Shown here: positions 1 to 64,000 of the stretch, one piece after another | How the letters are laid out: each line of letters begins with the position of its first letter | How positions within the stretch are numbered: position 1 is the first letter of the stretch | NCBI GenBank assembly: GCA_032718475.1 | Contig: JAUCBJ010007484.1 | Span: forward strand, 124,001 to 188,000 | Length of the DNA stretch: 64,000 nt | From: Nemertoderma westbladi | Taxonomy: Eukaryota; Animalia; Xenacoelomorpha | Reading direction: 5' to 3' | The notes under the pieces: model-generated | Databases searched by the model: none | What the model was told of the DNA's origin: nothing | The model's input: the letters and a program-made list of their open reading frames with translations, nothing else | Translations under genes and position numbers: made by a program

Positions 1-2673
1 ATAAACAGGGTCATTTATAATATCGGCTTCATTGTCAAGGAAGTCCGCAAGCTCATTGAGAGTGGGTTCCCTTTGAGAACGAGCACGAATACCGTGAGCA
101 ACTCGACGCCATCTTGCAAGATGCTCAGTTGGTAGGTTAGAGGCAAGTTGTTTGAGGTTCGAGGTAGCATTCATTTCATGACTGTTGCTTAAGTGCTGAA
201 GAACGGTAACCTTACTTCTTACCTTATCAGCATAGTCACGAAGTTTTTCCCTTTTTATTCCAAAAGATCCATTTAAATCTACAGAAGAGACGAGATCTCT
301 TAGTGTAGCTTCAATGATTACACTAGGGTGACCATAACGTTTATGCAAGGTCTCCCAAGCCTTAGTGTAACCATTTGAAAGTCCTTCATAAGCCTCAACT
401 AGCTCATGAGGTTTGCCAGACGTGTATTGTAAAAGGTACTGCAATTTTTCCACATCAGAAAAATCACGTAAGTCGATATGAGCCTTAAAGGTAGCCACAA
501 AAGATATATACTTAGCTGAATCACCACTCAATTTTGTAGGTTCAGGGCGTGGCAAGGATAGCTTAGTATTTAATTTGCCTAAGGCATCTAGGGTGTGAGA
601 GAGACCAGAATCTTGTAAGGCAAAATCTGATGGTGCACCATTGTGTGGGTTGGATAATGGGGACCCTCCAAAATAGACACCACTTGTTACTATAGTGGGG
701 TCACCTGCAATGGAAATAGAAGATCTATCATTAGGGTTCATGGATGTAATACTCGATAGTGCAGAAATAGGAGCATTTCTATCGAAATATACTGGACCAT
801 TGTGTCCCCCCATGGCAAATTGTACATGATTTGAATTAGGAGCATTTACTGCAGACTGACCAACAGAGATTGAACTAGCAGTTACAGATGCTACGGGATT
901 ACATAAAAATCCAGGAGTCTCACTGTATTGATACTGTAGGCCAGTGGTACTATATGGGAAATATTGTCCCTCGTCATATAAGTTTTGTCCCCCCATGGTA
1001 AATGATGGGACGTGAGATATATTATGGGTATTGTATCGCGCAGAAGAGGCAAACTTGGGGTGCCTCTCTCGTGCAGATTGTCCCGGAACATTGCTGGGAC
1101 ATGATGGGACACTTTGACCTATGGGGTGGGAAGGGTGGGGGAATTTTCCCCCTATGGGGCATGTTGAAACATATATAGATGGACATGTAAGGCTATTTAC
1201 ATCAAGAGATGTAAATGCCACAGGCTCCTCTTGACTATATTGTTCCCGGCTGGTAGTAAGATAGGATGGGACATATTGTCCTCCAGAAGTATAGGATGAA
1301 TAAATGCATTGTCCGGCCGAGGAACTTCTTGGATATCTTTGAGAATACTGACTTAAGGAAGATGCAGTATTAAAAAGCGATGTTGGGGGTATAAAGAGAC
1401 CAGTTGTACAAAAATTACCTAGTGGGATAATTTCAGAAACTCTACTATTAATTAGCGCACTAGTAGGTCTTATAGGAGAAGTAAGAGAAAAAATTGGAAG
1501 TTGAGATGACACTACTGATGTTGTTTCTACAGTGACAGGGTAGGAATGAGATTGACTAGACTGCAGATTATTTTGTGCTGATTCATAGGAATCTGAGGCA
1601 CTCACATTAACAGGTAGGCCCGTGGTTGCTATGGCAACAGGGTCGACTGGAGACTCTGATTGGATCCTTGTATTAACAGTCACATTATTGTTAAGATTAC
1701 TTTCAGTTTGTACACTAATTGGTACGTCATACGTGGGAGATCTTTTTGGTGATTGTAATAGCGCAGAAGCTACATAATCTGCTTCTGCTTCTCCAAATTC
1801 AGGTGATTTCAACTCTAAAGCTTCTTCAAGTGCTGCAAGTGCAAGAGCATCGCGTAGGCCACGTTCCTTTGCCAAGCGAGTAATTTCTTTCTGTTGCCGC
1901 TCTGATTTTTGTAATATCAATGTGTCAGCCTGATCTGCCTGAGCAGCTGCTCCTGACTGCTCGAGCTGTAGCAGGAGTAATTTTCGCTTGACTTTGGCAC
2001 GATGAACTCTAACTGATGCGCTCGTCGAGGCTCGAGAATGTGCTGTAGAACCAGAGTGAGTTGAAATTGTTCGATTACGTTTGAGCTCGCCAACTTGCAA
2101 TTGTTCATGAGATGATACATACTGTGGAACATCTGAAGACACAACTACAATAGGTATGGCGTTACTCCGACATGTCTGGGTCTGAGTCACGGTCTGCTCA
2201 TTGCTATTAATATATTCGCGAATGTCATTGAGTTTAGATTCAAGGTCTGACAGTACAGTTACTGATTGTGCAGCTAGCTCACGTGACACATCAGAAAAAC
2301 CAAATCTTTCGAAATCGAAAGTTGATTTTTCATAGTGACTACACAAAGATTTGTATACATTAATACAAGAATTAAATATAGAATCGATATTAGTGGGGTC
2401 GAATGTAGCAGACCTTTGAATGGTAAACTCATTGAAACGTCGTGTAAAATGAGCCTTATAACCAGCAATCGTTCTCTTTACGTGAGTTAGATTAGGTACT
2501 GAACTCTCACTAGACATTCCTACGGTAGGATTTACAACAGATGCAACAGGAGTTGGTGAGATAACGTTTTCAATACGTGTAGATTTAAGAGGTGACTTAC
2601 CAGACTGTGTGGATACATCAGATTCCGAAGCTGAATGAATTTCGTCGTCCATTTGAACACCTTTGTTGTCCAT
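1..2673 (-). pseudogene. gag: BEL/Pao retrotransposon gag (DUF1759-like), frameshifted; runs off the window edge
   Basis: Manual translation of the reverse strand at ~600-240 gives LSLPRPEPTKLSGDSAKYISFVATFKAHI...EKLQYLLQYTSGKPHELV...GYTKAWETLHKRYGHP, matching the BEL gag block of E2 (ECLKYLQVYTGGPAYDIV...AWRALDREYGHP). Probable ATG near 2673. Confidence 0.75.
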
Positions 2674-3247
2674 ATTTGTATCCAAATTAAATAAAGGTGT
2701 CGTCTTCAAAATTAAAGTCTAGCTACAGTAGTTAGAATCGCCTAAGACTGTACTACATACCAACTTGGCTACAAAGGCTTAGTAACGTGGTATAGTAAAG
2801 AATTACTAAGAAATAAAATAATTAATATTCAATTTAATTTATTTATTTATAATTGTAAATTTCATAGAGTTTTATTTGAGTTTTCCCAAACTGTAAGAGC
2901 GGTTGCTATGCTCTTGTGTATAAAACAATAAGATGATCTATGTGATTGTAATATGTTCAACTATAGTTGGATTTCACCCAGTTTACACGGTTACGTCCCA
3001 TAAAGAAGAATAATTTGTTTATTTGATTGGGAATTAGGAGCATATTTATTATAGAAAATATATAAGATAATAATATACGATTATAAGCGGTAAGGGGTAA
3101 TAAGATAACGGAAACATAAGAACATTAATACATAATAAGAGATCTAATAATATAAACGTAAAATATCGTAAGAGTCAAGAATACAAAGTAATAAAGAGTG
3201 TTAATAGGGGGAGTTTCCGTTTGGGAAACTGCGGAAATGAGACCAAC

Positions 3248-3581
3248 TATAGTGAATGAGTAATGTTGAGCTCAGTAAGTTGTAGAAATACAGTGAAGTA
3301 ATAATAGGGGTGACAGTGTGGTGGGCCTTGATTGGTTAATGGGTAATAAGGGATTGTAGCGCAGTGGAGATACCTACCTAATATGGCTGAACAGGAGTGA
3401 AGGGAAGAATACAGCTGTTTATCTGTATAGGATAAACGGCTGTGAATGGGGGCAGCCACTAATGGTCGAATGAGTATATTGGAGATGAGATAGATATTGG
3501 TTTGCAACAATAAGCTGGGATAATGGGCGGTAATGTAATGATAATATATTTTTTATTGTTTGAGAGAGACCCGCCACTACA
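3248..3581 (-). mobile_element. 5' LTR of the BEL/Pao element at the window start
   Basis: Minus strand begins TGTAGTG and ends CACTATA (near-perfect terminal inverted repeat). It is followed after 2 nt by TGGTCTC... (PBS-like) and then the gag region. Confidence 0.6.
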
Positions 3582-5683
3582 GATTGTAGGATGTATGTTT
3601 GAGTGTAGACTTTAGAACCATAACAGGGTGTATGATTGTAGATTGTAGGATGTATGTTTGAGTGTAGACTTTAGAACCATAACAGGGTGTATGATTGTAG
3701 ATTGTAGGATGTATGTTTGAGTGTAGACTTTAGAACCATAACAGGGTGTATGATTGTAGGATGTATGTTTGAGTGTAGTCTTTAGAACCATAACAGGGTG
3801 TATGATTGTAGGAAGTATGTTTGAGTGTAGACTTTAGAACCATAACAGGATGTATGATTATAGGATGTATGTTTGAGTGTAGACTTTAGAACCATAACAG
3901 GGTGTATGATTGTAGGATGTATGTTTGAGTGTAGACTTTAGAACCATAACAGGATGTATGATTATAGGATGTATGTTTGAGTGTAGACTTTAGAACCATA
4001 ACAGGGTGTATGATTGTAGGATGTATGTTTGAGTGTAGACTTTAGAACCATAACAGGATGTATGATTATAGGATGTATGTTTGAGTGTAGACTTTAGAAC
4101 CATAACAGGGTGTATGATTGTAGGATGTATGTTTGAGTGTAGACTTTAGAACCATAACAGGATGTATGATTATAGGATGTATGTTTGAGTGTAGACTTTA
4201 GAACCATAACAGGATGAATGATTGTAGGAAGTATGTTTGAGTGTAGACTTTAGAACCATAACAGGGTGTATGATTGTAGGATGTATGTTTGAGTGTAGAC
4301 TTTAGAACCATAACAGGGTGTATGATTATAGGATGTATGTTTAAGTGTAGACTTTAGAACCATAACAGGGTGTATGATTGTAGGATGTATGTTTGAGTGT
4401 AGACTTTAGAACCATAACAGGGTGTATGATTATAGGATGTATGTTTGAGTGTAGACTTTAGAACCATAACAGGGTGTATGATTGTAGGATGTATGTTTGA
4501 GTGTAGACTTTAGAACCATAACAGGGTGTATGATTGTAGATTGTAGGATGTATGTTTGAGTGTAGACTTTAGAACCATAACAGGATGTATGATTATAGGA
4601 TGTATGTTTGAGTGTAGACTTTAGAACCATAACAGGGTGTATGATTGTAGATTGTAGGATGTATGTTTGAGTGTAGACTTTAGAACCATAACAGGGTGTA
4701 TGATTATAGGATGTATGTTTGAGTTAGACTTTAGAACCATAACAGGGTGTATGATTGTAGGATGTATGTTTGAGTGTAGACTTTAGAACCATAACAGGGT
4801 GTATGATTGTAGGATGTATGTTAGAGTGTAGACTTTAGAACCATAACAGGGTGTATGATTGTAGGATGTATGTTAGAGTGTAGACTTTAGAACCATAACA
4901 GGGTGTATGATTGTAGGATGTATGTTTGAGTGTAGACTTTAGAACCATAACAGGGTGTATGATTGTAGGATGTATGTTAGAGTGTAGACTTTAGAACCAT
5001 AACAGGGTGTATGATTGTAGGATGTATGTTTGAGTGTAGACTTTAGAACCATAACAGGGTGTATGATTGTAGGATGTATGTTAGAGTGTAGACTTTAGAA
5101 CCATAACAGGGTGTATGATTGTAGGATGTATGTTTGAGTGTAGACTTTAGAACCATAACAGGATGTATGATTGTAGGATGTATGTTTGAGTGTAGACTTT
5201 AGAACCATAACAGGGTGTATGATTGTAGGAAGTATGTTTGAGTGTAGACTTTAGAACCATAACAGGATGTATGATTGTAGGATGTATGTTAGAGTGTAGA
5301 CTTTAGAACCATAACAGGGTGTATGATTGTAGGATGTATGTTTGAGTGTAGACTTTAGAACCATAACAGGGTGTATGATTGTAGGATGTATGTTTGAGTG
5401 TAGACTTTAGAACCATAACAGGGTGTATGATTGTAGGATGTATGTTTGAGTGTAGACTTTAGAACCATAACAGGATGTATGATTGTAGGATGTATGTTTG
5501 AGTGTAGACTTTAGAACCATAACAGGATGTATGATTGTAGGATGTATGTTTGAGTGTAGACTTTAGAACCATAACAGGATGTATGATTGTAGGATGTATG
5601 TTTGAGTGTAGACTTTAGAACCATAACAGGGTGTATGATTGTAGGATGTATGTTTGAGTGTAGACTTTAGAACCATAACAGGA
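3582..5683. repeat. 52-bp tandem satellite (~40 copies; some 59-bp variants with an extra GATTGTA)
   Basis: Unit GATTGTAGGATGTATGTTTGAGTGTAGACTTTAGAACCATAACAGGGTGTAT; period checked at 4741/4793. Confidence 0.97.
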
Positions 5684-6224
5684 TTTTGGTCGGGATGATA
5701 GATGACTGCCAACACATCTTCTAGCCATATTGAAGACAAAAAGTGACAAAAGATAGGCAAAAGAGTGACAGGGTCAGCAGTCCTTGATGGTGATGGTGTA
5801 TCGAGGGAACAATGGTGCACAGATCAAGTAAAATTGCAAATAGGATCAAGATGTGGTACATTTCAAAAGGAAATACAATCCAAATAATCTACTATAGTTC
5901 AATTATAAAGTTCAGTTAATCGCCCTATTTGATGTGGTTCGATTTCACAAGTCGAATGATAATGAGGAATCCATGCGTTGGTTCTTACGGCATCCGCCAT
6001 ACACAACACCCCAAGGCTGCTGTAATTACTTAAAACAAATCCCCAAATTTATCAGATTAAATTAGATTATTTTGGTGCTGCGTTCGTCGCGTTCGTTACT
6101 TTAGGGATAATGTTTAAGGATTGGGGTGGGGGGGGGGGGGGGGGGGGGTGGATGCGCTCCTCAGTATATTAATAATTATCCTTTCTGACCTATAATCTCG
6201 TATAATTTGCTGCCCAATTTATGT

Positions 6225-8463
6225 GTAGATACTGTATCGTGTTTAGGGTAGATACTGTATCGTGTTTAGGGTAGATACTGTACCGTTTTTAGGGTCGATA
6301 CTGTATCGTGTTTAGGGTAGATACTGTATCGTGTTTAGGGTAGATACTGTATCGTGTTTAGGGTAGATACTGTATCGTGTTTAGGGTAGATACTGTATCG
6401 TGTTTAGGGTAGATACTGTATCGTGTTTAGGGTAGATACTGTATCGTGTTTAGGGTAGATACTGTATCGTGTTTAGGGTAGATACTGTACCGTTTTTAGG
6501 GTCGATACTGTATCGTCTTTAGGGTAGATACTGTATCGTTTTTAGGGTAGATACTGTATCGTGTTTAGGGTAGATACTGTATCGTGTTTAGGGTAGATAC
6601 TGTATCGTTTTTAGGGTAGATACTGTATCGTGTTTAGGGTAGATACTGTATCGTGTTTAGGGTAGATACTGTATCGTGTTTAGGGTAGATACTGTATCGT
6701 GTTTAGGGTTGATACTGTATCGTGTTTAGGGTAGATACTGTATCGTGTTTAGGGTAGATACTGTATCGTGTTTAGGGTAGATACTGTATCGTGTTTAGGG
6801 TAGATACTGTATCGTGTTTAGGGTAGATACTGTATCGTGTTTAGGGTCGATACTGTATCGTGTTTAGGGTTGATACTGCATCGTGTTTAGGGTAGATACT
6901 GTATCGTGTTTAGGGTAGATACTGTATCGTGTTTAGGGTAGATACTGTACCGTTTTTAGGGTCGATACTGTATCGTCTTTAGGGTAGATACTGTATCGTG
7001 TTTAGGGTAGATACTGTATCGTGTTTAGGGTAGATACTGTACCGTTTTTAGGGTCGATGCTGTATCGTGTTTAGGGTAGATACTGTATCGTCTTTAGGGT
7101 AGATACTGTATCGTGTTTAGGGTAGATACTGTATCGTGTTTACGGTAGATACTGTATCGTGTTTAGGGTAGATACTGTATCGTGTTTAGGGTAGATACTG
7201 TATCGTGTTTAGGGTAGATACTGTATCGTGTTTAGGGTAGATACTGGATCGTGTTTAGGGTAGATACTGTATCGTGTTTAGGGTAGATACTGTATTGTAT
7301 TTGGGGTAGATACTGTATCGTGTTTAGGGTAGATACTGTATCGTGTTTAGGGTAGATACTGTACCGTTTTTAGGGTCGATACTGTATCGTCTTTAGGGTA
7401 GATACTGTATCGTGTTTAGGGTAGATACTGTATCGTGTTTAGGGTAGATACTGTATCGTGTTTAGGGTAGATACTGTATCGTGTTTAGGGTAGATACTGT
7501 ATCGTCTTTAGGGTAGATACTGTATCGTTTTTAGGGTAGATACTGTATCGTGTTTAGGGTAGATACTGTATCGTGTTTAGGGTAGATACTGTATCGTGTT
7601 TAGGGTAGATACTGTATCGTGTTTAGGGTTGATACTGTATCGTGTTTAGGGTAGATACTGTATCGTGTTTAGGGTAGATACTGTATCGTGTTTAGGGTAG
7701 ATACTGTATCGTGTTTAGGGTAGATACTGTATCGTGTTTAGGGTAGATACTGTATCGTGTTTAGGGTCGATACTGTATCGTGTTTAGGGTTGATACTGCA
7801 TCGTGTTTAGGGTAGATACTGTATCGTGTTTAGGGTAGATACTGTATCGTGTTTAGGGTAGATACTGTACCGTTTTTAGGGTCGATACTGTATCGTCTTT
7901 AGGGTAGATACTGTATCGTGTTTAGGGTAGATACTGTATCGTGTTTAGGGTAGATACTGTACCGTTTTTAGGGTCGATGCTGTATCGTGTTTAGGGTAGA
8001 TACTGTATCGTCTTTAGGGTAGATACTGTATCGTGTTTAGGGTAGATACTGTATCGTGTTTAGGGTAGATACTGTATCGTTTTTAGGGTAGATACTGTAT
8101 CGTGTTTAGGGTAGATACTGTATCGTGTTTAGGGTAGATACTGTATCGTGTTTAGGGTAGATACTGTATCGTGTTTAGGGTTGATACTGTATCGTGTTTA
8201 GGGTAGATACTGTATCGTTTTTAGGGTAGATACTGTATCGTGTTTAGGGTAGATACTGTATCGTGTTTAAGGTAGATACTGTATCGTGTTTTGGGTAGAT
8301 ACTGTATCGTATTTGGGTAGATACTGTATCGTGTTTAAGGTAGATACTGTATCGTGTTTAGGGTAGATACTGTATCGTGTTTAGGGTTGATACTGTATCG
8401 TGTTTAGGGTAGATACTGTATCGTGTTTAGGGTAGATACTGTATCGTATTTGGGTAGATACTG
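6225..8463. repeat. 23-bp tandem satellite (~95 copies)
   Basis: Unit GTTTAGGGTAGATACTGTATCGT, with recurrent variant blocks. Confidence 0.97.
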
Positions 8464-9239
8464 ATAGTAATTTATTTAATAATTATTTTACTATGTTGCC
8501 TCTAATTTAGGTAAGAAGTTACCGTTATCAAGTAATAAATATAGTATAGGGTCCGCAACTCTAAATAATTTTTATTTAGAAAAGTTACAAAATTCAGAAA
8601 AGTTATTTTTAAAACCCGTTTCTGAGGATTTCGTTTTTCAAAATCTACTTAGCCTATCAGCCTCAAAAAGTACCGGTCTAGACCTAATACCTGCCCGTTT
8701 TCTTAAGGATGGTGCTGAAGTACTTAAATGCCTATTACTTTTATTATTAATTACTCTATTGTAGATAATGTAGTACCAGACGAACTGAAATTAGCTAAGG
8801 TTGTTCCTCTGTATAAAAAGAATAGTAAAGTAGAACCCTGTAATTACAGACCTGTTAGTATCTTAAGTATTGTATCTAAAATTCTAGAACGTTCTGTTTT
8901 TCTACAGCTGGAAGCACATCTTAGTAGGCTAAATCTGATCTATGAACTTCAGTCCGGCTTTCGTAAATCATATTCTACAGACACCTGCCTTATTAACTTA
9001 ACTGATACAATTAGATGTAATAACGCAAAGGGTTTATATACTGGTATGGTAATGTTGGACCTACAAAAGGCTTTCGATACTGTAGATCATGCAATTCTGC
9101 TTGGTAAGTTAGGCCTTATGGGTGTAGGTTCTATAGACTGGTTCAAGTCGTACCTGTCAGACAGATTTTTACATGTACAAGAGATTACCTGTGGTGTACC
9201 GCAAGGTAGTATAGTATATTAGGTCCTCTGCTTTTTGTA
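8464..9239 (+). pseudogene. CR1/L2-group LINE ORF2 reverse transcriptase, 5' part
   Basis: ORF 8728-9222: [50 protein letters not shown]; ends at GPLLF. Confidence 0.92.
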
Positions 9240-9374
9240 GATAGATAGATTTATTTATACATTATGTAAAAAACAATAACAAATACACCAAACAATGCAC
9301 CGGTATAAAGGTATTGTCCAACATAACATATAGGATTACCCCTAAAGCTTTGCAGCTTATTTCCAAGGGGGTCC
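9240..9374 (-). mobile_element. LINE 3' terminus (3' UTR stem-loop and microsatellite tail)
   Basis: Minus strand reads GGACCCCCTTGGAAATAAG...GGGGTAATCC, then AAATAAA and a (TCTA)n tail, typical of CR1/L2-group 3' ends. Confidence 0.7.
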
Positions 9375-12300
9375 TTTATGTTACTTGGTGGGATAAATAT
9401 TTCTCAATTTGACGCAACACCGCCGCGGCCGCGCTATGAGGGAGGTGAATACCGCGGCCGCTCCTAAAGCCGCAGGCCATCGCTAACTATATAGGTTAAC
9501 TTGGGATTCTGGGGGACTTTTCGATGAAGGAACTGACCAAATTTTTTTATTTTCTCACCAGGGGAGCGGCTCGGAATTCTAAGATATTAGCAACTCTAAC
9601 ATTATTAAATCTAACCTTTCGACGGACACGGCGGACAAAAAACCGTCATTTTTTCGACAATTTTAAAATTTTTTTGAAAGGCGCTCTACAGTGGCTCGAA
9701 AAAACCCTAGGTTATTGCTTAGCCGACGCCGGGATACGATAGAAGGGATTAATTAGTGAATTCGTTTTTTTTTCAAAAAAGATTACCACGCCTTTTTTCC
9801 GAAAATGTCCGTCAAAGTTGAAAAAACGGACAAAATGACTTTGCGGGATCCGCTATAACTCGGCTAATATTAATTGTACGGGGACGAAAGTAACGCGGTT
9901 GGAAAGGGGAAGAGTGGTACTACCTTCGTATCGAATGGGGGTAAGATATTTATTAAAATTTCGGGTGGAAAAAGGGGCTGTAAATTTGTACGTTTTTGTC
10001 CGTCTTTTTTGGAAAACTTATTTCCGAAATGTTTAATTGGACAACGCGGGTAGGAATCCACTAATTCTTTTTTGATACTCGTAGAAGACCATTGGGGCTA
10101 CGTTCCTATCGAATGGGGGTACAAAAAATATGTCGGCAATAGGGGCCAAAAAGGGCCATAATTTGTAAAGTAGTTTTTATCGAATAATTGTTTATTTTTA
10201 ACTTTAGTTGGTTAAGGTACATTCTATACAGTCAATATCCATACGGGGAATTCAAATATGCTATCGGTTTTGCTCCAAGGATGATATTAAAAAAATGAGG
10301 GCCAAAATTATAATTTCGCGCTTCAAACTTGCTTCGCGTGAAATCGTCTAGCTCGAAAACTACTTAACTTACGGGAGATTTGTTTACACAGACTTATAGT
10401 GCGTTAAATTATCTATCTAACAGCGTTAATCACAGCGCCGGATGTATTATACAACTGGAGCGGCAGGCGATCGTGTGAAATATAATATTTATAAAAAGGG
10501 ACGAAAAATTTTTTTTTTTAACAAATCGCTATTCCATTGTAATTTAGCGTATTGCGCCAAAAGTATCTGTAAAAAGTATCAAATTAACTCCGCTATCTTT
10601 TATCTTAACATATATAATTAAAATTACGAATTTTAAGGGTCGAAAAATATCGCGTTATTTTGGCCCTTTTTTTAATTTTTTTGGGGCCAAAAATAACCCC
10701 TTCTCAAAAGATTAAGAAAAAAATTACGGCAAAGAATATACCAATTTTATTGAATTTGGACCACCAGAACCGAAGTTAGAGCGATTTTAGTGAAAAAATA
10801 AAAATATTTTTTTTTGCAAAAAAATTAAGAATGGTCAGGTCAATATTGGATTTCGAACCCGCGAACTTAGGTTTCATTAACGTGATTGATAACCACTAGA
10901 CTATGTGACCAAGAGAATTTGAAATTTTCGAGTGACTATTTTTAAACATAAATAACTTCGGTTCTACAGGGCCGTTTGACCTGAAACTTTTTTCATTGGA
11001 TAGAGGATAGATTGTAGTGTGTGAAATAGGATAAAAGACTTGGGAAAAGACTTATGTGCACTTAGTGCAAAATGCACTTAAATAGTGAACATTTTTTCGA
11101 TATTTCAAACACTATTATTTCCAGTTCTATTCATCGTAGAATGTTATTTTTTGGATTAAAATGTAGTTTGGAATGATTTCTAACTATAATCGTAACATTT
11201 GTTTAACTTTTTATGTCTATAAAGTGACTTAAAATGTCCATGAATATGGTCCAAAATCGCAAATCCAGATTTATTAAATTGGATTTTTGACACTTTTAGC
11301 GACTGACACTTGATCATACACCATCGTAGATCGGTAGAGGATAAACATAAGTTTGTTAAATAAGAGCCACCATTACGATCTGCTAAAGTGCATTTGTACA
11401 AATAAGTGTGTAAAAGTGCAAATTTTTTAATAAGTTCAAATTATATAGTATTGGGTTATTTTCTTTGCAGATACTTTATTTTCATATTAATATGTTGTTT
11501 GAACCTTACTGAGCGCATTAGGGGATATGCGTACAAATAACCGGCCCTTATGAGGCTTCGATTGGGTAAATTAATAAAACATAAGGTTGTATAGTGTAAT
11601 ATTCTAAAAACCAGTGTAATATTAAATGCACTTTAAACAATAAATAGAGATCAAACAACAAATGGACCACACAATTAAAAACTCGCACAATTTTGTACTT
11701 ATTATATCGCTTCAAATTAATTCAACAGTGGATATTTGGGGGAAGGGGGAAGTTACAGTGTGCATTCGGGGGAAGTTTGGTGAACTGCATTTATGCAGTG
11801 AATCCAAACTTCCCCCTTTGATATATCATATACTTAAGACATGCTAGGGTGACGGGGAAACATTTGTTACTGTCACACTTTGCTTCCATTTATCCTATCC
11901 TTTATTATTACCCCAGTCAGATAAGAGATAATAAATCAGTAAAAACTAAACTAAACTGTCTTTCATGCAAACAAATTTCTAACTAAAGACGGGTGAATGA
12001 CCATGACCATGGAAATAATTTAAATATAATTGTATATCAACTATTTGGGGAGGCTTCCAAGTTAAACCCGAAAACAATTATTTTGTTACGTAAATAACGT
12101 TGTATGTTCTTCTTCCTCTCATAATAAAATATAAATGAAATATCTCAGATCGCCATGTCCTGTAACATTTCACAACCAAAATATTTAAGTGTGAAAAGTG
12201 TAGGCCTACCACACTCCGCCCAAACAACCGCAAACGCATAGCCAACAAATTTAACAAAAGGTTACATACATGTTGGGTTCATGACGAGATGAGTGAAAAT

Positions 12301-12413
12301 TGATCGCGTAATATAAAGTAAAAAATTAAGAGACGGGCTGGCTCTCCTCCACTTTCTTACCCAATTGATATGTTGTTGTAATAATCTAATATTGGGGCGG
12401 CTTTCTCTCGGTT
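9375..12413. mobile_element. Non-coding interspersed repeat, copy 1 (possibly Helentron-like non-autonomous), inserted in the LINE 3' UTR
   Basis: 9858-12413 aligns with 12983-15548. T-rich left end (TTTATGTTACTTGG), right end GGGGCGGCTTTCTCTCGGTT, no obvious TSD, no coding capacity. Confidence 0.6.
10832..10910 (-). ncRNA. tRNA-derived (Pol III A/B box) segment inside repeat copy 1
   Basis: Minus strand GGTCACATAGTCTAGTGGTTA...GGGTTCGAAATCCAATATTGACCTGACCA: A box TAGTCTAGTGG, B box GGTTCGAAATCC, GGTCA/TGACC acceptor-like pairing. Confidence 0.5.
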
Positions 12414-12974
12414 ACAAATACAATATTACACTACGCTAACCTAAAACCAATATAAAACGTAATTACACTATGTACATGTACAACTTTATCGAGAGCGTGA
12501 CAATGTCCGACTCAACGATAAAGATGTAATGTACAGAACAATTTATTATAAAGCGTATTTACAGTATAAATAGTAAATAATTAATAAACTAATAACTTAC
12601 TGTAGGACTATTGTACCTATTTTTACATTGCACACGGAGGTGAGATTTAACTGCAGATTTAAAAGAATGTTGATTATTTAGGTTTTTAATTTCATTAGGC
12701 AGAGCGTTCCAATTTTTTATGCCGTTAAAAAAGAAAGTATCAGATTCAAAGGATTTACAATTCGGAAGGTAGAAGTTTGAAGCACCAGCTCTGGTACTGT
12801 AAGAGTGTGTATCGCGTACTCTGTTGAATTTTTGTTTTAGGTAATTGGGACATTTACCATTATACACTTTATGCACATGGTTAAGGCGTAGCTGCTTAAC
12901 TCTACTATCTAAGTTAAGTAGTCCAGATTCAGAAAAGTCATCTGGAGTTAGGTGGTGCCTAGGTGGCATGATAT
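12414..12974 (-). pseudogene. CR1/L2-group LINE ORF2 C-terminus and 3' UTR
   Basis: ORF 12589-12984: PPRHHL...RVKQLRLNHVHKVYNGKCPNYL...HSYSTR...TFFFNGIKNWNALPNEIK. Confidence 0.85.
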
Positions 12975-15548
12975 ATTTCGTCACTTGGCTAATATTAATC
13001 GTACGGGGACGAAAGTAACGCGGTTGAAAAGGGGAAGAGTGGTACTACCTTCGTATCGAATGGGGGTAAGATATTTATTAATATTTCGGGTGGAAAAAGG
13101 GGCCGTAACTTTGTCCGTTTTTTCCATCTTTTTTACATAATAATTATTTCCAAAATTTTTAATACGACAACGCTAGTAGGAATCTGCCAATTCTTTTTCG
13201 GAAGGTGTAACAGACCACAGGGGCTACATTCCTATCGAATGGGGGTACAAAAAATATGTCGGCAAAAGGGTCCAAAAAGGGCCAGATAATGATAAAGGAT
13301 TTATAACTAATAACTTTTGACTCTAGAAGGTTAAGGTACATTTTATACGGTTAATATTGATACGGGCAATCCAAATATTCGATTGGTTTTGCTGCGCAAA
13401 TGATATAAAAAAAATGAGGGCCAATATTAAAATTTCGCGTTTCAAACTCGCTGCGCGGGAACACGTCTAGCTCGAAAACTACTCAACGTCTGGGAGACGT
13501 ATTTAAACATTCTTATAGAGCGTTAATTTATCAATCTTTCAGCGTTAGTTACAACGCCGTAGCTATTATATAACTGGTGCGGTAGACGATCGTGTGAAAT
13601 AAAATATTTATAAAAAGGGACGAAAAATTTTTTTTTTTTAATAAATCGCACTCCATAATAATTTAGTGTATTGCGCCAAAAGTACATTTAAAATGTAGAA
13701 AATTACCTCCGCTATCTTTTTTTCTTAACATTTATAATTAAAATTATGAATTTTAAGGGCCGAAAAATATCGCGTAATTTTGGCCCTTTTTTCATTTTTT
13801 TTTGGGGCCAAAAATAACCCCTTCTCAAAAGATAGAAAAAAAATTACAGCAAAGAATATACCAATTTTATTGAATTTGGACCACCAGAACCGAAGTTAGA
13901 GCGATTTTAGTGAAAAAATAAAAATAATTTTTTTTGCAAAAAAATTAAGAATGGTCAGGTCAATATTGGATTTCGAACCCGCGAACTTAGGTTTCATTAA
14001 CGTGATTGATAACCACTAGACTATGTGACCAAGATAATTTGAAATTTTCGAGTGACTATTTTTAAACATAAATAACTTCGGTTCTACAGGGCCGTTTAAT
14101 CTGAAACATTTTTCATTGGATAGAGGATAGATTGTAGTGTGTGAAATAGGATAAAACTTGGGAAAAGACTTATGTGCACTTAGTGCAAAATGCACTTAAA
14201 TAGTGAACATTTTTTCGATATTTCAAACACTATTATTTCCAGTTCTATTCGTCGTAGAATGTTATTTTTTGGATTAAAATGTAGTTTAGAATGATTTCTA
14301 ACTATAATCGTAACATTTGTTTAACTTTTTATGTCTATAAAGTGACTTAAAATGTCCATGAATATGGTCCAAAATCGCAAATCCAGATTTATTAAATTGG
14401 ATTTTTGACACTTTTAGCGACTGTCACTTGATCATACACCATCGTAGATCGGTAGAGGATAAACATAAGTTTGTTAAATAAGAGCCACCATTACGATCTG
14501 CTAAAGTGCACTTGTACAAATAAGTGTGCAAAAGTGCAAATTTTTTAATAAGGTCAAATTATATAGTATTGGGTTCTTTTCTTTGCAGATACTTTATTTT
14601 CATATTAATATGTTGTTTGAACCTTACTGAGCGCATTAGGGGATATGCGTACAAATAACCGGCCCTTATGAGGCTTCGATTGGGTAAATTAATAAAACAT
14701 AAGGTTGTATAGTATAATATTCTAAAAACCAGTGTGATATTAAATGCACTTAAAACAATAAATAGAGATCAAACAACAAATGGACCACACAATTAAAAAC
14801 TCGCACAATTTTGTACTTATTATATCGCTTCAAATTAATTCAACAGTGGATATTTGGGGGAAGGGGGAAGTTACAGTGTGCATTCGGCATTACTTTTTTT
14901 CGGGGGAAGTTTGGTGAACTGCATTTCAGTGAATCCAAACTTCCCCCTTTGATATATCATATACTTAAGACATGCTAGGGTGACGGGGAAATATTTGTTT
15001 CTGTCACACTTTGCTTCCATTTATCCTATCCTTTATTATTACCCCAGTCAGATAAGAGATAATAAATCAGTAAAAACTAAACTAAACTGTCTTTCATGCA
15101 AACAAATTTCTGACTAAAGACGGGTGAATGACCATGACCATGGAAATAATTTTAAATATAATTGTATATCAACTATTTGGGGAGGCTTCCAAGTTAAACC
15201 CAAAAACAATTATTTTGTTACATAGTAAATAACGTTGTATGTTCTTCTTCCTCTCATAATAAAATATAAATGAAATATCTCAGATCGCTATGCCCTGTAA
15301 CATTTCACAACCAAAATATTTAAGTGTGAAAAGTGTAGGCCTACCACACTCCGCCCAAACAACCGCAAACGCATAGCCAACAAATTTAACAAAAGGTTAC
15401 ATACATGTTGGGTTCATGACGAGATGAGTGAAAATTGATCGCGTAATATAAAGTAAAAAATTAAGAGACGGGCTGGCTCTCCTCCACTTTCTTACCCAAT
15501 GGATATGTTGTTGTAATAATCTAATATTGGGGCGGCTTTCTCTCGGTT
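12975..15548. mobile_element. Non-coding interspersed repeat, copy 2, inserted in LINE ORF2
   Basis: Same right end as copy 1; left end TTTCGTCACTTGG. It splits ...VVRFIKDY from PPRHHL.... Confidence 0.65.
13952..14030 (-). ncRNA. tRNA-derived segment inside repeat copy 2
   Basis: Identical to 10832-10910. Confidence 0.5.
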
Positions 15549-16099
15549 TGTAGTCTTTAATAAATCGTACTACTTTATTCTGAGCTACTTGTAATTTACA
15601 TTTAAGCTGTTTGGTTAAGCCTTCATACCAAGAAGAGCACGCATAGTCCATGTGACACTGTATTAAAGAAGCGCAAAGTAACTTGCGGGAGTCGGTGTTT
15701 AAACTATTTTTATTTCTGTATAGAAACCTAAGCCTACTGTTTATTTTCGAGAAAATATTTTTCACTATGCTTTCTCCTGATAAGCCGTTATCCAATGTGG
15801 CGCCTAAATATTTAAATTCCTTTTTATTTTCAATCTTATGTCCATTACTAGTGACTTCAAACTTAGTTACCTTCTTTAACTTTCTTTTGAAACCAAACAA
15901 AATACTTTCAGTCTTACCGTAGTGAATGGATAGCTTATTATCAACCAACCACTCATTACAGGATTCTAGAACTGCACTTAACTTTTGGGAAATATTGATA
16001 GGATCTTTATGAGAGAAAATAAGAGCACTGTCGTCGGCATATAAAATGAGTTTAAAATCGGGATCTATACTACTTATCATATCATTTACATAGCATACA
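15549..16099 (-). pseudogene. CR1/L2-group LINE RT, catalytic part
   Basis: CYVNDM...LYADDSAL...WLVDNKLSIHYGKTESILFG...FKYLGATLD...HMDYACSSW (ORF 15397-16080). Confidence 0.92.
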
Positions 16100-16249
16100 G
16101 GTCTAATATAGGTCTATATATATAGGTCTAAGCGATCATTTTATAGTTTTTTGCACAAGAAAGACACAAAAATCTTTTTTCGGGGATCATAAAACAGTAA
16201 CAGTTAGGTCTATGAAAAATTACAGCAAGGAACGCTTTTTAAGCGCTCC

Positions 16250-16388
16250 TTATATTTAGGCGCCACATTGGATAACTGCTTATCAGGAGAAAGTACAGTG
16301 AAAAATATTTTCTCGAAAGTTAACAGTAGGCTTAGGTTTCTATACAGAAATAAAAATAGTTTAAACACTGACTCCTGCAAGTTACTTT
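16250..16388 (+). pseudogene. Short fragment of the same LINE family, cut by the E1 LTR
   Basis: Closely matches the reverse complement of ~15675-15812 (YLGATLDN.LSGES.VKNIFSK). Confidence 0.85.
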
Positions 16389-17134
16389 TGTTGCCGTTAT
16401 TCCTGACACCAAGGGGGAAAACGCCGATGCTCTGGAGGCGGAATTTTTAGACCACTTTATTCCGGCCAGTCACCAGATATTGGGAGTGGAGAAGTATGTT
16501 ATCTGAGATGCAAGATTGCGGGTAGAGAAAAAGTTTCATTGGTTGGATATAATCTTTAATGTAACTTGAACTCTGATTGAACCTTGATTGAGAATAATTT
16601 GGGCTTCCCCACACCAATATACCAAATATTCACAATAATACACAATATAAATTCCTAAAGTAAATTATTTAATTACCCACTGTTCACTTAACTTTCAGAT
16701 TTTGACCTAACTAATGTTCCCCATTTTGTCTCGGTCCTAGTCCCGGTACTGTAGTGTCAGTGTCAGTCGATCCTTTGCTTGTCCGTCCCACCATTCCCGA
16801 ACCCTGACGGGATCGGTCATCAGGAAAGCATTTCTACTAGTGGGTTACCAACTACCGAAGTAGAAGAAGGTTATCTAGGCCTCTAGTAACTATCAGGCAA
16901 CCCTGACAGCCGAGAGTATTGCTTGATTTTACCCCCCACCCATGGCCCTTAAATATCTGAGATGGTTCCCGCGCCCCGTAAGTCGCCACGAGTTTTGCCC
17001 ATAAATCGCCTCCAGTCTATCAAATGTGCCCAAATTTTGTGTTCCCGCACCCACCTCTGATATTGGCACATTCATAAAATATAAATCCAAAAAATATGTA
17101 ACTCGCGTTATGATAAATTGAAATACCGCGAACA
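16389..17134 (-). mobile_element. 3' LTR of outer BEL/Pao element E1 (746 bp)
   Basis: Minus strand TGTTCGCGG...GGCAACA, preceded by polypurine tract TGGGGGGGAC (17135-17144). A homologous LTR start lies at 51523. Confidence 0.8.
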
Positions 17135-17313
17135 GTCCCCCCCAAATGACTTTCGTGAGGTCTATTGGTAGATCGAGTTTGCGTAAGGTCATTTCCCCAT
17201 ATAAAAACCCAATTTTTATTATTGCATAGTCTACGATTAATTTGTCCTAGAGTCAGTTTACGTACATATAAAAATAAATGTTCGAATAAATGTCTATACA
17301 ATGTCCTGGTCTT

Positions 17314-18885
17314 CTATCTCCTGCTTTGATATGCTTTCCTTTTCTTCGCCCGTCGACTTTCATCTATCGCCAGTGCTGGTACGGGGGCATCACTTGCCGA
17401 TGTGAGCATCGCCGCTGCCTGCCTCCTGGCAGCCCTTCCTCGGGGAGGTATCGAAATGAGATCTGTTCTCCTCTCCAACTCGGTGGTTCGAGCCGCCTGG
17501 AACCATTCTCCATCTCCAAACGCTCCCGTATACGAGTATAGATGTATAATCACTTCAAAGGGACCGAATAGATTGGCACTAAGCAATAAATCCACAAAGT
17601 GGAAAGGCAAGGTCTTTACCGTATGGAGGCGTTCGGGAAACGAGAAATATCCGCACGCCATCTCCTGTGCAACGTTTTGAGCGCTCAATCGGGCTCTGGT
17701 CTTTATGTGGACATTGGCGTACGTCTCGAACATAACCATGTTCCCGGTAGCTGTAACATCCTTGGTAGGACATTTAATGTTGCACCGAGGGCTCGCTGTA
17801 TGCCCACGGAAGCCGCACATTGTACAGACGTTATAAAGTGTCTGGCAAACCGCTACGTCGTGGCCCGGGGTGGCGCAATACGGACAATATACTATCCCGA
17901 GGATTTGGAAACACGGTTCGGTAACTCATGGTTTCTTACTGCGAGGACACTGCTCCGAACCGCAGCTACTGCAAACATCTAGTTGCATTTCCCGACTGAA
18001 GAATATCGGGATCTGTACGCCGGCGTAATATTCGAATTGTCTATCTTTTTGGGGATAATTGTCATAACCGGAAGCCCGCGGAATGCCGCGATGGCGCGGA
18101 GTTGGGCCTCGCTTCGGTATCCCTCCTTATGGTCCACTGGACGCATCTCAGGTGCCCGTTTCTGACGGTGAATCCACTCCGTCTGTTCCGCGTACCATTG
18201 GGTGAGTCTCATCGGGTCCTGTGGAATGTTGGGAGCCGTCGCAATAGCCGGTCGGCGAAGGGGTTCCGGAATATTCACCGAGGGAATCCCGAGGAGGTCT
18301 CTAGGGGTTGGTGGTATACTAGGGCCCTTCGTAACTTGGATAGCCAATCGCGTCCGCTGGGTACTGGTACTTGGGGTTTCCGTGGACCAATCCTCTCCTC
18401 CAGGAAACGGGTAAGGAGATAACCTCCTGCATGTATGATCGAAGTCACTGAGCGCGAGTGTAGTAACTAGTTCTCTCGCCGGACTACCGGAGCCAAGCGG
18501 AGTAGTTACACCAGAGTCCGTCGTAGGCTCAGTCGCGGCAATTCGCTTAGCGGCTGATCCGTAGGTAACTTCCAGTTCGTGTTGACGTTTCGGTGTGGGT
18601 AACAGAACACCTTTGTGTTTCTATAACTCCTCCCCTTCCGACGATACTATAGGTTCCTCTGCGCCAAGGAGATTGTTAATCGTTGGGATATCGAATGGTC
18701 CATGCAGATCCCAGGATTCGATAATGTCGAGCGTCTTGGTATCTCCCAGTGGGATATTCTGTACCGCCTTGAACGCGCGGTCGATCACCTTGTTCCATTC
18801 GTAGTCTATGAAGGCATTGGGGACCGCGCTAATAAGCTTATCGAGGGTTTTACAGATAAACTTGGCGACCGTGTACGACTCCATC
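17314..18885 (-). pseudogene. E1 accessory ORF, C-terminal half (triple zinc-knuckle region); degraded
   Basis: Manual translation CSSCGSEQC...CPYCATPGHDVAVCQTLYNVCTMCGFRGH...FETYANVHIKTRARL...CGYF aligns with the E2 ORF (CDYCGRQTH...CLYCREPSHRMGACPRLHNRCPKCHFRGH...FEEWADVGAMTRQRM...WGFF). Confidence 0.8.
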
Positions 18886-19440
18886 TGTGACGGGATCCAG
18901 GAAGGATCCCGATTTATCCGGTTGTTTAATTCACTCGTCCCCGCCGTGTGTATGAAAGGTAAAAAAGGGAATCCGTGTCGTTCGTTGTATATAATAACTG
19001 ATATAGATATAGGGTATATAGATATAGGTGTACGGATAATGTTGTCGTATACAGAAGGCGGGATACGGTAATTAAAGTCCCGGTCGGTCCTTCCCTAGCT
19101 AAACTAACTAACCTAAACTAGCACCAATATTACACTGAGATAACTGAACTGATATGATTACTGCCAAGTGGCTATATTGCACGGTTGGCCTTGTTACTCT
19201 ACCTAATCGATGCCTTTCCCCCCTCTGATTGGTTGATACCCTTGTTGGCGCCCTTTGGAGTGTTTCCGTTCACTCCACCTGTTCTCTCTGGGTTAGGGGT
19301 TTGGCCCCTGACCCTCATTGTGTGTTTCCTTCCCATTTTGTTGGGGTGGCACGAGTTGGTTGATTACCCAATCTCGTGGCTACCAATATTGCTTATCGGC
19401 TTAACTTTATGGGGTGTTAGCGGGATTGAATAAGCTAACA
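18886..19440 (-). repeat. E2 3' LTR
   Basis: Direct repeat of 32376-32926, adjacent to the PPT. Confidence 0.97.
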
Positions 19441-20338
19441 CTCCCCCCCATGCTATCTTCCCGGTGAGAAGATAGCATCCACCTTAAGTGCACTACAATC
19501 CCGCTGGATCCCGATCTAGTATCGGGTGTGGGGTGGAATTCTTTTCTCTCGGAGCCGGCTTTCCAGGCCGCTCCCTATGGGTATGATAACGCTACCCTGT
19601 ATGCCTGGCGTCTCATGTTGGGCCGATCGTGCTCACCTCTCACGTGACTTTTGTTTCCCCAACACTTTTGCCCTATCTCTTCTCCACTCTCACCCTAACT
19701 CTCTCATACCCTCGGACCTCCTCGTCCCTCACTCAGCCTCTTATTCTCCCCCCCCACACACTAGAATTGCGTCCGCACTCTCTCCGCACTTCGCACTATT
19801 GCTCCGTTCCTCAACCCCACTTCGATTGCCTCATCCCTTCTGACGAATCTCCCCCCCCCCCCTCTTGTGCCGTCGCACTCAAGAAGTGTGAAATTGTCTG
19901 GTGTCTCGTCCATAGTGCCATAGTCAGTTATCCCCCCAGTCCCAGTAGCTAATTGAGAAAGGTTGTATGACTATAGTACTTACTCCGAATGTATATTTGT
20001 AGATTACTAATTGCTACGTACGTACATACAAATTGCACTTATATGATTATTTGCATTAATTAGATTTGTACTTAATAGTTCGTACGTCCCACGCGGCGCC
20101 TTCCAGGCGTACCACGTCCAAGTCCCAGTTTCTCTCCCTCGGCCCCCGGAACCTATCTGTTCCTCTGGGAATAGTTCCCCCTGGCGTCCTCTTCCCTGGG
20201 TCGTTTCTTGGTTACCACCGCTCCTCTGGGATCCGCTTTCTGCTTTCGGACCTTCGCCGCCACCTCCTTGCTGATTCCGGTTGTTGGCTCCTTGGGCGCT
20301 GGTGTTATTAGTGCCCGATATCGCTTCGCCGGTGGCCC

Positions 20339-22708
20339 CTAAGAGTGGCCCTGTTGTCTCCCTCTGGTGGCGTCCCATAGGATCATCTTCATTGCTTGCG
20401 GTACGTGCTCCGCCAAGAAATCCCTAAACTCCCCTCGGTTCTGTGGCATCCACCTGTCCAAATATCTTTGTGTGTTCATTACTCCGGCATACGACGCCGC
20501 CATCGCTACCTCTTGATAGGTAAACGGTAGCCTCCGCTTTATGATTTCCATGTGAGCCTCCTGATTGATAAGGAAGAAACCCCACTTGAACTCCTGGGCC
20601 TTCATGCGCTGGCGCGTCATGGCCCCGACGTCGGCCCACTCCTCGAATCTCCTGAACTTCTCTTCGTCGTCCATCCAGTCGCACTGGCGTCCGTAGTGTC
20701 CCCGAAAGTGGCACTTTGGACATCGGTTATGCAGTCGTGGACACGCCCCCATCCTGTGGCTCGGTTCTCGGCAGTAGAGACAAGAGGTTCCCTTTTGGAA
20801 CCGGTACAGGCAGCTCCTTTCCTGGTGGGTCTGTCTCCCACAGTAGTCGCAGCCGAGTACCAATGTCTCCCGCCACACGTCGTCTCTCGTCCCAAGCGAT
20901 CTCCGCGGTCTGTGGAGTCGCTGGTAGGCGAATTTCTCCATGTTGGTGTCCCTGTCTACGTCGATCTCTCCGCCCCTCTCGGGCATTGTCTCCCCGAATA
21001 CTATCCTTGGTGCCGTCCCCGGTTGCTCGCCCAACCTGATAGTGCTCCCCGCGAAATCCATCGCCGGCTCCTCGTGCACCCAGGTCCGCTTGCCGGATCT
21101 GTTCCAGAAGGCCCTCGCCCCACTGGCCGTCACCACCCTTCCGCCAACCCAGTCCGTGTCCGAGTGGCCTATCCTCTCGATGGGCGGCATCTCTCCGAAC
21201 TCGTTGCCGTCCTCCTCCTCCTCTGGCAGTGGCTCCAACCCCGGTATCCCGATGGATCCACTATGTCCCTTCCCGCCTTGGCTCTCGCCCGTAGCTCTCC
21301 ATCCCTCTAGCTCCCTTAACTTCCTTGGCGGTTGGTTGCCTTCGGCGCCCGCTGGTATGGGCATCGCTTGCAACCCTGACGTCGACTGTTTCAGCGATCC
21401 CACCATCCATCCCAGTTCTCGCCCTAGAGACTCCCCCGAAATCCCTGACGAAGTCCAATGAAATTCGTCTAAGCCTGCCTGTTCCTCGAAGCCGTAACTC
21501 TGTGTCCTGGCCTCCTCTTCCCTCTCCTCTGCTTCTATCCTCTCCCGTCTAGCGACTTCTTCCAGTCGCTTTGCTTCTCGTCTATCCGTTTCTAGCTGCT
21601 CCCATCTCTGATACGGCGTATCTGTCTCCCCGTCTACCAGATGCCGGCTATTGTAGTACACCGACTCGCCCTTCAGCCCCGGGTGGTCTACCAGACCGTC
21701 GAAGGCCATTTTAAAGGCTCTCCTGTAGCTTAGGGGTGATCCCGATAACAGAAATGCCCCTGGTTCCCTCTCGATGACCACGGTCATAAATAAGTTAAGC
21801 AAACTTATCATCATCCAATCTTCCTGCAGGATATATCGCTTCTGATATACCTTTATCGCTCCTCTGCGGAATTGATATACCTCTTGCTTTCCCGGTCTCA
21901 CTCCCCACTTTAGCGAGTTCACTAGTTCTGCTCGGTATTCTTCCCTGAACTTCCCCCAATCCATCGGTTTGTGGCACACGAGCCCCAATAATTGGCCCAT
22001 TGCCACCGCCCCGCATTGGCCTGTGTTTTCGACTACCCCCAACCCATCCGGTGCCGTCATAGCCATAAAGACCTTCTGCATATCCAGGAGGTTGGTGGCG
22101 TTCGGACCGATGATCCTCTCCGCATCCTCGCGAATCGCCGATCCTACTTTCGTCGTCGACTTCTCTCTTACCAAGACTTGTACCGCTTTCGGTAACCGGT
22201 TTAATTTCGGCCCGTCCTTCTTCCCATACATTCCTAGATCAAATAAGAAGATGTCCCCATTTGGCGCGGCCAAATGTAGGAGTATGGTCCTGGCCGACCC
22301 CGCCAATCCTCGTCTCGAACCCGCCTCATCTTCCACGGTTCCCTCGTCGTCTAGGATCATATATCCTCCTCTGTTGACGGACTCTATGAATCTCTTCCAG
22401 TCCTTCCTCGGTGATTCCCTCGGGTACTTCGGAATCCCGAACTTCGCCTCGTCCCCTTCCACCACGTAGTGGAAGTGTTGGAAGATCGCGTTGTCCAGCG
22501 ACGGCGTCCCGTAGGTCCCGACCAGCCGCTGTTCGTGCATCTCCCGGAAGTGATCCTGCAGCGCTCGTGCCGCGTGACCCCTTTCCAACCTCTCGTAGTA
22601 TCCTCTCGTCTTCTCTTCCGGATGCCTCTCGGTGAAATCCACCAGCATCTCCTTTCCTCCTGACTCCGCCTTTCTCTTTCTGATCAATTTGCTCGCCATT
22701 CCGAACAC
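20339..22708 (-). CDS. E2 accessory protein: putative DEDDy 3'-5' exonuclease plus three zinc knuckles (first ATG 22699)
   Basis: Open 789-aa frame. ExoI-like MILDDEG, LLHLA..GDIFLFDL, LPKAVQVLV..STTKVGSAIRED (ExoII-like), LLDMQ, QKRYILQED (ExoIII-like). C-terminal CDYC..H..C, CLYC..H..C, CPKC..H..C. Confidence 0.75.
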   Translation of the reverse strand: MFGMASKLIRKRKAESGGKEMLVDFTERHPEEKTRGYYERLERGHAARALQDHFREMHEQRLVGTYGTPSLDNAIFQHFHYVVEGDEAKFGIPKYPRESPRKDWKRFIESVNRGGYMILDDEGTVEDEAGSRRGLAGSARTILLHLAAPNGDIFLFDLGMYGKKDGPKLNRLPKAVQVLVREKSTTKVGSAIREDAERIIGPNATNLLDMQKVFMAMTAPDGLGVVENTGQCGAVAMGQLLGLVCHKPMDWGKFREEYRAELVNSLKWGVRPGKQEVYQFRRGAIKVYQKRYILQEDWMMISLLNLFMTVVIEREPGAFLLSGSPLSYRRAFKMAFDGLVDHPGLKGESVYYNSRHLVDGETDTPYQRWEQLETDRREAKRLEEVARRERIEAEEREEEARTQSYGFEEQAGLDEFHWTSSGISGESLGRELGWMVGSLKQSTSGLQAMPIPAGAEGNQPPRKLRELEGWRATGESQGGKGHSGSIGIPGLEPLPEEEEDGNEFGEMPPIERIGHSDTDWVGGRVVTASGARAFWNRSGKRTWVHEEPAMDFAGSTIRLGEQPGTAPRIVFGETMPERGGEIDVDRDTNMEKFAYQRLHRPRRSLGTRDDVWRETLVLGCDYCGRQTHQERSCLYRFQKGTSCLYCREPSHRMGACPRLHNRCPKCHFRGHYGRQCDWMDDEEKFRRFEEWADVGAMTRQRMKAQEFKWGFFLINQEAHMEIIKRRLPFTYQEVAMAASYAGVMNTQRYLDRWMPQNRGEFRDFLAEHVPQAMKMILWDATRGRQQGHS

Positions 22709-23184
22709 TCACTCGCTCACCTGCAAGGTGGTGCCTTACCAAGGCGCAATACAGATGAGTGATGTATCTAGGATGTTCTGTACGGTCCGATAATGGCCTA
22801 TTTCTTACTTAACTGCACCTTTTAACCTAAATTATTACTAATTAATTTTGAAGCTAGTAAATGAGCGTAATTTACAATTTCTGTCCGTTACTTTTATTAT
22901 GTTCTAGAATAACTTTCCTTGTGTTGCCATTATTTGTAACTTTCAGCCCTATTCTATTTATTTGTAATTTTAATTTTAATTCTACTGTCCTACTACTTAC
23001 TATTGCCTATGGATTGTTCTATTCTCTAATCCACATTCTGGCCTACTCTGTGGGCCTGTGCAGTACAGCAGTATGCGTCGTGTGGCCACACGATTTACCC
23101 AGCTGTACTCATATGCCCCCCTTTCGTTGCTAACTGCTAACTAATATCTATATCTTATATACCCTTTTACCTCTTACTCTCTCT

Positions 23185-23785
23185 CTCTAACTAACGGTAC
23201 TACGTACCCTCTAACTCTAGTTCTAACTAACTAACGGTACTACGTACCCTCTAACTCTTCTCTAACTAACGCTACTACGTACCCTCTAACTCTTTAACTA
23301 GCGGTACTACGTACCCTCTAACTCTCTAACTAGCGGTACTACGTACCCTCTAACTCTCTAACTAGCGGTACTACGTACCCTCTAACTCTCTAACTAGCGG
23401 TACTACGTACCCTCTAACTCTCTAACTAACGGTACTACGTACCCTCTAACTCTCTAACTAACGGTACTACGTACCCTCTAACTCTCTAACTAACGGTACT
23501 ACATACCCTCTAACTCTCTAACTAGCGGTACTACGTACCCTCTAACTCTCTAACTAGCGGTACTACGTACCCTCTAACTCTCTAACTAACGGTACTACGT
23601 ACCCTCTAACTCCTCTCTAACTAACGGTACTACGTACCCTCTAACTCTCTAACTAACGGTACTACGTACCCTCTAACTCCTCTCTAACTAACGGTACTAC
23701 GTACCTCCTAACTAACTAACTAACTCTAGGTACTACGTACCTTCTTACTGACTAACTTTTGCCTACTAACTGCGTACCTACTATG
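23185..23785. repeat. ~32-bp tandem array between integrase and accessory ORF in E2
   Basis: Unit CTAACTA(A/G)CGGTACTACGTACCCTCTAACTCT; period 32 at 23341/23373. Confidence 0.93.
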
Positions 23786-23906
23786 TACTATTATTTTATT
23801 TTTATTTTCTATTTTTATCTGTTTTTATGTGTGGGAAGGGCGTCTCGCCCTCAATCCCACCCCCCTCAGTCCAAAGCTTGGACGACTAAACTCATGACAA
23901 ACTCCA

Positions 23907-26900
23907 CTAAGGTGCCCCTTCTAGCAGACAGCATTTTCCCACAGCTCTCCTGTAGGTTTTTCTGTCCTTCGCACCTATCTTACCACCTATCCGCACTTCT
24001 ACCGATCGGACTCTTCCGTCCTCGTCGGAGTAAGTGCCTACAACTCTCGCCAACCGCCACTGGTTGTTGATGATAGTATCATCCGTAACGATTACGAGAT
24101 CTCCCTCTCTTAACTCCCTATTTGGCTTCCTCCACTTACTCCTTTTATGGAGTGTGGGTAGGTATTCCTCGACCCAACTCCTCCAATACTCTGCGCTTAT
24201 TGCTTTAGCGACTTTCCAACTTTGGCGGAAGTGTATGTCATCTGGGTCTACACCCCGCATATCGATGGTCACTGGCCTTTCCATCAGGAAATGGCTAGGC
24301 GTCAGCACGTCTAATGACTCAGGGTCATCATTCTCCGGGTATAGCGGTCTGCTATTAATGATCCCCTCGCACTTCGCAAGCACTGTCCGTAAGACGCCCT
24401 CAGTGACCATGTGGGTGTTCATTAGCTTCATCATTAGACGCTTAGAACTGCCCACCAGTCTCTCGACGCATCCTAGTGTATGTGGTGCATACGGCGTCCT
24501 TCTCTCCCACTTTACTTGTCGTCGCCTCATGGCTGCCCTGACTTCTTCTCCTTCCAAGATGTCCAAGGCCTCTGTCATCTCATTCTCTGCGCCCACAAAG
24601 TTGGTGCCGTTGTCGCTGTATATCACTGCGATCGTCCCACCTTTGCGGTCCCTAAATCTTTCTAAGGCATTAATGAATGCTGATGCGGTTGCATCTTGGG
24701 CTAGTTCTATCCCTATCGCCCGCGTGTTGTTGCATACGAAGATGATACCGTAGCGTTTCTCCGTGTGCCGCATCACCTTTATCTTTATCGGCCCGAACAT
24801 GTCCACACCGCAATGCGTAAATGGCGGGTCGTGCTGTCTTACTCTACTCGCTGGTAGTGGCGCCATCTCTTGTATGGCTCGCTCCTTCTTCGCTCGCCGG
24901 CAGGTCTGGCACTGCCCCACCACCGCTTTTACCTTCTTCCTCAACTGTTTGACCCAAAAGGTCCTCCTTATCTCGGTGAGGGTTCAGTTGGTGCCCCCGT
25001 GCAATATCGATTTATGGGAGTCCCAGATAATCTGGTGAACTATTGGCGATCCTGTTGGAATGATGATGGGTTTCGGTGGTACGATTATGCTATTGTTGTA
25101 TCCCACCCTAGAGTTCATTACTAGAATCCCGTCGTCATTAAGTTGTGGCGACAGCGCGATCAGCTCGCTGTCCCGTCGGAGGTGTTGTTGGTTACCGACG
25201 CGTTCTACCTCGTCGCTATAGTTCTTCCGTTGTTCATAGCGGATGATTGCCTTAGCCGCTCCTTCCAGATCTATGGTTGTCCTGATCTTCTTGTCCTTGC
25301 CAACTCCCGCGAGGAAATTCCCGAAGGCTCTCCAGTACGCCACTAGTTTCTTGGTCTTATACCAACTAGAATTGTAGCTGAGGAGTTTATCCGTCGGGTT
25401 ATCGCACAGTTCTCGTTTTGGTTGCACATCCCTAATCTCCCTCACCATCTGGGAGTATATCTCTTCTCCCTCTGAATCTCCCTCTTCTCCTTCTGACACT
25501 GCTTTTGAGCCCGGGTCCACCTTTTTCATTGGCGGCCAGGCCTCCTTATCGCTCAGAAATTGTGGCCCATGTTGCCACAATACTTCCTTCTTCAAGAAAG
25601 TGTGGCGTACCACGCCCCTCGACAATAAGTCCGCTGGGTTCTCGTCCGTTGGGCAGTAGTGCCACCTTTCCAGTTCTGTGCTCGCCGTTATTTCGTCCAC
25701 TCTATTTGCGACGAATATTGGGTATCTCATCCTTTCGTTATGTAGCCAACCAAGTACTACCATGGAGTCCGTCCAGTAGTGTGTCTCCACTATGTTGGGA
25801 ATAGTATCCACTAGGTAGGCTGTGGCTCTAACTCATAGTTTCGCAGCTGTCAATTCTAATTTGGGAACTGATGCTGAATCTGGCGGCGTTGACTTTGCTT
25901 TGCTAAAGGCTAGTCTGGGCTTATGAGCCCCCTCTCGTTGTACTAAGTAGAGTGCCGCTCCGTACGCCTCCAACGACGCATCGGAGAACATGTGTAGGTC
26001 CAGGTTCGTCATGTTCCCATCCGGGAAATACACTCGTGGCATGTTGTATGTTCCCATCTTCTCCAAGTCTCCTGTCCACTTACTCCATTGTTTCTTGATT
26101 TCCTCTGGTACCTCTACGTCCCACTCATCCTTCAATTTGTATACTCTCTTGAGTATCTGTTTCCCCGTAACTAATAATGGGGATGCTAGGCCTAGGGGAT
26201 CGTATGTCCTTGCTATATACGATACATAGCCCCTCTTCGTGTGGATGTCTGCACCCGCCTTGCTCAGCTGATACTTCAGTTCGTCTGTCTCTCTGTTCCA
26301 CACGATTCCCAATGCCTTCTGTTGAGATTCTGTTCTCTTATTCGCCATGTCCTGCCCTTTGGCTGTCGTGGGATTATCCATGGTCGATTTTGGTCTCTTG
26401 TCCTCTATCGCCTTGATAAATTCTTCCGAACTGGATTGGAATTTGGTCAGGTTAAAGCCGGATCCTTTCAGGATGTCGCGAACCTCGCGCCCCGTGTCCA
26501 GTATCTCCTTAACCGTATTTCCAGACTCCATTCCGTCGTCTACGTAGAAGCCACGTCAACTCATATCGACGGCCCTAGTGCTGTATCTATCTTCCTTCCC
26601 CTTCACTGTGTCTCTGACTGCCATAGTCGTCGTAAATGAAGACGACTTGGCTCCCATGTTCTGTACTACCATCTTATATGCCGGTATTATCGACGGTTCT
26701 TCCTCGCCGTTATACCATAAGAAGCGCTGACTGTCGCTATCTTCCTCCGTTACACGGACTTGGTTGAACATGCCTTCTATGTCACACGTGAAGGCGTGTT
26801 TCCCATTCCTAAATCTAAGTAGCACCTCTATGCCCGAATTGTATATGTTTGGGCCTTCTAACAGGTAGTCGTTTAAGCATTTTCCGTCGGTCTTTGCCGA

Positions 26901-28478
26901 TGCGTCGACTACCATCCGTAGTTTACCTTTCTTTGGGTCTAAAGCCACGTGGAGTGGCAGGTAATATGTCCTGTCCGTGTTCGGCTTGTCGACTGGTAAC
27001 TCCACGGCCCATCCTTTCTCGACGTACTTCTTAATCGTTCTGTGGATGTACTCATTCTTCTCGGGGCTCCGTTTTAGTGTTTGTTTCAGCTTGCGGAGTC
27101 TCGTGAGTACCATCCCTCTATTATCGGGCAGCGGTATCTTCGGTAGTTTCCATACCATTCCTATAGTATACCGCCCCTCATTGCATGTCATCGATTCCTC
27201 CACGCTTTGTAAAGCCTGCTTGTCTTCTACCGAGGTCCCGACCCCGGTCTCCTTTAGTCCCTCGAAATCTGGCCTGAGCAGTCTTTTGAGCTGCTCCTCT
27301 GCTCCCTCATCACCCATTTCCTGCATTGTTCCCGCGAACATGCATCCTGATGTCTCCGACATCCTAAATGGTATCTTACTCTTGATTGGACCACTCAGCG
27401 TCCACCCGAATGGTGTTAATATCGCCACCGGGTCACACTGCTTGTCTTCGCCGAAGACCGTTTGCATTCTTTCGTGGGCCGTTGGGCAGTCCATTCCTAC
27501 TATAATGGATACCTTCCTAACGTCCACATGTGGGATTGAGAAGTCAATGTCGTCCAGGAACTTATATTGCTCGACCTCGATGTTGGTTGGCCGCCTGGCA
27601 TTGATATTAATTGACTCTATCACTTGGATGGGGTCGATGGTTGCCCCATAGTCGCATCCCGGTGCCACTGCTGCAATTGCGCACCGTCCTGTTCTCATCT
27701 CCAGGATCTCATCTTTGATAGAGATGGTTGTTACCGCCATTCTGCTTGGCCTCATTCTCAATCCTATCTCTTCGGCCACCCATTCCTCGACTAATGTGAA
27801 GGCAGCTCCACTATCAACCAGCATTAGTGTTGTTACTGATCGATTGCCTTCCCCAATCACTCGCACGGGTACTACTCCAAGTAACACCGTTCCTCTCTTC
27901 TTCGCCCCTACTGTGCTCGTCGCCATCGTCTGGCCTCTCCTCTGACCAAATTTTACCGGCTTCTCCTTGCACTCCCTTGCTCTATGTCCACTCATTACAC
28001 ATCGCGAGCAGATTTTGTTGCTCAATGCATAATCTATCTGATCTTGCCTAGGTAGCGCCTGCCAGTACCTGCAGTTCATGGTTTGATGAAGCGCATTTGC
28101 GTGTAGCTGGCATTTGCTCTTTGGGTCGTAGCCCTCTTTATACAGTGCATTACGTATCGCAGCTGCGTTTGTACCAAAGTCCCTACTATTCTTATTGTTT
28201 GGATTCGGCCTACTGGACGTACTGGGGTTATATTTATTCGTGTTGTTATTGTTCCCCTGTCCGTTCCATGGTGTTGTCTTATCTTCGGCTAGCTGTGGAC
28301 TTGCAGTCCCCTGCGTCGCTGCATATGGCAATGATTGCCTGAGCCTCGGTAATGCGTTTGATGTATTGTGCTCTGGTTTCGGTCTATGGTAATCCGTCTT
28401 CGGTCCCTTTCCCAGGCTATCTTCGCTATAGACTGGGTCAGTTATTAGTTCAGCCTCGTAGTTTAAGAAGCTTGACAT
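23907..28478 (-). pseudogene. pol: E2 gag C-terminus plus pol (protease, RT, RNase H, integrase) with in-frame stops
   Basis: Zinc knuckle CSRCVMSGHRAREC; PR LVDSGA; RT YYLPLH, LRMVVDAS, DIEGMF, FYVDD; RH FSDASLEAYG, PKLEL, WTDS, NPADLLSRG; INT GVDMFGP, SDNGTNF, ERLV. Four track ORFs share one frame, separated by TGA at 26556, 25833 and 24984. Confidence 0.95.
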
Positions 28479-31400
28479 TTCTTCTAAACCCGGTTCCGCA
28501 CCCTTCTTGTCTCGAGTGGAGAAAGCGATCTTCCTCCACTTGTTGCGCAGCTAGTTTGGTAGTGCCTGTGCTATCGTGGTGATGTTATTGGACGCGTTGA
28601 GCTCGTATGGCGCGTCTAGCGTCTTCAGCACGATTAGCGCCTTTTCGACCTTGTTAGCGAACGTCTTAATGCTAACGGGATTATCCTGTAGGCCACCCGA
28701 TGTTATGCCTCTCAGTGTCTGTCTGATGATCTTGGCCGGGTGCCCGTATTCCCTATCCAGTGCCCGCCATGCTGTCGTGAAGCCGCCCTCTATTCCTTGA
28801 TATTGCCTCACGATGTCGTATGCTGGGCCTCCTGTGTATACTTGCAGATACTTTAGGCACTCCGCCTGCGTCAAGTTTTTTGTAATTATTTCGTTACTAT
28901 ACATGCGCCGAAACTGTAGATATTCTTCCGGCCTACTCCCATCGAATTTGAATGGTTCCACGGGTGGTAACTCGATCCTCGTTTTCAATGCATCGATCAA
29001 CGTGGCCATCCCCATCGCCTGCACTTCCAATGGGTTCAATGGATGCTGTATAGTTTCTCCTGTCTGGTGCGGTTCGTCCGTCCTATTTCTTGATCTTCTT
29101 TGACTTGGGTATGTCATCGGGGGTAGCGGCCCCCTCCATATCTCTGTGTCACACGACCTATTTTCATCCAAGGGTCTCGTTGTTCTCGCTCCTATCGGGG
29201 TATATTGTTGATATTGTGATGGGGGAATGTCACCCTGTCCCCCCCCCCCACCGGTATGTTTGGTACTGGGGTTGATGTTAATATGTTGGGGCCCATACAC
29301 CTATCCGCAATAATTCCCCCCTCCCCTGGGTATATGTTATGTCCCTGCATGCTGTAGTCATACTGCTGTACTGGTACCGGTATAGGCCTATCAACTTCTG
29401 GCCTACTCGTCGGTATGTATTCCGCGACTTCCGGGTTTAATCCCATTGTCCGCGCTATCCTATCCCCTACATTGCCTCTCTCAGTATGGCCTATGGTATG
29501 TGCAGTAAGGCCTACAGTATGTCATACAGTCTGCATGTGTTGCTCGGGATCGAAGTTTATTCTTCTCGAATAATCCTCCCCGCGGCTACCGTATTCTCGA
29601 TCGGTAGGTACATTCCGTCGGAAAGTTTCTCTTCGACCTCCCTCTCTACTGTTCTCATCTTCGTACCGGTACATCGTGTACCCTTCCATCGGCGCGTAAT
29701 GCACCTCGCCAGGTCGCATCTCTCCGGGGCGACGGCAATCTCCCGGAGTCCGACCCCACTGACTCTCCGTTCTCATCTCGACTACCGACGGCTCGCTATC
29801 TGTCCTCACTCTTCTATCGTTCGCGGCGATACTTTTACTACTGTCTTCTCTTCTTCTCCTTTCAGTGTAGTATTCCCGCTCGTGAGATCTCTCGTCGACC
29901 TCCCGGTTAAACCCCACTGTTCTTCTTCCCTCTTCTGATCGGGCTCGACGCTTCGTCCGCCCTCTCACAACGTCAACCTGTCTCTCTCTGCTCGGTCGCA
30001 CGCCGCTGGGGATACTCACAATCCCCCTATTACTCTCCGTCGCCGGGTGTTGCGGTTTACCTATTTCGGCCCGCGCATTATCCGCTGACGGCTGTGGAGC
30101 TCTCCCTGCCCCCCCCCCTTTCGCCGCTAACTCGCTGTTGTGGGGCCCCTGTAGCCCCCCCCCCCCCCCCCCACTCGCCATATCTAACTTCGCCATCCCT
30201 CACCCCGCTACTATATCCCTCTCTAGTCGACACATCTACCCTACCGCGGTCGGGTCTATTCACCCCCGCCTCTCCCTCTGCTATTGCGTGGCCTACCAGG
30301 CCCTCTACTCCCTGCCTACCAACTACGTGGCCTTCCAGGCCCCCACCGGGTCTATCCAACCCAGCCGCTCCCTGCCTACCAACTACGTGGCCTACCAGGC
30401 CCTCTCTGGGTTGGCTCAATCCCGCCACCTCCGACCTACCAATTGTACGGCCTACCAGGCCCCCGTCTGCCCAGCCATACACGCCCGACGTGTTCACGTT
30501 AATAGCACCCACATTGGAAACGGAATTAATTTGTTCGTTTGAAACAAAATCATTTGAATTATTTTGTAAATTCGGACTTGGATCATTATTTAAATTATTT
30601 GAATTATTTTGCACGTTCAAATTGAAATTATTATTTGTACTTAAATTTAAATTACTGCTACTGGGTAAAGCATTATTTGCTGCAATAAAGGTTTGGTTAG
30701 AGTTATCCCATACGGTACTATTAATATTAACGACGTCTACTATAGCATTATTATTACCCCCCCCGCCCGTACGGTCACACCAGTCTTGGGTCTGTCGTGC
30801 GGTCCCTGTAAGTGGGGTATTAATAAATGTATCCACGGCCCCTGGCTCCTCGAAAATACTCGAGCTAGCCCCACTCTCAGACGCCCCTACTCGCGCCAGT
30901 TCCCGCTCGCGCGTATGTACAGCTTTGTACCCTGTAAGCTCACCCTGACGTTTCTCTAGTTCCTTTTGCTCACACTCCTTCCTTGCCATTCTCTCCTTAC
31001 ACTCCCGTGCGTTCCGTTCGGCCAATTCCAACTCTCTTCTAGCCCCCTCCCTTCGTCTCGCCTCATGCTCTCAGTATTCGTTTTCCTTTCTCTCCTCGCG
31101 CTCTCTGCACTCGTTTTCCTCTTTCGCCTCACGTTCCCTACTTTCCGCCTCACGCTCCCTACGTTCCGCCTCACGCTCTCCGCGCTCATTTTTCTCTCTC
31201 GCCTCGCGCTCTTCTTGTTCCTTCCTCCCTACTTCCTCACACTCCCTAAGGCTTCTCGCGGCCCTTTCGGCCCTCTCCCCGGTTTCCTTAATCAACGCCA
31301 TTTCCCTCTCTAGCAGCACTCTCCCCTCCTCTAACCGTCTACCTACTTCCCTTTGACCTTGCTCTATTAGATTGAGACGGTACGCGGCATTTATATCTCT

Positions 31401-32312
31401 CACCCGTCTTTCTTTCACAGAGGATGTAGCAGACTTATCGGTTGTAACGGATTCCCTCCGCCTCCCCGTCCTACTAACCTTCCCCCGCCTCCCGGAACTT
31501 CCTCCGACCGACGAGGCTGAATCCTCGGGGTTAACCTCGGATTCGTCCTCCTCAGGTCTCTCCCAACCCACTAATTTTACTCCCCGGGCATCGACTAAGT
31601 ACGGCCCTACGTACACTACGCTAGGTTCTATACCCCCATACCGCCACAAGTCATACAGTTCCTCGGCAACCCCTCTTGCTCTCTCCTCGGCCAGTCCTCT
31701 TTGCCCGAAGCGCATTAGATAATAAAAGTGTCTATTCGACTCACCTAGTCTTCTCTTTAGTTTTACCTTGTCTATTGTCGCCCCTCCTCTGGCCTCCTCT
31801 AATAGTCTCCGGGTCGCATTGTAGGCCCGTCGAAGTCAATCAGAAACCCCGACGTCCTCGTCGCCGACCTCTCGTCCGTCTCTCCGGGTCCGGCGTCGTA
31901 CCGTCGGCCCCACCGTCGCCGTTTCGGTGGGCCGCTCGTCGCTCTCAGCCCGTGGCTGGCCGGCGACATCGGTACCGACATCTCCTCCATCTCTTTGGGT
32001 CCGGCGTCGTACCGTCGGCCCCACCATCGCCGTTTCGGTGGGCCGCTCGTCGCCCTCGGCCTGTGGCTGGCCGGCGACATCGGTACGTCGACCCACGTCT
32101 CGTGTCGACTCGTCTCCATCTCCCTCCGTCTCGCTCTCTCCTTCTCTTGGCTCGACCTCGGGTTCCAGGCGGCCCCCCTCATCCTGGACTGCCGGATGAC
32201 CCGTTACCGATGGGTCCGGCGTTGTGGGCCTGTACCGCCTGGTTGCGGCCTCGCGGATCGTTGATTCTTCGTCCGGGGTCCGCGTCGGCGTTGTCTCTCT
32301 CAACTGGCTCAT
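28479..32312 (-). pseudogene. gag: E2 gag with long N-terminal extension (coiled coil, Asn-rich tract, DUF1759-like domain)
   Basis: Track ORFs from 31836-32312 down to 28551-29300; FDGSRPEEYLQFRRMY...KYLQVYTGGPA...LDREYG; homologous to E3 gag. Confidence 0.85.
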
Positions 32313-32375
32313 CTCGCTTGGTGGTTGGTGGCTGGTGGTTTAGCTGGCTAGGGGAACAGTTCCGATTTTAATTAC

Positions 32376-32926
32376 TGTGACGGGATCCAGGAAGGATCCC
32401 GATTTATCCGGTTGTTTAATTCACTCGTCCCCGCCGTGTGTATGAAAGGTAAAAAAGGGAATCCGTGTCGTTCGTTGTATATAATAACTGATATAGATAT
32501 AGGGTATATAGATATAGGTGTACGGATAATGTTGTCGTATACAGAAGGCGGGATACGGTAATTAAAGTCCCGGTCCTTCCCTAGCTAAACTAACTAACCT
32601 AAACTAGCACCAATATTACACTGAGATAACTGAACTGATATGATTACTGCCAAGTGGCTATATTGCACGGTTGGCCTTGTTACTCTACCTAATCGATGCC
32701 TTTCCCCCCTCTGATTGGTTGATACCCTTGTTGGCGCCCTTTGGAGTGTTTCCGTTCACTCCACCTGTTCTCTCTGGGTTAGGGGTTTGGCCCCTGACCC
32801 TCATTGTGTGTTTCCTTCCCATTTTGTTGGGGTGGCACGAGTTGGTTGATTACCCAATCTCGTGGCTCCCAATATTGCTTATCGGCTTAACTTTATGGGG
32901 TGTTAGCGGGATTGAATAAGCTAACA
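32376..32926 (-). repeat. E2 5' LTR
   Basis: Direct repeat of 18886-19440. Confidence 0.97.
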
Positions 32927-34050
32927 CCATCGTTACATAGATGTAGTCCCGTCGATCCGGATTATCCCAGCATTGGTGGATCGTCCACTTCCTATCTACA
33001 TCCTTCCAACGGTTCTCCCGCTCGTGATGTATCGCTAAATCCGGATGCGCGCCGTAGATTTTATTGTAGTCCGGGAACTTCTGTGGTTTAAAATCTAAAC
33101 CGCCATTTAGCACCGCTAGGTAGCCGATACCGGATTTGGTCCATCTCACCTCTCTAAACCCACCCTTAAAGGCAGTGACCCGTAACCAGGCCAGCAGGGT
33201 TTGGGTGTCAATGAAGTGGCTGATCACGCTAATATCCTCTCTATGGTTACTTTTGAATGGAGCGTTGATGTAATCGTTTCAGAGGTCGGCCTTTATATCT
33301 GACCCGATTTTGATAATATCGAAGTCAATCCAATCAATCTGGCTGTCCGTATCTCTTGTTGGGGTGTCGGGAAGATTCGGCACACTAACACCAACCCGTC
33401 CAGGGTTCCGAGGATGACGATTAGCGACCGACTGTACTCTTTTGTCCCGTATTTCTCTTTATAGTCGTCTCGGTTTTGGATGACTGTCATTCGTTCCTCT
33501 CGCAGCGTCGCCGTACATTCCACCAGGTTTCCCCAGTGTGCGAGATATGTACTCTTATCGTCGATGAAACTCTGACATCGCGCCATTGTAACCGCCTTCG
33601 GAGTTGGCGTCGCGTTGCCCTCGTTGTCGTATATCAAGCACCGGGATTTGTAAACGCTTCGCCGGAACGTATCCCAAAATGACAACTCTCCTCCTCCAGT
33701 TGCCTCAGCGTTCCGAGTCCTTTTCAGGCTCGTACTAGCATTGGACAACCAGAGCGCCTGCAGGTTACGGGTATCCGGGACCTCCCTCCGGGAGAAACGA
33801 ATGACTCACACATTCTTGCTCAACAGGTCGTTCCATTTCACATCAAAACTAGGAGATCCAGGCTGTGGATAGTCCAATAAATCAATTGTAGTACGTAATT
33901 CGCCAAGAATCTGGCGATTCGGGTCCAATTTGTAAATTACGTCGTTACAAATTAATTCAGTTAATTATAAATCCAGAAAGTCTGATTCTATAGCGACTGC
34001 AGAATAGTTATTTTTAATGTAGTTAATATTATTGATATATAGGCATCTAT
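32927..34050 (-). pseudogene. E1 accessory ORF, N-terminal exonuclease-like half; degraded
   Basis: GSPSFD...FRRSVYKSRCLIYDNEG...IVILGTLDGLVLV...KSG...FIDTQ...GIGYLAVLNGGLDFKP matches E2 GTPSLD...FIESVNRGGYMILDDEG...LLHLAAPNGDIFL...KVG...LLDMQ...GAVAMGQLLGLVCHKP. It joins 18885 across the E2 TSD. Confidence 0.75.
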
Positions 34051-34539
34051 CATCTTATTGGTACTACATTCAGTATTACAGTTACTATAGCTATACATTA
34101 TTATCCAACCAGTTTTTTTGACTTTTTATGTCCGCTTCTTTTTTAAATTCTTTTTCTATTCTACATTTTATACCTTTTTTCTCTTTTTTATTTCTATAGT
34201 TTATTCATTTCACATTTCATTATTTCTTTCACATTTCATCATTTATTCCACCATTTCATTGGGGTTATAGCCCCCCGGCTATCATCATTGGTTATAAGCG
34301 CAAGACACCAGGGATGCGCATCATCACATTTTCATCATCATAAAAGTACGCGTCATCATTCAGTTTATAGTTGAGTTATCTGTTTCTTTTCATCATTTCG
34401 TACTACATTCAATCATCTTATTGGGAATTTTTCGTTGTGGAAGGGGTGTTACGCGGCAGTCTGGGATCTACAGCTGGACTCGTTACACCGCCTATGCCCA
34501 AACTGCTCACGTAATGGACAATGAATATAACGCTGGAAG

Positions 34540-34713
34540 TGAAGTCACGTGGAATGCACCAGGGACCCACCACAATAACACTCCCAGAAACATAAAGCTC
34601 AGCCGACGAAGTCAAGTGGAATGCACCAGGGACCCACCAGAAACGTGGCTGAGGGACATAAAGTCTCTATCGACGAAGTCATGTGGAATGCACCATGGAC
34701 CCACCAGAATAAC
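34540..34713. repeat. Three spaced direct repeats
   Basis: GAAGTCA(C/A/T)GTGGAATGCACCA(G/T)GGACCCACCA at ~34541, ~34609 and ~34675, with unrelated spacers. Confidence 0.8.
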
Positions 34714-34725
34714 GCAATAGAGGGG

Positions 34726-34820
34726 GTGTCCCTCGAAACAGGAAAAGGGCCCCCTGGACTGACAACAAAATCCAGAAGTGCCGAAATGACCTATATAAGG
34801 CGCAAAAAGAGTCCCGACTC
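34726..34820 (+). mobile_element. Short RTE LINE fragment
   Basis: Matches 53841-53935 (AAACAGGAAAAGGGCCCCCTGGACTGACAACAAAAT...GAGTCCCGACTC). Confidence 0.85.
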
Positions 34821-36015
34821 TGTTGTGTTGTTGCATACCAGCCATATTGTAAAATGATCAATTGTTACAAACTGATTACAGGATTCTATTAATACAAACT
34901 CAGGTCCTGACTGATAACTAAACAGCACAAACGTAACAGCACAAACGGTATATACCTAAAACAGTACACACCCCTGTACACCTACAACACACCAGTAACA
35001 TGAAGTATATAGGACGACTTAGATCCCTCTACAGTACAAACCATAACCCATCATCTCCCTTTAAAAATTTTTTTTTTATTAAAAAAAAATTGATGATATT
35101 AATAATTATTTCAAATAGAAAAACGGACAGGTTTTCTTGCTCTAACACTCCGCCGAAGAATTGATTTAGGAACTTTATTTTTTTGTAGTGGCCCCAAGGT
35201 TTGTGTTGCAATGTATGGAGTTATTATTTCAGAATTATCCTTCTGGGGACGCAATAATCGGCGATTACGCCGCAGGACTCGGCCGGATGGAAACTTGATA
35301 TGATAATCACGTTTCTCTCCACGATCTATCACTATTCCAACTCTCGACCATCGTTTGGATCTTGGATTCTGTACCAAGTCCTTTGTTCCAATATCCAACT
35401 CTGGAAGGGAATGTGCATTCGCATCATAACGTAATTTAGCTGATTTGGATGCCCGCCAAGCCCTTTCATCAGCTTCTTTCGCATCAATCTGCCATTCTTT
35501 ATCGAAAGCCCAATAATGCAAAGGGACACAAGAACGGAGGGGGTGACCAAAAACCATCTGACTTGGAGATCGCCCATCTACGTAATTCTAATAATCCTTT
35601 AAGAAATGGTTCTGTATCAATCCTTCCATTGTCAGCCTTAGCTACTAATTGCTTAATAACTTTAACGGAAACTTCCGCATGTCCGTTGGATTGTGGGTAC
35701 TCGGGCAATGATGGTACCCACTCAACACCCCAACGGTCTAGAAAATCTCTAAATAATTTTGATGCATACTGAGGACCCCCATCAGTTCGAATCCGCACAG
35801 GAACACCTGTTCGAACAAAATATTCCTGGATTTTACAATAACTTGAGCTGCAGTTGGATCCTCATGCCAGCTGGTAACAAAAGGATACCCAAACAATCTA
35901 TCTACATACACCATATACATGGATCCTTCATAGTGGAATAAATCTGATGATACCGATTCAAATATTCGGGATGGAATCGGATCAGAAATTAAGGGCTCCT
36001 TTACATTACTAGGAA
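34821..36015 (-). mobile_element. Truncated Gypsy element: degraded integrase, PPT and 3' LTR (34821-35053)
   Basis: MVYVDRLFGYP, IRTDGGPQYAS, YPQSNGHAEVSVK, GRVLRRNRRLLR; PPT AAAGGGAGA then LTR TGATG...CAACA. Confidence 0.85.
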
Positions 36016-36377
36016 GTCAAAATTGGAATTTCTCACATGATTCGGTTATTCGTTTTATCTCGTTATCTATCCTGGAGCAACAAACCGAATACCGCCTATG
36101 CCCCAAACTGCACACGTAATGGAAAACACAGGACAAACATAATGGACACAATGAATTCCATTTCGAAACTTTCCCATTTCCGATAATACAAGGTAGTTGG
36201 TCCTGATGACCAAAATCCGGGTGAACAAAACATAAACTACCCTGCGTCAGTCGAAACATCTGCAGGGTGATGCTGGACTCCATATAACACATGAGGAAAC
36301 ACAAATACCATGCGTGGTTACAGTTGGTTTAAGGGGGGTCCATAATCATTGTCGGTAAGTCACATTTAAAGAGTTTT

Positions 36378-37847
36378 TCAACAGGATGGTAAGGGTTTAA
36401 ACGGTTTGTTATTGTCACCAATGTCCACAGCAGGATCCGGAGTAGGGAACTTATCACCTCTCGTGGAGTCACCACTGTAATTGCCTTCGAGAAGGCAAAG
36501 CCTCTGGATAGGGCGTTGGTAGTGGCCCTTTGCCGTTCGTATCATCACCGTTCTCGCAAGTCCATCCTTGCCAGGGGTTATCTCCACGACACGCGCCACA
36601 GGCCAGTGGACGCAGTCTTTACGGTCTTCCTTGACGAGTACCATGTCGCCAACTGCGACATTCCGGTACATATCATTCCATTTCCTCCTCGTTCAAAGAA
36701 TTATAAGGTACTCCTGGGACCAAATTATCCACCAATGCGCCACCAGCGCTTGGGCTTTCTTCCAGTTTGTGTGTTTCGCGATGTTGTTGGGATCCGGGAA
36801 CATGGCCTCTGGAAGTATGTTGGTCTTGGGTCTACCGAGGAGATGGTTGGGTGTTAGGGGTTCCAGATTGGTTGGGTCGTAATGGATGGGAACGATTGGC
36901 CGGTTGTTTAAGGTAGCCGTGATTTCGCAGAATGTGGTGCGCAATGTATCATGAGTGACCCGGGTATCCCCTAACATGATCCGCATGGATCGTTTAACTA
37001 AATCAATGAGTTTCTCAAATACCCCGCTCATATGGGGTGCTAAGGGTGTCTGGAAGTGCCATTGGATATGGTGTTCCTTCCAGATGTGTGATGCGGTTTC
37101 ATTAGTGAACCATCCTTCGATAGCCTCTCTGAGTTCCCTTTCTCCTCCCACAAAGTTCGTTCCATTGTCCGAGTACATGTGCCGGCATGAACCATTATTC
37201 GCTACGAACCGACGCAGGGCGTTGATGAATGCGTGCTGCATGAGGTTCACCACAAGGTCCAGGTAGATCGCCCTCGACTGTAGGCATGTAAAGATGGCTC
37301 CCCAACATTTAATGTTGGATCGTCGCTCTATAACTGTAAATGGTCCGAAGCAGTCTACGCCAGTTAAGTAGAACGTCGACGAGTCGGACTGGAGTCGCGT
37401 GGCTGGCAGATCGGCCATTCTTTGGGTGAGTGGTGGTGATAGATATCTCCTACAAGGAAAACACTGTTTCAATACTTTCCGAATTAGCGGCTGGATGTGG
37501 GTGATCCAGTATCGTTGACGGATATTGGCTATGATCCAGTTTTGGCCCGCGTGATGGTTTTCCTTGTGACATTGTTGAACTAACAGCTTAGCTAGTGTAG
37601 ACGTCCGTGGCAGAAGTGCCGGATACTTAATTTCATACTCAACTGGGGCGTTCACCATCCAGGTATTAAGGCGGATCAATCCGTCCTCTCCCATCATGGG
37701 TCTCAGCTGGTAGACCGGGCTATCAGGTTTCAAAGTCCTGCCTGCATTGAGCTGCACCCATTCGTTGGGGAAACTTTCTTTCTGGACATATCTTACAATA
37801 CATTTATCTGCGATAATGAGTTCTTGTACACTAAGCTGAACTATCGG
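36378..37847 (-). pseudogene. pol: BEL/Pao integrase (probably E1)
   Basis: CHKENHHAG..IRQRYWI..CFPC..MADLPATR..TGVDCFGP..SDNGTNFVG..APHMSGVFE..LNNRP..LTPNHLL..WPVARVV..GKDGLAR..RPIQRLCLLE. Confidence 0.93.
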
Positions 37848-38099
37848 TGTTAGCTTATCCAATTCCGCTAACACAAACCCATAGAGTGAGCCATTAAGCA
37901 ATATTGGGAGCACGAGGTTGATTACCAATATCAACCTCGTGTTACCCCAATAAAGTGGGAAGGGAAGGAGAAACACACAATGGAGGTCAGGGGCCAAACC
38001 CCTAACCCAAAGAGAACAGGTGGAGTGAACGGGAACACTCCAAAGGGCGCCAACAGGGGTATCAACCAATCAGAGGGGGGAAAGGCATCGATTAGGTAC

Positions 38100-38156
38100 A
38101 GCAATAAGGCCACCGTGCAATATAACCAGTTACCAGTAATCATACCAGTCAGTTAT
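38100..38156 (+). promoter_or_regulatory. Putative LTR promoter (TATA-like plus TCAGTT initiator)
   Basis: TATAAC at ~38121 and TCAGTT about 27 nt downstream; the E2 LTR has a TATAGC...TCAGTT counterpart. Confidence 0.4.
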
Positions 38157-38513
38157 CCCAGTATCATATTGGTGCTAGTTAGGTTAGATAGTTTAGCTAG
38201 GGAAGGACCGGGACTTTAGTTACCGTATCCCGCCTTCCGTGTACAACAACCTATATCTATATCTTATTAGACTGATCATTATATACACCGAACATCAGAA
38301 CTCATTTTACCCTTTACACACGGCGGGGACGCGTGAACTAAACATCGGATAAATCGGGATCCCTCCTGGATCCCGTAAACTAACATCGAGCTGCCGCCCT
38401 AGCTAAACTGTAAAAGTAACTAAAACCAACTGCTGCCCTAGCTAGTAACTAAATCCGTGCTGCTGCCCTGGATAAACTCAATAACCACCAGCCACCAATC
38501 ACTAAAGACGAAG

Positions 38514-40412
38514 ATGAGTCGAGAGAGAGGAACGACACCGCCGCGGACCCCGGACGACGATCTAACGATCCGCGAGGCCACGGCGAGACGATACGAACCC
38601 ACGACGCCGGTCGATGCTACGTCGACCACGTCGACGCCGGTTGACGCCACGTCGATAACGAGCAACCCGGCGAACCAAGATGTGGGGGGTCGTCTACAGC
38701 GAGAGAGCGAGTCGAGTAGAGGAGAGAGCGAGACGGGGGAGGAGGAAGACGAGTCGACGCGGAGCGAGGGTCGACGTAGCGATGTCGCCGGTCAGCCACA
38801 GACCGAGGGCGACGGACGGCCCACCGGAACGGCGACGGTGGGGCCGCCGGTACGACGCCGGACCCGGAGAGATGGAGGAGAGGTCGGCGACGAGGATGTC
38901 GGGGTTTCTGATCGACTTCGACGAGCCTACGCCGCGACCCGGGAACAACTGAAGGAAGCTAGAGGAGGGGCTGAGATAGACCAGGTGAAGTTGAGGAGAC
39001 GACTAGGTGAGTCGAACAGATACTTTGATTACCTAGTGCGTTCTGGGCAGGGAGAACTAGCCGAGCGAGAGAGCGAGAGGGGTTGCCTTCGAACTGTTTG
39101 GGCTATGGGAACGTAGGGGTATGGGGCCTGGTGTAGTGTACATAGGGCCATACTTAGTCGATGCCAGGGAAGTTAAGTTAGTGGGTTGGGCGGGACCGCA
39201 CGAGGGCGAATCCGAGGTTAGCTCCGAGGATTCGGTCTCGTCGGTCAGCGAGGACCCCGGAAAGCGGGGGAAAGTTGGTAGGACGGAGGGGCGGCGGGAG
39301 ACCGTCGCAACCGATAAGTCTGCTACATCCTCCGCAAAAGAAAGAAGGGTGCAGGAGATAAATCTGGCTGCATATAAATTAAAAATTGAAGAATTAGAGT
39401 GGCGACTGAGGGGAAGGAAGGAGCGAGAGAGTGAACGCGAAGAGCGTGAGGCAAGAGAACAGAGCGTGCGGTACACGTACAGTACGCATAGTAGCCGTAC
39501 GGGCGGGGGGGGGGGGGGGGGGGGGTAGTAGTAGTACGTTAGGAAATGTTGGTATTAATAGTACCGTAGTAAATAACCCTAATCCCTTTATTACAGGAAA
39601 TATTTTACCCAGTAATAGTAATTTAAGTTTAAATTCAGATAATAATATTAATTCAAATATTCAGAATAATTCAAATAATTCGAATAATAATTTAAATTTT
39701 GAAAATAATAATAATTCTAATTTAAATAATTTAAATAATAATCCCGTCTCAAATTCTAATAATTTAATTGATTTAACAAATAATATTGGGAATGGTGCTA
39801 TTAATGTGAACGCGTCAGACGTGTATAGCCCGGCAGACGGCGTCCTGGTAGGCCACGTAGTTAGTAGGCAGGAAGTGGCAGGGTTGAGCCAACCCGACCG
39901 CGGCCTGGTAGGCCACGTAGTTGGTAGGCAGGAAGTGGCGCGGTTGAGCCAACCCGAGGTGGGCCTGGTAGGCCACGCAGTAGTAGAGAGAGAGGCGGGG
40001 GTGAATAGACCCAGCCGTAGTAGAGACAGTGTGTCGACTAGAGAGGGGTGTAGAGACGAAGTAAGAGATATTGAAGTTAGATGTGGCGGGTGGGGGGGGG
40101 GCTACGGGCGCCCCACCACATGAGATTAGCGGCGAGAGAGGGGGGGCAGAGAATGCCCCACAAGAGGGGTGTAGAAGTGTAGTAAGAGGTAGTGAAGTTA
40201 GAAGTGGCGGGTGGGGGGGGGGCTACGGGCGCCCCACCACATGAGATTAGCGGCGAGAGAGGGGGGGCAGAGAATGCCCCACAAGAGGGGTGTAGAAGTG
40301 TAGTAAGAGATAGCGAAGTTAGAAGTAGCGGGTGGGGGGGGGGCTACGGGCACCCTACCGCGAGAGATTAGTAGCGAGAGAGGGGGGGCAGGGAGTGTCC
40401 CACAGGCGTCGG
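38514..40412 (+). pseudogene. gag: E3 gag N-terminal part, interrupted by E4
   Basis: MSRERGTTPPRTPDDD... homologous to E2 MSQLRETTPTRTPDEE; VVYIGPYLVDAR; Asn-rich tract; ~121-bp triplication at ~40045-40405. Confidence 0.85.
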
Positions 40413-40667
40413 TATAATGTTGAGGTAATTATCAATAATTATCAAATATAAAATACAATTTATTATAACAATAAACTTTAATATTTATTAGAACTTATCT
40501 ATTAGTTATTCTTACTGCATACTGTTTACAAATATATAAATCAAATTATTAACTCTAAGGATCTCACTAGCAGATCAATCAAAATCTTTTTTTCTTCAGT
40601 ACCGGTAGTTGTTATTATATAATCAATAATAAAAAGTCTTTTTACTAATCAAACAAAATACAGTACA

Positions 40668-43600
40668 CTATACCACCCCCCGTATAAGATGTGGAGCATC
40701 AGTTATTTTAAAATAGCATCTTGATTTTTCTTTATTAAAAGTAACAGTCTTTTTGGGTTTTTTTATATCACGTTTACTGTTTGTTAAAAAATGTTGAGCT
40801 AAATTAACAGCGTTGTCTAGCAAACGTGTACGAATTTTGAAATAATTACAATCGAATTTGGAAATTTGTAACTTGTTTACAAAATCAGTTCTATTGGTAG
40901 CAAAATATCTAACAGGTAAGGCGTTAGCTGGACAAATATTTCCGTATATTTTTGTATTCTCGGGTAATATTAATCCAGGCCAGGGTGGATAGTTTTTACT
41001 TTTTCCTATTATGACGTCATCAGTTCGTACATCGGAATTTCCATTAGATCTTTTGGATAGAATTGAAGTAGGTTTAGCTTTATCTTGTTCTCCTCGATTA
41101 GTTAGTAGTTTTTGTTTTACCTGAGTAATTCCAGTTGTGATTTCTTTTCTCTGTGATTCATTTATGACGAATGCAGGTTTTGTACGATCGATAGAAATTT
41201 TCTCATGGTATTTTTTCTTTAACACAGTGATAGTTTTATCGTCTCTGTCCAAAACTTCAAATGGACCAGAGTAACAGTCACTTAAAGTTGATTTCTTTCT
41301 GTCGTTTCGTATCCACACGTGAGTTGCTTTATGTAGTTCCTTAGGAATATATGTTGGTGCTGTGTGTTTGCGTTCTGGAGCAGCAAATGAGTTTATTGTT
41401 TCAAACAAATTGTCCATATAATTCGGTAAATATGCTTCAGTTTCATTCTTGGAAGAAGGAATTAGGAATTGTCCAGGTAGGTCAATGGGTCCGCCATAGA
41501 CCATTTGGGATGGACTATAACCTTGGCAGTTCACTGATGCGCGCAATCCTAAAAGGATTAATGGCATTGTCTCTGACCAGCTGCGATTTGTTGAAGCATG
41601 TGCTCTTAGAGCATTTTTCAATGTGCGATGGAATCTCTCCACGGCTGAATTTGACATCGGGTGGTAAGTTGTTGTTCGTTTGCGATTGATGCCTAATTGT
41701 CTCATTAGTTCTCCCCACACAGTGGACTCAAATTGAGTTCCTCGGTCGGAAATTAATTCTCTAGGGACTCCAAAACGACTAATCCACGCAGTAATTAGGG
41801 CGTTTGCTACTGTTTCTGTATCAATTTGCTTTACAGGAACTACTTCGGGCCAGCGTGTGAAGCGGTCAATGATAGTCACCAAGTGAGTAAAATCCTTTGA
41901 GGGAGGTAATGGCCCCACTAGGTCTATGTGAATGGTATGGAATCGATCTGTTGTAGGTATTGTACCAATAGGAGATTTCGTATGTCGCACAATTTTGCAT
42001 TGCTGACACCTAAGACATTGGCGGCACCATGTTCGTATATCTTTACTCATACCTGGCCATACATGTTTCTCTGCAATGAGTTTGATTGTTGCCCGGTGCC
42101 CCAAATGTGCCAGATTATGATGTTTCTCAAATGTTGTGAAACGCATACTTGTTGGTAAATAAGGACGTAAAGTTGACTTTTCTTCATTACACCAAATGAA
42201 ATTGTCACCCACAGGTATCTTCTTCAATGGTAGCGTTGTGTTCTTAAAGAACTCTTGCAGTGAAGTATCAGAGTTTTGGGCTTCGACCAGTGACTCATCA
42301 CATGTAGTAGTTATGGTCAATAAAGATCTTGATAACGCGTCAGCTACTATGTTGGATGAACCAGCAATGTGCTTTATAGTACAATTGAACTCAGATATAA
42401 ATGAAATCCACCTTGTTTGCTGTGGTGTTGGGTTTTTCATTGTGAGCATGTCAATCAATGGTTTATGGTCCGTTTTAATCACAAAATCTGTACCGAGTAA
42501 CCACGGGAAGTGTTTAAGTGATAGGTAAATGGATAATAATTCTCGATCGAAAGTAGATTTTCTCGATTCATTGGAACTAAATTTCGCAGAAAAGAATCCT
42601 AAAGGTTGTTTGTTGTTGTCTATAATTTGATGAAGAACTGAACCAGCTGCTACATTGGAAGCATCTGTTGTAATTTCGAGTTCCAATTTAATAGTCTTTG
42701 TGTTTGGAAATGCAAGAACCACACTATCTGTAATAGCTATTTTCAGTTTATTAAAAGCTTCCGTTTCATTGTCACTCCAATTTAATGTGTTATTGCTTTT
42801 GGATTTTCGATCTCGCGTCATGTCGGTTAAAGGAGCAGCGATTCCCGAGAAATTTGGAACAAATCGGTGATAGAATCCTGCCATGCCTAGCAGGCGTTTG
42901 AGTCCTTTAATGGAGGTGGGTTTTGGGTAATTAACAATTGCCTCAACTTTCTCAGGTAGTGGTTTGATGCCTTCAGCTGAAATGTGGGCACCTACAAACT
43001 TTACACTGCTGCAAAAGAAAATACATTTTTCTTCTCGTAGTCGTAAACCAAATATATTTAAACGATGTAATATGGAGTCTAGATGTTGTAGATGTTCTAT
43101 GGGATTTTTGCTAGCAACCAATATGTCATCTAGATATACCCAAGCAAAAGCAATGTCTTGTAAAACTGTATCCATAAGACGTTGAAAAGTCTGAGAAGCA
43201 TTTCTTAGTCCATACGGCATTCTCCGAAAAATATACAAACCAAATGGGGTAATTACAGCAGCTTTATGTTGATCATCTTTTGCTATTGGTATTTGAGTGT
43301 AAGCAGATTGTAAATCTAATTTGGAAAATATTGTAGAACCATGTAGAGCACCTGGTATTTCGCTTAAATTCGGCATAGGATATCTATCCGGAATTGTCTG
43401 AGCATTTAAACCACGGTAATCACCGCAAGCGCGAAAAGGTGTTGTTTTCGAGTTTGGTTGTGGAACCATATGTAATGGTGATGCATATGGGGATTCACCA
43501 CGGTAGCATATACCTTGGGATTCCCATTTAGCAAATACCTTCTTTGCCTCATCCAAACGTTCGCCAAAAAGTCGTCTGGCTTTAAAATGGGATGGATGTC

Positions 43601-44267
43601 CAGTAGTGAGAATATTATGTTCTATATCATGTTTAATGGGTTGGAAAATATTTACGGGTTTAAATATGTCTGGGTATTTGTCCAAGAGGTCATTAACCTT
43701 ACTGTTGAACTCTTGATTTTCTACTGTTATTCTTCGAATTGTTGGTGTTAATTGGATTTCAGTTTTATTAATTTGCTTCTCATTTGACTTGCGGTTGGTT
43801 GTATCTTTGTTTTGTGTTGGATCATTGCTGGAGAATGTTATATCATTTAGAGGAATTAATCGATTGTTAGTGCAATCTACTAGAAGCTTGTGCTTTGCAA
43901 GAAAATCTGCCCCTAGTATTGGTTGAGGAATGTCTCCAATGTAAAATGTCCAGGAATAGAGTTTATTATTAACATTGGGTAAAGTAAATTGTAGTTTTTC
44001 TATACCAATGACGTTTATTTCAGTTTGGTTGGCCGCTTTTAATATAATGTTTGGAACTGGACGCATATCGGAAGTAGCATATTGTGTAGGCAGTACACTA
44101 ACTTCACTACCACTATCCGCTAAAAATTCTTTTACAAGTCCAGTTGCGGTCACATATATAGCGTTGACTCCATCACCAGCCGCTCGAGTGGTGGAGTCTA
44201 TCAGTTTCCCGGTGTCTTTCTCCCCCCAGCAATCTCTGGGTCCCACTGGCAGTTTTCTCCCATACAC
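40668..44267 (-). CDS. pol: E4 Pol: protease-RT-RNase H-integrase with C-terminal PWWP domain (expressed by -1 frameshift)
   Basis: FLADSGSEVS; YASPLHMV, DYRGLN, YLDD; TTDAS, DRELL, TDHKPL, ADALSR; HNLAHLG..CLRC, DLVGPLP, SDRGTQF, VERFHR, GPF; tail IIGKSKNYPPWPG...LPVRYFATNRTDFV. Confidence 0.96.
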   Translation of the reverse strand: MYGRKLPVGPRDCWGEKDTGKLIDSTTRAAGDGVNAIYVTATGLVKEFLADSGSEVSVLPTQYATSDMRPVPNIILKAANQTEINVIGIEKLQFTLPNVNNKLYSWTFYIGDIPQPILGADFLAKHKLLVDCTNNRLIPLNDITFSSNDPTQNKDTTNRKSNEKQINKTEIQLTPTIRRITVENQEFNSKVNDLLDKYPDIFKPVNIFQPIKHDIEHNILTTGHPSHFKARRLFGERLDEAKKVFAKWESQGICYRGESPYASPLHMVPQPNSKTTPFRACGDYRGLNAQTIPDRYPMPNLSEIPGALHGSTIFSKLDLQSAYTQIPIAKDDQHKAAVITPFGLYIFRRMPYGLRNASQTFQRLMDTVLQDIAFAWVYLDDILVASKNPIEHLQHLDSILHRLNIFGLRLREEKCIFFCSSVKFVGAHISAEGIKPLPEKVEAIVNYPKPTSIKGLKRLLGMAGFYHRFVPNFSGIAAPLTDMTRDRKSKSNNTLNWSDNETEAFNKLKIAITDSVVLAFPNTKTIKLELEITTDASNVAAGSVLHQIIDNNKQPLGFFSAKFSSNESRKSTFDRELLSIYLSLKHFPWLLGTDFVIKTDHKPLIDMLTMKNPTPQQTRWISFISEFNCTIKHIAGSSNIVADALSRSLLTITTTCDESLVEAQNSDTSLQEFFKNTTLPLKKIPVGDNFIWCNEEKSTLRPYLPTSMRFTTFEKHHNLAHLGHRATIKLIAEKHVWPGMSKDIRTWCRQCLRCQQCKIVRHTKSPIGTIPTTDRFHTIHIDLVGPLPPSKDFTHLVTIIDRFTRWPEVVPVKQIDTETVANALITAWISRFGVPRELISDRGTQFESTVWGELMRQLGINRKRTTTYHPMSNSAVERFHRTLKNALRAHASTNRSWSETMPLILLGLRASVNCQGYSPSQMVYGGPIDLPGQFLIPSSKNETEAYLPNYMDNLFETINSFAAPERKHTAPTYIPKELHKATHVWIRNDRKKSTLSDCYSGPFEVLDRDDKTITVLKKKYHEKISIDRTKPAFVINESQRKEITTGITQVKQKLLTNRGEQDKAKPTSILSKRSNGNSDVRTDDVIIGKSKNYPPWPGLILPENTKIYGNICPANALPVRYFATNRTDFVNKLQISKFDCNYFKIRTRLLDNAVNLAQHFLTNSKRDIKKPKKTVTFNKEKSRCYFKITDAPHLIRGVV
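44166..44210 (-). promoter_or_regulatory. Programmed -1 ribosomal frameshift signal
   Basis: Slippery GGGAAAC directly before the gag TGA, then a stem GACTCCA...TGGAGTC 5 nt downstream of the heptamer; pol is in the -1 frame. Confidence 0.8.
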
Positions 44268-45355
44268 TTAGTAGCATTCTTACCGAATTTCCAATGGTAC
44301 CAACAAAATTTTCCATCAGGGTTGAAGGAACGTGATTTGGAACGAGTTTGGCGGTAATCTCTTGGAGCTGATGGAGATCTCGAGGCGGAATATCTTTCTC
44401 GACTGTTCCCTGGATTACGACTCAATCCTCGTGAGCGATCGTCTTGAGTGGATAACCGGTTGATGGCATGGGTTAACTTGGTCATTTGCTGTGTGATATT
44501 ACTGCACCAGAGTTCCATGGGGTATCCATCGGCTGCAGTGGCGCCTCCAGTTGTAGTTGTGTTGTTTGGATTAGGCCTAAACGTAGAGGTGTGGTTGATT
44601 GGAACTGTAACACTGTTTACATTGACTGGGCTGGTATATATTTGTTCAACCATACGATCCGCAATTTCAGCGAGTTTTTCGGTTGAGATTCCATCAATTG
44701 ATATTAGCGCTAAACGGACAGGTTCGGGTAAAATCTCCAAAAATCGTAGTTTAACTATGTTTTCGTTATGCGGAGCTAAACGTAACAGTTGTCTCAGGGC
44801 GACGGAGGGTTTGCGGTCGCCAAGGGTTTGATCCTGGAGCAGCTTCTTTAGTCGTCGTTCCTCACTGTCGTCAAAAAATTTTATTACACTGGATTTTATA
44901 GTTTCAAAATTATCGGAAACATGTACGCCGCTGTCGAAGATTACATTTGTTGGTAGGACTCTTAGCAGACTGTTTTTCATAACTTCTTCGGATGAGTTAG
45001 AGAGGATTTGTTCGATTTGATCAAACCAGATCCTTGAATCTTTTTCGTAGAAGTTCGGTAATTTCACCGTAATTGTAGTCGGATTCGGGATTAACGATGG
45101 GTTGCCACCAACGTGGGAAGGAGGTTTAGTTAGAGTCTGTTGGACGTGATTGAAAGCTAATTGAATAACGGATGGAAGTTCGCTATTAAGAGCGTCGAGG
45201 AGGTCCTGTTTAGTGGATGGCATTCCAGCAAAGTTGGGATCGTCTTGATGGATTAATTGTAACATGGCTTCTAATATAGCCTTGGGTTGGTTGTGTAAGT
45301 CTGGCATTATGATTATACGGTACCGGTCAGCCGGTGCTGATCTTCCAATTATCAC
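44201..45355 (-). CDS. gag: E4 Gag (first ATG 45307)
   Basis: KLPNFYEKDSRIWFDQIE, LGDRKPSVALRQL, CHCC finger CWYHWKFGKNATKCMGENC typical of the CsRn1 lineage. Confidence 0.93.
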   Translation of the reverse strand: MIIGRSAPADRYRIIIMPDLHNQPKAILEAMLQLIHQDDPNFAGMPSTKQDLLDALNSELPSVIQLAFNHVQQTLTKPPSHVGGNPSLIPNPTTITVKLPNFYEKDSRIWFDQIEQILSNSSEEVMKNSLLRVLPTNVIFDSGVHVSDNFETIKSSVIKFFDDSEERRLKKLLQDQTLGDRKPSVALRQLLRLAPHNENIVKLRFLEILPEPVRLALISIDGISTEKLAEIADRMVEQIYTSPVNVNSVTVPINHTSTFRPNPNNTTTTGGATAADGYPMELWCSNITQQMTKLTHAINRLSTQDDRSRGLSRNPGNSRERYSASRSPSAPRDYRQTRSKSRSFNPDGKFCWYHWKFGKNATKCMGENCQWDPEIAGGRKTPGN

Positions 45356-45400
45356 TTCGGTACACAGTTTTGTAGTAAGTTTTTTTTTATCTCAGTAGTT

Positions 45401-45417
45401 CGACGTCTGGGTCACCA
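45401..45417 (-). promoter_or_regulatory. Primer-binding site, tRNA-Trp type
   Basis: TGGTGACCCAGACGTCG 2 nt downstream of the 5' LTR; resembles the tRNA-Trp PBS TGGTGACCCCGACG. Confidence 0.8.
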
Positions 45418-45679
45418 TATATAATGTTGAGGTAATTATCAATAATTATCAAATATAAAATACAATTTATTATAACAATAAACTTTAATATTTATTAGAA
45501 CTTATCTATTAGTTATTCTTACTGCATACTGTTTACAAATATATAAATCAAATTATTAACTCTAAGGATCTCACTAGCAGATCAATCAAAATCTTTTTTC
45601 CTTCAGTACCGGTAGTTGTTATTATATAATCAATAATAAAAAGTCTTTTTACTAATCAAACAAAATACAGTACACTATA

Positions 45680-48600
45680 GTCGGCGGATAATGCGCGGGC
45701 CGAAATAGGTAAACCGCAACACCCGGCGATGGAGAGTAATAGGGGGATTGCGAGTATCCCCAGCGGCGTGCGATCGAGCAGAGAGAGACAGGTTGACGTC
45801 GCGAGAGGGCGGGCGACGGAACGTCGAGCCCAGTCAGAAGAGAGAAGATTAGTAGAGTTTAACCGAGAGGTCGAAGAAAGAAGGAGTGAAGATAATAGGA
45901 GAGTCGTTGCTAGGGGCAACCGGAGAGCAAGGACGGATAGCGAGCCGTCGATAGAAGAGATGGAGTTAGGGAGCCAGTGGGGTCGAACTTCGGGAGATTG
46001 CCGTCGCCCCGGAGAAACGCACCGCACACTAAGAGAGGGGTACAGGACGTACCGATACGAAGACGAGAGCAGGATAGGGGATCGAAGGGAAACTTCCCGA
46101 CGTGATATAGCTGCCGATCGAGAGTACGGTAGTCGCGGGGAGATTCGAGATTCGAGAAGAATAAACTTCGATTCGGAAGGGCGCATGCAGACTGCAGGAC
46201 ATACTGTAGGCCTTACTGCACATACTATTATAGGCCATGCTGGGAGAGATAGAGTAGGCGATAGGGTAGCGCGGACGACGGGATTAAACCCGGAAGTCGC
46301 GGAGTACATACCGGTAGGTAGGCAAGAAGTGAATAGGCCTATATCAGTACCGGTACAGCAGCATGACTATAATTTCCAGGGACACAACATATATCCAGGG
46401 GAGGGGAGAGTTATTGTAGATAGATGTATGGGCCCCAATACATTAACATCAACCCCAGTACTAAACATACCGGTGGGAGGGGGACAGGGTGACATTCCCC
46501 CATCACAATATCAACAATATACCCCAATAGGAGCGAGAACATCGAACCCCTTGGACGAGAGCAGATCGTGCGACACGGAAATATGGAGGGGGCCGTTACC
46601 CCCAATGATATATCCGACGCAACAAGGAAATCAACAACAGATAGGACGGACGGACCGCACCCAACAGGAGAAACTATACAACATCCATCGAACCCATTAG
46701 AAGCGCAAGCGATGGGAATGGCCACATTGATCGATGCGTTAAAAACTAGGATCGAGTTACCACCTGTGGAACCATTTAAATTCGATGGGAGTAGGCCGGA
46801 AGAATATCTACAGTTTCGGCGCATGTATAGTAACGAAATATTAAGTAAGAACTTGACGCAGGCGGAGTGCCTAAAATATCTGCAAGTATATACAGGAGGC
46901 CCAGCATACGACATCGTGAGGCAATACCAGGGCATCGAGGGCGGCTTCACGACAGCATGGCGGGCGCTAGATAGGGAATACGGGCACCCGGCCAAGATCA
47001 TCCGGCAAACCCTGAGAGGCATAACATCGGATGGCCTACAGGACAATCCCGTTAGCATAAGGACCTTTGCAAACAAGGTCGAGAAGGCGTTAATCGTGTT
47101 AAAGACGCTAGACGCACCATACGAACTCAACGCGTCTAACAACATCACCACGATAGCGCAGGCACTGCCGGTCTGGTTACGAAGGAAGTGGAGGAAAATC
47201 GCTTTCTCCACACGTGAGAAGAAAGGTGCGGAACCGGGCCTAGAAGAGATGTCGAGCTTCCTCAACTATGAAGCCGAATTAATAACAGACCCAGTCTATA
47301 GCGAGGATAGTTTGGGGACAAGCCATAAACCCGAACATAATCCGACGGATCCATTCTCAAGAGTAGGACAATCACTACCACATGCGGCCACACAGGGGAC
47401 TGCTAGTCCACAGTTAGCTGGTAGCAGGGCCACACCGTGGCAGGGACAGAAAGAAAATAACACCATAAATAAACATAATCCCAATATACCCAGTAGGCCG
47501 AGTACAGACAACCAAAACACTAAATCGGTACATATAAACCTACGCGCGATACGTGAGGGACTATACAGGGAACGCTATAATCCAGGATTCGAATGTCAAT
47601 TACATCGGGACGGAACACATAAGACCAGGAGTTGTAAGCACTGGCAAGCGTTGCCCAAACAAGATCGTATAGCCTACACAGACGCAAACGGACTATGTCA
47701 TCGATGTGTGGTAGAAGGACACAGGTCCGGAGAGTGTAGAGAAACAGCAGTTAGAGAGTCCGAGACTGGAGGCCAGGCAATGGCCACAAGCACGACAGAA
47801 GAGGAGAAGAAGAGAAAAGTACTACTCGGGGTAGTACCAGTAAAGATATCAGGAGAGGGCGGTCGATCAGTAACGACATTAATGCTGGTCGACAGCGGAG
47901 CAGCCTTCACGCTGGTGGAGAACTGGGTGGCCGAAGAGATAGGGCTAAAGACGAGGCCGAACAGAATGGCGGTAACTACCGTCTCGAGTAAAGATGAGGT
48001 CCTGGAGACGAGGACGGGGCGGTGCAGGATAGCAGCGATTGCACCGGGATGCGGCTATGGGGCGACGATCGACCCCATCCACGTCATCGAATCGATAAAC
48101 ATCAACGCCAGGCGACCAACCAACATTGAGGTCGAGCAGTATAGATTCCTGGACGGTATCGATTTCTCAATACCAAAGGTGGACGTTAGGAAGGTGTCCA
48201 TTATAGTAGGAATGGACTGCCCGACGGCCCATGAGAGGATGAAGACGGTCTTCGGCGAAGACAGGCAGCGGGACCCGACGGCGATCCTCACGCCGTTCGG
48301 ATGGACGCTTAGCGGCCCAGTTAAAATCAACATCCCATGCAGTGTGACAGAGACATCTGGGTGCATGATACCAGGCACCGAAGACGCAGAGGAAGTAGAG
48401 GAGAAACGAGAGATAGTAGAGCCAGATAGGGAGGTGACAGTAAGAAAGTGGGCAGAGGAGAGTAGGTTTCCCAACAAGCATCGGTATGGAGATGGAGCGG
48501 AGCGGACGGCGAGGTGTCCGGAGGACAACACTCCGGGGGAGTGCCCGGAGGAGTGTCGGGAGGAGTGTCTAGAGGAGTGTCTGGAGGAGTGTCCAGAGGA

Positions 48601-48946
48601 GTGTCCGGAAGAGACGCAGGTCCGGTTTGGAGGCATACCGACAAGGGGGAAGTCGAGAAGGAAGGCAGGATGGAAAGGGATAGGACTATTATTCTACCTT
48701 CTGTTCTGCCTGTTCTTTCACTTTCTATTCATTCTGCCGGCGGGAGACAACAAGGAGAGAGGTGGCATTTTGATGCCAGGAGATGAGCTAGTTAAGAAGA
48801 CGGTGGAGAGACCCAACCTTAGGGTGGTGAAAGAGGGAGAACCAATTCCTGGTGAGATGGAATTGGCGAAGAGAGTGCGGCGAATCCTACAGGACCTACA
48901 AGAGCAGCAGTGGGAGAGTGCCTGTTGGAAGAATCGCCCTAGTTAA
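45680..48946 (+). CDS. gag: E3 gag (DUF1759-like, zinc knuckles) plus protease with an aberrant C-terminal tail (ORFs 45729-46700 and 46568-48946)
   Basis: Near-identical to E2 gag/PR up to TPFGWTLSGP...ETSGCM. It then has (ECPE)n repeats, a hydrophobic segment and remnants of the integrase 3' end. Confidence 0.85.
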
Positions 48947-49074
48947 GAGGTTTAGTCGTCCAATATTTTGGACTGAGGGGGGTGGGAATGAGGGCGAGAC
49001 GCCCTTCCCACAAAAATTAATTATTTAATTTAAATAAATAATAATAAATAATTAAATAATTAAATAATAGTTAG

Positions 49075-49835
49075 TAGAAGTAAGAAGTAGTAGGTAGAAG
49101 GTGAGTAAGTTAGAAGGCGGCGGGGTAAGGGAGTGTGGCATATTGTCATGCCACGAGTAGTAGTAGGGAGGTTGTGGGCACCGTAAGCGCCACGTAGAAG
49201 GATAGTAAGTAGAGAAGTTAGAAGGCGGCGGGGTAAGGGAGTGTGGCATATTGTCATGCCACGAGTAGTAGTAGGGGGGTCGTGGGCACCGGAAGCGCCA
49301 CGTAGAAAGTAGTAAGAGATGGGTTGTGGGCACCGGAAGCGCCACGTAGAAAGTAGTAAGAGAGGGTTGTGGGCACCGGAAGCGCCACGTAGAAAGTAGT
49401 AGGAGAGAGGTTGTGGGCACCGGAAGCGCCACGTAGAAAGTAGTAGGAGAGAGTGGTTGTGGGCACCGCAAGCGCCACGTAGATAGAGGTATTAGTTGAG
49501 GTGAGATGTAGATAGAGTAGAGTAGTAGAGACGGGCACATAGGGTGCCAGAGAGTAGAGTAGTAGAGAGGGCACATAGGGTGCCAGCTAGTAGAGTTAGA
49601 GATAGTAGAGTGTTAGTAGAGTTAGAAAGATAGTAGCAGAGTAGAAGCAGTAGTAGAGTGGTTGTGGGCACCGTTAGCGCCACGTAGATGGAGGTAGAGT
49701 TAGTAAGAGGGTACGTAGTACCAGTTGTGGTTGTGGGCACCGTTAGCGCCACGTAGATGGAGGTAGAGTTAGTAAGAGGGTACATAGTACCGGTTGTGGT
49801 TGTGGGCACCGTTAGCGCCACGTAGATAGAGATAG
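49075..49835. repeat. Tandem array in the E3 3' region
   Basis: Repeated GGTTGTGGGCACCG(GA/TT/TA/CA)AGCGCCACGTAGA with variable spacers. Confidence 0.9.
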
Positions 49836-50953
49836 AGTTAGTTGGAGGATTTTAGTCAGAGTTAGAAAAGAGTTAGTAGACTTAGCAGAAAGTTAGAGAG
49901 TTCTAGTTAGAGTTAGTAGAAAGTTAGAGGCTTTTAGTTAGAGCTAAAAGTAGTAAGAGTTAGCAGAGAGCAGAGTTAGTAGTTAGTAGAGTTAGATAGT
50001 TAGTGTTAGTAAGTTAGATAAGGTAGATAGTATGATAGCACAGGGGTAGCATAAGAGATTAGGGCCTTAGGGAGTGGCAGAGAGTAGAGAGGAGATAGTG
50101 AGAAGAGCTGTTGGCGAGAGAGTGCGATTCAGGTGTGGGGAGAGTGTAAGAGTGGGGAGAGAGCGAGTTGAGTTAGAGAGCGAAGTTAGAGTGGCGAGAG
50201 TGTTGGGGAAACAAAAATTGTGTGAGAGAAGCGCACGATCGGCCCGACACGAGACGCCAGAGGGTAGTGACATCATACCCATAGGGAGCGGCCTGGAAAG
50301 CCGACTCCAAGAAAATAACCCCACCCCACACCCGATAATAGATCGAGTTCCAGCGGAATTGTAGCGCACTTTAGTTGGATGCTATCTTCTTACCGGGAAG
50401 ATAGCATGGGGGGAGTGTTAGCTTATCCAATTCCGCTAACACAAACCCATAGAGTGAGCCATTAAGCAATATTGGGAGCACGAGGTTGATTACCAATATC
50501 AACCTCGTGTTACCCCAATAAAGTGGGAAGGGAAGGAGAAACACACAATGGAGGTCAGGGGCCAAACCCCTAACCCAAAGAGAACAGGTGGAGTGAACGG
50601 GAACACTCCAAAGGGCGCCAACAGGGGTATCAACCAATCAGAGGGGGGAAAGGCATCGATTAGGTACAGCAATAAGGCCACCATGCAATATAACCAGTTA
50701 CCAGTAATCATACCAGTCAGTTATCCCAGTATCGTATTGGTGCTAGTTAAGTTAGATAGTTTAGCTAGGGAAGGACCGGGACTTTAGTTACCGTATCCCG
50801 CCTTCCGTGTACAACAACCTATATCTATATCTTATTAGACTGATCATTATATACACCGAACATCAGGACTCATTTTACCCTTTACACACGGCGGGGACGC
50901 GTGAACTAAACATCGGATAAATCGGGATCCCTCCTGGATCCCGTCACAATCGG

Positions 50954-51520
50954 TTTGTTATCGTTCCACCGCAGGAAATTACGTAGGGTCATAACGTGAT
51001 GAATGAGACGTTTCATCGAGGAGGTCCGCTCTATGAGGAGTCACAAGGAGGCGGATGGTTGCTCGGTGGTTGCAACATTATAGTGCCTGCCCGAGTCCTT
51101 TGCAGGCTCAGTCAGGCAACTATAGATCTCCACGGTGGCGCTCCCACGGACCTTGCGGATCTCCTTATCATCCTCCGAGTATTTCCCGCTATCTAATTCA
51201 GGATCAAACCGGGTGCTCCAGGTCCGTTGCGGTTGCTTTAGGAACTCCAGGCCCGTAAGCCAGAGTTTACTCTTGCCGAGCTGTCGTGGGGTGGCGCCTC
51301 GGCTCGCTAAGTCCGCCGGGTTCTCTTTCCCATTTACATGATGCTACTGTTCTCGATTGGTGCACTGTTTTATCTCCGTGGCCCGGTTTGCCACAAACGT
51401 TGTGTGTCATTGTGATGGTGAGTGGAGGTAGTAGAGCACAATACTGGAATCAACCCAGAAATATTGAGATTCAATAGAGATCCTCAGGTTTCACATAATC
51501 ATGCGGTTTTGTCTTACGGC
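50954..51520 (-). pseudogene. pol: BEL/Pao RNase H region, continuing the 36378-37847 pol across E3
   Basis: Manual translation YFWVDSSIVL...FVANR...NGKENPADLASRG...WLTGLEFL...SSMKRLI...NKP joins IVQLSVQEL at 37847. Confidence 0.88.
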
Positions 51521-51522
51521 CC

Positions 51523-52190
51523 ATGTTCGCGGTATTTCAGTTTTTCATAACGCGAGTTAAATATTTTTCGGATTTATTTATTATGAATATTCCAATATCG
51601 GCACTGGGTGCGGGAACATGGAATTTGGGTATATTCAATGGACTGGGGGCGATTTACGGGCGAATATTGGGGCAACTTATGGGGCACGGTTCTCATATCA
51701 GATATTTAAGGGCCAAGGGTGGGAGGTAAAATCAAGCAATACTTTAGGTATCAGGTTCGCCTGGTACTTAATTAGGCCTAGCCAACCTCCTACTGCCTGT
51801 AGTGGTAGTTTTGGTAACCCGCTTGTAAAAGCTTTTGCAGACATAACAAGTCATTTTTACGCAATGCGCAGAATACTCTAAAATAGCCCTAAATTTATCC
51901 AACTACGCGACGGGAAGGAATTAGAACCAAGATGACGAAATCTCTCAGCTGATTCTTTGTGGACGTGGAATTTCTTTGTTCTGTCTTATTCAGCCAATCA
52001 GAGCAAATTTCTCTTTATGTCTAACAGAAACCTATGGAAACTCGTGCAATACATTACGGTCTTTTTTTCTATTTTCTGAGCATCAGAACCAACTCAGAAT
52101 TTTCTGTGCTTCTGTGCGGAAGTTTCAGACTTTGGCCTAGGAACATCAGATGGCTTTGGTTATGAGAACGTAAATCTATTATCCTAACCT
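51523..52190 (+). mobile_element. LTR related to the E1 LTR (right end uncertain)
   Basis: Starts TGTTCGCGGTATTTCA; aligns with the reverse complement of ~16820-17134 with moderate divergence. Confidence 0.7.
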
Positions 52191-52196
52191 GCATCA

Positions 52197-52353
52197 TACC
52201 TACCTACCTACCTACCTACCTACCTACCTACCTACCTACCTACCTACCTACCTACCTACCTACCTACCTACCTACCTACCTACCTACCTACCTACCTACC
52301 TACCTACCTACCTACCTACCTACCTACCTACCTACCTACCTACCTACCTACCT
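52197..52353. repeat. (CTAC)n microsatellite
   Basis: Perfect tetranucleotide run. Confidence 0.98.
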
Positions 52354-53344
52354 AACTGCCTCACCTAACTCAACTCGCACCACTGAACATTTCATAATTG
52401 CATAAGTAACACATACTGACTGTTCACCACATTATTTTACTTCTGTTTATAGTATTAATTGTTGTTATATTGATGAATACTGATGTTATATTTGGAGAAT
52501 ACCGATAAATAATCATAAACCCCTCAATCTTCTTGATTACTGAGGTAAGAGGAATAGAGTTTACCGGTAGCAACTGCTACTTAAATTATAGTGGTTTTGT
52601 GTGAATTAAATGCTATTTCATAATCCCTACATGTGTCAGTTGCGATCCTCCTTATATATGATCAAATTCAGTGACGGTCGGCAGATTAGTGCGAACTAGT
52701 GTAAAGTAGTGTGAAGTAGTGTGAAGTCGTGTGAAGTAGTGTGAAGGTTAATAAAGCATCTCCTAAAGAATGCGCTATTTACGAAACTCTGTGGCCATCT
52801 AGTTGTGATTAGTATAAGTCATAACTCTGTTTTTATACTTAAAGCGCCACGTCCTAAAGGAACTGTTAATATTTCCCTGAAAGTAAATATATTTGTCAGA
52901 GATTATATAGTAGCGATCAATCAAATAATACAGTAGGTCTACACTGCAATAACTCCCAAGGAATCCGAATCCAGTCTCCCACACTGTGGGTCATATGCCG
53001 CGCACGGACTGGCTTCGGCTGATGTAACTTCAGTACACTAGGTAATTGGTAAAGGCTAAAGTCGATTTATAAACAAGAGGACAACTAAAATTGGCAGGTT
53101 AAACTGCTAAAGGTCTAAAAGCGCGAACAATAATAGATTTTCAGTTTCTTTATTGCGCCGTAGGCAATAAAGTCGAATGTACCGGTCGGACGGTAAGCTG
53201 TAGGCCTAAACACCCGAACCGGTACTTACAGGTACAGCAGTATTATTTCGATTGTGATAATTATATACCGGTAGGTCTTCAAATTTAATCAGGGACTGCA
53301 GCCCTGGTTTTTATTGAGATTTTACTTATTTCTGTCAGTTTTAT

Positions 53345-55665
53345 TTATCTGTAAGTGTAATATTGAGCATTGCCCTGGGTCTATAGTAATAGTGTTAACC
53401 GAAATTCTGTCCATCTTCAGGATTTTATCTCTGGAAATGGATTATTTTTGGCTGGAACCCAGTTCAAGAAGCGAACTGGAAAGCTATGGACTCATAGTGG
53501 ACCCAGTGGTCACAAGTCCCAGATAGACCATATTCTGTTTCGTAGGAAATACAGGAGCTCTATACAAGACTGTAATGCATTTACACTTCGACCCTTCTCC
53601 AGTGATCACCGCCTTATTGTGGCCAAGGTAAGACTTAGTCTGTGTGCTAGCAGAACAACGAAATCTGCATTGCCGCGGCATGACTGGTCCTCTCTGTTGC
53701 AACAGCCAAGTGTGAGAACCAGCTTCACACTACAGCTGAGCAACAGGTATGAGGCTCTTGCCGCTGAGGCAGAAGATCACTGTGAGGGCTATACTGCCTT
53801 TACAGAAGCAGTTAAGTTAGCAGCTGCAGAAACAGTTCCTGTATACCCTCAAACAGGAAAAGGGCCCCCTGGACTGACAACAAAATTCAGAAGTGCCGAA
53901 ATGACCTTCATAAGGCGCGGAAAGAGTCCCGACTCAAACAGACTACAGCGGCCAAGAATGCAGTTAAGGCTGCATCTAGGTCCCTGAACAGGCAGTACTC
54001 TGTTAATCTACAGGAGCTAATAAACCAACAGGTTGATGCCATCAATGATGCTGACGACAGCAGGCAATCATCCCAGGCATGGAAATCGATCAATTTTCTT
54101 ACTGGGCAGAAAAGCCAACCAACCACCAAGGTTAAGGCTGAATCACCAGCCGATCGCCTCAATGGTTGGAAAGCCCACTTTGAAAAGCTCCTCAATAATG
54201 ACAGGGTATTGCCTGATAGATTTATAGAAGTAAAAGTGTCTGAGTCTGTACTCCCAGATATTTTCATTGGCGATATCTCCTTTGCAGAAGTGAAGGCTGC
54301 TGCAAAGAGCATTAAGACCAATCATGCCAGTGGAGTAGATGGTGTTCCCCCTGAGGTCTATATACCTGAGTGTTTAAAGCTCATCAATCCCATCATAGTA
54401 GACATGTACCGAACAACAAGAGTCCCACAAGAAATGAAAACAAATAAGTTGGTGCCAGTTCCCAAGAAGGGCAACCTAACACTCTATGGTTCTTTTCGGA
54501 GAATCTCATTGATCTCGATTGCTGCAAAGCTATACAATAGGATTCTATTAAATCGCATCAGGGATCCCATTGAGAGACTGCTCCGTGGAAATCAGAATGG
54601 GTTCCGTAAAGGTCGTGGGACCATGGAGCCCATTTTGGCGCTTAGAAGGATAATATTATTTGAAGTGTTATGGGGCGTCCTCCAAGGAGACACACTTGCA
54701 CCATTCTTGTTCATTATTGTGGTTGACTATGTTCTATGCATGTCCTTAGATCATCATAATGATGATGGGGTGATGATAACTCCACCTACTGGCTCCAGAA
54801 GTCGAGGAAATCCTGCCAAGTACCTAACTGATCTAGACTTTGCTGATGACTTAGGAGTACTCTCAGAATCATTAGAGGGAGCCCAACGGCTCATCAGCTC
54901 ATTAGAACATGCTGCTTCTAGTGTTGGTCTTTTTATTAACTCCAGAAAGACCAAAATGTTGACAGTTAACTTTGAAAGTCCTCAGCAAGTCTCTGATCGG
55001 ATGAGCATAAGCTCAAAGGATGGTATGCTTGAGCATGTGGACGACTTCTGTTACCTGGGATCATGGATCCGGAAGTCAGGTGAGGACCTTCGAATACGTA
55101 AGGGAAAGGCATGGGCAGCCTTGAATAGGCTTTCCAGAATTTGGAAGTCACCGTTAATTAATCGGAAACTTAAGGTCCGATTATTTAGAGCAGCAGTAGT
55201 TCCAGTACTCCTCTACGGGAGTCCATGCTGGGCTCTAACTGCTGAGGACACCAAATCTCTGGATGGCACATTCACAAGAATGCTACGCCGGGTTCATTGT
55301 GTCAAGTACAATGCACACATCTCCAACCAGACACTATATAACATTGGAGGTGTCTCATTGGTTCCCCCAAGCTTGACACTAGAACAAAATCGCCTCCGCT
55401 TTGCAGGACATTGCTTTCGCCGTGAGGACCAGCCAGTGCATAATCTTGTACTTTGGCAGCCTCATGGAGTGAATAAGCATGGTGGACAGCCCATGACTTT
55501 CTTGAGACCCATCTTAAAGGACACTAGCCTTGAAGATGCGGATGATCTAGCAAATGTCATGGGTGATAGGGAGTTGTGGCGGTGCAATTTTGTTGACAAG
55601 CCGGCACAGCATTCTTAAAAATGCAGCTGCAATGCAGCATGCCGATCCTAGTAGTAGTAGTAGTA
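53345..55665 (+). mobile_element. 5'-truncated RTE-clade LINE (APE C-terminus plus RT), frameshifted and internally deleted
   Basis: WTHSGP..SQIDHIL..SDHRLIVAKVRL; VPVPKKGNL, QNGFRKGRGT, GVLQGDTLAPFLF, DLDFADD, FCYLGS, LLYGS..W, RLRFAGH; (AGT)n tail at ~55650-55664. Confidence 0.92.
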
Positions 55666-56263
55666 TACCACATCTTCAACTTATAGCTGCTCGTCCTATT
55701 GCACAATCACTCCTACTGATTCCATACTATCTCACATAAGCTTGATATTCAATATCAGTACTAATCATTTATTGGTTTTCTGCTTCTGTACCAGTGTCTC
55801 TCATTGGTTGATTGTTCCTGTATCAGTGTCTCCCTCCCTTTCTCCTATTGGGTTATACTGCTTCCAAAACTTCACCCAATAAGAATTATTATTTTCCAGC
55901 ATTTTGCTTAGCTATAAATTTAAAATTTTTCATCTCTTGTGATTTATAATTTCTCCTTTATTGATAAAACTAACAAATTATTGTGTTGAAGTTATCAGAG
56001 CTGAAGATGTAATGATTTAATAAAGGTATACAACATCAGAGATTAATTAAAGCAAGTAAGTTGTAAATAGAATGAATATATCGTGCTATTCCAGGTCATT
56101 CCTTATTCGGCCTTCCAGGACTCGATTACTCAAGTACCACAGCCTTTATGTGCAACACAGACCAGCGGCTTGTAATGAAATCTGTTTCTGAGATTGTTTC
56201 AGTTGTGGAATCCTTATGAAGTCGATATTGCTCTATGATGTATAATCAGTTTCTCTTGTGTTC

Positions 56264-56372
56264 TTATTGTATATGTGGGGCGAGCCACGAAGTTGGCGGA
56301 GCCTTAGCGAATTGACACTGTTAGGGGGTGGGTCAATTTATGCAAATAGTTGTCGTCGTCGTCGTCGTCGTT

Positions 56373-56414
<42 letters not shown>

Positions 56415-56811
56415 GTCGTCGTTACGATTTTGACATGCTAATAACTTTGTCGGATTTAAAGCTGCCAAGTTGAAAATTTGTAGGTATCAATATGAGCAAA
56501 AGTTGAGATTTTTGAGACACTTTCAGTCACCATCAGTGCAATGGTCTCCCGCTAGAGGGCCACATGTCTAAACATTAAATGCCCTCCCATTTCTTTGCTT
56601 TTAATCCGTTTAAGCTGAAACTTGGCAGATATGTATTAGACCATTAGCTGTGACTTTCAAAGGAGGCGAATCCATCTGCAGTTCTCCAGTCTGCCGCTAG
56701 AGGGCCAACGTGACTATTTGCATAAATTGACCTACCCCCTAACAGTGTCAATTCGCTAAGGCTCTGCCAACTTCGTGCTGCGCGAAGTCCCCACTTCGTG
56801 TCTCACTTGTA
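56264..56811 (+). mobile_element. Non-autonomous Helentron/MITE-like element with (GTC)n microsatellite
   Basis: 65-bp subterminal inverted repeats 56286-56350 / 56713-56777, (GTC)n at 56351-56421, 3' hairpin CGAAGT-CCCC-ACTTCG, end CTTGT. Confidence 0.8.
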
Positions 56812-57483
56812 TTCATGTATTTGATTCACTTGCCTCTGATAGAAAGTTATATTGCATATGTTGTCTTGTATTGTATTACTTGGTTATACTAATGTTTAGT
56901 AGATTGCCTCGGATTGTTACTTGTTGTATTGCATATCTGTTGTTTTGTATCGTATTACTTGTTTATACTAAAAGTTTAAGGGATTTGCCCCAGAGAATAT
57001 CACTTAAATTGTTGTATTGCATCTTTCGTTTTGTATCGTACTTGTTTATGCTAATGTTTGTAGTGGAACTCCACTTAGTTTTGTTTCATATTACCTGTTT
57101 ATGTACATTATACTAATGTTTTAGTAGATTGCCTCAGATTATATTACTTTGTTTTACGTTGTGTACAGATTATGTTGTATTGCATCCGGATCGCTTGTTT
57201 CTCGTTTTGTTGTGTCATACCAACAGTATGTCTAGATCTAGGTCGTGTTCGTTGCTCAGTGTACGATTAGTTTATGTTGTTCAGTTTTATAACAAGTTTA
57301 TGTTTCTTTCACACTATTTGTATTGTAGGACATTTGAGTATAGTGGCGCTTATCATTAGGTAACTGAATTTAACAATGTCGATAATAATATATGTATATA
57401 TATTGGCAGAAAACTTATTATCTAACAGATAAAATATTATATTATTATTATTACGTTTTATTTCAGATTAATAAAGTCCATAT

Positions 57484-60400
57484 AAGTAACTAAGAGCACA
57501 AACAGTAAAACTAAGTAACTAAGAGCACAAACAGTAAAACTAAGTAACTAAGAGCACAAACAGTCAAACTAAGTAACTAAGAGCACAAACAGTCAAACTA
57601 AGTAACTAAGAGCACAAACAGTAAAACTAAGTAACTAAGAGCACAAACAGTCAAACTAAGTAACTAAGAGCACAAACAGTAAAACTAAGTAACTAAGAGC
57701 ACAAACAGTCAAACTAAGTAACTAAGAGCACAAACAGTCAAACTAAGTAACTAAGAGCACAAACAGTCAAACTAAGTAACTAAGAGCACAAACAGTCAAA
57801 CTAAGTAACTAAGAGCACAAACAGTCAAACTAAGTAACTAAGAGCACAAACAGTCAAACTAAGTAACTAAGAGCACAAACAGTAAAACTAAGTAACTAAG
57901 AGCACAAACAGTCAAACTAAGTAACTAAGAGCACAAACAGTAAAACTAAGTAACTAAGAGCACAAACAGTAAAACTAAGTAACTAAGAGCACAAACAGTA
58001 AAACTAAGTAACTAAGAGCACAAACAGTAAAACTAAGTAACTAAGAGCACAAACAGTCAAACTAAGTAACTAAGAGCACAAACAGTCAAACTAAGTAACT
58101 AAGAGCACAAACAGTCAAACTAAGTAACTAAGAGCACAAACAGTAAAACTAAGTAACTAAGAGCACAAACAGTCAAACTAAGTAACTAAGAGCACAAACA
58201 GTCAAACTAAGTAACTAAGAGCACAAACAGTCAAACTAAGTAACTAAGAGCACAAACAGTAAAACTAAGTAACTAAGAGCACAAACAGTAAAACTAAGTA
58301 ACTAAGAGCACAAACAGTCAAACTAAGTAACTAAGAGCACAAACAGTCAAACTAAGTAACTAAGAGCACAAACAGTAAAACTAAGTAACTAAGAGCACAA
58401 ACAGTCAAACTAAGTAACTAAGAGCACAAACAGTCAAACTAAGTAACTAAGAGCACAAACAGTCAAACTAAGTAACTAAGAGCACAAACAGTCAAACTAA
58501 GTAACTAAGAGCACAAACAGTAAAACTAAGTAACTAAGAGCACAAACAGTCAAACTAAGTAACTAAGAGCACAAACAGTAAAACTAAGTAACTAAGAGCA
58601 CAAACAGTAAAACTAAGTAACTAAGAGCACAAACAGTAAAACTAAGTAACTAAGAGCACAAACAGTCAAACTAAGTAACTAAGAGCACAAACAGTCAAAC
58701 TAAGTAACTAAGAGCACAAACAGTCAAACTAAGTAACTAAGAGCACAAACAGTAAAACTAAGTAACTAAGAGCACAAACAGTCAAACTAAGTAACTAAGA
58801 GCACAAACAGTCAAACTAAGTAACTAAGAGCACAAACAGTAAAACTAAGTAACTAAGAGCACAAACAGTCAAACTAAGTAACTAAGAGCACAAACAGTCA
58901 AACTAAGTAACTAAGAGCACAAACAGTCAAACTAAGTAACTAAGAGCACAAACAGTAAAACTAAGTAACTAAGAGCACAAACAGTCAAACTAAGTAACTA
59001 AGAGCACAAACAGTCAAACTAAGTAACTAAGAGCACAAACAGTCAAACTAAGTAACTAAGAGCACAAACAGTCAAACTAAGTAACTAAGAGCACAAACAG
59101 TAAAACTAAGTAACTAAGAGCACAAACAGTCAAACTAAGTAACTAAGAGCACAAACAGTCAAACTAAGTAACTAAGAGCACAAACAGTAAAACTAAGTAA
59201 CTAAGAGCACAAACAGTAAAACTAAGTAACTAAGAGCACAAACAGTCAAACTAAGTAACTAAGAGCACAAACAGTCAAACTAAGTAACTAAGAGCACAAA
59301 CAGTAAAACTAAGTAACTAAGAGCACAAACAGTCAAACTAAGTAACTAAGAGCACAAACAGTCAAACTAAGTAACTAAGAGCACAAACAGTCAAACTAAG
59401 TAACTAAGAGCACAAACAGTAAAACTAAGTAACTAAGAGCACAAACAGTCAAACTAAGTAACTAAGAGCACAAACAGTCAAACTAAGTAACTAAGAGCAC
59501 AAACAGTAAAACTAAGTAACTAAGAGCACAAACAGTCAAACTAAGTAACTAAGAGCACAAACAGTAAAACTAAGTAACTAAGAGCACAAACAGTCAAACT
59601 AAGTAACTAAGAGCACAAACAGTCAAACTAAGTAACTAAGAGCACAAACAGTCAAACTAAGTAACTAAGAGCACAAACAGTAAAACTAAGTAACTAAGAG
59701 CACAAACAGTCAAACTAAGTAACTAAGAGCACAAACAGTCAAACTAAGTAACTAAGAGCACAAACAGTAAAACTAAGTAACTAAGAGCACAAACAGTCAA
59801 ACTAAGTAACTAAGAGCACAAACAGTCAAACTAAGTAACTAAGAGCACAAACAGTAAAACTAAGTAACTAAGAGCACAAACAGTCAAACTAAGTAACTAA
59901 GAGCACAAACAGTCAAACTAAGTAACTAAGAGCACAAACAGTAAAACTAAGTAACTAAGAGCACAAACAGTCAAACTAAGTAACTAAGAGCACAAACAGT
60001 CAAACTAAGTAACTAAGAGCACAAACAGTCAAACTAAGTAACTAAGAGCACAAACAGTAAAACTAAGTAACTAAGAGCACAAACAGTCAAACTAAGTAAC
60101 TAAGAGCACAAACAGTCAAACTAAGTAACTAAGAGCACAAACAGTCAAACTAAGTAACTAAGAGCACAAACAGTAAAACTAAGTAACTAAGAGCACAAAC
60201 AGTAAAACTAAGTAACTAAGAGCACAAACAGTCAAACTAAGTAACTAAGAGCACAAACAGTCAAACTAAGTAACTAAGAGCACAAACAGTAAAACTAAGT
60301 AACTAAGAGCACAAACAGTAAAACTAAGTAACTAAGAGCACAAACAGTCAAACTAAGTAACTAAGAGCACAAACAGTCAAACTAAGTAACTAAGAGCACA

Positions 60401-62412
60401 AACAGTAAAACTAAGTAACTAAGAGCACAAACAGTCAAACTAAGTAACTAAGAGCACAAACAGTCAAACTAAGTAACTAAGAGCACAAACAGTAAAACTA
60501 AGTAACTAAGAGCACAAACAGTCAAACTAAGTAACTAAGAGCACAAACAGTCAAACTAAGTAACTAAGAGCACAAACAGTCAAACTAAGTAACTAAGAGC
60601 ACAAACAGTCAAACTAAGTAACTAAGAGCACAAACAGTAAAACTAAGTAACTAAGAGCACAAACAGTAAAACTAAGTAACTAAGAGCACAAACAGTCAAA
60701 CTAAGTAACTAAGAGCACAAACAGTCAAACTAAGTAACTAAGAGCACAAACAGTCAAACTAAGTAACTAAGAGCACAAACAGTAAAACTAAGTAACTAAG
60801 AGCACAAACAGTCAAACTAAGTAACTAAGAGCACAAACAGTCAAACTAAGTAACTAAGAGCACAAACAGTAAAACTAAGTAACTAAGAGCACAAACAGTC
60901 AAACTAAGTAACTAAGAGCACAAACAGTCAAACTAAGTAACTAAGAGCACAAACAGTAAAACTAAGTAACTAAGAGCACAAACAGTCAAACTAAGTAACT
61001 AAGAGCACAAACAGTCAAACTAAGTAACTAAGAGCACAAACAGTCAAACTAAGTAACTAAGAGCACAAACAGTCAAACTAAGTAACTAAGAGCACAAACA
61101 GTAAAACTAAGTAACTAAGAGCACAAACAGTCAAACTAAGTAACTAAGAGCACAAACAGTCAAACTAAGTAACTAAGAGCACAAACAGTAAAACTAAGTA
61201 ACTAAGAGCACAAACAGTCAAACTAAGTAACTAAGAGCACAAACAGTCAAACTAAGTAACTAAGAGCACAAACAGTAAAACTAAGTAACTAAGAGCACAA
61301 ACAGTCAAACTAAGTAACTAAGAGCACAAACAGTCAAACTAAGTAACTAAGAGCACAAACAGTCAAACTAAGTAACTAAGAGCACAAACAGTAAAACTAA
61401 GTAACTAAGAGCACAAACAGTCAAACTAAGTAACTAAGAGCACAAACAGTCAAACTAAGTAACTAAGAGCACAAACAGTCAAACTAAGTAACTAAGAGCA
61501 CAAACAGTAAAACTAAGTAACTAAGAGCACAAACAGTAAAACTAAGTAACTAAGAGCACAAACAGTCAAACTAAGTAACTAAGAGCACAAACAGTCAAAC
61601 TAAGTAACTAAGAGCACAAACAGTAAAACTAAGTAACTAAGAGCACAAACAGTCAAACTAAGTAACTAAGAGCACAAACAGTCAAACTAAGTAACTAAGA
61701 GCACAAACAGTAAAACTAAGTAACTAAGAGCACAAACAGTCAAACTAAGTAACTAAGAGCACAAACAGTAAAACTAAGTAACTAAGAGCACAAACAGTCA
61801 AACTAAGTAACTAAGAGCACAAACAGTCAAACTAAGTAACTAAGAGCACAAACAGTCAAACTAAGTAACTAAGAGCACAAACAGTAAAACTAAGTAACTA
61901 AGAGCACAAACAGTAAAACTAAGTAACTAAGAGCACAAACAGTCAAACTAAGTAACTAAGAGCACAAACAGTCAAACTAAGTAACTAAGAGCACAAACAG
62001 TAAAACTAAGTAACTAAGAGCACAAACAGTCAAACTAAGTAACTAAGAGCACAAACAGTCAAACTAAGTAACTAAGAGCACAAACAGTAAAACTAAGTAA
62101 CTAAGAGCACAAACAGTCAAACTAAGTAACTAAGAGCACAAACAGTAAAACTAAGTAACTAAGAGCACAAACAGTCAAACTAAGTAACTAAGAGCACAAA
62201 CAGTCAAACTAAGTAACTAAGAGCACAAACAGTCAAACTAAGTAACTAAGAGCACAAACAGTCAAACTAAGTAACTAAGAGCACAAACAGTAAAACTAAG
62301 TAACTAAGAGCACAAACAGTCAAACTAAGTAACTAAGAGCACAAACAGTAAAACTAAGTAACTAAGAGCACAAACAGTAAAACTAAGTAACTAAGAGCAC
62401 ACACAGTAAAAA
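57484..62412. repeat. 29-bp tandem satellite (~170 copies)
   Basis: Unit AAGTAACTAAGAGCACAAACAGT(A/C)AAACT. Confidence 0.98.
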
Positions 62413-62455
62413 CAATAATAATAATAATATATTATATAATCTATATAAGAAATTT

Positions 62456-62625
62456 CGCACTGTTGTGTCCCTAGGCAAGACACTTTAGACATTAGTGCCT
62501 ACGCCAACCCAGCGTTATAATGGGAACCTGGCTTTGCTGGGGTAATGATAATAAAAGCGCTTTGAGTATGCCGAGCATAATAAAGCGCTATATAAATAAC
62601 CAATATTATTATTATTATTATATAT
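62456..62625 (+). mobile_element. 5'-truncated SINE (CORE-like central domain, L2-like tail)
   Basis: TGTGTCCCTAGGCAAGACACTTTA...ACCCAG..AATGGG..; AAAGCGCTTTGAG...AAAGCGCTATATAAAT; (ATT)n tail. Confidence 0.7.
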
Positions 62626-63214
62626 TACCATTATAAAATTCCCAATGTTGTATAGCCATGTACAAAACTCATTATAAGTTATTGAGAATGGAAATGGATG
62701 AAAATGAAAGTGGAATGTATAATACTGATGTTAAGCAAAGAAAATTTGACGACATCCACGTAGTTTTAATATATTTATTTATTTATATTTATATTTTATG
62801 TCTTACAGCCTTGGAGTTGTATAGGCGTTATACTGGTAACATTCGTAATGTCCCGGCAAGTGAAATGCCAAGTATACCAGTTGCTCTATTGTATGTAGTA
62901 CTAATTTACTATCAGTAATACCTTAGTTCCTTATTTTAGTTCTAATGTAATCCACCCTATTCTATTGCATTGCAATGGGACCGGGAACTGGAAAGCAAAA
63001 GGGTTGGATGTATTGAAGGAAATAATTTACTCCGTTTACATTTACATCAATTATGGAGAATATCATTGTTATTATTTCCCAAATATGTATATTTTCCAAA
63101 TATGCTTCGTTTCCTTTTCGTTATGCCATCCATGCCTACAACTACTACACAACAACTTCAACAATACTATACTAAAATCAGTTTACAATAATCAGCCAGG
63201 TATTAATATAGACA

Positions 63215-63600
63215 ATTATTATGTTCCGAGTTTCAAACTGTGTTCGTCTCTCAGAAGCAAAGACACTAATCGAATTGCAATTAATACCGTCACTGCTATG
63301 TTAGGGGGGATGCCAGCTGATTGAATTCTAAGCACTGGGTCGTTCAAATGTTTTATTTGTAAATCTTCAGATTTCCTTACAGTAAGAAAATCGTGTCTGT
63401 TTGTTTGTCTGTCTGACTGTCTGTTTGTCACACGAAAGCCTCCGAAACTATCCGGTCAATTGTGTTGTTTTTTACCCTCCTGCAGTGTATGGTCTGAATG
63501 GGTGTGTAAAGAAATTTTCAGAAAAATACAGTAATTAGTTTTTGCAAAAAATGAAATAAACGAAAAGTGCCATAGACGCAATGGTAAAATTACACCAATA
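63215..63600 (+). mobile_element. Possible Helentron-type non-autonomous repeat with (TGTC)n tract
   Basis: TGTCTGTTTGTTTGTCTGTCTG...GTCAC tract at ~63393-63431, in a context resembling HINE/DINE cores; ends not defined. Confidence 0.3.
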
Positions 63601-64000
63601 ACAGCAGGTGTTCATGATGAAAAATGGCTTGTAATGGATTTATACTCAGGCTTAGTATAAATCGATGAGGTTGCCAAGATTATTGTACTTACTACTTAGT
63701 ACACCCATACTGTTTGCTTAGGCCCTACTGCCTATACTCCACCCCTTATACAAATTCTTCATAGGGTAGGTGTGTGTTAAATATTTCATACAGCTGATAG
63801 CCTTATCAGTAAAGGTATGGGCGAATGTGAATTATTCATAATTCCAGGTGAATGAATTTTAGTAATAATGTAGGCTTTTAACTGTAGTACTGTACTGTTA
63901 TAGTATAATAATAATGAATGGAGATTGACCCAACTACTACTGGTGTCTTTGCTTGAACACAGTTAATAAAAAGCCAGCTATAAGAACAAACAAACGTAGT

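Follow-up and report, generated by a model that had tools for sequence, protein, structure and literature searches.

Evidence for homologous DEDDy-like/zinc-knuckle third genes in two nested BEL/Pao elements of Nemertoderma westbladi

Extra genes other than env are rare in LTR retrotransposons and poorly understood. The 64,000 nucleotides of N. westbladi DNA analysed here (the window) contain an LTR element, E2, with an accessory gene (ORF3) between pol and its 3′ LTR, and E2 itself interrupts a decayed gene. Is this interrupted gene the counterpart of ORF3 in a second element, E1, and what might its product do? We consider it very probable that E1 and E2 are deeply diverged BEL/Pao elements with homologous DEDDy-like/knuckle third genes, E2 being nested in that of E1, and that the proteins have a predicted role in trimming nucleic-acid 3′ ends. 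The parts of E1 and E2 given below lie on the minus strand, and coordinates refer to the window.

E2 is 14,041 bp long (18886-32926) and bounded by LTRs (18886-19441 and 32375-32926) that read TGTTAG...GTCACA and are 99.1% identical across 557 columns. It has the features of a BEL/Pao element: a Pao-type pol, a DUF1759 gag, TG..CA LTRs and a short target duplication. Pfam matches were found to Peptidase_A17 (2.4e-36), DUF5641 (2.4e-24), DUF1759 (7.4e-11) and rve. The gag-pol of the copy in the window carries in-frame stops and this copy is therefore not itself a working element. Its ORF3 (20339-22708; protein P0001) is open and codes for 789 amino acids. A tandem array with a 32-bp unit (23177-23757) lies between pol and ORF3, and a G7A tract precedes the 3′ LTR. 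The 5-bp target duplication (CCATC on the plus strand, GATGG on the minus strand; 18881-18885 and 32927-32931) flanks the element and leaves the reading frame of the E1 gene unchanged, so that E2 sits in frame. Contigs from two DNA runs of the same organism link position 18880 to 32927, omitting 14046 bases with 5 ambiguous (three contigs of run X1 and one of run X2); E1 copies without the E2 interruption therefore exist. E2 is thus inserted inside a degraded gene of E1, which is older and probably also a BEL/Pao element, and removal of E2 at CCATC rejoins that gene, as the first-pass annotation had proposed.

Read on the minus strand, the rejoined E1 gene opens with N-terminal pieces in another frame (33293-33964; profile positions 18-45) that contain the ExoI motif (IYDNEG) and one in-frame stop (33806-33808). 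A piece with the ExoII motif (KIGSDIKADL; 33282-33458, profile positions 88-104) follows and ends at a stop, and the segment 32927-33278 carries FIDTQ and DFKP up to the ExoIII tyrosine (profile positions 113-193). Just after the E2 break comes the end of the exonuclease-like domain (18621-18885), then a linker piece (17979-18620), which could not be aligned with the E2 linker, a shifted frame with a decayed first knuckle (CxxCG...; 17929-18126; a weak profile match, E 2.8), and the C-terminal piece with knuckles 2 and 3 and a conserved helical tail (17314-17925). The gene had been placed just upstream of a polypurine tract and an LTR different from that of E2. This agrees with the polypurine-like tract TTTGGGGGGGAC (17135-17148), the same G7A tract that E2 has before its 3′ LTR, and with the E1-type LTR directly behind it (start of the 3′ LTR, 16825-17134, with a fuzzy end), for which no DNA similarity to the E2 LTRs was found. 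Both LTRs begin with TGTT directly after the G7A tract, and the summed contig depth over the E1-type LTR exceeds that over the E1 interior. Upstream of the gene, a spacer (33965-36377) leads to the integrase and DUF5641 part of E1 pol (36378-37846; DUF5641 4e-21, Integrase_H2C2 1.3e-8), and an RNase H-region remnant of this pol (51041-51478) lies beyond the element E3 and matches the pol piece of E2 with 42% identity (6.6e-13). The E1 and E2 integrases are 35.7% identical (4.6e-68).

That the decayed gene (17314-18885/32927-33964) belonged to the host or to some other element, and not to E1, is very improbable. E1 as found has one LTR in the expected place and lacks RT, PR and gag. The missing 5′ half of E1, the inverted orientation of the second copy of the E1-type LTR (51524-51835, 79% identity) and the 2.4 kb with foreign sequence between the end of pol and the gene would fit such an origin. 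This spacer includes tandem repeats at about 34443-34722, where contigs show joints that go back, and a foreign 1.4-kb insert (34723-36140) made of a LINE piece and a fragment of a non-BEL integrase (rve, 35499-35861). Contigs of other copies, however, skip the insert (from 34715/34722 to 36141 in two contigs of X1, from 34499 to 36136 in one of X2), and a 345-base contig found in two runs connects ORF3 of E1 (at 33808) with its pol (at 36754). The contig data also show that the gene stretch is multi-copy; it is followed by the G7A tract and the TGTT-starting repeat. Strand and order are as in E2 and in the pol-linked relative P0093 described below: E1 and E2 have in common, in equal orientation, the succession of pol, tandem-repeat spacer, ORF3, polypurine tract and LTR.

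The relationship between the E1 and E2 genes was assessed separately for the two ends. The C-terminal piece of E1 (17314-17925) matches the E2 ORF in BLASTP at 7e-13 (31% identity, 111 columns), in a window-wide tblastn with the E2 ORF at 2e-10, and with the C-terminal profile of the family at 8.3e-21. The cysteine-free tail after the last knuckle reaches 1.3e-6 on its own, with a Smith-Waterman score of 64 compared to 26.1 ± 4.5 for shuffled sequences, none of 1000 scoring as high. Pairwise, the N-terminal parts score at chance level (39 versus 33.7 ± 4.4, a score reached by 40 of 300 shuffles), as would be the case if the zinc knuckles alone were shared and the N-terminal likeness were accidental. 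We regard this as extremely improbable in view of the significance of the tail and of a search of 1848 six-frame ORFs of the window with the N-terminal profile of the family, iterated on proteins chosen by their C-terminal match. Its best non-self hit is the E1 ORF 32853-33278 (E = 2e-6), followed by 33296-33805 (ExoI, 0.071) and 33282-33458 (ExoII, 0.29); these three ORFs neighbour each other on a single strand and follow the order of the profile, and the next ORF scores 1.2. The proposed alignment beyond the cysteines thus stands for the tail and, with a profile, for the N-terminal domain, and fails for the N-terminal domain compared pairwise. Most motif pairs noted by eye (IYDNEG/ILDDEG, FIDTQ/LLDMQ, DFKP/CHKP, the knuckles and FETYA/FEEWA) fall in aligned stretches. 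The pair GSPSFD/GTPSLD is not covered by the profile and is statistically unsupported. When E1 is read through with an X at the E2 break, it aligns across the break (profile positions 113-243, 26.1 bits, 4.3e-7), which places the insertion point within the ExoIII stretch, where the first-pass annotation had located it. Homology of the accessory genes across both domains is therefore supported by these sequence comparisons. No similarity between the genes was detected at the DNA level (best blastn E-value of 0.038, over 19 nt), confirming the suggested protein conservation without DNA resemblance. Judged from this absence, from the approximately 31% C-terminal identity and from the 36% integrase identity, the ORF3 module is old. 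That it has been under selection we infer from conserved motifs only.

What kind of protein does the gene encode? The N-terminal domain of E2 ORF3 (residues ~100-345) has no Pfam match at E ≤ 10. Two of 37 long relatives match PF01612 at E < 0.01 (6.2e-5 and 2.5e-4); the best of them, P0025, stays below the cut-off of 23.6 bits with a score of 23.3, and none of the 37 reaches a Pfam cut-off. A profile of 33 members matches the PDB entries of EXD2 (6k17, 1.9e-12), Egalitarian (1.8e-4) and the WRN exonuclease (8.7e-4). AlphaFold, given the 33 sequences, modelled residues 100-345 with pLDDT mostly at 80-93; a single sequence gave a pLDDT of 31.5. A Foldseek search of the PDB with the model lists 25 matches at E ≤ 1e-3, with TM-scores on the target of up to 0.57, and the matches listed are all DEDDy/DnaQ-like 3′-5′ exonuclease-fold domains or proteins containing one; they include Egalitarian (the best match), Nibbler, Trypanosoma brucei RNase D, Rrp6, EXD1/2, RNase D and A-family polymerases. 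The named matches in a viral structure library are 3′-5′ exonucleases, a ribonuclease H-like protein, A-family polymerases and one uncharacterized protein, next to several nameless ones, and 24 of 30 Atlas matches belong to PF01612 clusters. Profile and model together support a DEDDy-type 3′-5′ exonuclease-like fold, and the earlier label of exonuclease is borne out at that level.

Whether the domain cleaves is a separate matter. E2 has D120, E122, D195 and Y292 at the catalytic positions, and E296 replaces the aspartate at the acidic position of ExoIII. E1 keeps the D-x-E and the ExoII aspartate, its ExoIII being split by E2. The D-E-D-Y-(D/E) set is complete in E2 and 15 others of the 33 aligned members and incomplete in the remaining 17; many members, perhaps all, may therefore be binding proteins and not enzymes. 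An ORF3 protein that acts as a catalytically dead RNA-binding adaptor for packaging or localisation, in the manner of Egalitarian, EXD1 or Maelstrom, is a possibility that we take seriously and still find doubtful. The 17 incomplete sets would agree with it, as would the loss of ExoI in P0093, the glutamate in ExoIII of E2, and the Foldseek matches to Egalitarian and EXD1; against it stand the five catalytic positions kept in 16 members and the match to EXD2, an active exonuclease, which is stronger than any other found by sequence. For E2 we favour a protein that trims 3′ ends.

Its C-terminal part contains three CCHC knuckles at residues 620-676, spaced C-x2-C-x4-H-x4-C and preceded by a linker (408-615) predicted to be disordered; the helical tail extends to residue ~780. 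The knuckle ligand columns are invariant in the 33 sequences with two exceptions: C676 of the third knuckle is conserved in at least 90%, and H628, in the first knuckle, is listed neither as invariant nor as conserved. In this region profile searches match Lin28 (7.6e-7) and retroviral nucleocapsid (2.7e-4), and the P0001 knuckles score under the Pfam knuckle cut-offs.

Relatives were sought with phmmer among 1.84 billion representative proteins, giving 80 matches at E ≤ 1e-3 and five at ≤ 1e-10. The N-terminal domain is also present in 34 of the 80, and in all 33 with a readable domain order it precedes the knuckles. The Coffea protein P0026 was rejected as a member of the family because its knuckles alone match, so not all 80 matches are family members. 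None of 30 relatives looked up has an informative name. P0006 additionally has a second copy of the knuckle and tail region; the locus found with it (L001) is a contig of 3685 bp, too short to include pol as well, and a search for related loci with P0015 found none. P0093 (1928 amino acids), from an assembly unrelated to the window, provides a third, independent BEL/Pao pol with both domains, in the order Peptidase_A17 (1.8e-42), Integrase_H2C2, DUF5641, N-domain (8.1e-33) and C-domain (2.5e-30). Since both domains lie behind DUF5641 in this protein, a one-off capture is excluded, in line with the first reading of the locus; its further suggestion, a single BEL/Pao sublineage of carriers, is a hypothesis.

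Repeated capture or exchange among retroelements, with E1 and E2 acquiring the module separately and no single sublineage, is a different matter and appears rather unlikely. It would account for identities that are incongruent, if measured over short stretches: E2 and P0093 share 45% in the ORF3 C-terminal domain (83 columns) and 30% in the integrase, whereas the corresponding values for E2 and E1 are 31% and 36%. The C-terminal piece of E1 is, moreover, no nearer to E2 than to environmental members (29-34% identity). A precedent exists in bdelloid rotifers, where the LTR retrotransposons Juno and Vesta and the Athena/Terminon elements carry DEDDy-exonuclease ORFs that, as inferred by Rodriguez, Kenefick and Arkhipova (2017, PMC5408684), derive from at least two acquisitions and are shared between LTR and Athena elements. 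E1 and E2 nevertheless agree in gene order, in having a tandem array ahead of ORF3, in the G7A tract and in LTRs that start with TGTT. We retain a homologous third gene in two diverged BEL/Pao elements as the preferred reading.

As described in that article, Juno and Vesta resemble E1 and E2 in having an extra ORF behind pol with an RNase D-like DEDDy domain, in some copies with changed catalytic residues (DEED); its function is given as unknown, with 3′-end processing proposed, and a Cys-His-Cys motif is noted in Vesta2 and Vesta5 (PMC5408684). The carriers described here are set apart by being BEL/Pao elements (Peptidase_A17, DUF5641) and by a domain that is fused to a conserved helical tail through three canonical CCHC knuckles. 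Because the rotifer ORF3s were described in 2017, the element clade and the fused triple-knuckle architecture are what is new here. In the literature outside subscription journals and Repbase Reports, no description of BEL/Pao elements with an exonuclease gene was found.

Among cellular proteins, EXD2, WRN, Nibbler, Egalitarian and Rrp6 share the fold of the ORF3 domain and the order of its motifs (ExoI, ExoII, ExoIII with tyrosine). T. brucei RNase D trims guide RNAs. Unlike cellular proteins of the PF01612 type, P0001 lacks a Pfam-level match and its family forms a group of its own, borne by mobile elements. T. brucei RNase D (PDB 7c42-7c4c) has the same succession of a DEDDy exonuclease domain and CCHC knuckles, with profile E-values of 1.5e-7 for the whole chain, 0.42 for the exonuclease part and 5.4e-4 for the knuckles, and a Foldseek E-value of 1e-4 for the E2 model; the similarity is remote, and this cellular enzyme lacks a long disordered linker and the helical tail. 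Retroviral nucleocapsid and Lin28 have the same tandem C-x2-C-x4-H-x4-C units, but in E2 there are three knuckles and they are located in an accessory protein instead of Gag, unlike those of nucleocapsid.

We predict that the knuckles bind RNA or single-stranded cDNA of the element and that the exonuclease-like domain trims the 3′ ends of the bound molecule; catalytic activity, substrate and any benefit to the element are predictions. By analogy, the protein might instead act in counter-defence, as a relative of Nibbler that trims or destroys host piRNA or siRNA, or as a fidelity factor at cDNA 3′ ends, a pair of roles that we judge quite unlikely. If the fidelity role were true, cDNA proofreading or cleaning would permit BEL/Pao elements to grow to an unusual length, as E2 has with its 14 kb, much like nidovirus ExoN. 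The present work defines a two-domain accessory protein family, of which public data contain at least 34 members, and three independent cases of linkage to a BEL/Pao pol, and the open E2 ORF3 copy is a concrete protein for expression and assay. The rotifer observation is extended to another major retroelement clade and gains a nucleocapsid-like nucleic-acid-binding part. Together with the rotifer cases, E1, E2 and P0093 suggest that retroelements have repeatedly needed a 3′-5′ exonuclease or an exonuclease-like RNA binder.

Self-comparison of the window, together with repeat finding, revealed a nest of LTR elements. The younger element E2 (18886-32926, minus strand; 14,041 bp) carries LTRs of the form TGTTAG...GTCACA that are 99.1% identical (18886-19441 and 32375-32926, minus strand) and is flanked by a 5 bp target duplication (18881-18885 and 32927-32931; GATGG, which is CCATC on the plus strand). 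Pfam assigns it to BEL/Pao (Peptidase_A17, 2.4e-36; DUF5641, 2.4e-24; Integrase_H2C2, rve and DUF1759). Its gag-pol frame (23907-31835, minus strand) changes at about 29300-30080 and has in-frame stops at 28553, 26558, 25835 and 24986, so this copy is not a working element; its accessory gene ORF3 (22708-20339, minus strand; 789 codons, encoding protein P0001) is nevertheless open. It follows a tandem array of a 32-bp unit (23177-23757) that separates it from pol. Most differences between this E2 and other E2 copies are transitions. A second element of the E2 family, E3 (37847-50948, plus strand), lies in the orientation opposite to E2 within the pol of the older element E1, flanked by the target duplication ATCGG (37842-37846 and 50949-53). 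Identity is 99.2% between its two LTRs and about 80% between these and the LTRs of E2; most of its pol and the entire ORF3 are missing. E1, hit in pol by E3 and in its accessory gene by E2, was thus struck twice by one family. E3 itself hosts the LTR element E4 (40413-45679; 260-bp LTRs, 99.6% identical), in whose region an ORF (44204-45391, minus strand) matches DUF7041 (3.6e-7). The window also contains a 29-bp satellite from 57338 to about 62300 (at least 171 overlapping 300-nt register matches), two more tandem arrays (3581-5684 and 6225-8463) whose steps measure about 52 and 69 bp, a 2.6 kb direct duplication (9858-12413 and 12983-15548, 92.9% identical) and non-LTR-type reverse transcriptase ORFs at 53816-55618 (plus strand; RVT_1, 1.1e-16) and 15397-16113 (minus strand; RVT_1, 2.1e-7).

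Pieces of a single decayed gene flank E2 on both sides, on the minus strand. This E1 ORF3 runs in one frame through 33964-33806 and 33805-33293, with a single stop between them, and in a second frame through 33458-33282 and 33278-32927, again with a single stop, after which comes the E2 insertion. Beyond E2 it continues through 18885-18621 and 18620-17979 (single stop), the reading frame being identical on either side of the E2 target duplication, and closes in a third frame at 17925-17314. In X1 and X2, two DNA sequencing runs of this organism, three contigs and one contig, respectively, connect 18880 with 32927 and pass over 14046 bases, with an ambiguity of 5 bases at the joint; there are therefore E1 copies that lack E2. 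The duplication, the preserved frame and the empty-site contigs establish that E2 is nested in the E1 gene at CCATC, as the first-pass annotation had it. Summed contig depths per bin in X1, which are not copy numbers, are 5,635-127,124 for the E2 interior and 190-8,606 for the E1 gene, which suggests that both families are multi-copy, E2 far more so.

The first-pass annotation, made from the sequence alone, had seen in the E1 pieces a homologue of the E2 protein; the observation was confirmed, and its interpretation is supported in its main points. P0001 aligns with the C-terminal piece 17925-17314 at a BLASTP value of 7e-13 (31% over 111 columns). This homology extends outside the cysteines and so passes the test that the annotation had set for itself: the cysteine-free stretch after the last knuckle alone gives 1.3e-6, with a Smith-Waterman score of 64 versus 26.1 +/- 4.5 that was reached by 0 of 1000 shuffles. 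A profile of the family C-terminal region matches the E1 piece at 8.3e-21. The likeness had been claimed for both ends, but the N-terminal pairwise comparison is not significant, its best local path being the ExoI stretch with a score of 39, which 40 of 300 shuffles attain. At this end the likeness stands by profile: when all 1848 six-frame ORFs in the window were scanned with the N-terminal domain profile, iterated on family relatives, the best non-E2 match was 32853-33278 (2e-6), followed by 33296-33805 (0.071; ExoI with IYDNEG) and 33282-33458 (0.29; ExoII, KIGSDIKADL versus KVGSAIREDAE in E2). These three E1 pieces are adjacent, on a single strand and in profile order, and the best remaining ORF scores 1.2. 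A read-through with X at the breaks aligns across the site of E2 as far as profile position 243 (26.1 bits, 4.3e-7); E2 therefore sits within the ExoIII stretch, near which it had been proposed to have landed. The pair GSPSFD/GTPSLD, also cited as a resemblance, lies outside the conserved domain and finds no support. No DNA similarity is seen between the two genes (best blastn E 0.038, 19 nt), as the first-pass annotation had it.

E1 is probably itself a BEL/Pao element. Its integrase and DUF5641 region (36378-37846, minus strand; DUF5641, 4e-21; Integrase_H2C2, 1.3e-8) is 35.7% identical to the E2 integrase (4.6e-68), and past E3 a pol remnant (51041-51478) matches the RNase H-region piece of E2 pol with 42% identity. 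The gap of 2.4 kb between pol and gene includes a foreign 1.4-kb insert (34723-36140) without counterpart in other E1 copies; insert-free copies join 34715/34722 to 36141 (two contigs in X1) and 34499 to 36136 (one contig in X2). Within the insert are a fragment of a highly abundant LINE (34730-34820, with 93% identity to 53846-53935) and part of a non-BEL integrase (35499-35861; rve, 1.2e-5). Minus the insert, the spacer is ~1 kb long and holds a tandem array like that of E2, at about 34443-34722, with a varying number of repeats. A tandem array between pol and ORF3 is common to E2 (23177-23757) and E1 (34443-34722), and contig joints show its copy number to vary among genomic copies. A contig of 345 bases that occurs in two runs connects 33808 with 36754, a weak link between gene and pol in another, deleted copy. 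The stop of the E1 gene at 17314 is followed by TTTGGGGGGGAC and then by a repeat beginning TGTT at 17134; at the E2 3' LTR, likewise, ATGGGGGGGA precedes TGTT. The window self-comparison detected no DNA similarity between the E1 and E2 LTRs. Only one E1 LTR is in the expected place. An inverted copy of it, 79% similar (51524-51835, plus strand, versus 16825-17134, minus strand), directly adjoins the truncated pol of E1; it may have arisen by inversion or represent the solo LTR of a relative, among other possibilities.

In P0001 Pfam recognises only knuckles, and these below threshold. A phmmer search of 1.84 billion representatives retrieved 80 proteins at E <= 1e-3, five of them at <= 1e-10 (best 1.2e-15). 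The best stretch is the knuckle-and-tail region (about residues 577-757) for all matches except P0063, whose best stretch falls in the linker; this 382 aa protein has five tandem repeats resembling a short segment (about residues 502-547) of the linker in E2 ORF3. At least one match, the plant protein P0026, shares the knuckles only and was rejected as a family member. The N-terminal domain (about 270 residues) is also found in 34 of the 80, and it precedes the knuckle region in each of the 33 with readable domain order. The relative P0006 (124-2022 of its contig) contains two tandem copies of the knuckle-plus-tail module (residues 299-413 and 493-614). A MAFFT alignment of P0001 and 32 long relatives shows invariant C/H columns at most ligands of three C-x2-C-x4-H-x4-C units; its profile matches Lin28 knuckles (7.6e-7) and retroviral nucleocapsids, as well as EXD2 (6k17; 1.9e-12), Egalitarian (1.8e-4) and the WRN exonuclease (8.7e-4), and both the exonuclease and the CCHC parts of T. 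brucei RNase D (1.5e-7). The AlphaFold model built from this alignment is confident at residues of about 100-345 and 620-780 and disordered at 408-615. All Foldseek matches listed from the PDB are DEDDy or DnaQ-like 3'-5' exonuclease-fold domains or proteins containing one, among them Egalitarian, Nibbler, T. brucei RNase D, Rrp6, EXD1/2, RNase D and A-family polymerases. In a viral structure library several matches are nameless, and the named ones are 3'-5' exonucleases, a ribonuclease H-like protein, A-family polymerases and one uncharacterized protein. An Atlas search agrees (24 of 30 matches in PF01612 clusters), and two of 37 long relatives match PF01612 just below its cut-off.

Knuckles of the nucleocapsid and Lin28 kind bind single-stranded nucleic acid. 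Because the ORF3 protein combines a DEDDy domain and CCHC knuckles much as T. brucei RNase D does, and because its knuckles are of this binding kind, we tentatively predict that it would be held by them on the RNA or single-stranded cDNA of the element and would trim 3' ends. The catalytic pattern D-E-D-Y-(D/E) is complete in 16 of 33 aligned members, and E2 keeps it, with E at the final position. In the remaining 17 it is partly lost, which fits the main rival, a somewhat unlikely one, that the protein serves as an RNA-binding adaptor devoid of catalytic activity, as Egalitarian or EXD1 do. Bolder readings are that it may act in small-RNA counter-defence, or in cDNA proofreading in a 14-kb element.

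Accessory exonucleases are known from other retroelements. Rodriguez, Kenefick and Arkhipova (2017, PMC5408684) described ORF3s with an RNase D-like DEDDy domain in Athena/Terminon elements and in two rotifer LTR elements, Juno and Vesta, with DEED variants and, in two families, a Cys-His-Cys motif; repeated acquisition and sharing were inferred, and the authors state the function to be unknown. A 2019 opinion (PMC6338049) already lists a DnaQ-like exonuclease as an accessory domain of LTR elements, and a 2019 review repeats the Terminon case (PMC6431247). In full-text searches of literature other than subscription journals and Repbase, we found no report of an exonuclease gene in BEL/Pao elements or of an exonuclease fused with three CCHC knuckles.

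A third carrier comes from an unrelated assembly. P0093, a protein of 1928 residues from the 90% cluster of the phmmer match P0018, has the pol domains Peptidase_A17 (1.8e-42), Integrase_H2C2 and DUF5641; behind them lie, at residues 1154-1362, the N-terminal domain (8.1e-33) and, at residues 1733-1852, the knuckle-tail region (2.5e-30). Its integrase is ~30% identical to those of E1 and E2. There are therefore three BEL/Pao pols, with 30-36% mutual integrase identity, each followed by the module, which upholds the earlier view that this was not a one-off capture. The C-terminal piece of E1 is equally distant from E2 (29-31%) and from environmental members (30-34%), which points to an old family of accessory modules. 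Identities over these short stretches are incongruent, E2 and P0093 sharing 45% in the ORF3 C-terminal domain and 30% in the integrase, E2 and E1 31% and 36%, respectively. The carriers may form one BEL/Pao sublineage, or the module may have passed between lineages.

Follow-up and report, generated by a model that had tools for sequence, protein, structure and literature searches.

BEL/Pao retrotransposons are known as carriers of gag, pol and sometimes env, and the gene list of the Belpaoviridae in the ICTV profile names these three genes only (PMC8742986). In the 64,000-nt stretch of Nemertoderma westbladi DNA analysed here (the window), an element of this group has a long open reading frame, ORF3, downstream of its integrase, at the place where env sometimes sits. 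What does ORF3 encode, is it a stable part of the element, and what might it do there? An earlier note, drawn from the sequence alone, had taken it for an intact extra gene that joins a DEDDy-type exonuclease to a triple zinc knuckle.

The element and its third gene

The host element (element 1) spans 14,041 nt from LTR to LTR on the minus strand. Its 551-nt 5′ LTR (32376..32926), with TG...CA ends, and its 3′ LTR (18886..19440) are near-identical, being one substitution and one 4-nt indel apart, and they are bounded by two copies of the 5-bp target-site duplication GATGG (32927..32931 on the 5′ side and 18881..18885 on the 3′ side); a polypurine tract lies at 19441..19449. A gag-pol of the BEL/Pao type (23907..32339) encodes DUF1759 (E 4e-11), an aspartyl protease, a reverse transcriptase (RT), Peptidase_A17 (E 2e-36), rve and DUF5641 (E 2e-24), where the RT was assigned through tblastn similarity to loci with an RVT_1 match in pol. 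The PR-RT-RH-IN order, the Pao-type domains (Peptidase_A17, DUF1759 and DUF5641) and the LTR ends, duplication and polypurine tract identify a BEL/Pao element, and ORF3 lies inside its duplication-bounded LTRs as the earlier note had proposed. The gag-pol is broken: in-frame stops interrupt it at 31838, 31073, 28553, 26558, 25835 and 24986, and its frame changes twice, near 30.1-30.2 kb and near 29.3-29.5 kb. No TGG-type tRNA site is found at the primer-binding position (32364..32375, minus strand); 11 of its 12 positions pair with LTR position 358, a match that 37 of 2000 shuffles equalled, and this pairing suggests that element 1 possibly primes itself.

ORF3 occupies 20339..22699 on the minus strand and counts 786 aa from its ATG or 789 aa from stop to stop, in a frame that is open throughout, bearing out the claim of a 789-aa same-strand frame between integrase and polypurine tract. 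Its start lies 1,208 nt past the pol stop (23907-23909), in a frame different from that of pol, and the spacer holds a 32-bp tandem array of 17.3 copies (23183..23757, no strand assigned); the polypurine tract and 3′ LTR follow about 900 nt beyond its end. The word "intact" proved right for both domains and probably wrong for the extreme C-terminal tail, since the stop seems specific to this copy. At 20341, within the ORF3 stop codon, the entire sequence depth of the public runs X1-X3 differs from the window, and past the stop the frame continues open for another 61 codons, so the terminal stop appears to be a peculiarity of the window copy. No transmembrane stretch was found in ORF3, where the highest 19-residue hydropathy is 1.3; it has neither the transmembrane anchor nor the fusion-glycoprotein fold of an env-like protein, and a nuclease fold is predicted instead.

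The insertion site of element 1 lies inside an older, broken homologue of ORF3. The 5′ pieces of this homologue, covering the ExoI and ExoII regions, are found at 32931..33805 (minus strand; 11.8 and 34.7 bits with a query-free profile) and its 3′ pieces at 17314..18884 (minus strand; 31% identity, E 2e-15), which include the knuckle domain (about 18003-17587) and are followed by a G-run and TG at 17134; the piece at 18884-18624 did not score on the query-free profile. An older BEL-type integrase (36378..37883, minus) lies on the same strand as the broken homologue, with a Ty3/gypsy-type integrase fragment (36016-35111) between them, and we infer that this older integrase and the homologue are linked. 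A second element in the window, element 2, is a close sister of element 1 (~70% at the amino-acid level in gag-PR) that has neither ORF3 nor most of pol and, with most of its pol gone, says nothing on autonomous sisters doing without ORF3. Positions 16000-52000 of the window gave no Rfam match.

Domains of the ORF3 protein

The N-terminal part of ORF3 (about residues 60-350; 21650..22520, minus strand) is predicted to form a DEDDy exonuclease-fold domain. The motif order read earlier from the sequence is found at D117-x-E119 for ExoI (22351-22343), D192 for ExoII (22126-22124) and Y289-x3-E293 for ExoIII (21835-21821), all on the minus strand, with D206 in between and D294 directly following. 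E293 replaces the last Asp of ExoIII, as in 10 of 31 homologues. A charged helix (about residues 361-402) and an acidic, Gly-Pro linker of low confidence (about 409-612), together at 20870..21620 (minus), lead to the zinc knuckles (C617-C673) and a conserved helical extension that reaches about residue 740 (20480..20851, minus). The three knuckles that had been claimed are present, starting at C617, C640 and C660; all are canonical CX2CX4HX4C by their spacing in the sequence, and they are the most conserved part of the ORF3 family.

On its own, the ORF3 sequence has no Pfam match, phmmer found nothing for it in the PDB, and single-sequence AlphaFold gave no confident structure (mean pLDDT 36). 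Word-based protein searches for relatives were also blank, though a HMMER library search succeeded, and such blanks carry no weight. Searched against 1.84 billion representative proteins, HMMER returned 80 matches, chiefly through the knuckle region, and the 31 long enough for the N-terminal domain formed alignment A1. A window-free profile of the N-terminal segments of these 31 homologues scored ORF3 at 82.4 bits and shuffles at no more than 3.8 bits (96 of the 200 were reported by HMMER), in a test that is not fully blind because the segments were cut by A1 columns. The family profile matched EXD2 (E 1.7e-12 and 1.2e-14) with ExoI, ExoII and ExoIII all aligned, TbRND in two stretches covering both domains (E 6e-10 and 5e-9), WRN (E 9e-7) and Egalitarian (E 0.003); for the knuckle-only profile, the best PDB match was again TbRND, a weak one (E 0.0096).

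Given a 78-row alignment, AlphaFold predicted confident domains at about residues 100-240, 280-310 and 615-745 and left the linker (about 409-612) mostly below a pLDDT of 50. The model of the N-terminal domain superimposes best on the EXO domain of Nibbler (Z 13.0-13.2, rmsd 3.3-3.5, 202 residues aligned), followed by diDNase/NrnC (Z 12.4-12.9, ~13), TbRND (Z 12.4) and RRP6 (Z 12.0), and WRN, RNase D and Egalitarian are matched as well. Foldseek gave E 2e-5, with Egalitarian-RNA complexes as the top matches. The suggested check with AlphaFold and Foldseek thus returned a DnaQ-like fold in the predicted model, but the fold matches all lie within about 2 Z units, so the DEDDy subgroup of ORF3 is not nameable. 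We consider it almost certain that ORF3 consists of a DEDDy-type exonuclease domain and a triple zinc knuckle, and the profile and fold results, together with the linkage and selection tests below, support this pair as an extra BEL/Pao gene.

Linkage, catalytic residues and the pol junction in relatives

We scanned metagenomes and GTDB contigs with a degenerate knuckle-motif pattern that recognises 77 of the 103 proteins collected, and obtained at least 120 metagenome stretches and 12 stretches in GTDB contigs. Forty knuckle loci with only ~660 nt were set aside and 92 were kept among the matches listed, 84 of them reaching at least 20 bits with the knuckle profile. Starting from the knuckle motif, the scan selects in part for conserved knuckles and is blind to relatives that have the exonuclease alone. 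Among the matches listed, a BEL integrase lies upstream on the same strand in 32 of the 35 loci with at least 4 kb upstream (the exceptions being L005, L012 and L022) and in 43 loci of any length, and no knuckle locus has an upstream match to the Ty3/gypsy RT or integrase of the window. Clustered at 80% identity, these 43 integrases fall into 35 groups, and at 50% into 12; only L035 and L043 overlap with library proteins at more than 70%, again among the matches listed. The exonuclease domain was found in 58 of the 63 listed matches with at least 1.5 kb upstream and, by a richer profile, in three more; in L047 and L059 it is not detectable even by that profile, and their long open ORF3s keep the knuckles. 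The Pao-type domain set lies within a single ORF in L013, L046 and L069.

Quick trees of integrase and exonuclease (36 rows) have 20 of 33 splits in common, with a Mantel rho of 0.90 that none of 2000 permutations equalled. The window element sits on a long branch in each of them, and so does its RT among the RTs of the relatives' loci in a quick mixture tree. Viral contigs held no ORF3 relative by protein or by motif search. The proposed linkage of ORF3 to BEL pol therefore holds, with the integrase upstream in nearly all long loci among the matches listed and with agreeing trees; as judged from the sequences, ORF3 is inherited together with pol as the third gene of a BEL/Pao lineage. The gene is probably a long-standing RNA-handling tool of the BEL/Pao group that had not been described before.

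All four acidic positions are kept in 18 of the 31 library homologues. Among the matches listed, 50 loci have both domains in one ORF: 28 are complete, 19 have lost at least one acidic residue and 3 are not covered, and nine of the 28 carry His instead of the ExoIII Tyr. Ten of the 19 losses fall into one 15-locus clade (SH-aLRT 100/99 in the integrase and exonuclease trees), whose scorable members (10/10) all lack catalytic residues, and the RT tree recovers this catalytically dead clade as well (12 rows). The dN/dS of the exonuclease domain is 0.04-0.46 in six pairs of the dead clade and 0.08-0.49 in five pairs of intact-site relatives, a sixth pair being saturated; rows are common to pairs and dS is high. 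By these values, the exonuclease domain of the dead clade is under purifying selection.

Copies were compared as Logan contigs from public runs, whose depths are not copy numbers. The nuclease core has 61 variant sites, 40 of them listed, and among the listed sites 28 of 33 segregating ones are at third codon positions (p 1.5e-9; 29 of 61 with p 0.015 in the worst case), catalytic codons change at third positions only and no indels occur. By contrast with this mostly third-position variation, which together with the low dN/dS between related loci answers the selection check that had been suggested, six of the seven differences peculiar to the window copy among the variant sites listed are at codon positions 1-2, a pattern expected of a decaying copy.

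The pol-ORF3 junction differs between relatives. Among the matches listed, pol terminates in TGA-C at 14 of 40 loci, often as TGA-CGG or TGA-CAA, and runs in frame into the ORF3 exonuclease at 10 of these 14 UGA-C loci versus 2 of the 26 others, among which five with an early break in the integrase frame are counted. A stem of at least 7 bp starting at about +10 to +15 is found in 14 of 14 UGA-C loci versus 2 of 26 others, and a TCGG(A/T) bulge motif in 11 of 14 versus 1 of 26, among the same listed matches; the stem descriptor was picked after the UGA-C group was seen, and the loci behind the readthrough counts are related by descent. In six of the 14 junctions, selected because their lengths agree, compensatory change is seen at 10 of 14 pairs and 96% of cells pair, versus 36-48% when slid, and none of 500 shuffles was as high, in statistics that ignore the relatedness of the loci. 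RNAalifold gave no consensus structure for 12 UGA-C junctions because the alignment was distorted, and single-sequence folding z-scores of the UGA-C junctions are modest (median -1.26 versus 0.03). The combination of UGA-C and hairpin, a candidate readthrough signal backed by covariation, resembles the type II readthrough contexts and +12 structures of viruses in the available text of PMC13517186. No such junction exists in the window element, where pol ends in a TAG stop, ORF3 is in another frame, the spacer measures 1.2 kb and the hairpin is missing. Since 26 of the 40 listed relatives lack a readthrough junction too, particle entry through Pol fusion cannot be general. The catalytically dead clade accounts for most readthrough-type loci.

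Possible roles and comparison with known systems

We tentatively favour a working model, to which we give somewhat less than an even chance, in which ORF3 binds the RNA of its own element and optionally trims its 3′ ends. The TbRND-like architecture, the knuckles that outlast catalysis or even the nuclease domain, and the Pol fusion in some lineages suggest action on the element's own RNA complex. The knuckles would likely grip the single-stranded element RNA and the nuclease domain would likely bind RNA 3′ ends on that complex, trimming them where it is catalytic, and such trimming might let element RNA survive host 3′-end surveillance and be packaged. Against the model stand the linker, far longer than that of TbRND, and the fact that EXD2, WRN and the polymerase exonucleases among the matches act on DNA as well. 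In relatives with the UGA-C junction, readthrough would yield a fusion of Gag, Pol and ORF3 that is carried into the particle; window-type ORF3 would have an RNA of its own, produced by splicing or by an internal start. One candidate task is to clear tails added by the host, since uridylation restricts LINE-1 and RNA viruses according to the available text of PMC6232586. Catalytic loss under purifying selection and the knuckle-only relatives favour RNA binding as the putative core job and demote a free anti-piRNA nuclease from first choice to alternative. The dead clade can be likened to a pseudonuclease RNA adaptor such as Egalitarian, whose exonuclease domain binds RNA in the account available (10.1101/2025.08.03.668247).

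That ORF3 would act freely in trans as a silencing suppressor, trimming or destroying host piRNAs, siRNAs or their precursors, was the lead idea of the earlier note and seems unlikely to us. Window-type ORF3 is a separate gene, its nearest folds include the small-RNA trimmers Nibbler, TbRND and Exd1, and the four acidic residues are complete in 28 of 50 scored loci among the matches listed. Mature piRNAs, however, are 2′-O-methylated and PIWI-bound, and a conserved dead clade, knuckle-only ORF3s and a low-level Pol fusion suit a bulk nuclease poorly, although dead members could still sequester RNA. Precedents in the available texts are the depletion of guide RNAs by overexpressed TbRND (PMC7797062) and the suppression of innate sensing by arenavirus ExoN (PMC7968707). 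Quite improbable is an adaptor, resembling Egalitarian or CERV, that would mainly transport element RNA or export it from the nucleus, with incidental catalysis. It would fit the Egalitarian-RNA complexes heading the Foldseek list, the basic stretches at the ORF3 N-terminus and in the 61 codons past the stop, and the case of a nematode LTR element whose spliced mRNA, in the text available, encodes an export factor (PMC10309623). Against it, complete active sites recur among the listed matches across integrases that make up 12 clusters at 50% identity, a spread that suggests selection for catalysis in most lineages.

Similarly improbable, or marginally more so, is an exonuclease that proofreads the RT or trims cDNA or primer ends within the particle. 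Polymerase and WRN exonucleases share the predicted fold (Z 11.5-12.6), readthrough would bring the exonuclease in with Pol, the element is larger than the 4.2-10 kb of its family, and nidoviral ExoN proofreading goes with genome growth in the part of the literature available; yet the dead clade holds most readthrough-type loci, and the gene occurs both in relatives with TGG-type primer sites (L013, L023 and L068) and in the window element without one, so ORF3 is not tied to one priming mode. A role bound to self-priming was rejected on the same distribution. The idea of a recently captured host passenger fragment, or of a chance ORF, could draw on the missing Pfam match of the single sequence and the blank word-based searches, and is largely refuted and very improbable, given the third-position bias among the variant sites listed (28/33), the position kept in 32 of 35 long loci among the matches listed, the congruent integrase and exonuclease trees and the dN/dS between related loci. 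The preferred reading, binding of the element's own RNA, has a more ambitious extension that we hold to be rather doubtful: a deep and widespread BEL/Pao lineage would through the greater part of its history have carried a TbRND-like RNA 3′-end enzyme dedicated to countering host tailing and small-RNA silencing, brought into its particles by programmed readthrough at the pol stop and turned into a pseudonuclease adaptor in one clade, which would amount to a suppressor of RNA surveillance encoded by an animal retrotransposon. Should ORF3 act against host defence by small RNAs or by uridylation, it would be among the rare anti-silencing proteins encoded by retrotransposons in animals.

New here is a whole BEL/Pao lineage with a large non-env enzyme gene, which standard annotation misses because most members have no Pfam match. 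The word "exonuclease" is absent from the main text of a 62-genome BEL/Pao survey (PMC3118150), the available texts of PMC8220671, PMC5029228 and PMC6431247 hold nothing further on such an ORF, and we found no paper on one in a search that covered neither subscription journals nor Repbase and GyDB, where an earlier database note is possible. Belpaoviridae with env, as described in the ICTV profile and the available survey text (PMC8742986; PMC3118150), share with element 1 the LTRs, polypurine tract, PR-RT-RH-IN order, Pao-type Pfam domains and a third gene after pol. Element 1 differs in its soluble nuclease-knuckle protein instead of env, its 14 kb instead of 4.2-10 kb and its lack of a tRNA primer-binding site, which are descriptive traits and not the basis of the assignment. 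As in the UGA-C relatives, a single stop parts the third ORF from pol in the Sirevirus SIRE1, whose env-like gene is expressed via stop-codon suppression (as cited in the available text of PMC2829016); SIRE1 is a plant Ty1/copia element with an env-like product, whereas here UGA-C and a two-helix hairpin are confined to relatives and absent from the window copy.

Among cellular proteins, TbRND (PDB 7c42/7c45) likewise has a DEDDy exonuclease followed by tandem CCHC knuckles, which provide RNA binding and boost trimming; it has four knuckles, a 28-residue linker and U-tail specificity, according to the available text of PMC7797062. ORF3 is mobile and has three knuckles with a helical extension and a low-confidence linker of ~270 residues, in place of the short linker that fixes knuckle 1 to the exonuclease in TbRND, and we therefore see a functional likeness only and do not class ORF3 as a TbRND-type member. 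The EXD2/WRN/Nibbler-Mut-7/Egalitarian-Exd1 group provides the best sequence match (EXD2, E 1.2e-14) and the best fold match (Nibbler, Z 13) and, like the ORF3s, includes active and catalytically dead members; these are cellular genes with only 12-18% structural identity to ORF3, so no donor can be named.

The closest precedent comes from bdelloid rotifers, in Juno and Vesta, which are Ty3/gypsy-like and belong to an element group other than BEL/Pao. The earlier note had pointed to captured DEDDy exonucleases in bdelloid retroelements, and rightly so: in the available text of PMC5408684, Terminons and the LTR retrotransposons Juno and Vesta carry DEDDy ORFs, which in Juno and Vesta form a non-env third ORF after pol that is RNase D-like and keeps its catalytic residues. 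These bdelloid ORFs are described as recent, acquired at least twice and exchanged between retroelement types, with no tandem knuckles, dead clade or readthrough in that text (PMC5408684). Unlike them, as far as a comparison by description goes, the BEL/Pao ORF3 follows the integrase tree of a deep lineage. What DEDDy ORFs do in retroelements, the question raised by the bdelloid cases, becomes a testable comparison, since active, His-switched, dead and exonuclease-less versions all occur in one phylogeny.

Near-identical LTRs, decayed genes and the primer-site position of element 1

A single substitution and a single indel are all that distinguish the two LTRs of element 1 (window 18886-32926), the BEL/Pao retrotransposon that carries the exonuclease–zinc knuckle gene ORF3. 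Despite these near-identical LTRs, its gag-pol is interrupted by six stops and changes frame twice, and at least 23 differences in ORF3 are peculiar to the window copy. Perhaps the template was already defective when mobilisation in trans produced this copy; alternatively, the copy's LTRs may have been homogenised.

We found no tRNA-type primer site 3' of the 5' LTR of element 1 (window 32364-32375). Of these first 12 nucleotides past the LTR, 11 can pair with position 358 of the element's own LTR (about 32569), and a second short helix lies beyond this pairing. In the shuffle control, 37 of 2000 shuffles reached the same pairing. Judged from sequence, the pairing is a possible self-priming signature.

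ORF3 variants among relatives

A clade of nine metagenome and GTDB loci (L010, L077, L079, L123, L124, L127, L128, L130 and L132) has His instead of Tyr in the third exonuclease motif, ExoIII, with all four acidic residues retained. The BEL/Pao-ORF3 sequences of L123, L124, L127, L128, L130 and L132 were placed in GTDB bacterial metagenome-assembled genomes and are probably misbinned host DNA. The sister elements L047:3341-6532 and L059:6880-9651 retained the ORF3 knuckles; in place of the exonuclease, their ORF3s have a low-complexity acidic region along with a further short conserved stretch. The ORF3s of L005, L015, L043 and L051 are very long, with N-terminal extensions and oriented ORFs of 1328-1592 codons; no BEL pol is present within 4.5 kb upstream of the L005 ORF3. 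In P0001, a homologue from the protein library, there are two knuckle modules.

Neighbouring repeats and the non-autonomous sister element

The broken older ORF3 homologue, into which element 1 inserted, is followed by a G-run and then by window 16825-17134, which forms an inverted pair with 51524-51835 (79% identical) and may be the 3' LTR of this homologue. The window also contains satellite arrays of 52, 23 and 29 bp (3696-5682, 6225-8463 and 57483-62411, respectively), a TACC microsatellite (52197-52367) and a 2.6-kb direct duplication of 93% identity (9858-12413 and 12983-15548), near which LINE-type RT fragments were observed.

Element 2, the sister BEL/Pao element on the plus strand (window 37847-50948; TSD ATCGG; LTRs 99% identical), lacks RT, RNase H, ORF3 and most of the integrase and keeps the tandem arrays, PPT and hairpin; it is a non-autonomous derivative. 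Nested inside it on the minus strand is a young Ty3/gypsy element (window 40413-45679; TSD GTCGG) with 260-nt LTRs that are 99.6% identical and have TATA...TATA ends. The integrase of this nested element has a PWWP domain (E 7.6e-7) at its end in place of a chromodomain.

Follow-up and report, generated by a model that had tools for sequence, protein, structure and literature searches.

Can an LTR retrotransposon encode, within its own integrase, the kind of chromatin reader that lentiviruses borrow from their host? The question is raised by positions 40770-41025 of the 64,000-nt stretch of Nemertoderma westbladi DNA analysed here (the window), which lie towards the end of a 1199-codon pol frame on the minus strand and in which a preliminary description had recognized a PWWP domain fused to a Gypsy integrase. 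Chromoviruses carry a chromodomain after the integrase GPY/F motif of Ty3/Gypsy Pol (PMC3605345, PMC5053271). The readers for which we found published examples in retrotransposons are of chromodomain, PHD-finger and MBD type and are for the most part linked to silent chromatin. LEDGF, in turn, guides lentiviruses to H3K36me2/3 chromatin and transcribed gene bodies (PMC13582839). A PWWP domain in the element's own integrase would be an independent solution to the tethering problem that lentiviruses solve by borrowing LEDGF, and the lineage bearing it is possibly the first with an element-encoded reader of an active-chromatin mark. Our data reveal a real, conserved and apparently undescribed fusion of a reader with an integrase. 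We favor the view, with a probability of about two in three, that the PWWP within this CsRn1-like integrase is a self-encoded chromatin tether holding the integration complex to nucleosomes.

The element and its insertion site

The pol frame belongs to a complete element, which lies within another retrotransposon:

40413-45679, minus strand: Ty3/Gypsy element, CsRn1-like, intact
45420-45679, minus strand: 5' LTR, 260 nt, with TAT...ATA ends (not TGT...ACA), one base unlike the 3' LTR
45400-45417, minus strand: primer binding site (PBS) of tRNA-Trp type (TGGTGACCC at 45417-45409), 2 nt after the 5' LTR
44201-45307, minus strand: gag, 368 aa counted from the first ATG, with DUF7041 and a CX2HX9CX4C knuckle
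44204-44210, minus strand: GGGAAAC, predicted -1 slippery heptamer leading into the pol frame, immediately ahead of the gag stop
40668-44267, minus strand: pol, stop-to-stop frame of 1199 aa without an internal stop; protease (DSG), RT (YLDD), RNase H, integrase HHCC and D,D-35-E, GPF module, PWWP, terminal motif, in this order
40673-40686, minus strand: polypurine tract, adjoining the 3' LTR
40413-40672, minus strand: 3' LTR, 260 nt
40408-40412, plus strand: target-site duplication GTCGG, left copy
45680-45684, plus strand: target-site duplication GTCGG, right copy
37847-50944, plus strand: BEL/Pao element hosting the insertion, with DUF1759 and aspartyl protease
37847-38376 and 50415-50944: LTRs of the BEL/Pao host, 99.2% alike

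The Gypsy element is intact and very young, as had been proposed: its two LTRs are identical at 259 of 260 positions, all catalytic motifs of Pol, D,D-35-E included, are preserved, and the insertion is flanked by a 5-bp target duplication, of which empty-site forms are seen in other copies of the BEL/Pao repeat. The PBS agrees with the pattern described for CsRn1-like elements (PMC2582038). Since pol extends into the 3' LTR, its stop codon falling within the first bases of the repeat, there is no room for env. Ribosomes would shift from gag into pol at the GGGAAAC heptamer, which is also found at the gag/pol overlap of a relative (L001). Frameshifting at this site is predicted to be the sole route to Pol, which would therefore be produced in small amounts.

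The insertion is situated upstream of the gag of the BEL/Pao element, which is a very high-copy retrotransposon. A scan of 15 other frames of the window revealed no host-gene family (10 contain transposon families and 5 are without any), and comparison of the LTR with four sequencing runs returned no flanks of further insertions.

A PWWP domain within the integrase tail

Pfam assigns residues 1084-1142 of Pol (nt 41018-40842) to the PWWP family PF00855, with 30.0 bits when the whole Pol is scanned and with 35.1 bits (E 2e-8) for the stretch 40770-41025 alone, the curated cut-off being 25.6 bits. RT, RNase H, integrase zinc finger and integrase core are detected upstream, while no Chromo family matches Pol at E-values up to 1. 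An AlphaFold2 model of the PWWP region, computed for the last 122 residues of Pol from a 10-row alignment, consists of five strands and a helix with a mean pLDDT of 83.5. All 43 rows shown by Foldseek for this model, and all 50 rows of VIA-align, are PWWP domains or PWWP-containing chains; the best VIA-align match is 9q7u_L (Z 11.4, rmsd 3.0, 90 aligned residues), and HRP-2 (8z6o_A) aligns with Z 10.4 and rmsd 2.8 over 85 residues. In a second structure model the GPF module and the PWWP are each folded and are separated by a linker of low confidence. The integrase tail thus reads, from the GPF module through a variable linker and the PWWP to a short tail with the terminal motif, as follows:

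41169-41351, minus strand: GPF module, aa ~973-1033, predicted folded beta domain (pLDDT 78-93), with the GPF residues at aa 1001-1003
41031-41168, minus strand: variable linker, aa ~1034-1079, predicted disordered (pLDDT <50 at model residues 67-105)
40773-41030, minus strand: PWWP, aa ~1080-1165, five-strand barrel and a helix at aa 1148-1164
40737-40751, minus strand: terminal R/K-x-V-x-F motif, here KTVTF, the usual integrase end in this group

The residues quoted in the preliminary description are found at the place it gave, in frame with the integrase, and the profile match, the modelled fold at the Pol C-terminus and the uniform structural matches bear out its placement of a PWWP after the GPF module.

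The terminal motif, in the form R-x-V-x-F/W, is present in the tails of 136 of 184 Pols without a PWWP (a further 25 of the original 209 Pols, whose tails could not be used, were left out of the count), whereas 500 rounds of shuffling gave 7.5 on average and never more than 15. It comes after the PWWP in 15 of 22 domains and is still present in P0015, a related Pol that lacks the PWWP. Because the motif is ancestral and lies beyond the PWWP, the domain was inserted within the integrase tail and not appended to it, which argues that it would remain on the mature integrase. We take the motif to resemble the PP1-docking RVxF motif; our literature searches returned nothing on RVxF in these integrases.

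Conservation of the fusion

A PWWP is found in 20 further Gypsy-type proteins, so that the fusion is not an isolated case. Among the 120 relatives listed for the integrase region, precomputed annotation places the domain in 9, and a full HMMER scan with a profile of GPF module plus PWWP against 1.84 billion representatives brought 12 additional element-type proteins among 147 new ones. The domains of these 12 score 47.9-113.7 bits with the family profile versus at most 46.7 bits for host PWWP domains, and 10 of the 12 pass the Pfam cut-off. Of the 11 new Gypsy-type fragments, 10 still include the GPF module or its final part, P0243 being limited to PWWP and tail, and each of the ten aligned members has a PF00855 match at E 0.1 or better. 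A word search with the PWWP only, directed at longer proteins, matched 5 of 7,994 candidates, namely four known members and the host protein Mes-4, and a profile search with the whole Pol gave, among 120 listed proteins, no new PWWP member and two fragments of the clade that stop before the tail. DNA of the relatives was found neither in viral nor in metagenome contigs, and the genome contigs yielded a single fragment (L001) without the tail.

Trees computed from the RT-RNase H-integrase core, without the PWWP, unite ten PWWP-bearing Pols and P0015 on a single branch, supported by 99 in FastTree (115 rows) and by 100/98 in IQ-TREE (30 rows, with bootstrap values that had not fully converged). 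Seven of the 121 proteins were dropped for core matches shorter than 420 residues; one of these, P0011, was restored by hand. P0015, whose Pol looks intact, nests inside the branch beside P0013 (100/98), and with the other Pols as outgroup the Pol tree implies one gain of the PWWP and one loss. Named relatives of the window Pol are Pols of flatworms, nematodes, arachnids, molluscs and fish, the rows not including CsRn1 and PwRn1; together with the BEL/Pao elements of the window they point to an animal host. Since the cores of the PWWP-bearing relatives are only 51-59% identical to that of the window Pol, the lineage must be old. Across the ten relatives aligned, identity to the window copy is 22-31% in the PWWP versus 0-11% in the linker.

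Single contigs that run from the integrase into the PWWP without a differing letter are present in all three runs searched for them, which represent two samples (2,504 nt in X1, possibly from the same source as the window DNA; 1,520 nt in X2 and 873 nt in X3, both from one other sample of another study). The junction is thus not an assembly join. Another run under the same species label (X5) gave no visible match, which does not prove absence. A diverged sister subfamily of the element is likewise seen in the runs. Sample S2 contains a copy or allele in which 3 bases stand in place of 74 within the PWWP, so that its frame is broken; together with the loss in P0015, this indicates that the PWWP is dispensable for at least some elements.

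Origin of the domain

The description of the domain as LEDGF/HDGF-like, if taken as a statement of descent, is not supported as it stands. As a single sequence the window PWWP indeed finds its best matches among solved structures in the HDGF family (HRP-3, LEDGF and HDGF), and Foldseek ranks HRP-2, HRP-3 and LEDGF first. A profile of 22 element sequences, however, scores NSD3 (44.3 bits) level with HRP-2 (45.2), LEDGF (42.7) and HDGF (42.0), its alignment extending over the helix of NSD3 while leaving it out in members of the HDGF family, and the VIA-align Z values of DNMT3, BRPF, MSH6 and HRP-2 lie within about 1 of each other. On a tree of PWWP domains (88 columns, 39 rows) a branch separates the 22 element domains from 17 host domains; the tree names no donor, since support for this branch is only 89/72 and the host rows are a chance set without a LEDGF sequence.

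Cage residues and the mark that may be read

In LEDGF the aromatic cage is formed by M15, Y18, W21 and F44, of which W21 and F44 double as core residues, while basic residues contact nucleosomal DNA; substitutions M15A, Y18A, H48A and E49A reduce specificity for H3K36me3 nucleosomes more than affinity, and free peptides are bound only weakly (PMC3663649). The window PWWP has Tyr1093, Trp1096 and Tyr1121 at the positions of Y18, W21 and F44 and thus retains three cage aromatics. The preliminary description had named Y, W and F, which is right for the first two, whereas the third is a tyrosine and the phenylalanine is the next residue. At the positions of M15, E49 and A51 the window copy has Ser1090, Arg1126 and an aspartate.

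When LEDGF positions are transferred to the 22 element domains through the single-sequence alignment, the W21 tryptophan and the proline are invariant (22/22), the F44 position is aromatic in 19 domains and the Y18 position in 16, and the M15 position is occupied by Phe or Trp in 13. The complete set of three cage aromatics is found in 14 domains, P0007 and P0014 among them, and the remaining 8 are without one, in one case through a gap. Conservation at W21 and F44 may reflect folding only, both being core residues as well, but conservation at the positions of M15 and Y18 speaks for a cage that has been retained, because in LEDGF these two govern methyl specificity more than affinity. Against this, an acid in the loop past the third cage aromatic (positions 46-49) is found in only 4 of 22 element domains, although the HRP-2, NSD2, NSD3 and DNMT3B domains compared each have one, and the E49 position is Lys or Arg in 16. 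Net charge is positive in 21 of the 22. The window PWWP has the longest end branch of all 22 (1.2), and with Ser and Arg at the M15 and E49 positions it is predicted to be less mark-selective than most of its relatives.

Judged from these residues, binding of the element PWWP to chromatin is likely. H3K36me2/3 would be the most likely mark for the family, at somewhat under even odds, and specificity for H3K36me appears less probable for the window copy than for the family. The proposal that the element targets transcribed chromatin thus finds little backing at this locus, where the M15 and E49 positions are altered and the one visible insertion lies within a BEL/Pao element.

Relation to known systems

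As had been suggested, the PWWP occupies the place in the integrase, after the GPF module, that corresponds to that of the chromovirus chromodomain. The window element shares with chromoviruses such as MAGGY and plant Tekay, Reina and Galadriel a domain of methyl-lysine-reader type after GPY/F in a Ty3/Gypsy Pol; unlike them it is CsRn1-like, bears a PWWP and has no Chromo match. While the MAGGY chromodomain reads H3K9me, PWWP domains read H3K36me together with nucleosomal DNA. By domain content the window element is not a chromovirus, our trees having been built without chromovirus references.

The CsRn1-like group is reported without a chromodomain and with 4-bp target duplications and a CX2HX9CX3C Gag knuckle (PMC2582038). 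With CsRn1, PwRn1 and AgCR the window element shares the tRNA-Trp-type PBS, a CHCC-type Gag knuckle, the GPF module, a gag/pol overlap in the -1 frame, the LTR end ATA and the lack of both env and a chromodomain. It differs in its 5-bp duplication, the LTR start TAT, a knuckle spacing of X4 instead of X3 and the added PWWP. As the group has the 4-bp duplication and the X3 knuckle, we class the element as CsRn1-like and not as a member; its relative L001 has exactly the CX2HX9CX3C spacing.

With LEDGF/p75 and HRP-2, the tethers of lentiviral integrases, the window protein has in common a PWWP linked to a retroviral-type integrase, the fold and three cage aromatics. In contrast to them, the element itself encodes PWWP and integrase as one covalent chain, there is no integrase-binding domain, and M15 and E49 of LEDGF are not kept. 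Another precedent is CopiaMBD, a set of Copia elements that in arthropods have acquired a methyl-CpG-binding domain, whose binding and insertion bias have been measured (PMC6673714). There, too, a host-derived reader stands in frame beside the integrase, is monophyletic and conserved and has been proposed to bias insertion (PMC6673714), but superfamily and reader are different. Grau-Bove et al. (bioRxiv 10.1101/2021.11.30.470311) described 823 gene models in which a transposon domain is combined with a chromatin domain, for the most part PHD or Chromo; the available main text names no PWWP-retrotransposon fusion, although Supplementary Table 6 or Fig. 5d may list one. Our literature searches likewise returned no PWWP-integrase fusion in a retrotransposon, with the reservation that this Supplementary Table 6 could still contain one. 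Further literature for comparison is found in PMC11244446 and PMC6673722.

How the domain may act

In the reading that we favor, the PWWP of a host chromatin gene was likely captured once by a CsRn1-like lineage. It would be retained on the mature integrase, swinging on the flexible linker, its basic surface would grip nucleosomal DNA and its aromatic cage a methyl-lysine, and the resulting tether would raise integration efficiency and bias the choice of sites. Such a tether would parallel those of chromoviruses and CopiaMBD and would resemble LEDGF and lentiviral integrase joined in one chain. Tethering as such suffices for HIV (PMC2706977).

Alternatively, the PWWP might be a clamp on DNA or nucleosomes that is blind to marks, or else a reader of a different mark, such as one found on silent chromatin, which would steer insertions into repeats and away from genes, as has been proposed for chromoviruses and CopiaMBD. 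The replacement of the acid beside the cage by Lys or Arg in 16 of 22 domains and the basic character of the family agree with a clamp, as does the fact that LEDGF cage mutants retain affinity and lose specificity (PMC3663649); group II chromodomains of plants are without cage aromatics (PMC3605345). The very high-copy retrotransposon in which the window element sits fits a preference for repeats, but in a genome full of repeats a single site carries little weight, and most members retain the aromatic lid residues at the M15 and Y18 positions, which speaks against this alternative. We regard this alternative as possible, if doubtful.

It is unlikely that the domain is a strict LEDGF mimic that reads H3K36me2/3 and directs the window element into transcribed gene bodies, a role that LEDGF does have for lentiviruses (PMC13582839). 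The best single-sequence matches (HRP-3, LEDGF, HDGF), the first ranks in Foldseek (HRP-2, HRP-3, LEDGF) and the retained Tyr, Trp and third aromatic speak for such a mimic. Yet the window copy has Ser, Arg and Asp in place of M15, E49 and A51, the scores for the donor family are tied between the HDGF family and NSD3, and the single insertion lies within a BEL/Pao element.

Action after or apart from integration, with a released domain competing with host readers or helping the element to evade silencing, seems quite improbable to us. Such roles have also been kept in view for CopiaMBD (PMC6673714), and the long disordered linker could contain a protease site; however, the PWWP precedes the motif that normally ends the integrase, and Pol is predicted to be scarce. 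That the PWWP is a mere passenger, either functionless captured host sequence or an assembly chimera, has only a very slight probability and is largely refuted already, since, for all that the domain is lost in P0015 and broken in sample S2, it is kept in frame across Pols with cores only 51-59% identical, its Trp and Pro are invariant while the linker cannot be aligned, and single contigs bridge integrase and PWWP in two samples.

For the tether that we favor, the 22 sequences with graded cage changes, together with the PWWP-less sister and the young intact copy in the window, form a natural series on the relation between reader and insertion.

A PWWP in a BEL/Pao-type protein

The same kind of PWWP follows in frame after DUF5641, the terminal domain of the BEL/Pao integrases in this window, in the protein P0325, which is encoded on an 8-kb contig. 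A broader proposal takes it in: an undescribed old lineage would carry its own LEDGF-style tether, the integrase PWWP reading H3K36-methylated nucleosomes and steering insertion, and the module would have passed to a BEL/Pao integrase. We put this forward tentatively, as a doubtful possibility; if true, the lineage would be the first known to encode its own equivalent of the host factor borrowed by lentiviruses. On the PWWP tree the domain of P0325 groups with the element PWWP domains, and this single BEL/Pao-type protein hints at targeting modules moving between LTR superfamilies.

Integrase tail, termini and variants of the CsRn1-like element

The integrase of the main element, an intact CsRn1-like Ty3/Gypsy retrotransposon, ends behind its PWWP domain in a short motif that is conserved at the end of CsRn1-like integrases: R/K-x-V/I-x-F/W was found in 136 of 184 Pol tails, against a mean of 7.5 in shuffles. 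The motif resembles the PP1-docking RVxF motif; a literature search listed no report of it in CsRn1-like integrases.

40737-40751 (-), terminal motif (KTVTF), also in the tails of related Pols
40413-40420 and 45672-45679, LTR termini, TAT...ATA

The LTRs are flanked by a 5-bp target duplication. In both traits the element differs from CsRn1-like elements as reported, whose LTRs start with TGT and which duplicate 4 bp.

Variants are also present. Sample S2 (runs X2 and X3) contains a copy or allele with 3 bases in place of 74 inside the PWWP coding stretch (40872-40947), and pieces of a more diverged sister subfamily occur in all three runs. Among related proteins, the PWWP-bearing Pol P0017 is also listed with PF01205, an IMPACT/UPF0029-type domain, located in an insert that separates protease from RT. 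A clade fragment of 3,447 bases (L001) lies inside a bacterial metagenome-assembled genome, which is likely to reflect eukaryotic contamination.

Possible origin and spread of the PWWP module

Among host proteins, the highest per-domain scores on the profile of element-type PWWP domains (up to 46.7 bits) belong to the beetle protein P0228, an N-PAC/GLYR1 that contains four PWWP domains. By these sequence scores N-PAC/GLYR1, a type absent from the solved structures compared, is a candidate donor of the element PWWP. The 200-aa ENA protein P0325, encoded on a contig of 8,091 bases, scores 80.9 bits on the same profile. Here DUF5641, the BEL/Pao-type integrase C-terminal domain, continues in frame into an element-type PWWP, and the terminal R-x-V-x-F motif is absent. 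This one fragment suggests that the module may have moved between LTR superfamilies.

BEL/Pao elements and other repeats

18885-19441 and 32375-32927, LTRs of a BEL/Pao element
20339-22708 (-), 789-aa frame between BEL/Pao pol and 3' LTR
38442-40404 and 45681-46700 (+), long low-complexity frames and tandem repeats, one BEL/Pao copy
29522-32339 (-), the same, other copy

The 789-aa frame has no Pfam match; three CCHC-like knuckles lie close to its end (weak match, E 0.048), and to the eye its first half appears exonuclease-like. It is possibly a cargo gene. Both copies carry several long low-complexity frames, as well as 60- and 121-nt tandem repeats, between 5' LTR and gag. Across all three runs, contigs matching their family number in the thousands, so it is likely very abundant.

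Further repeats (57338 to about 62500; 3581-5684; 6225-8463; 9858-15548) comprise a 29-nt satellite, matched by at least 171 overlapping windows, and two other tandem arrays. They also include a direct duplication of 2.6 kb whose copies are 93% identical.
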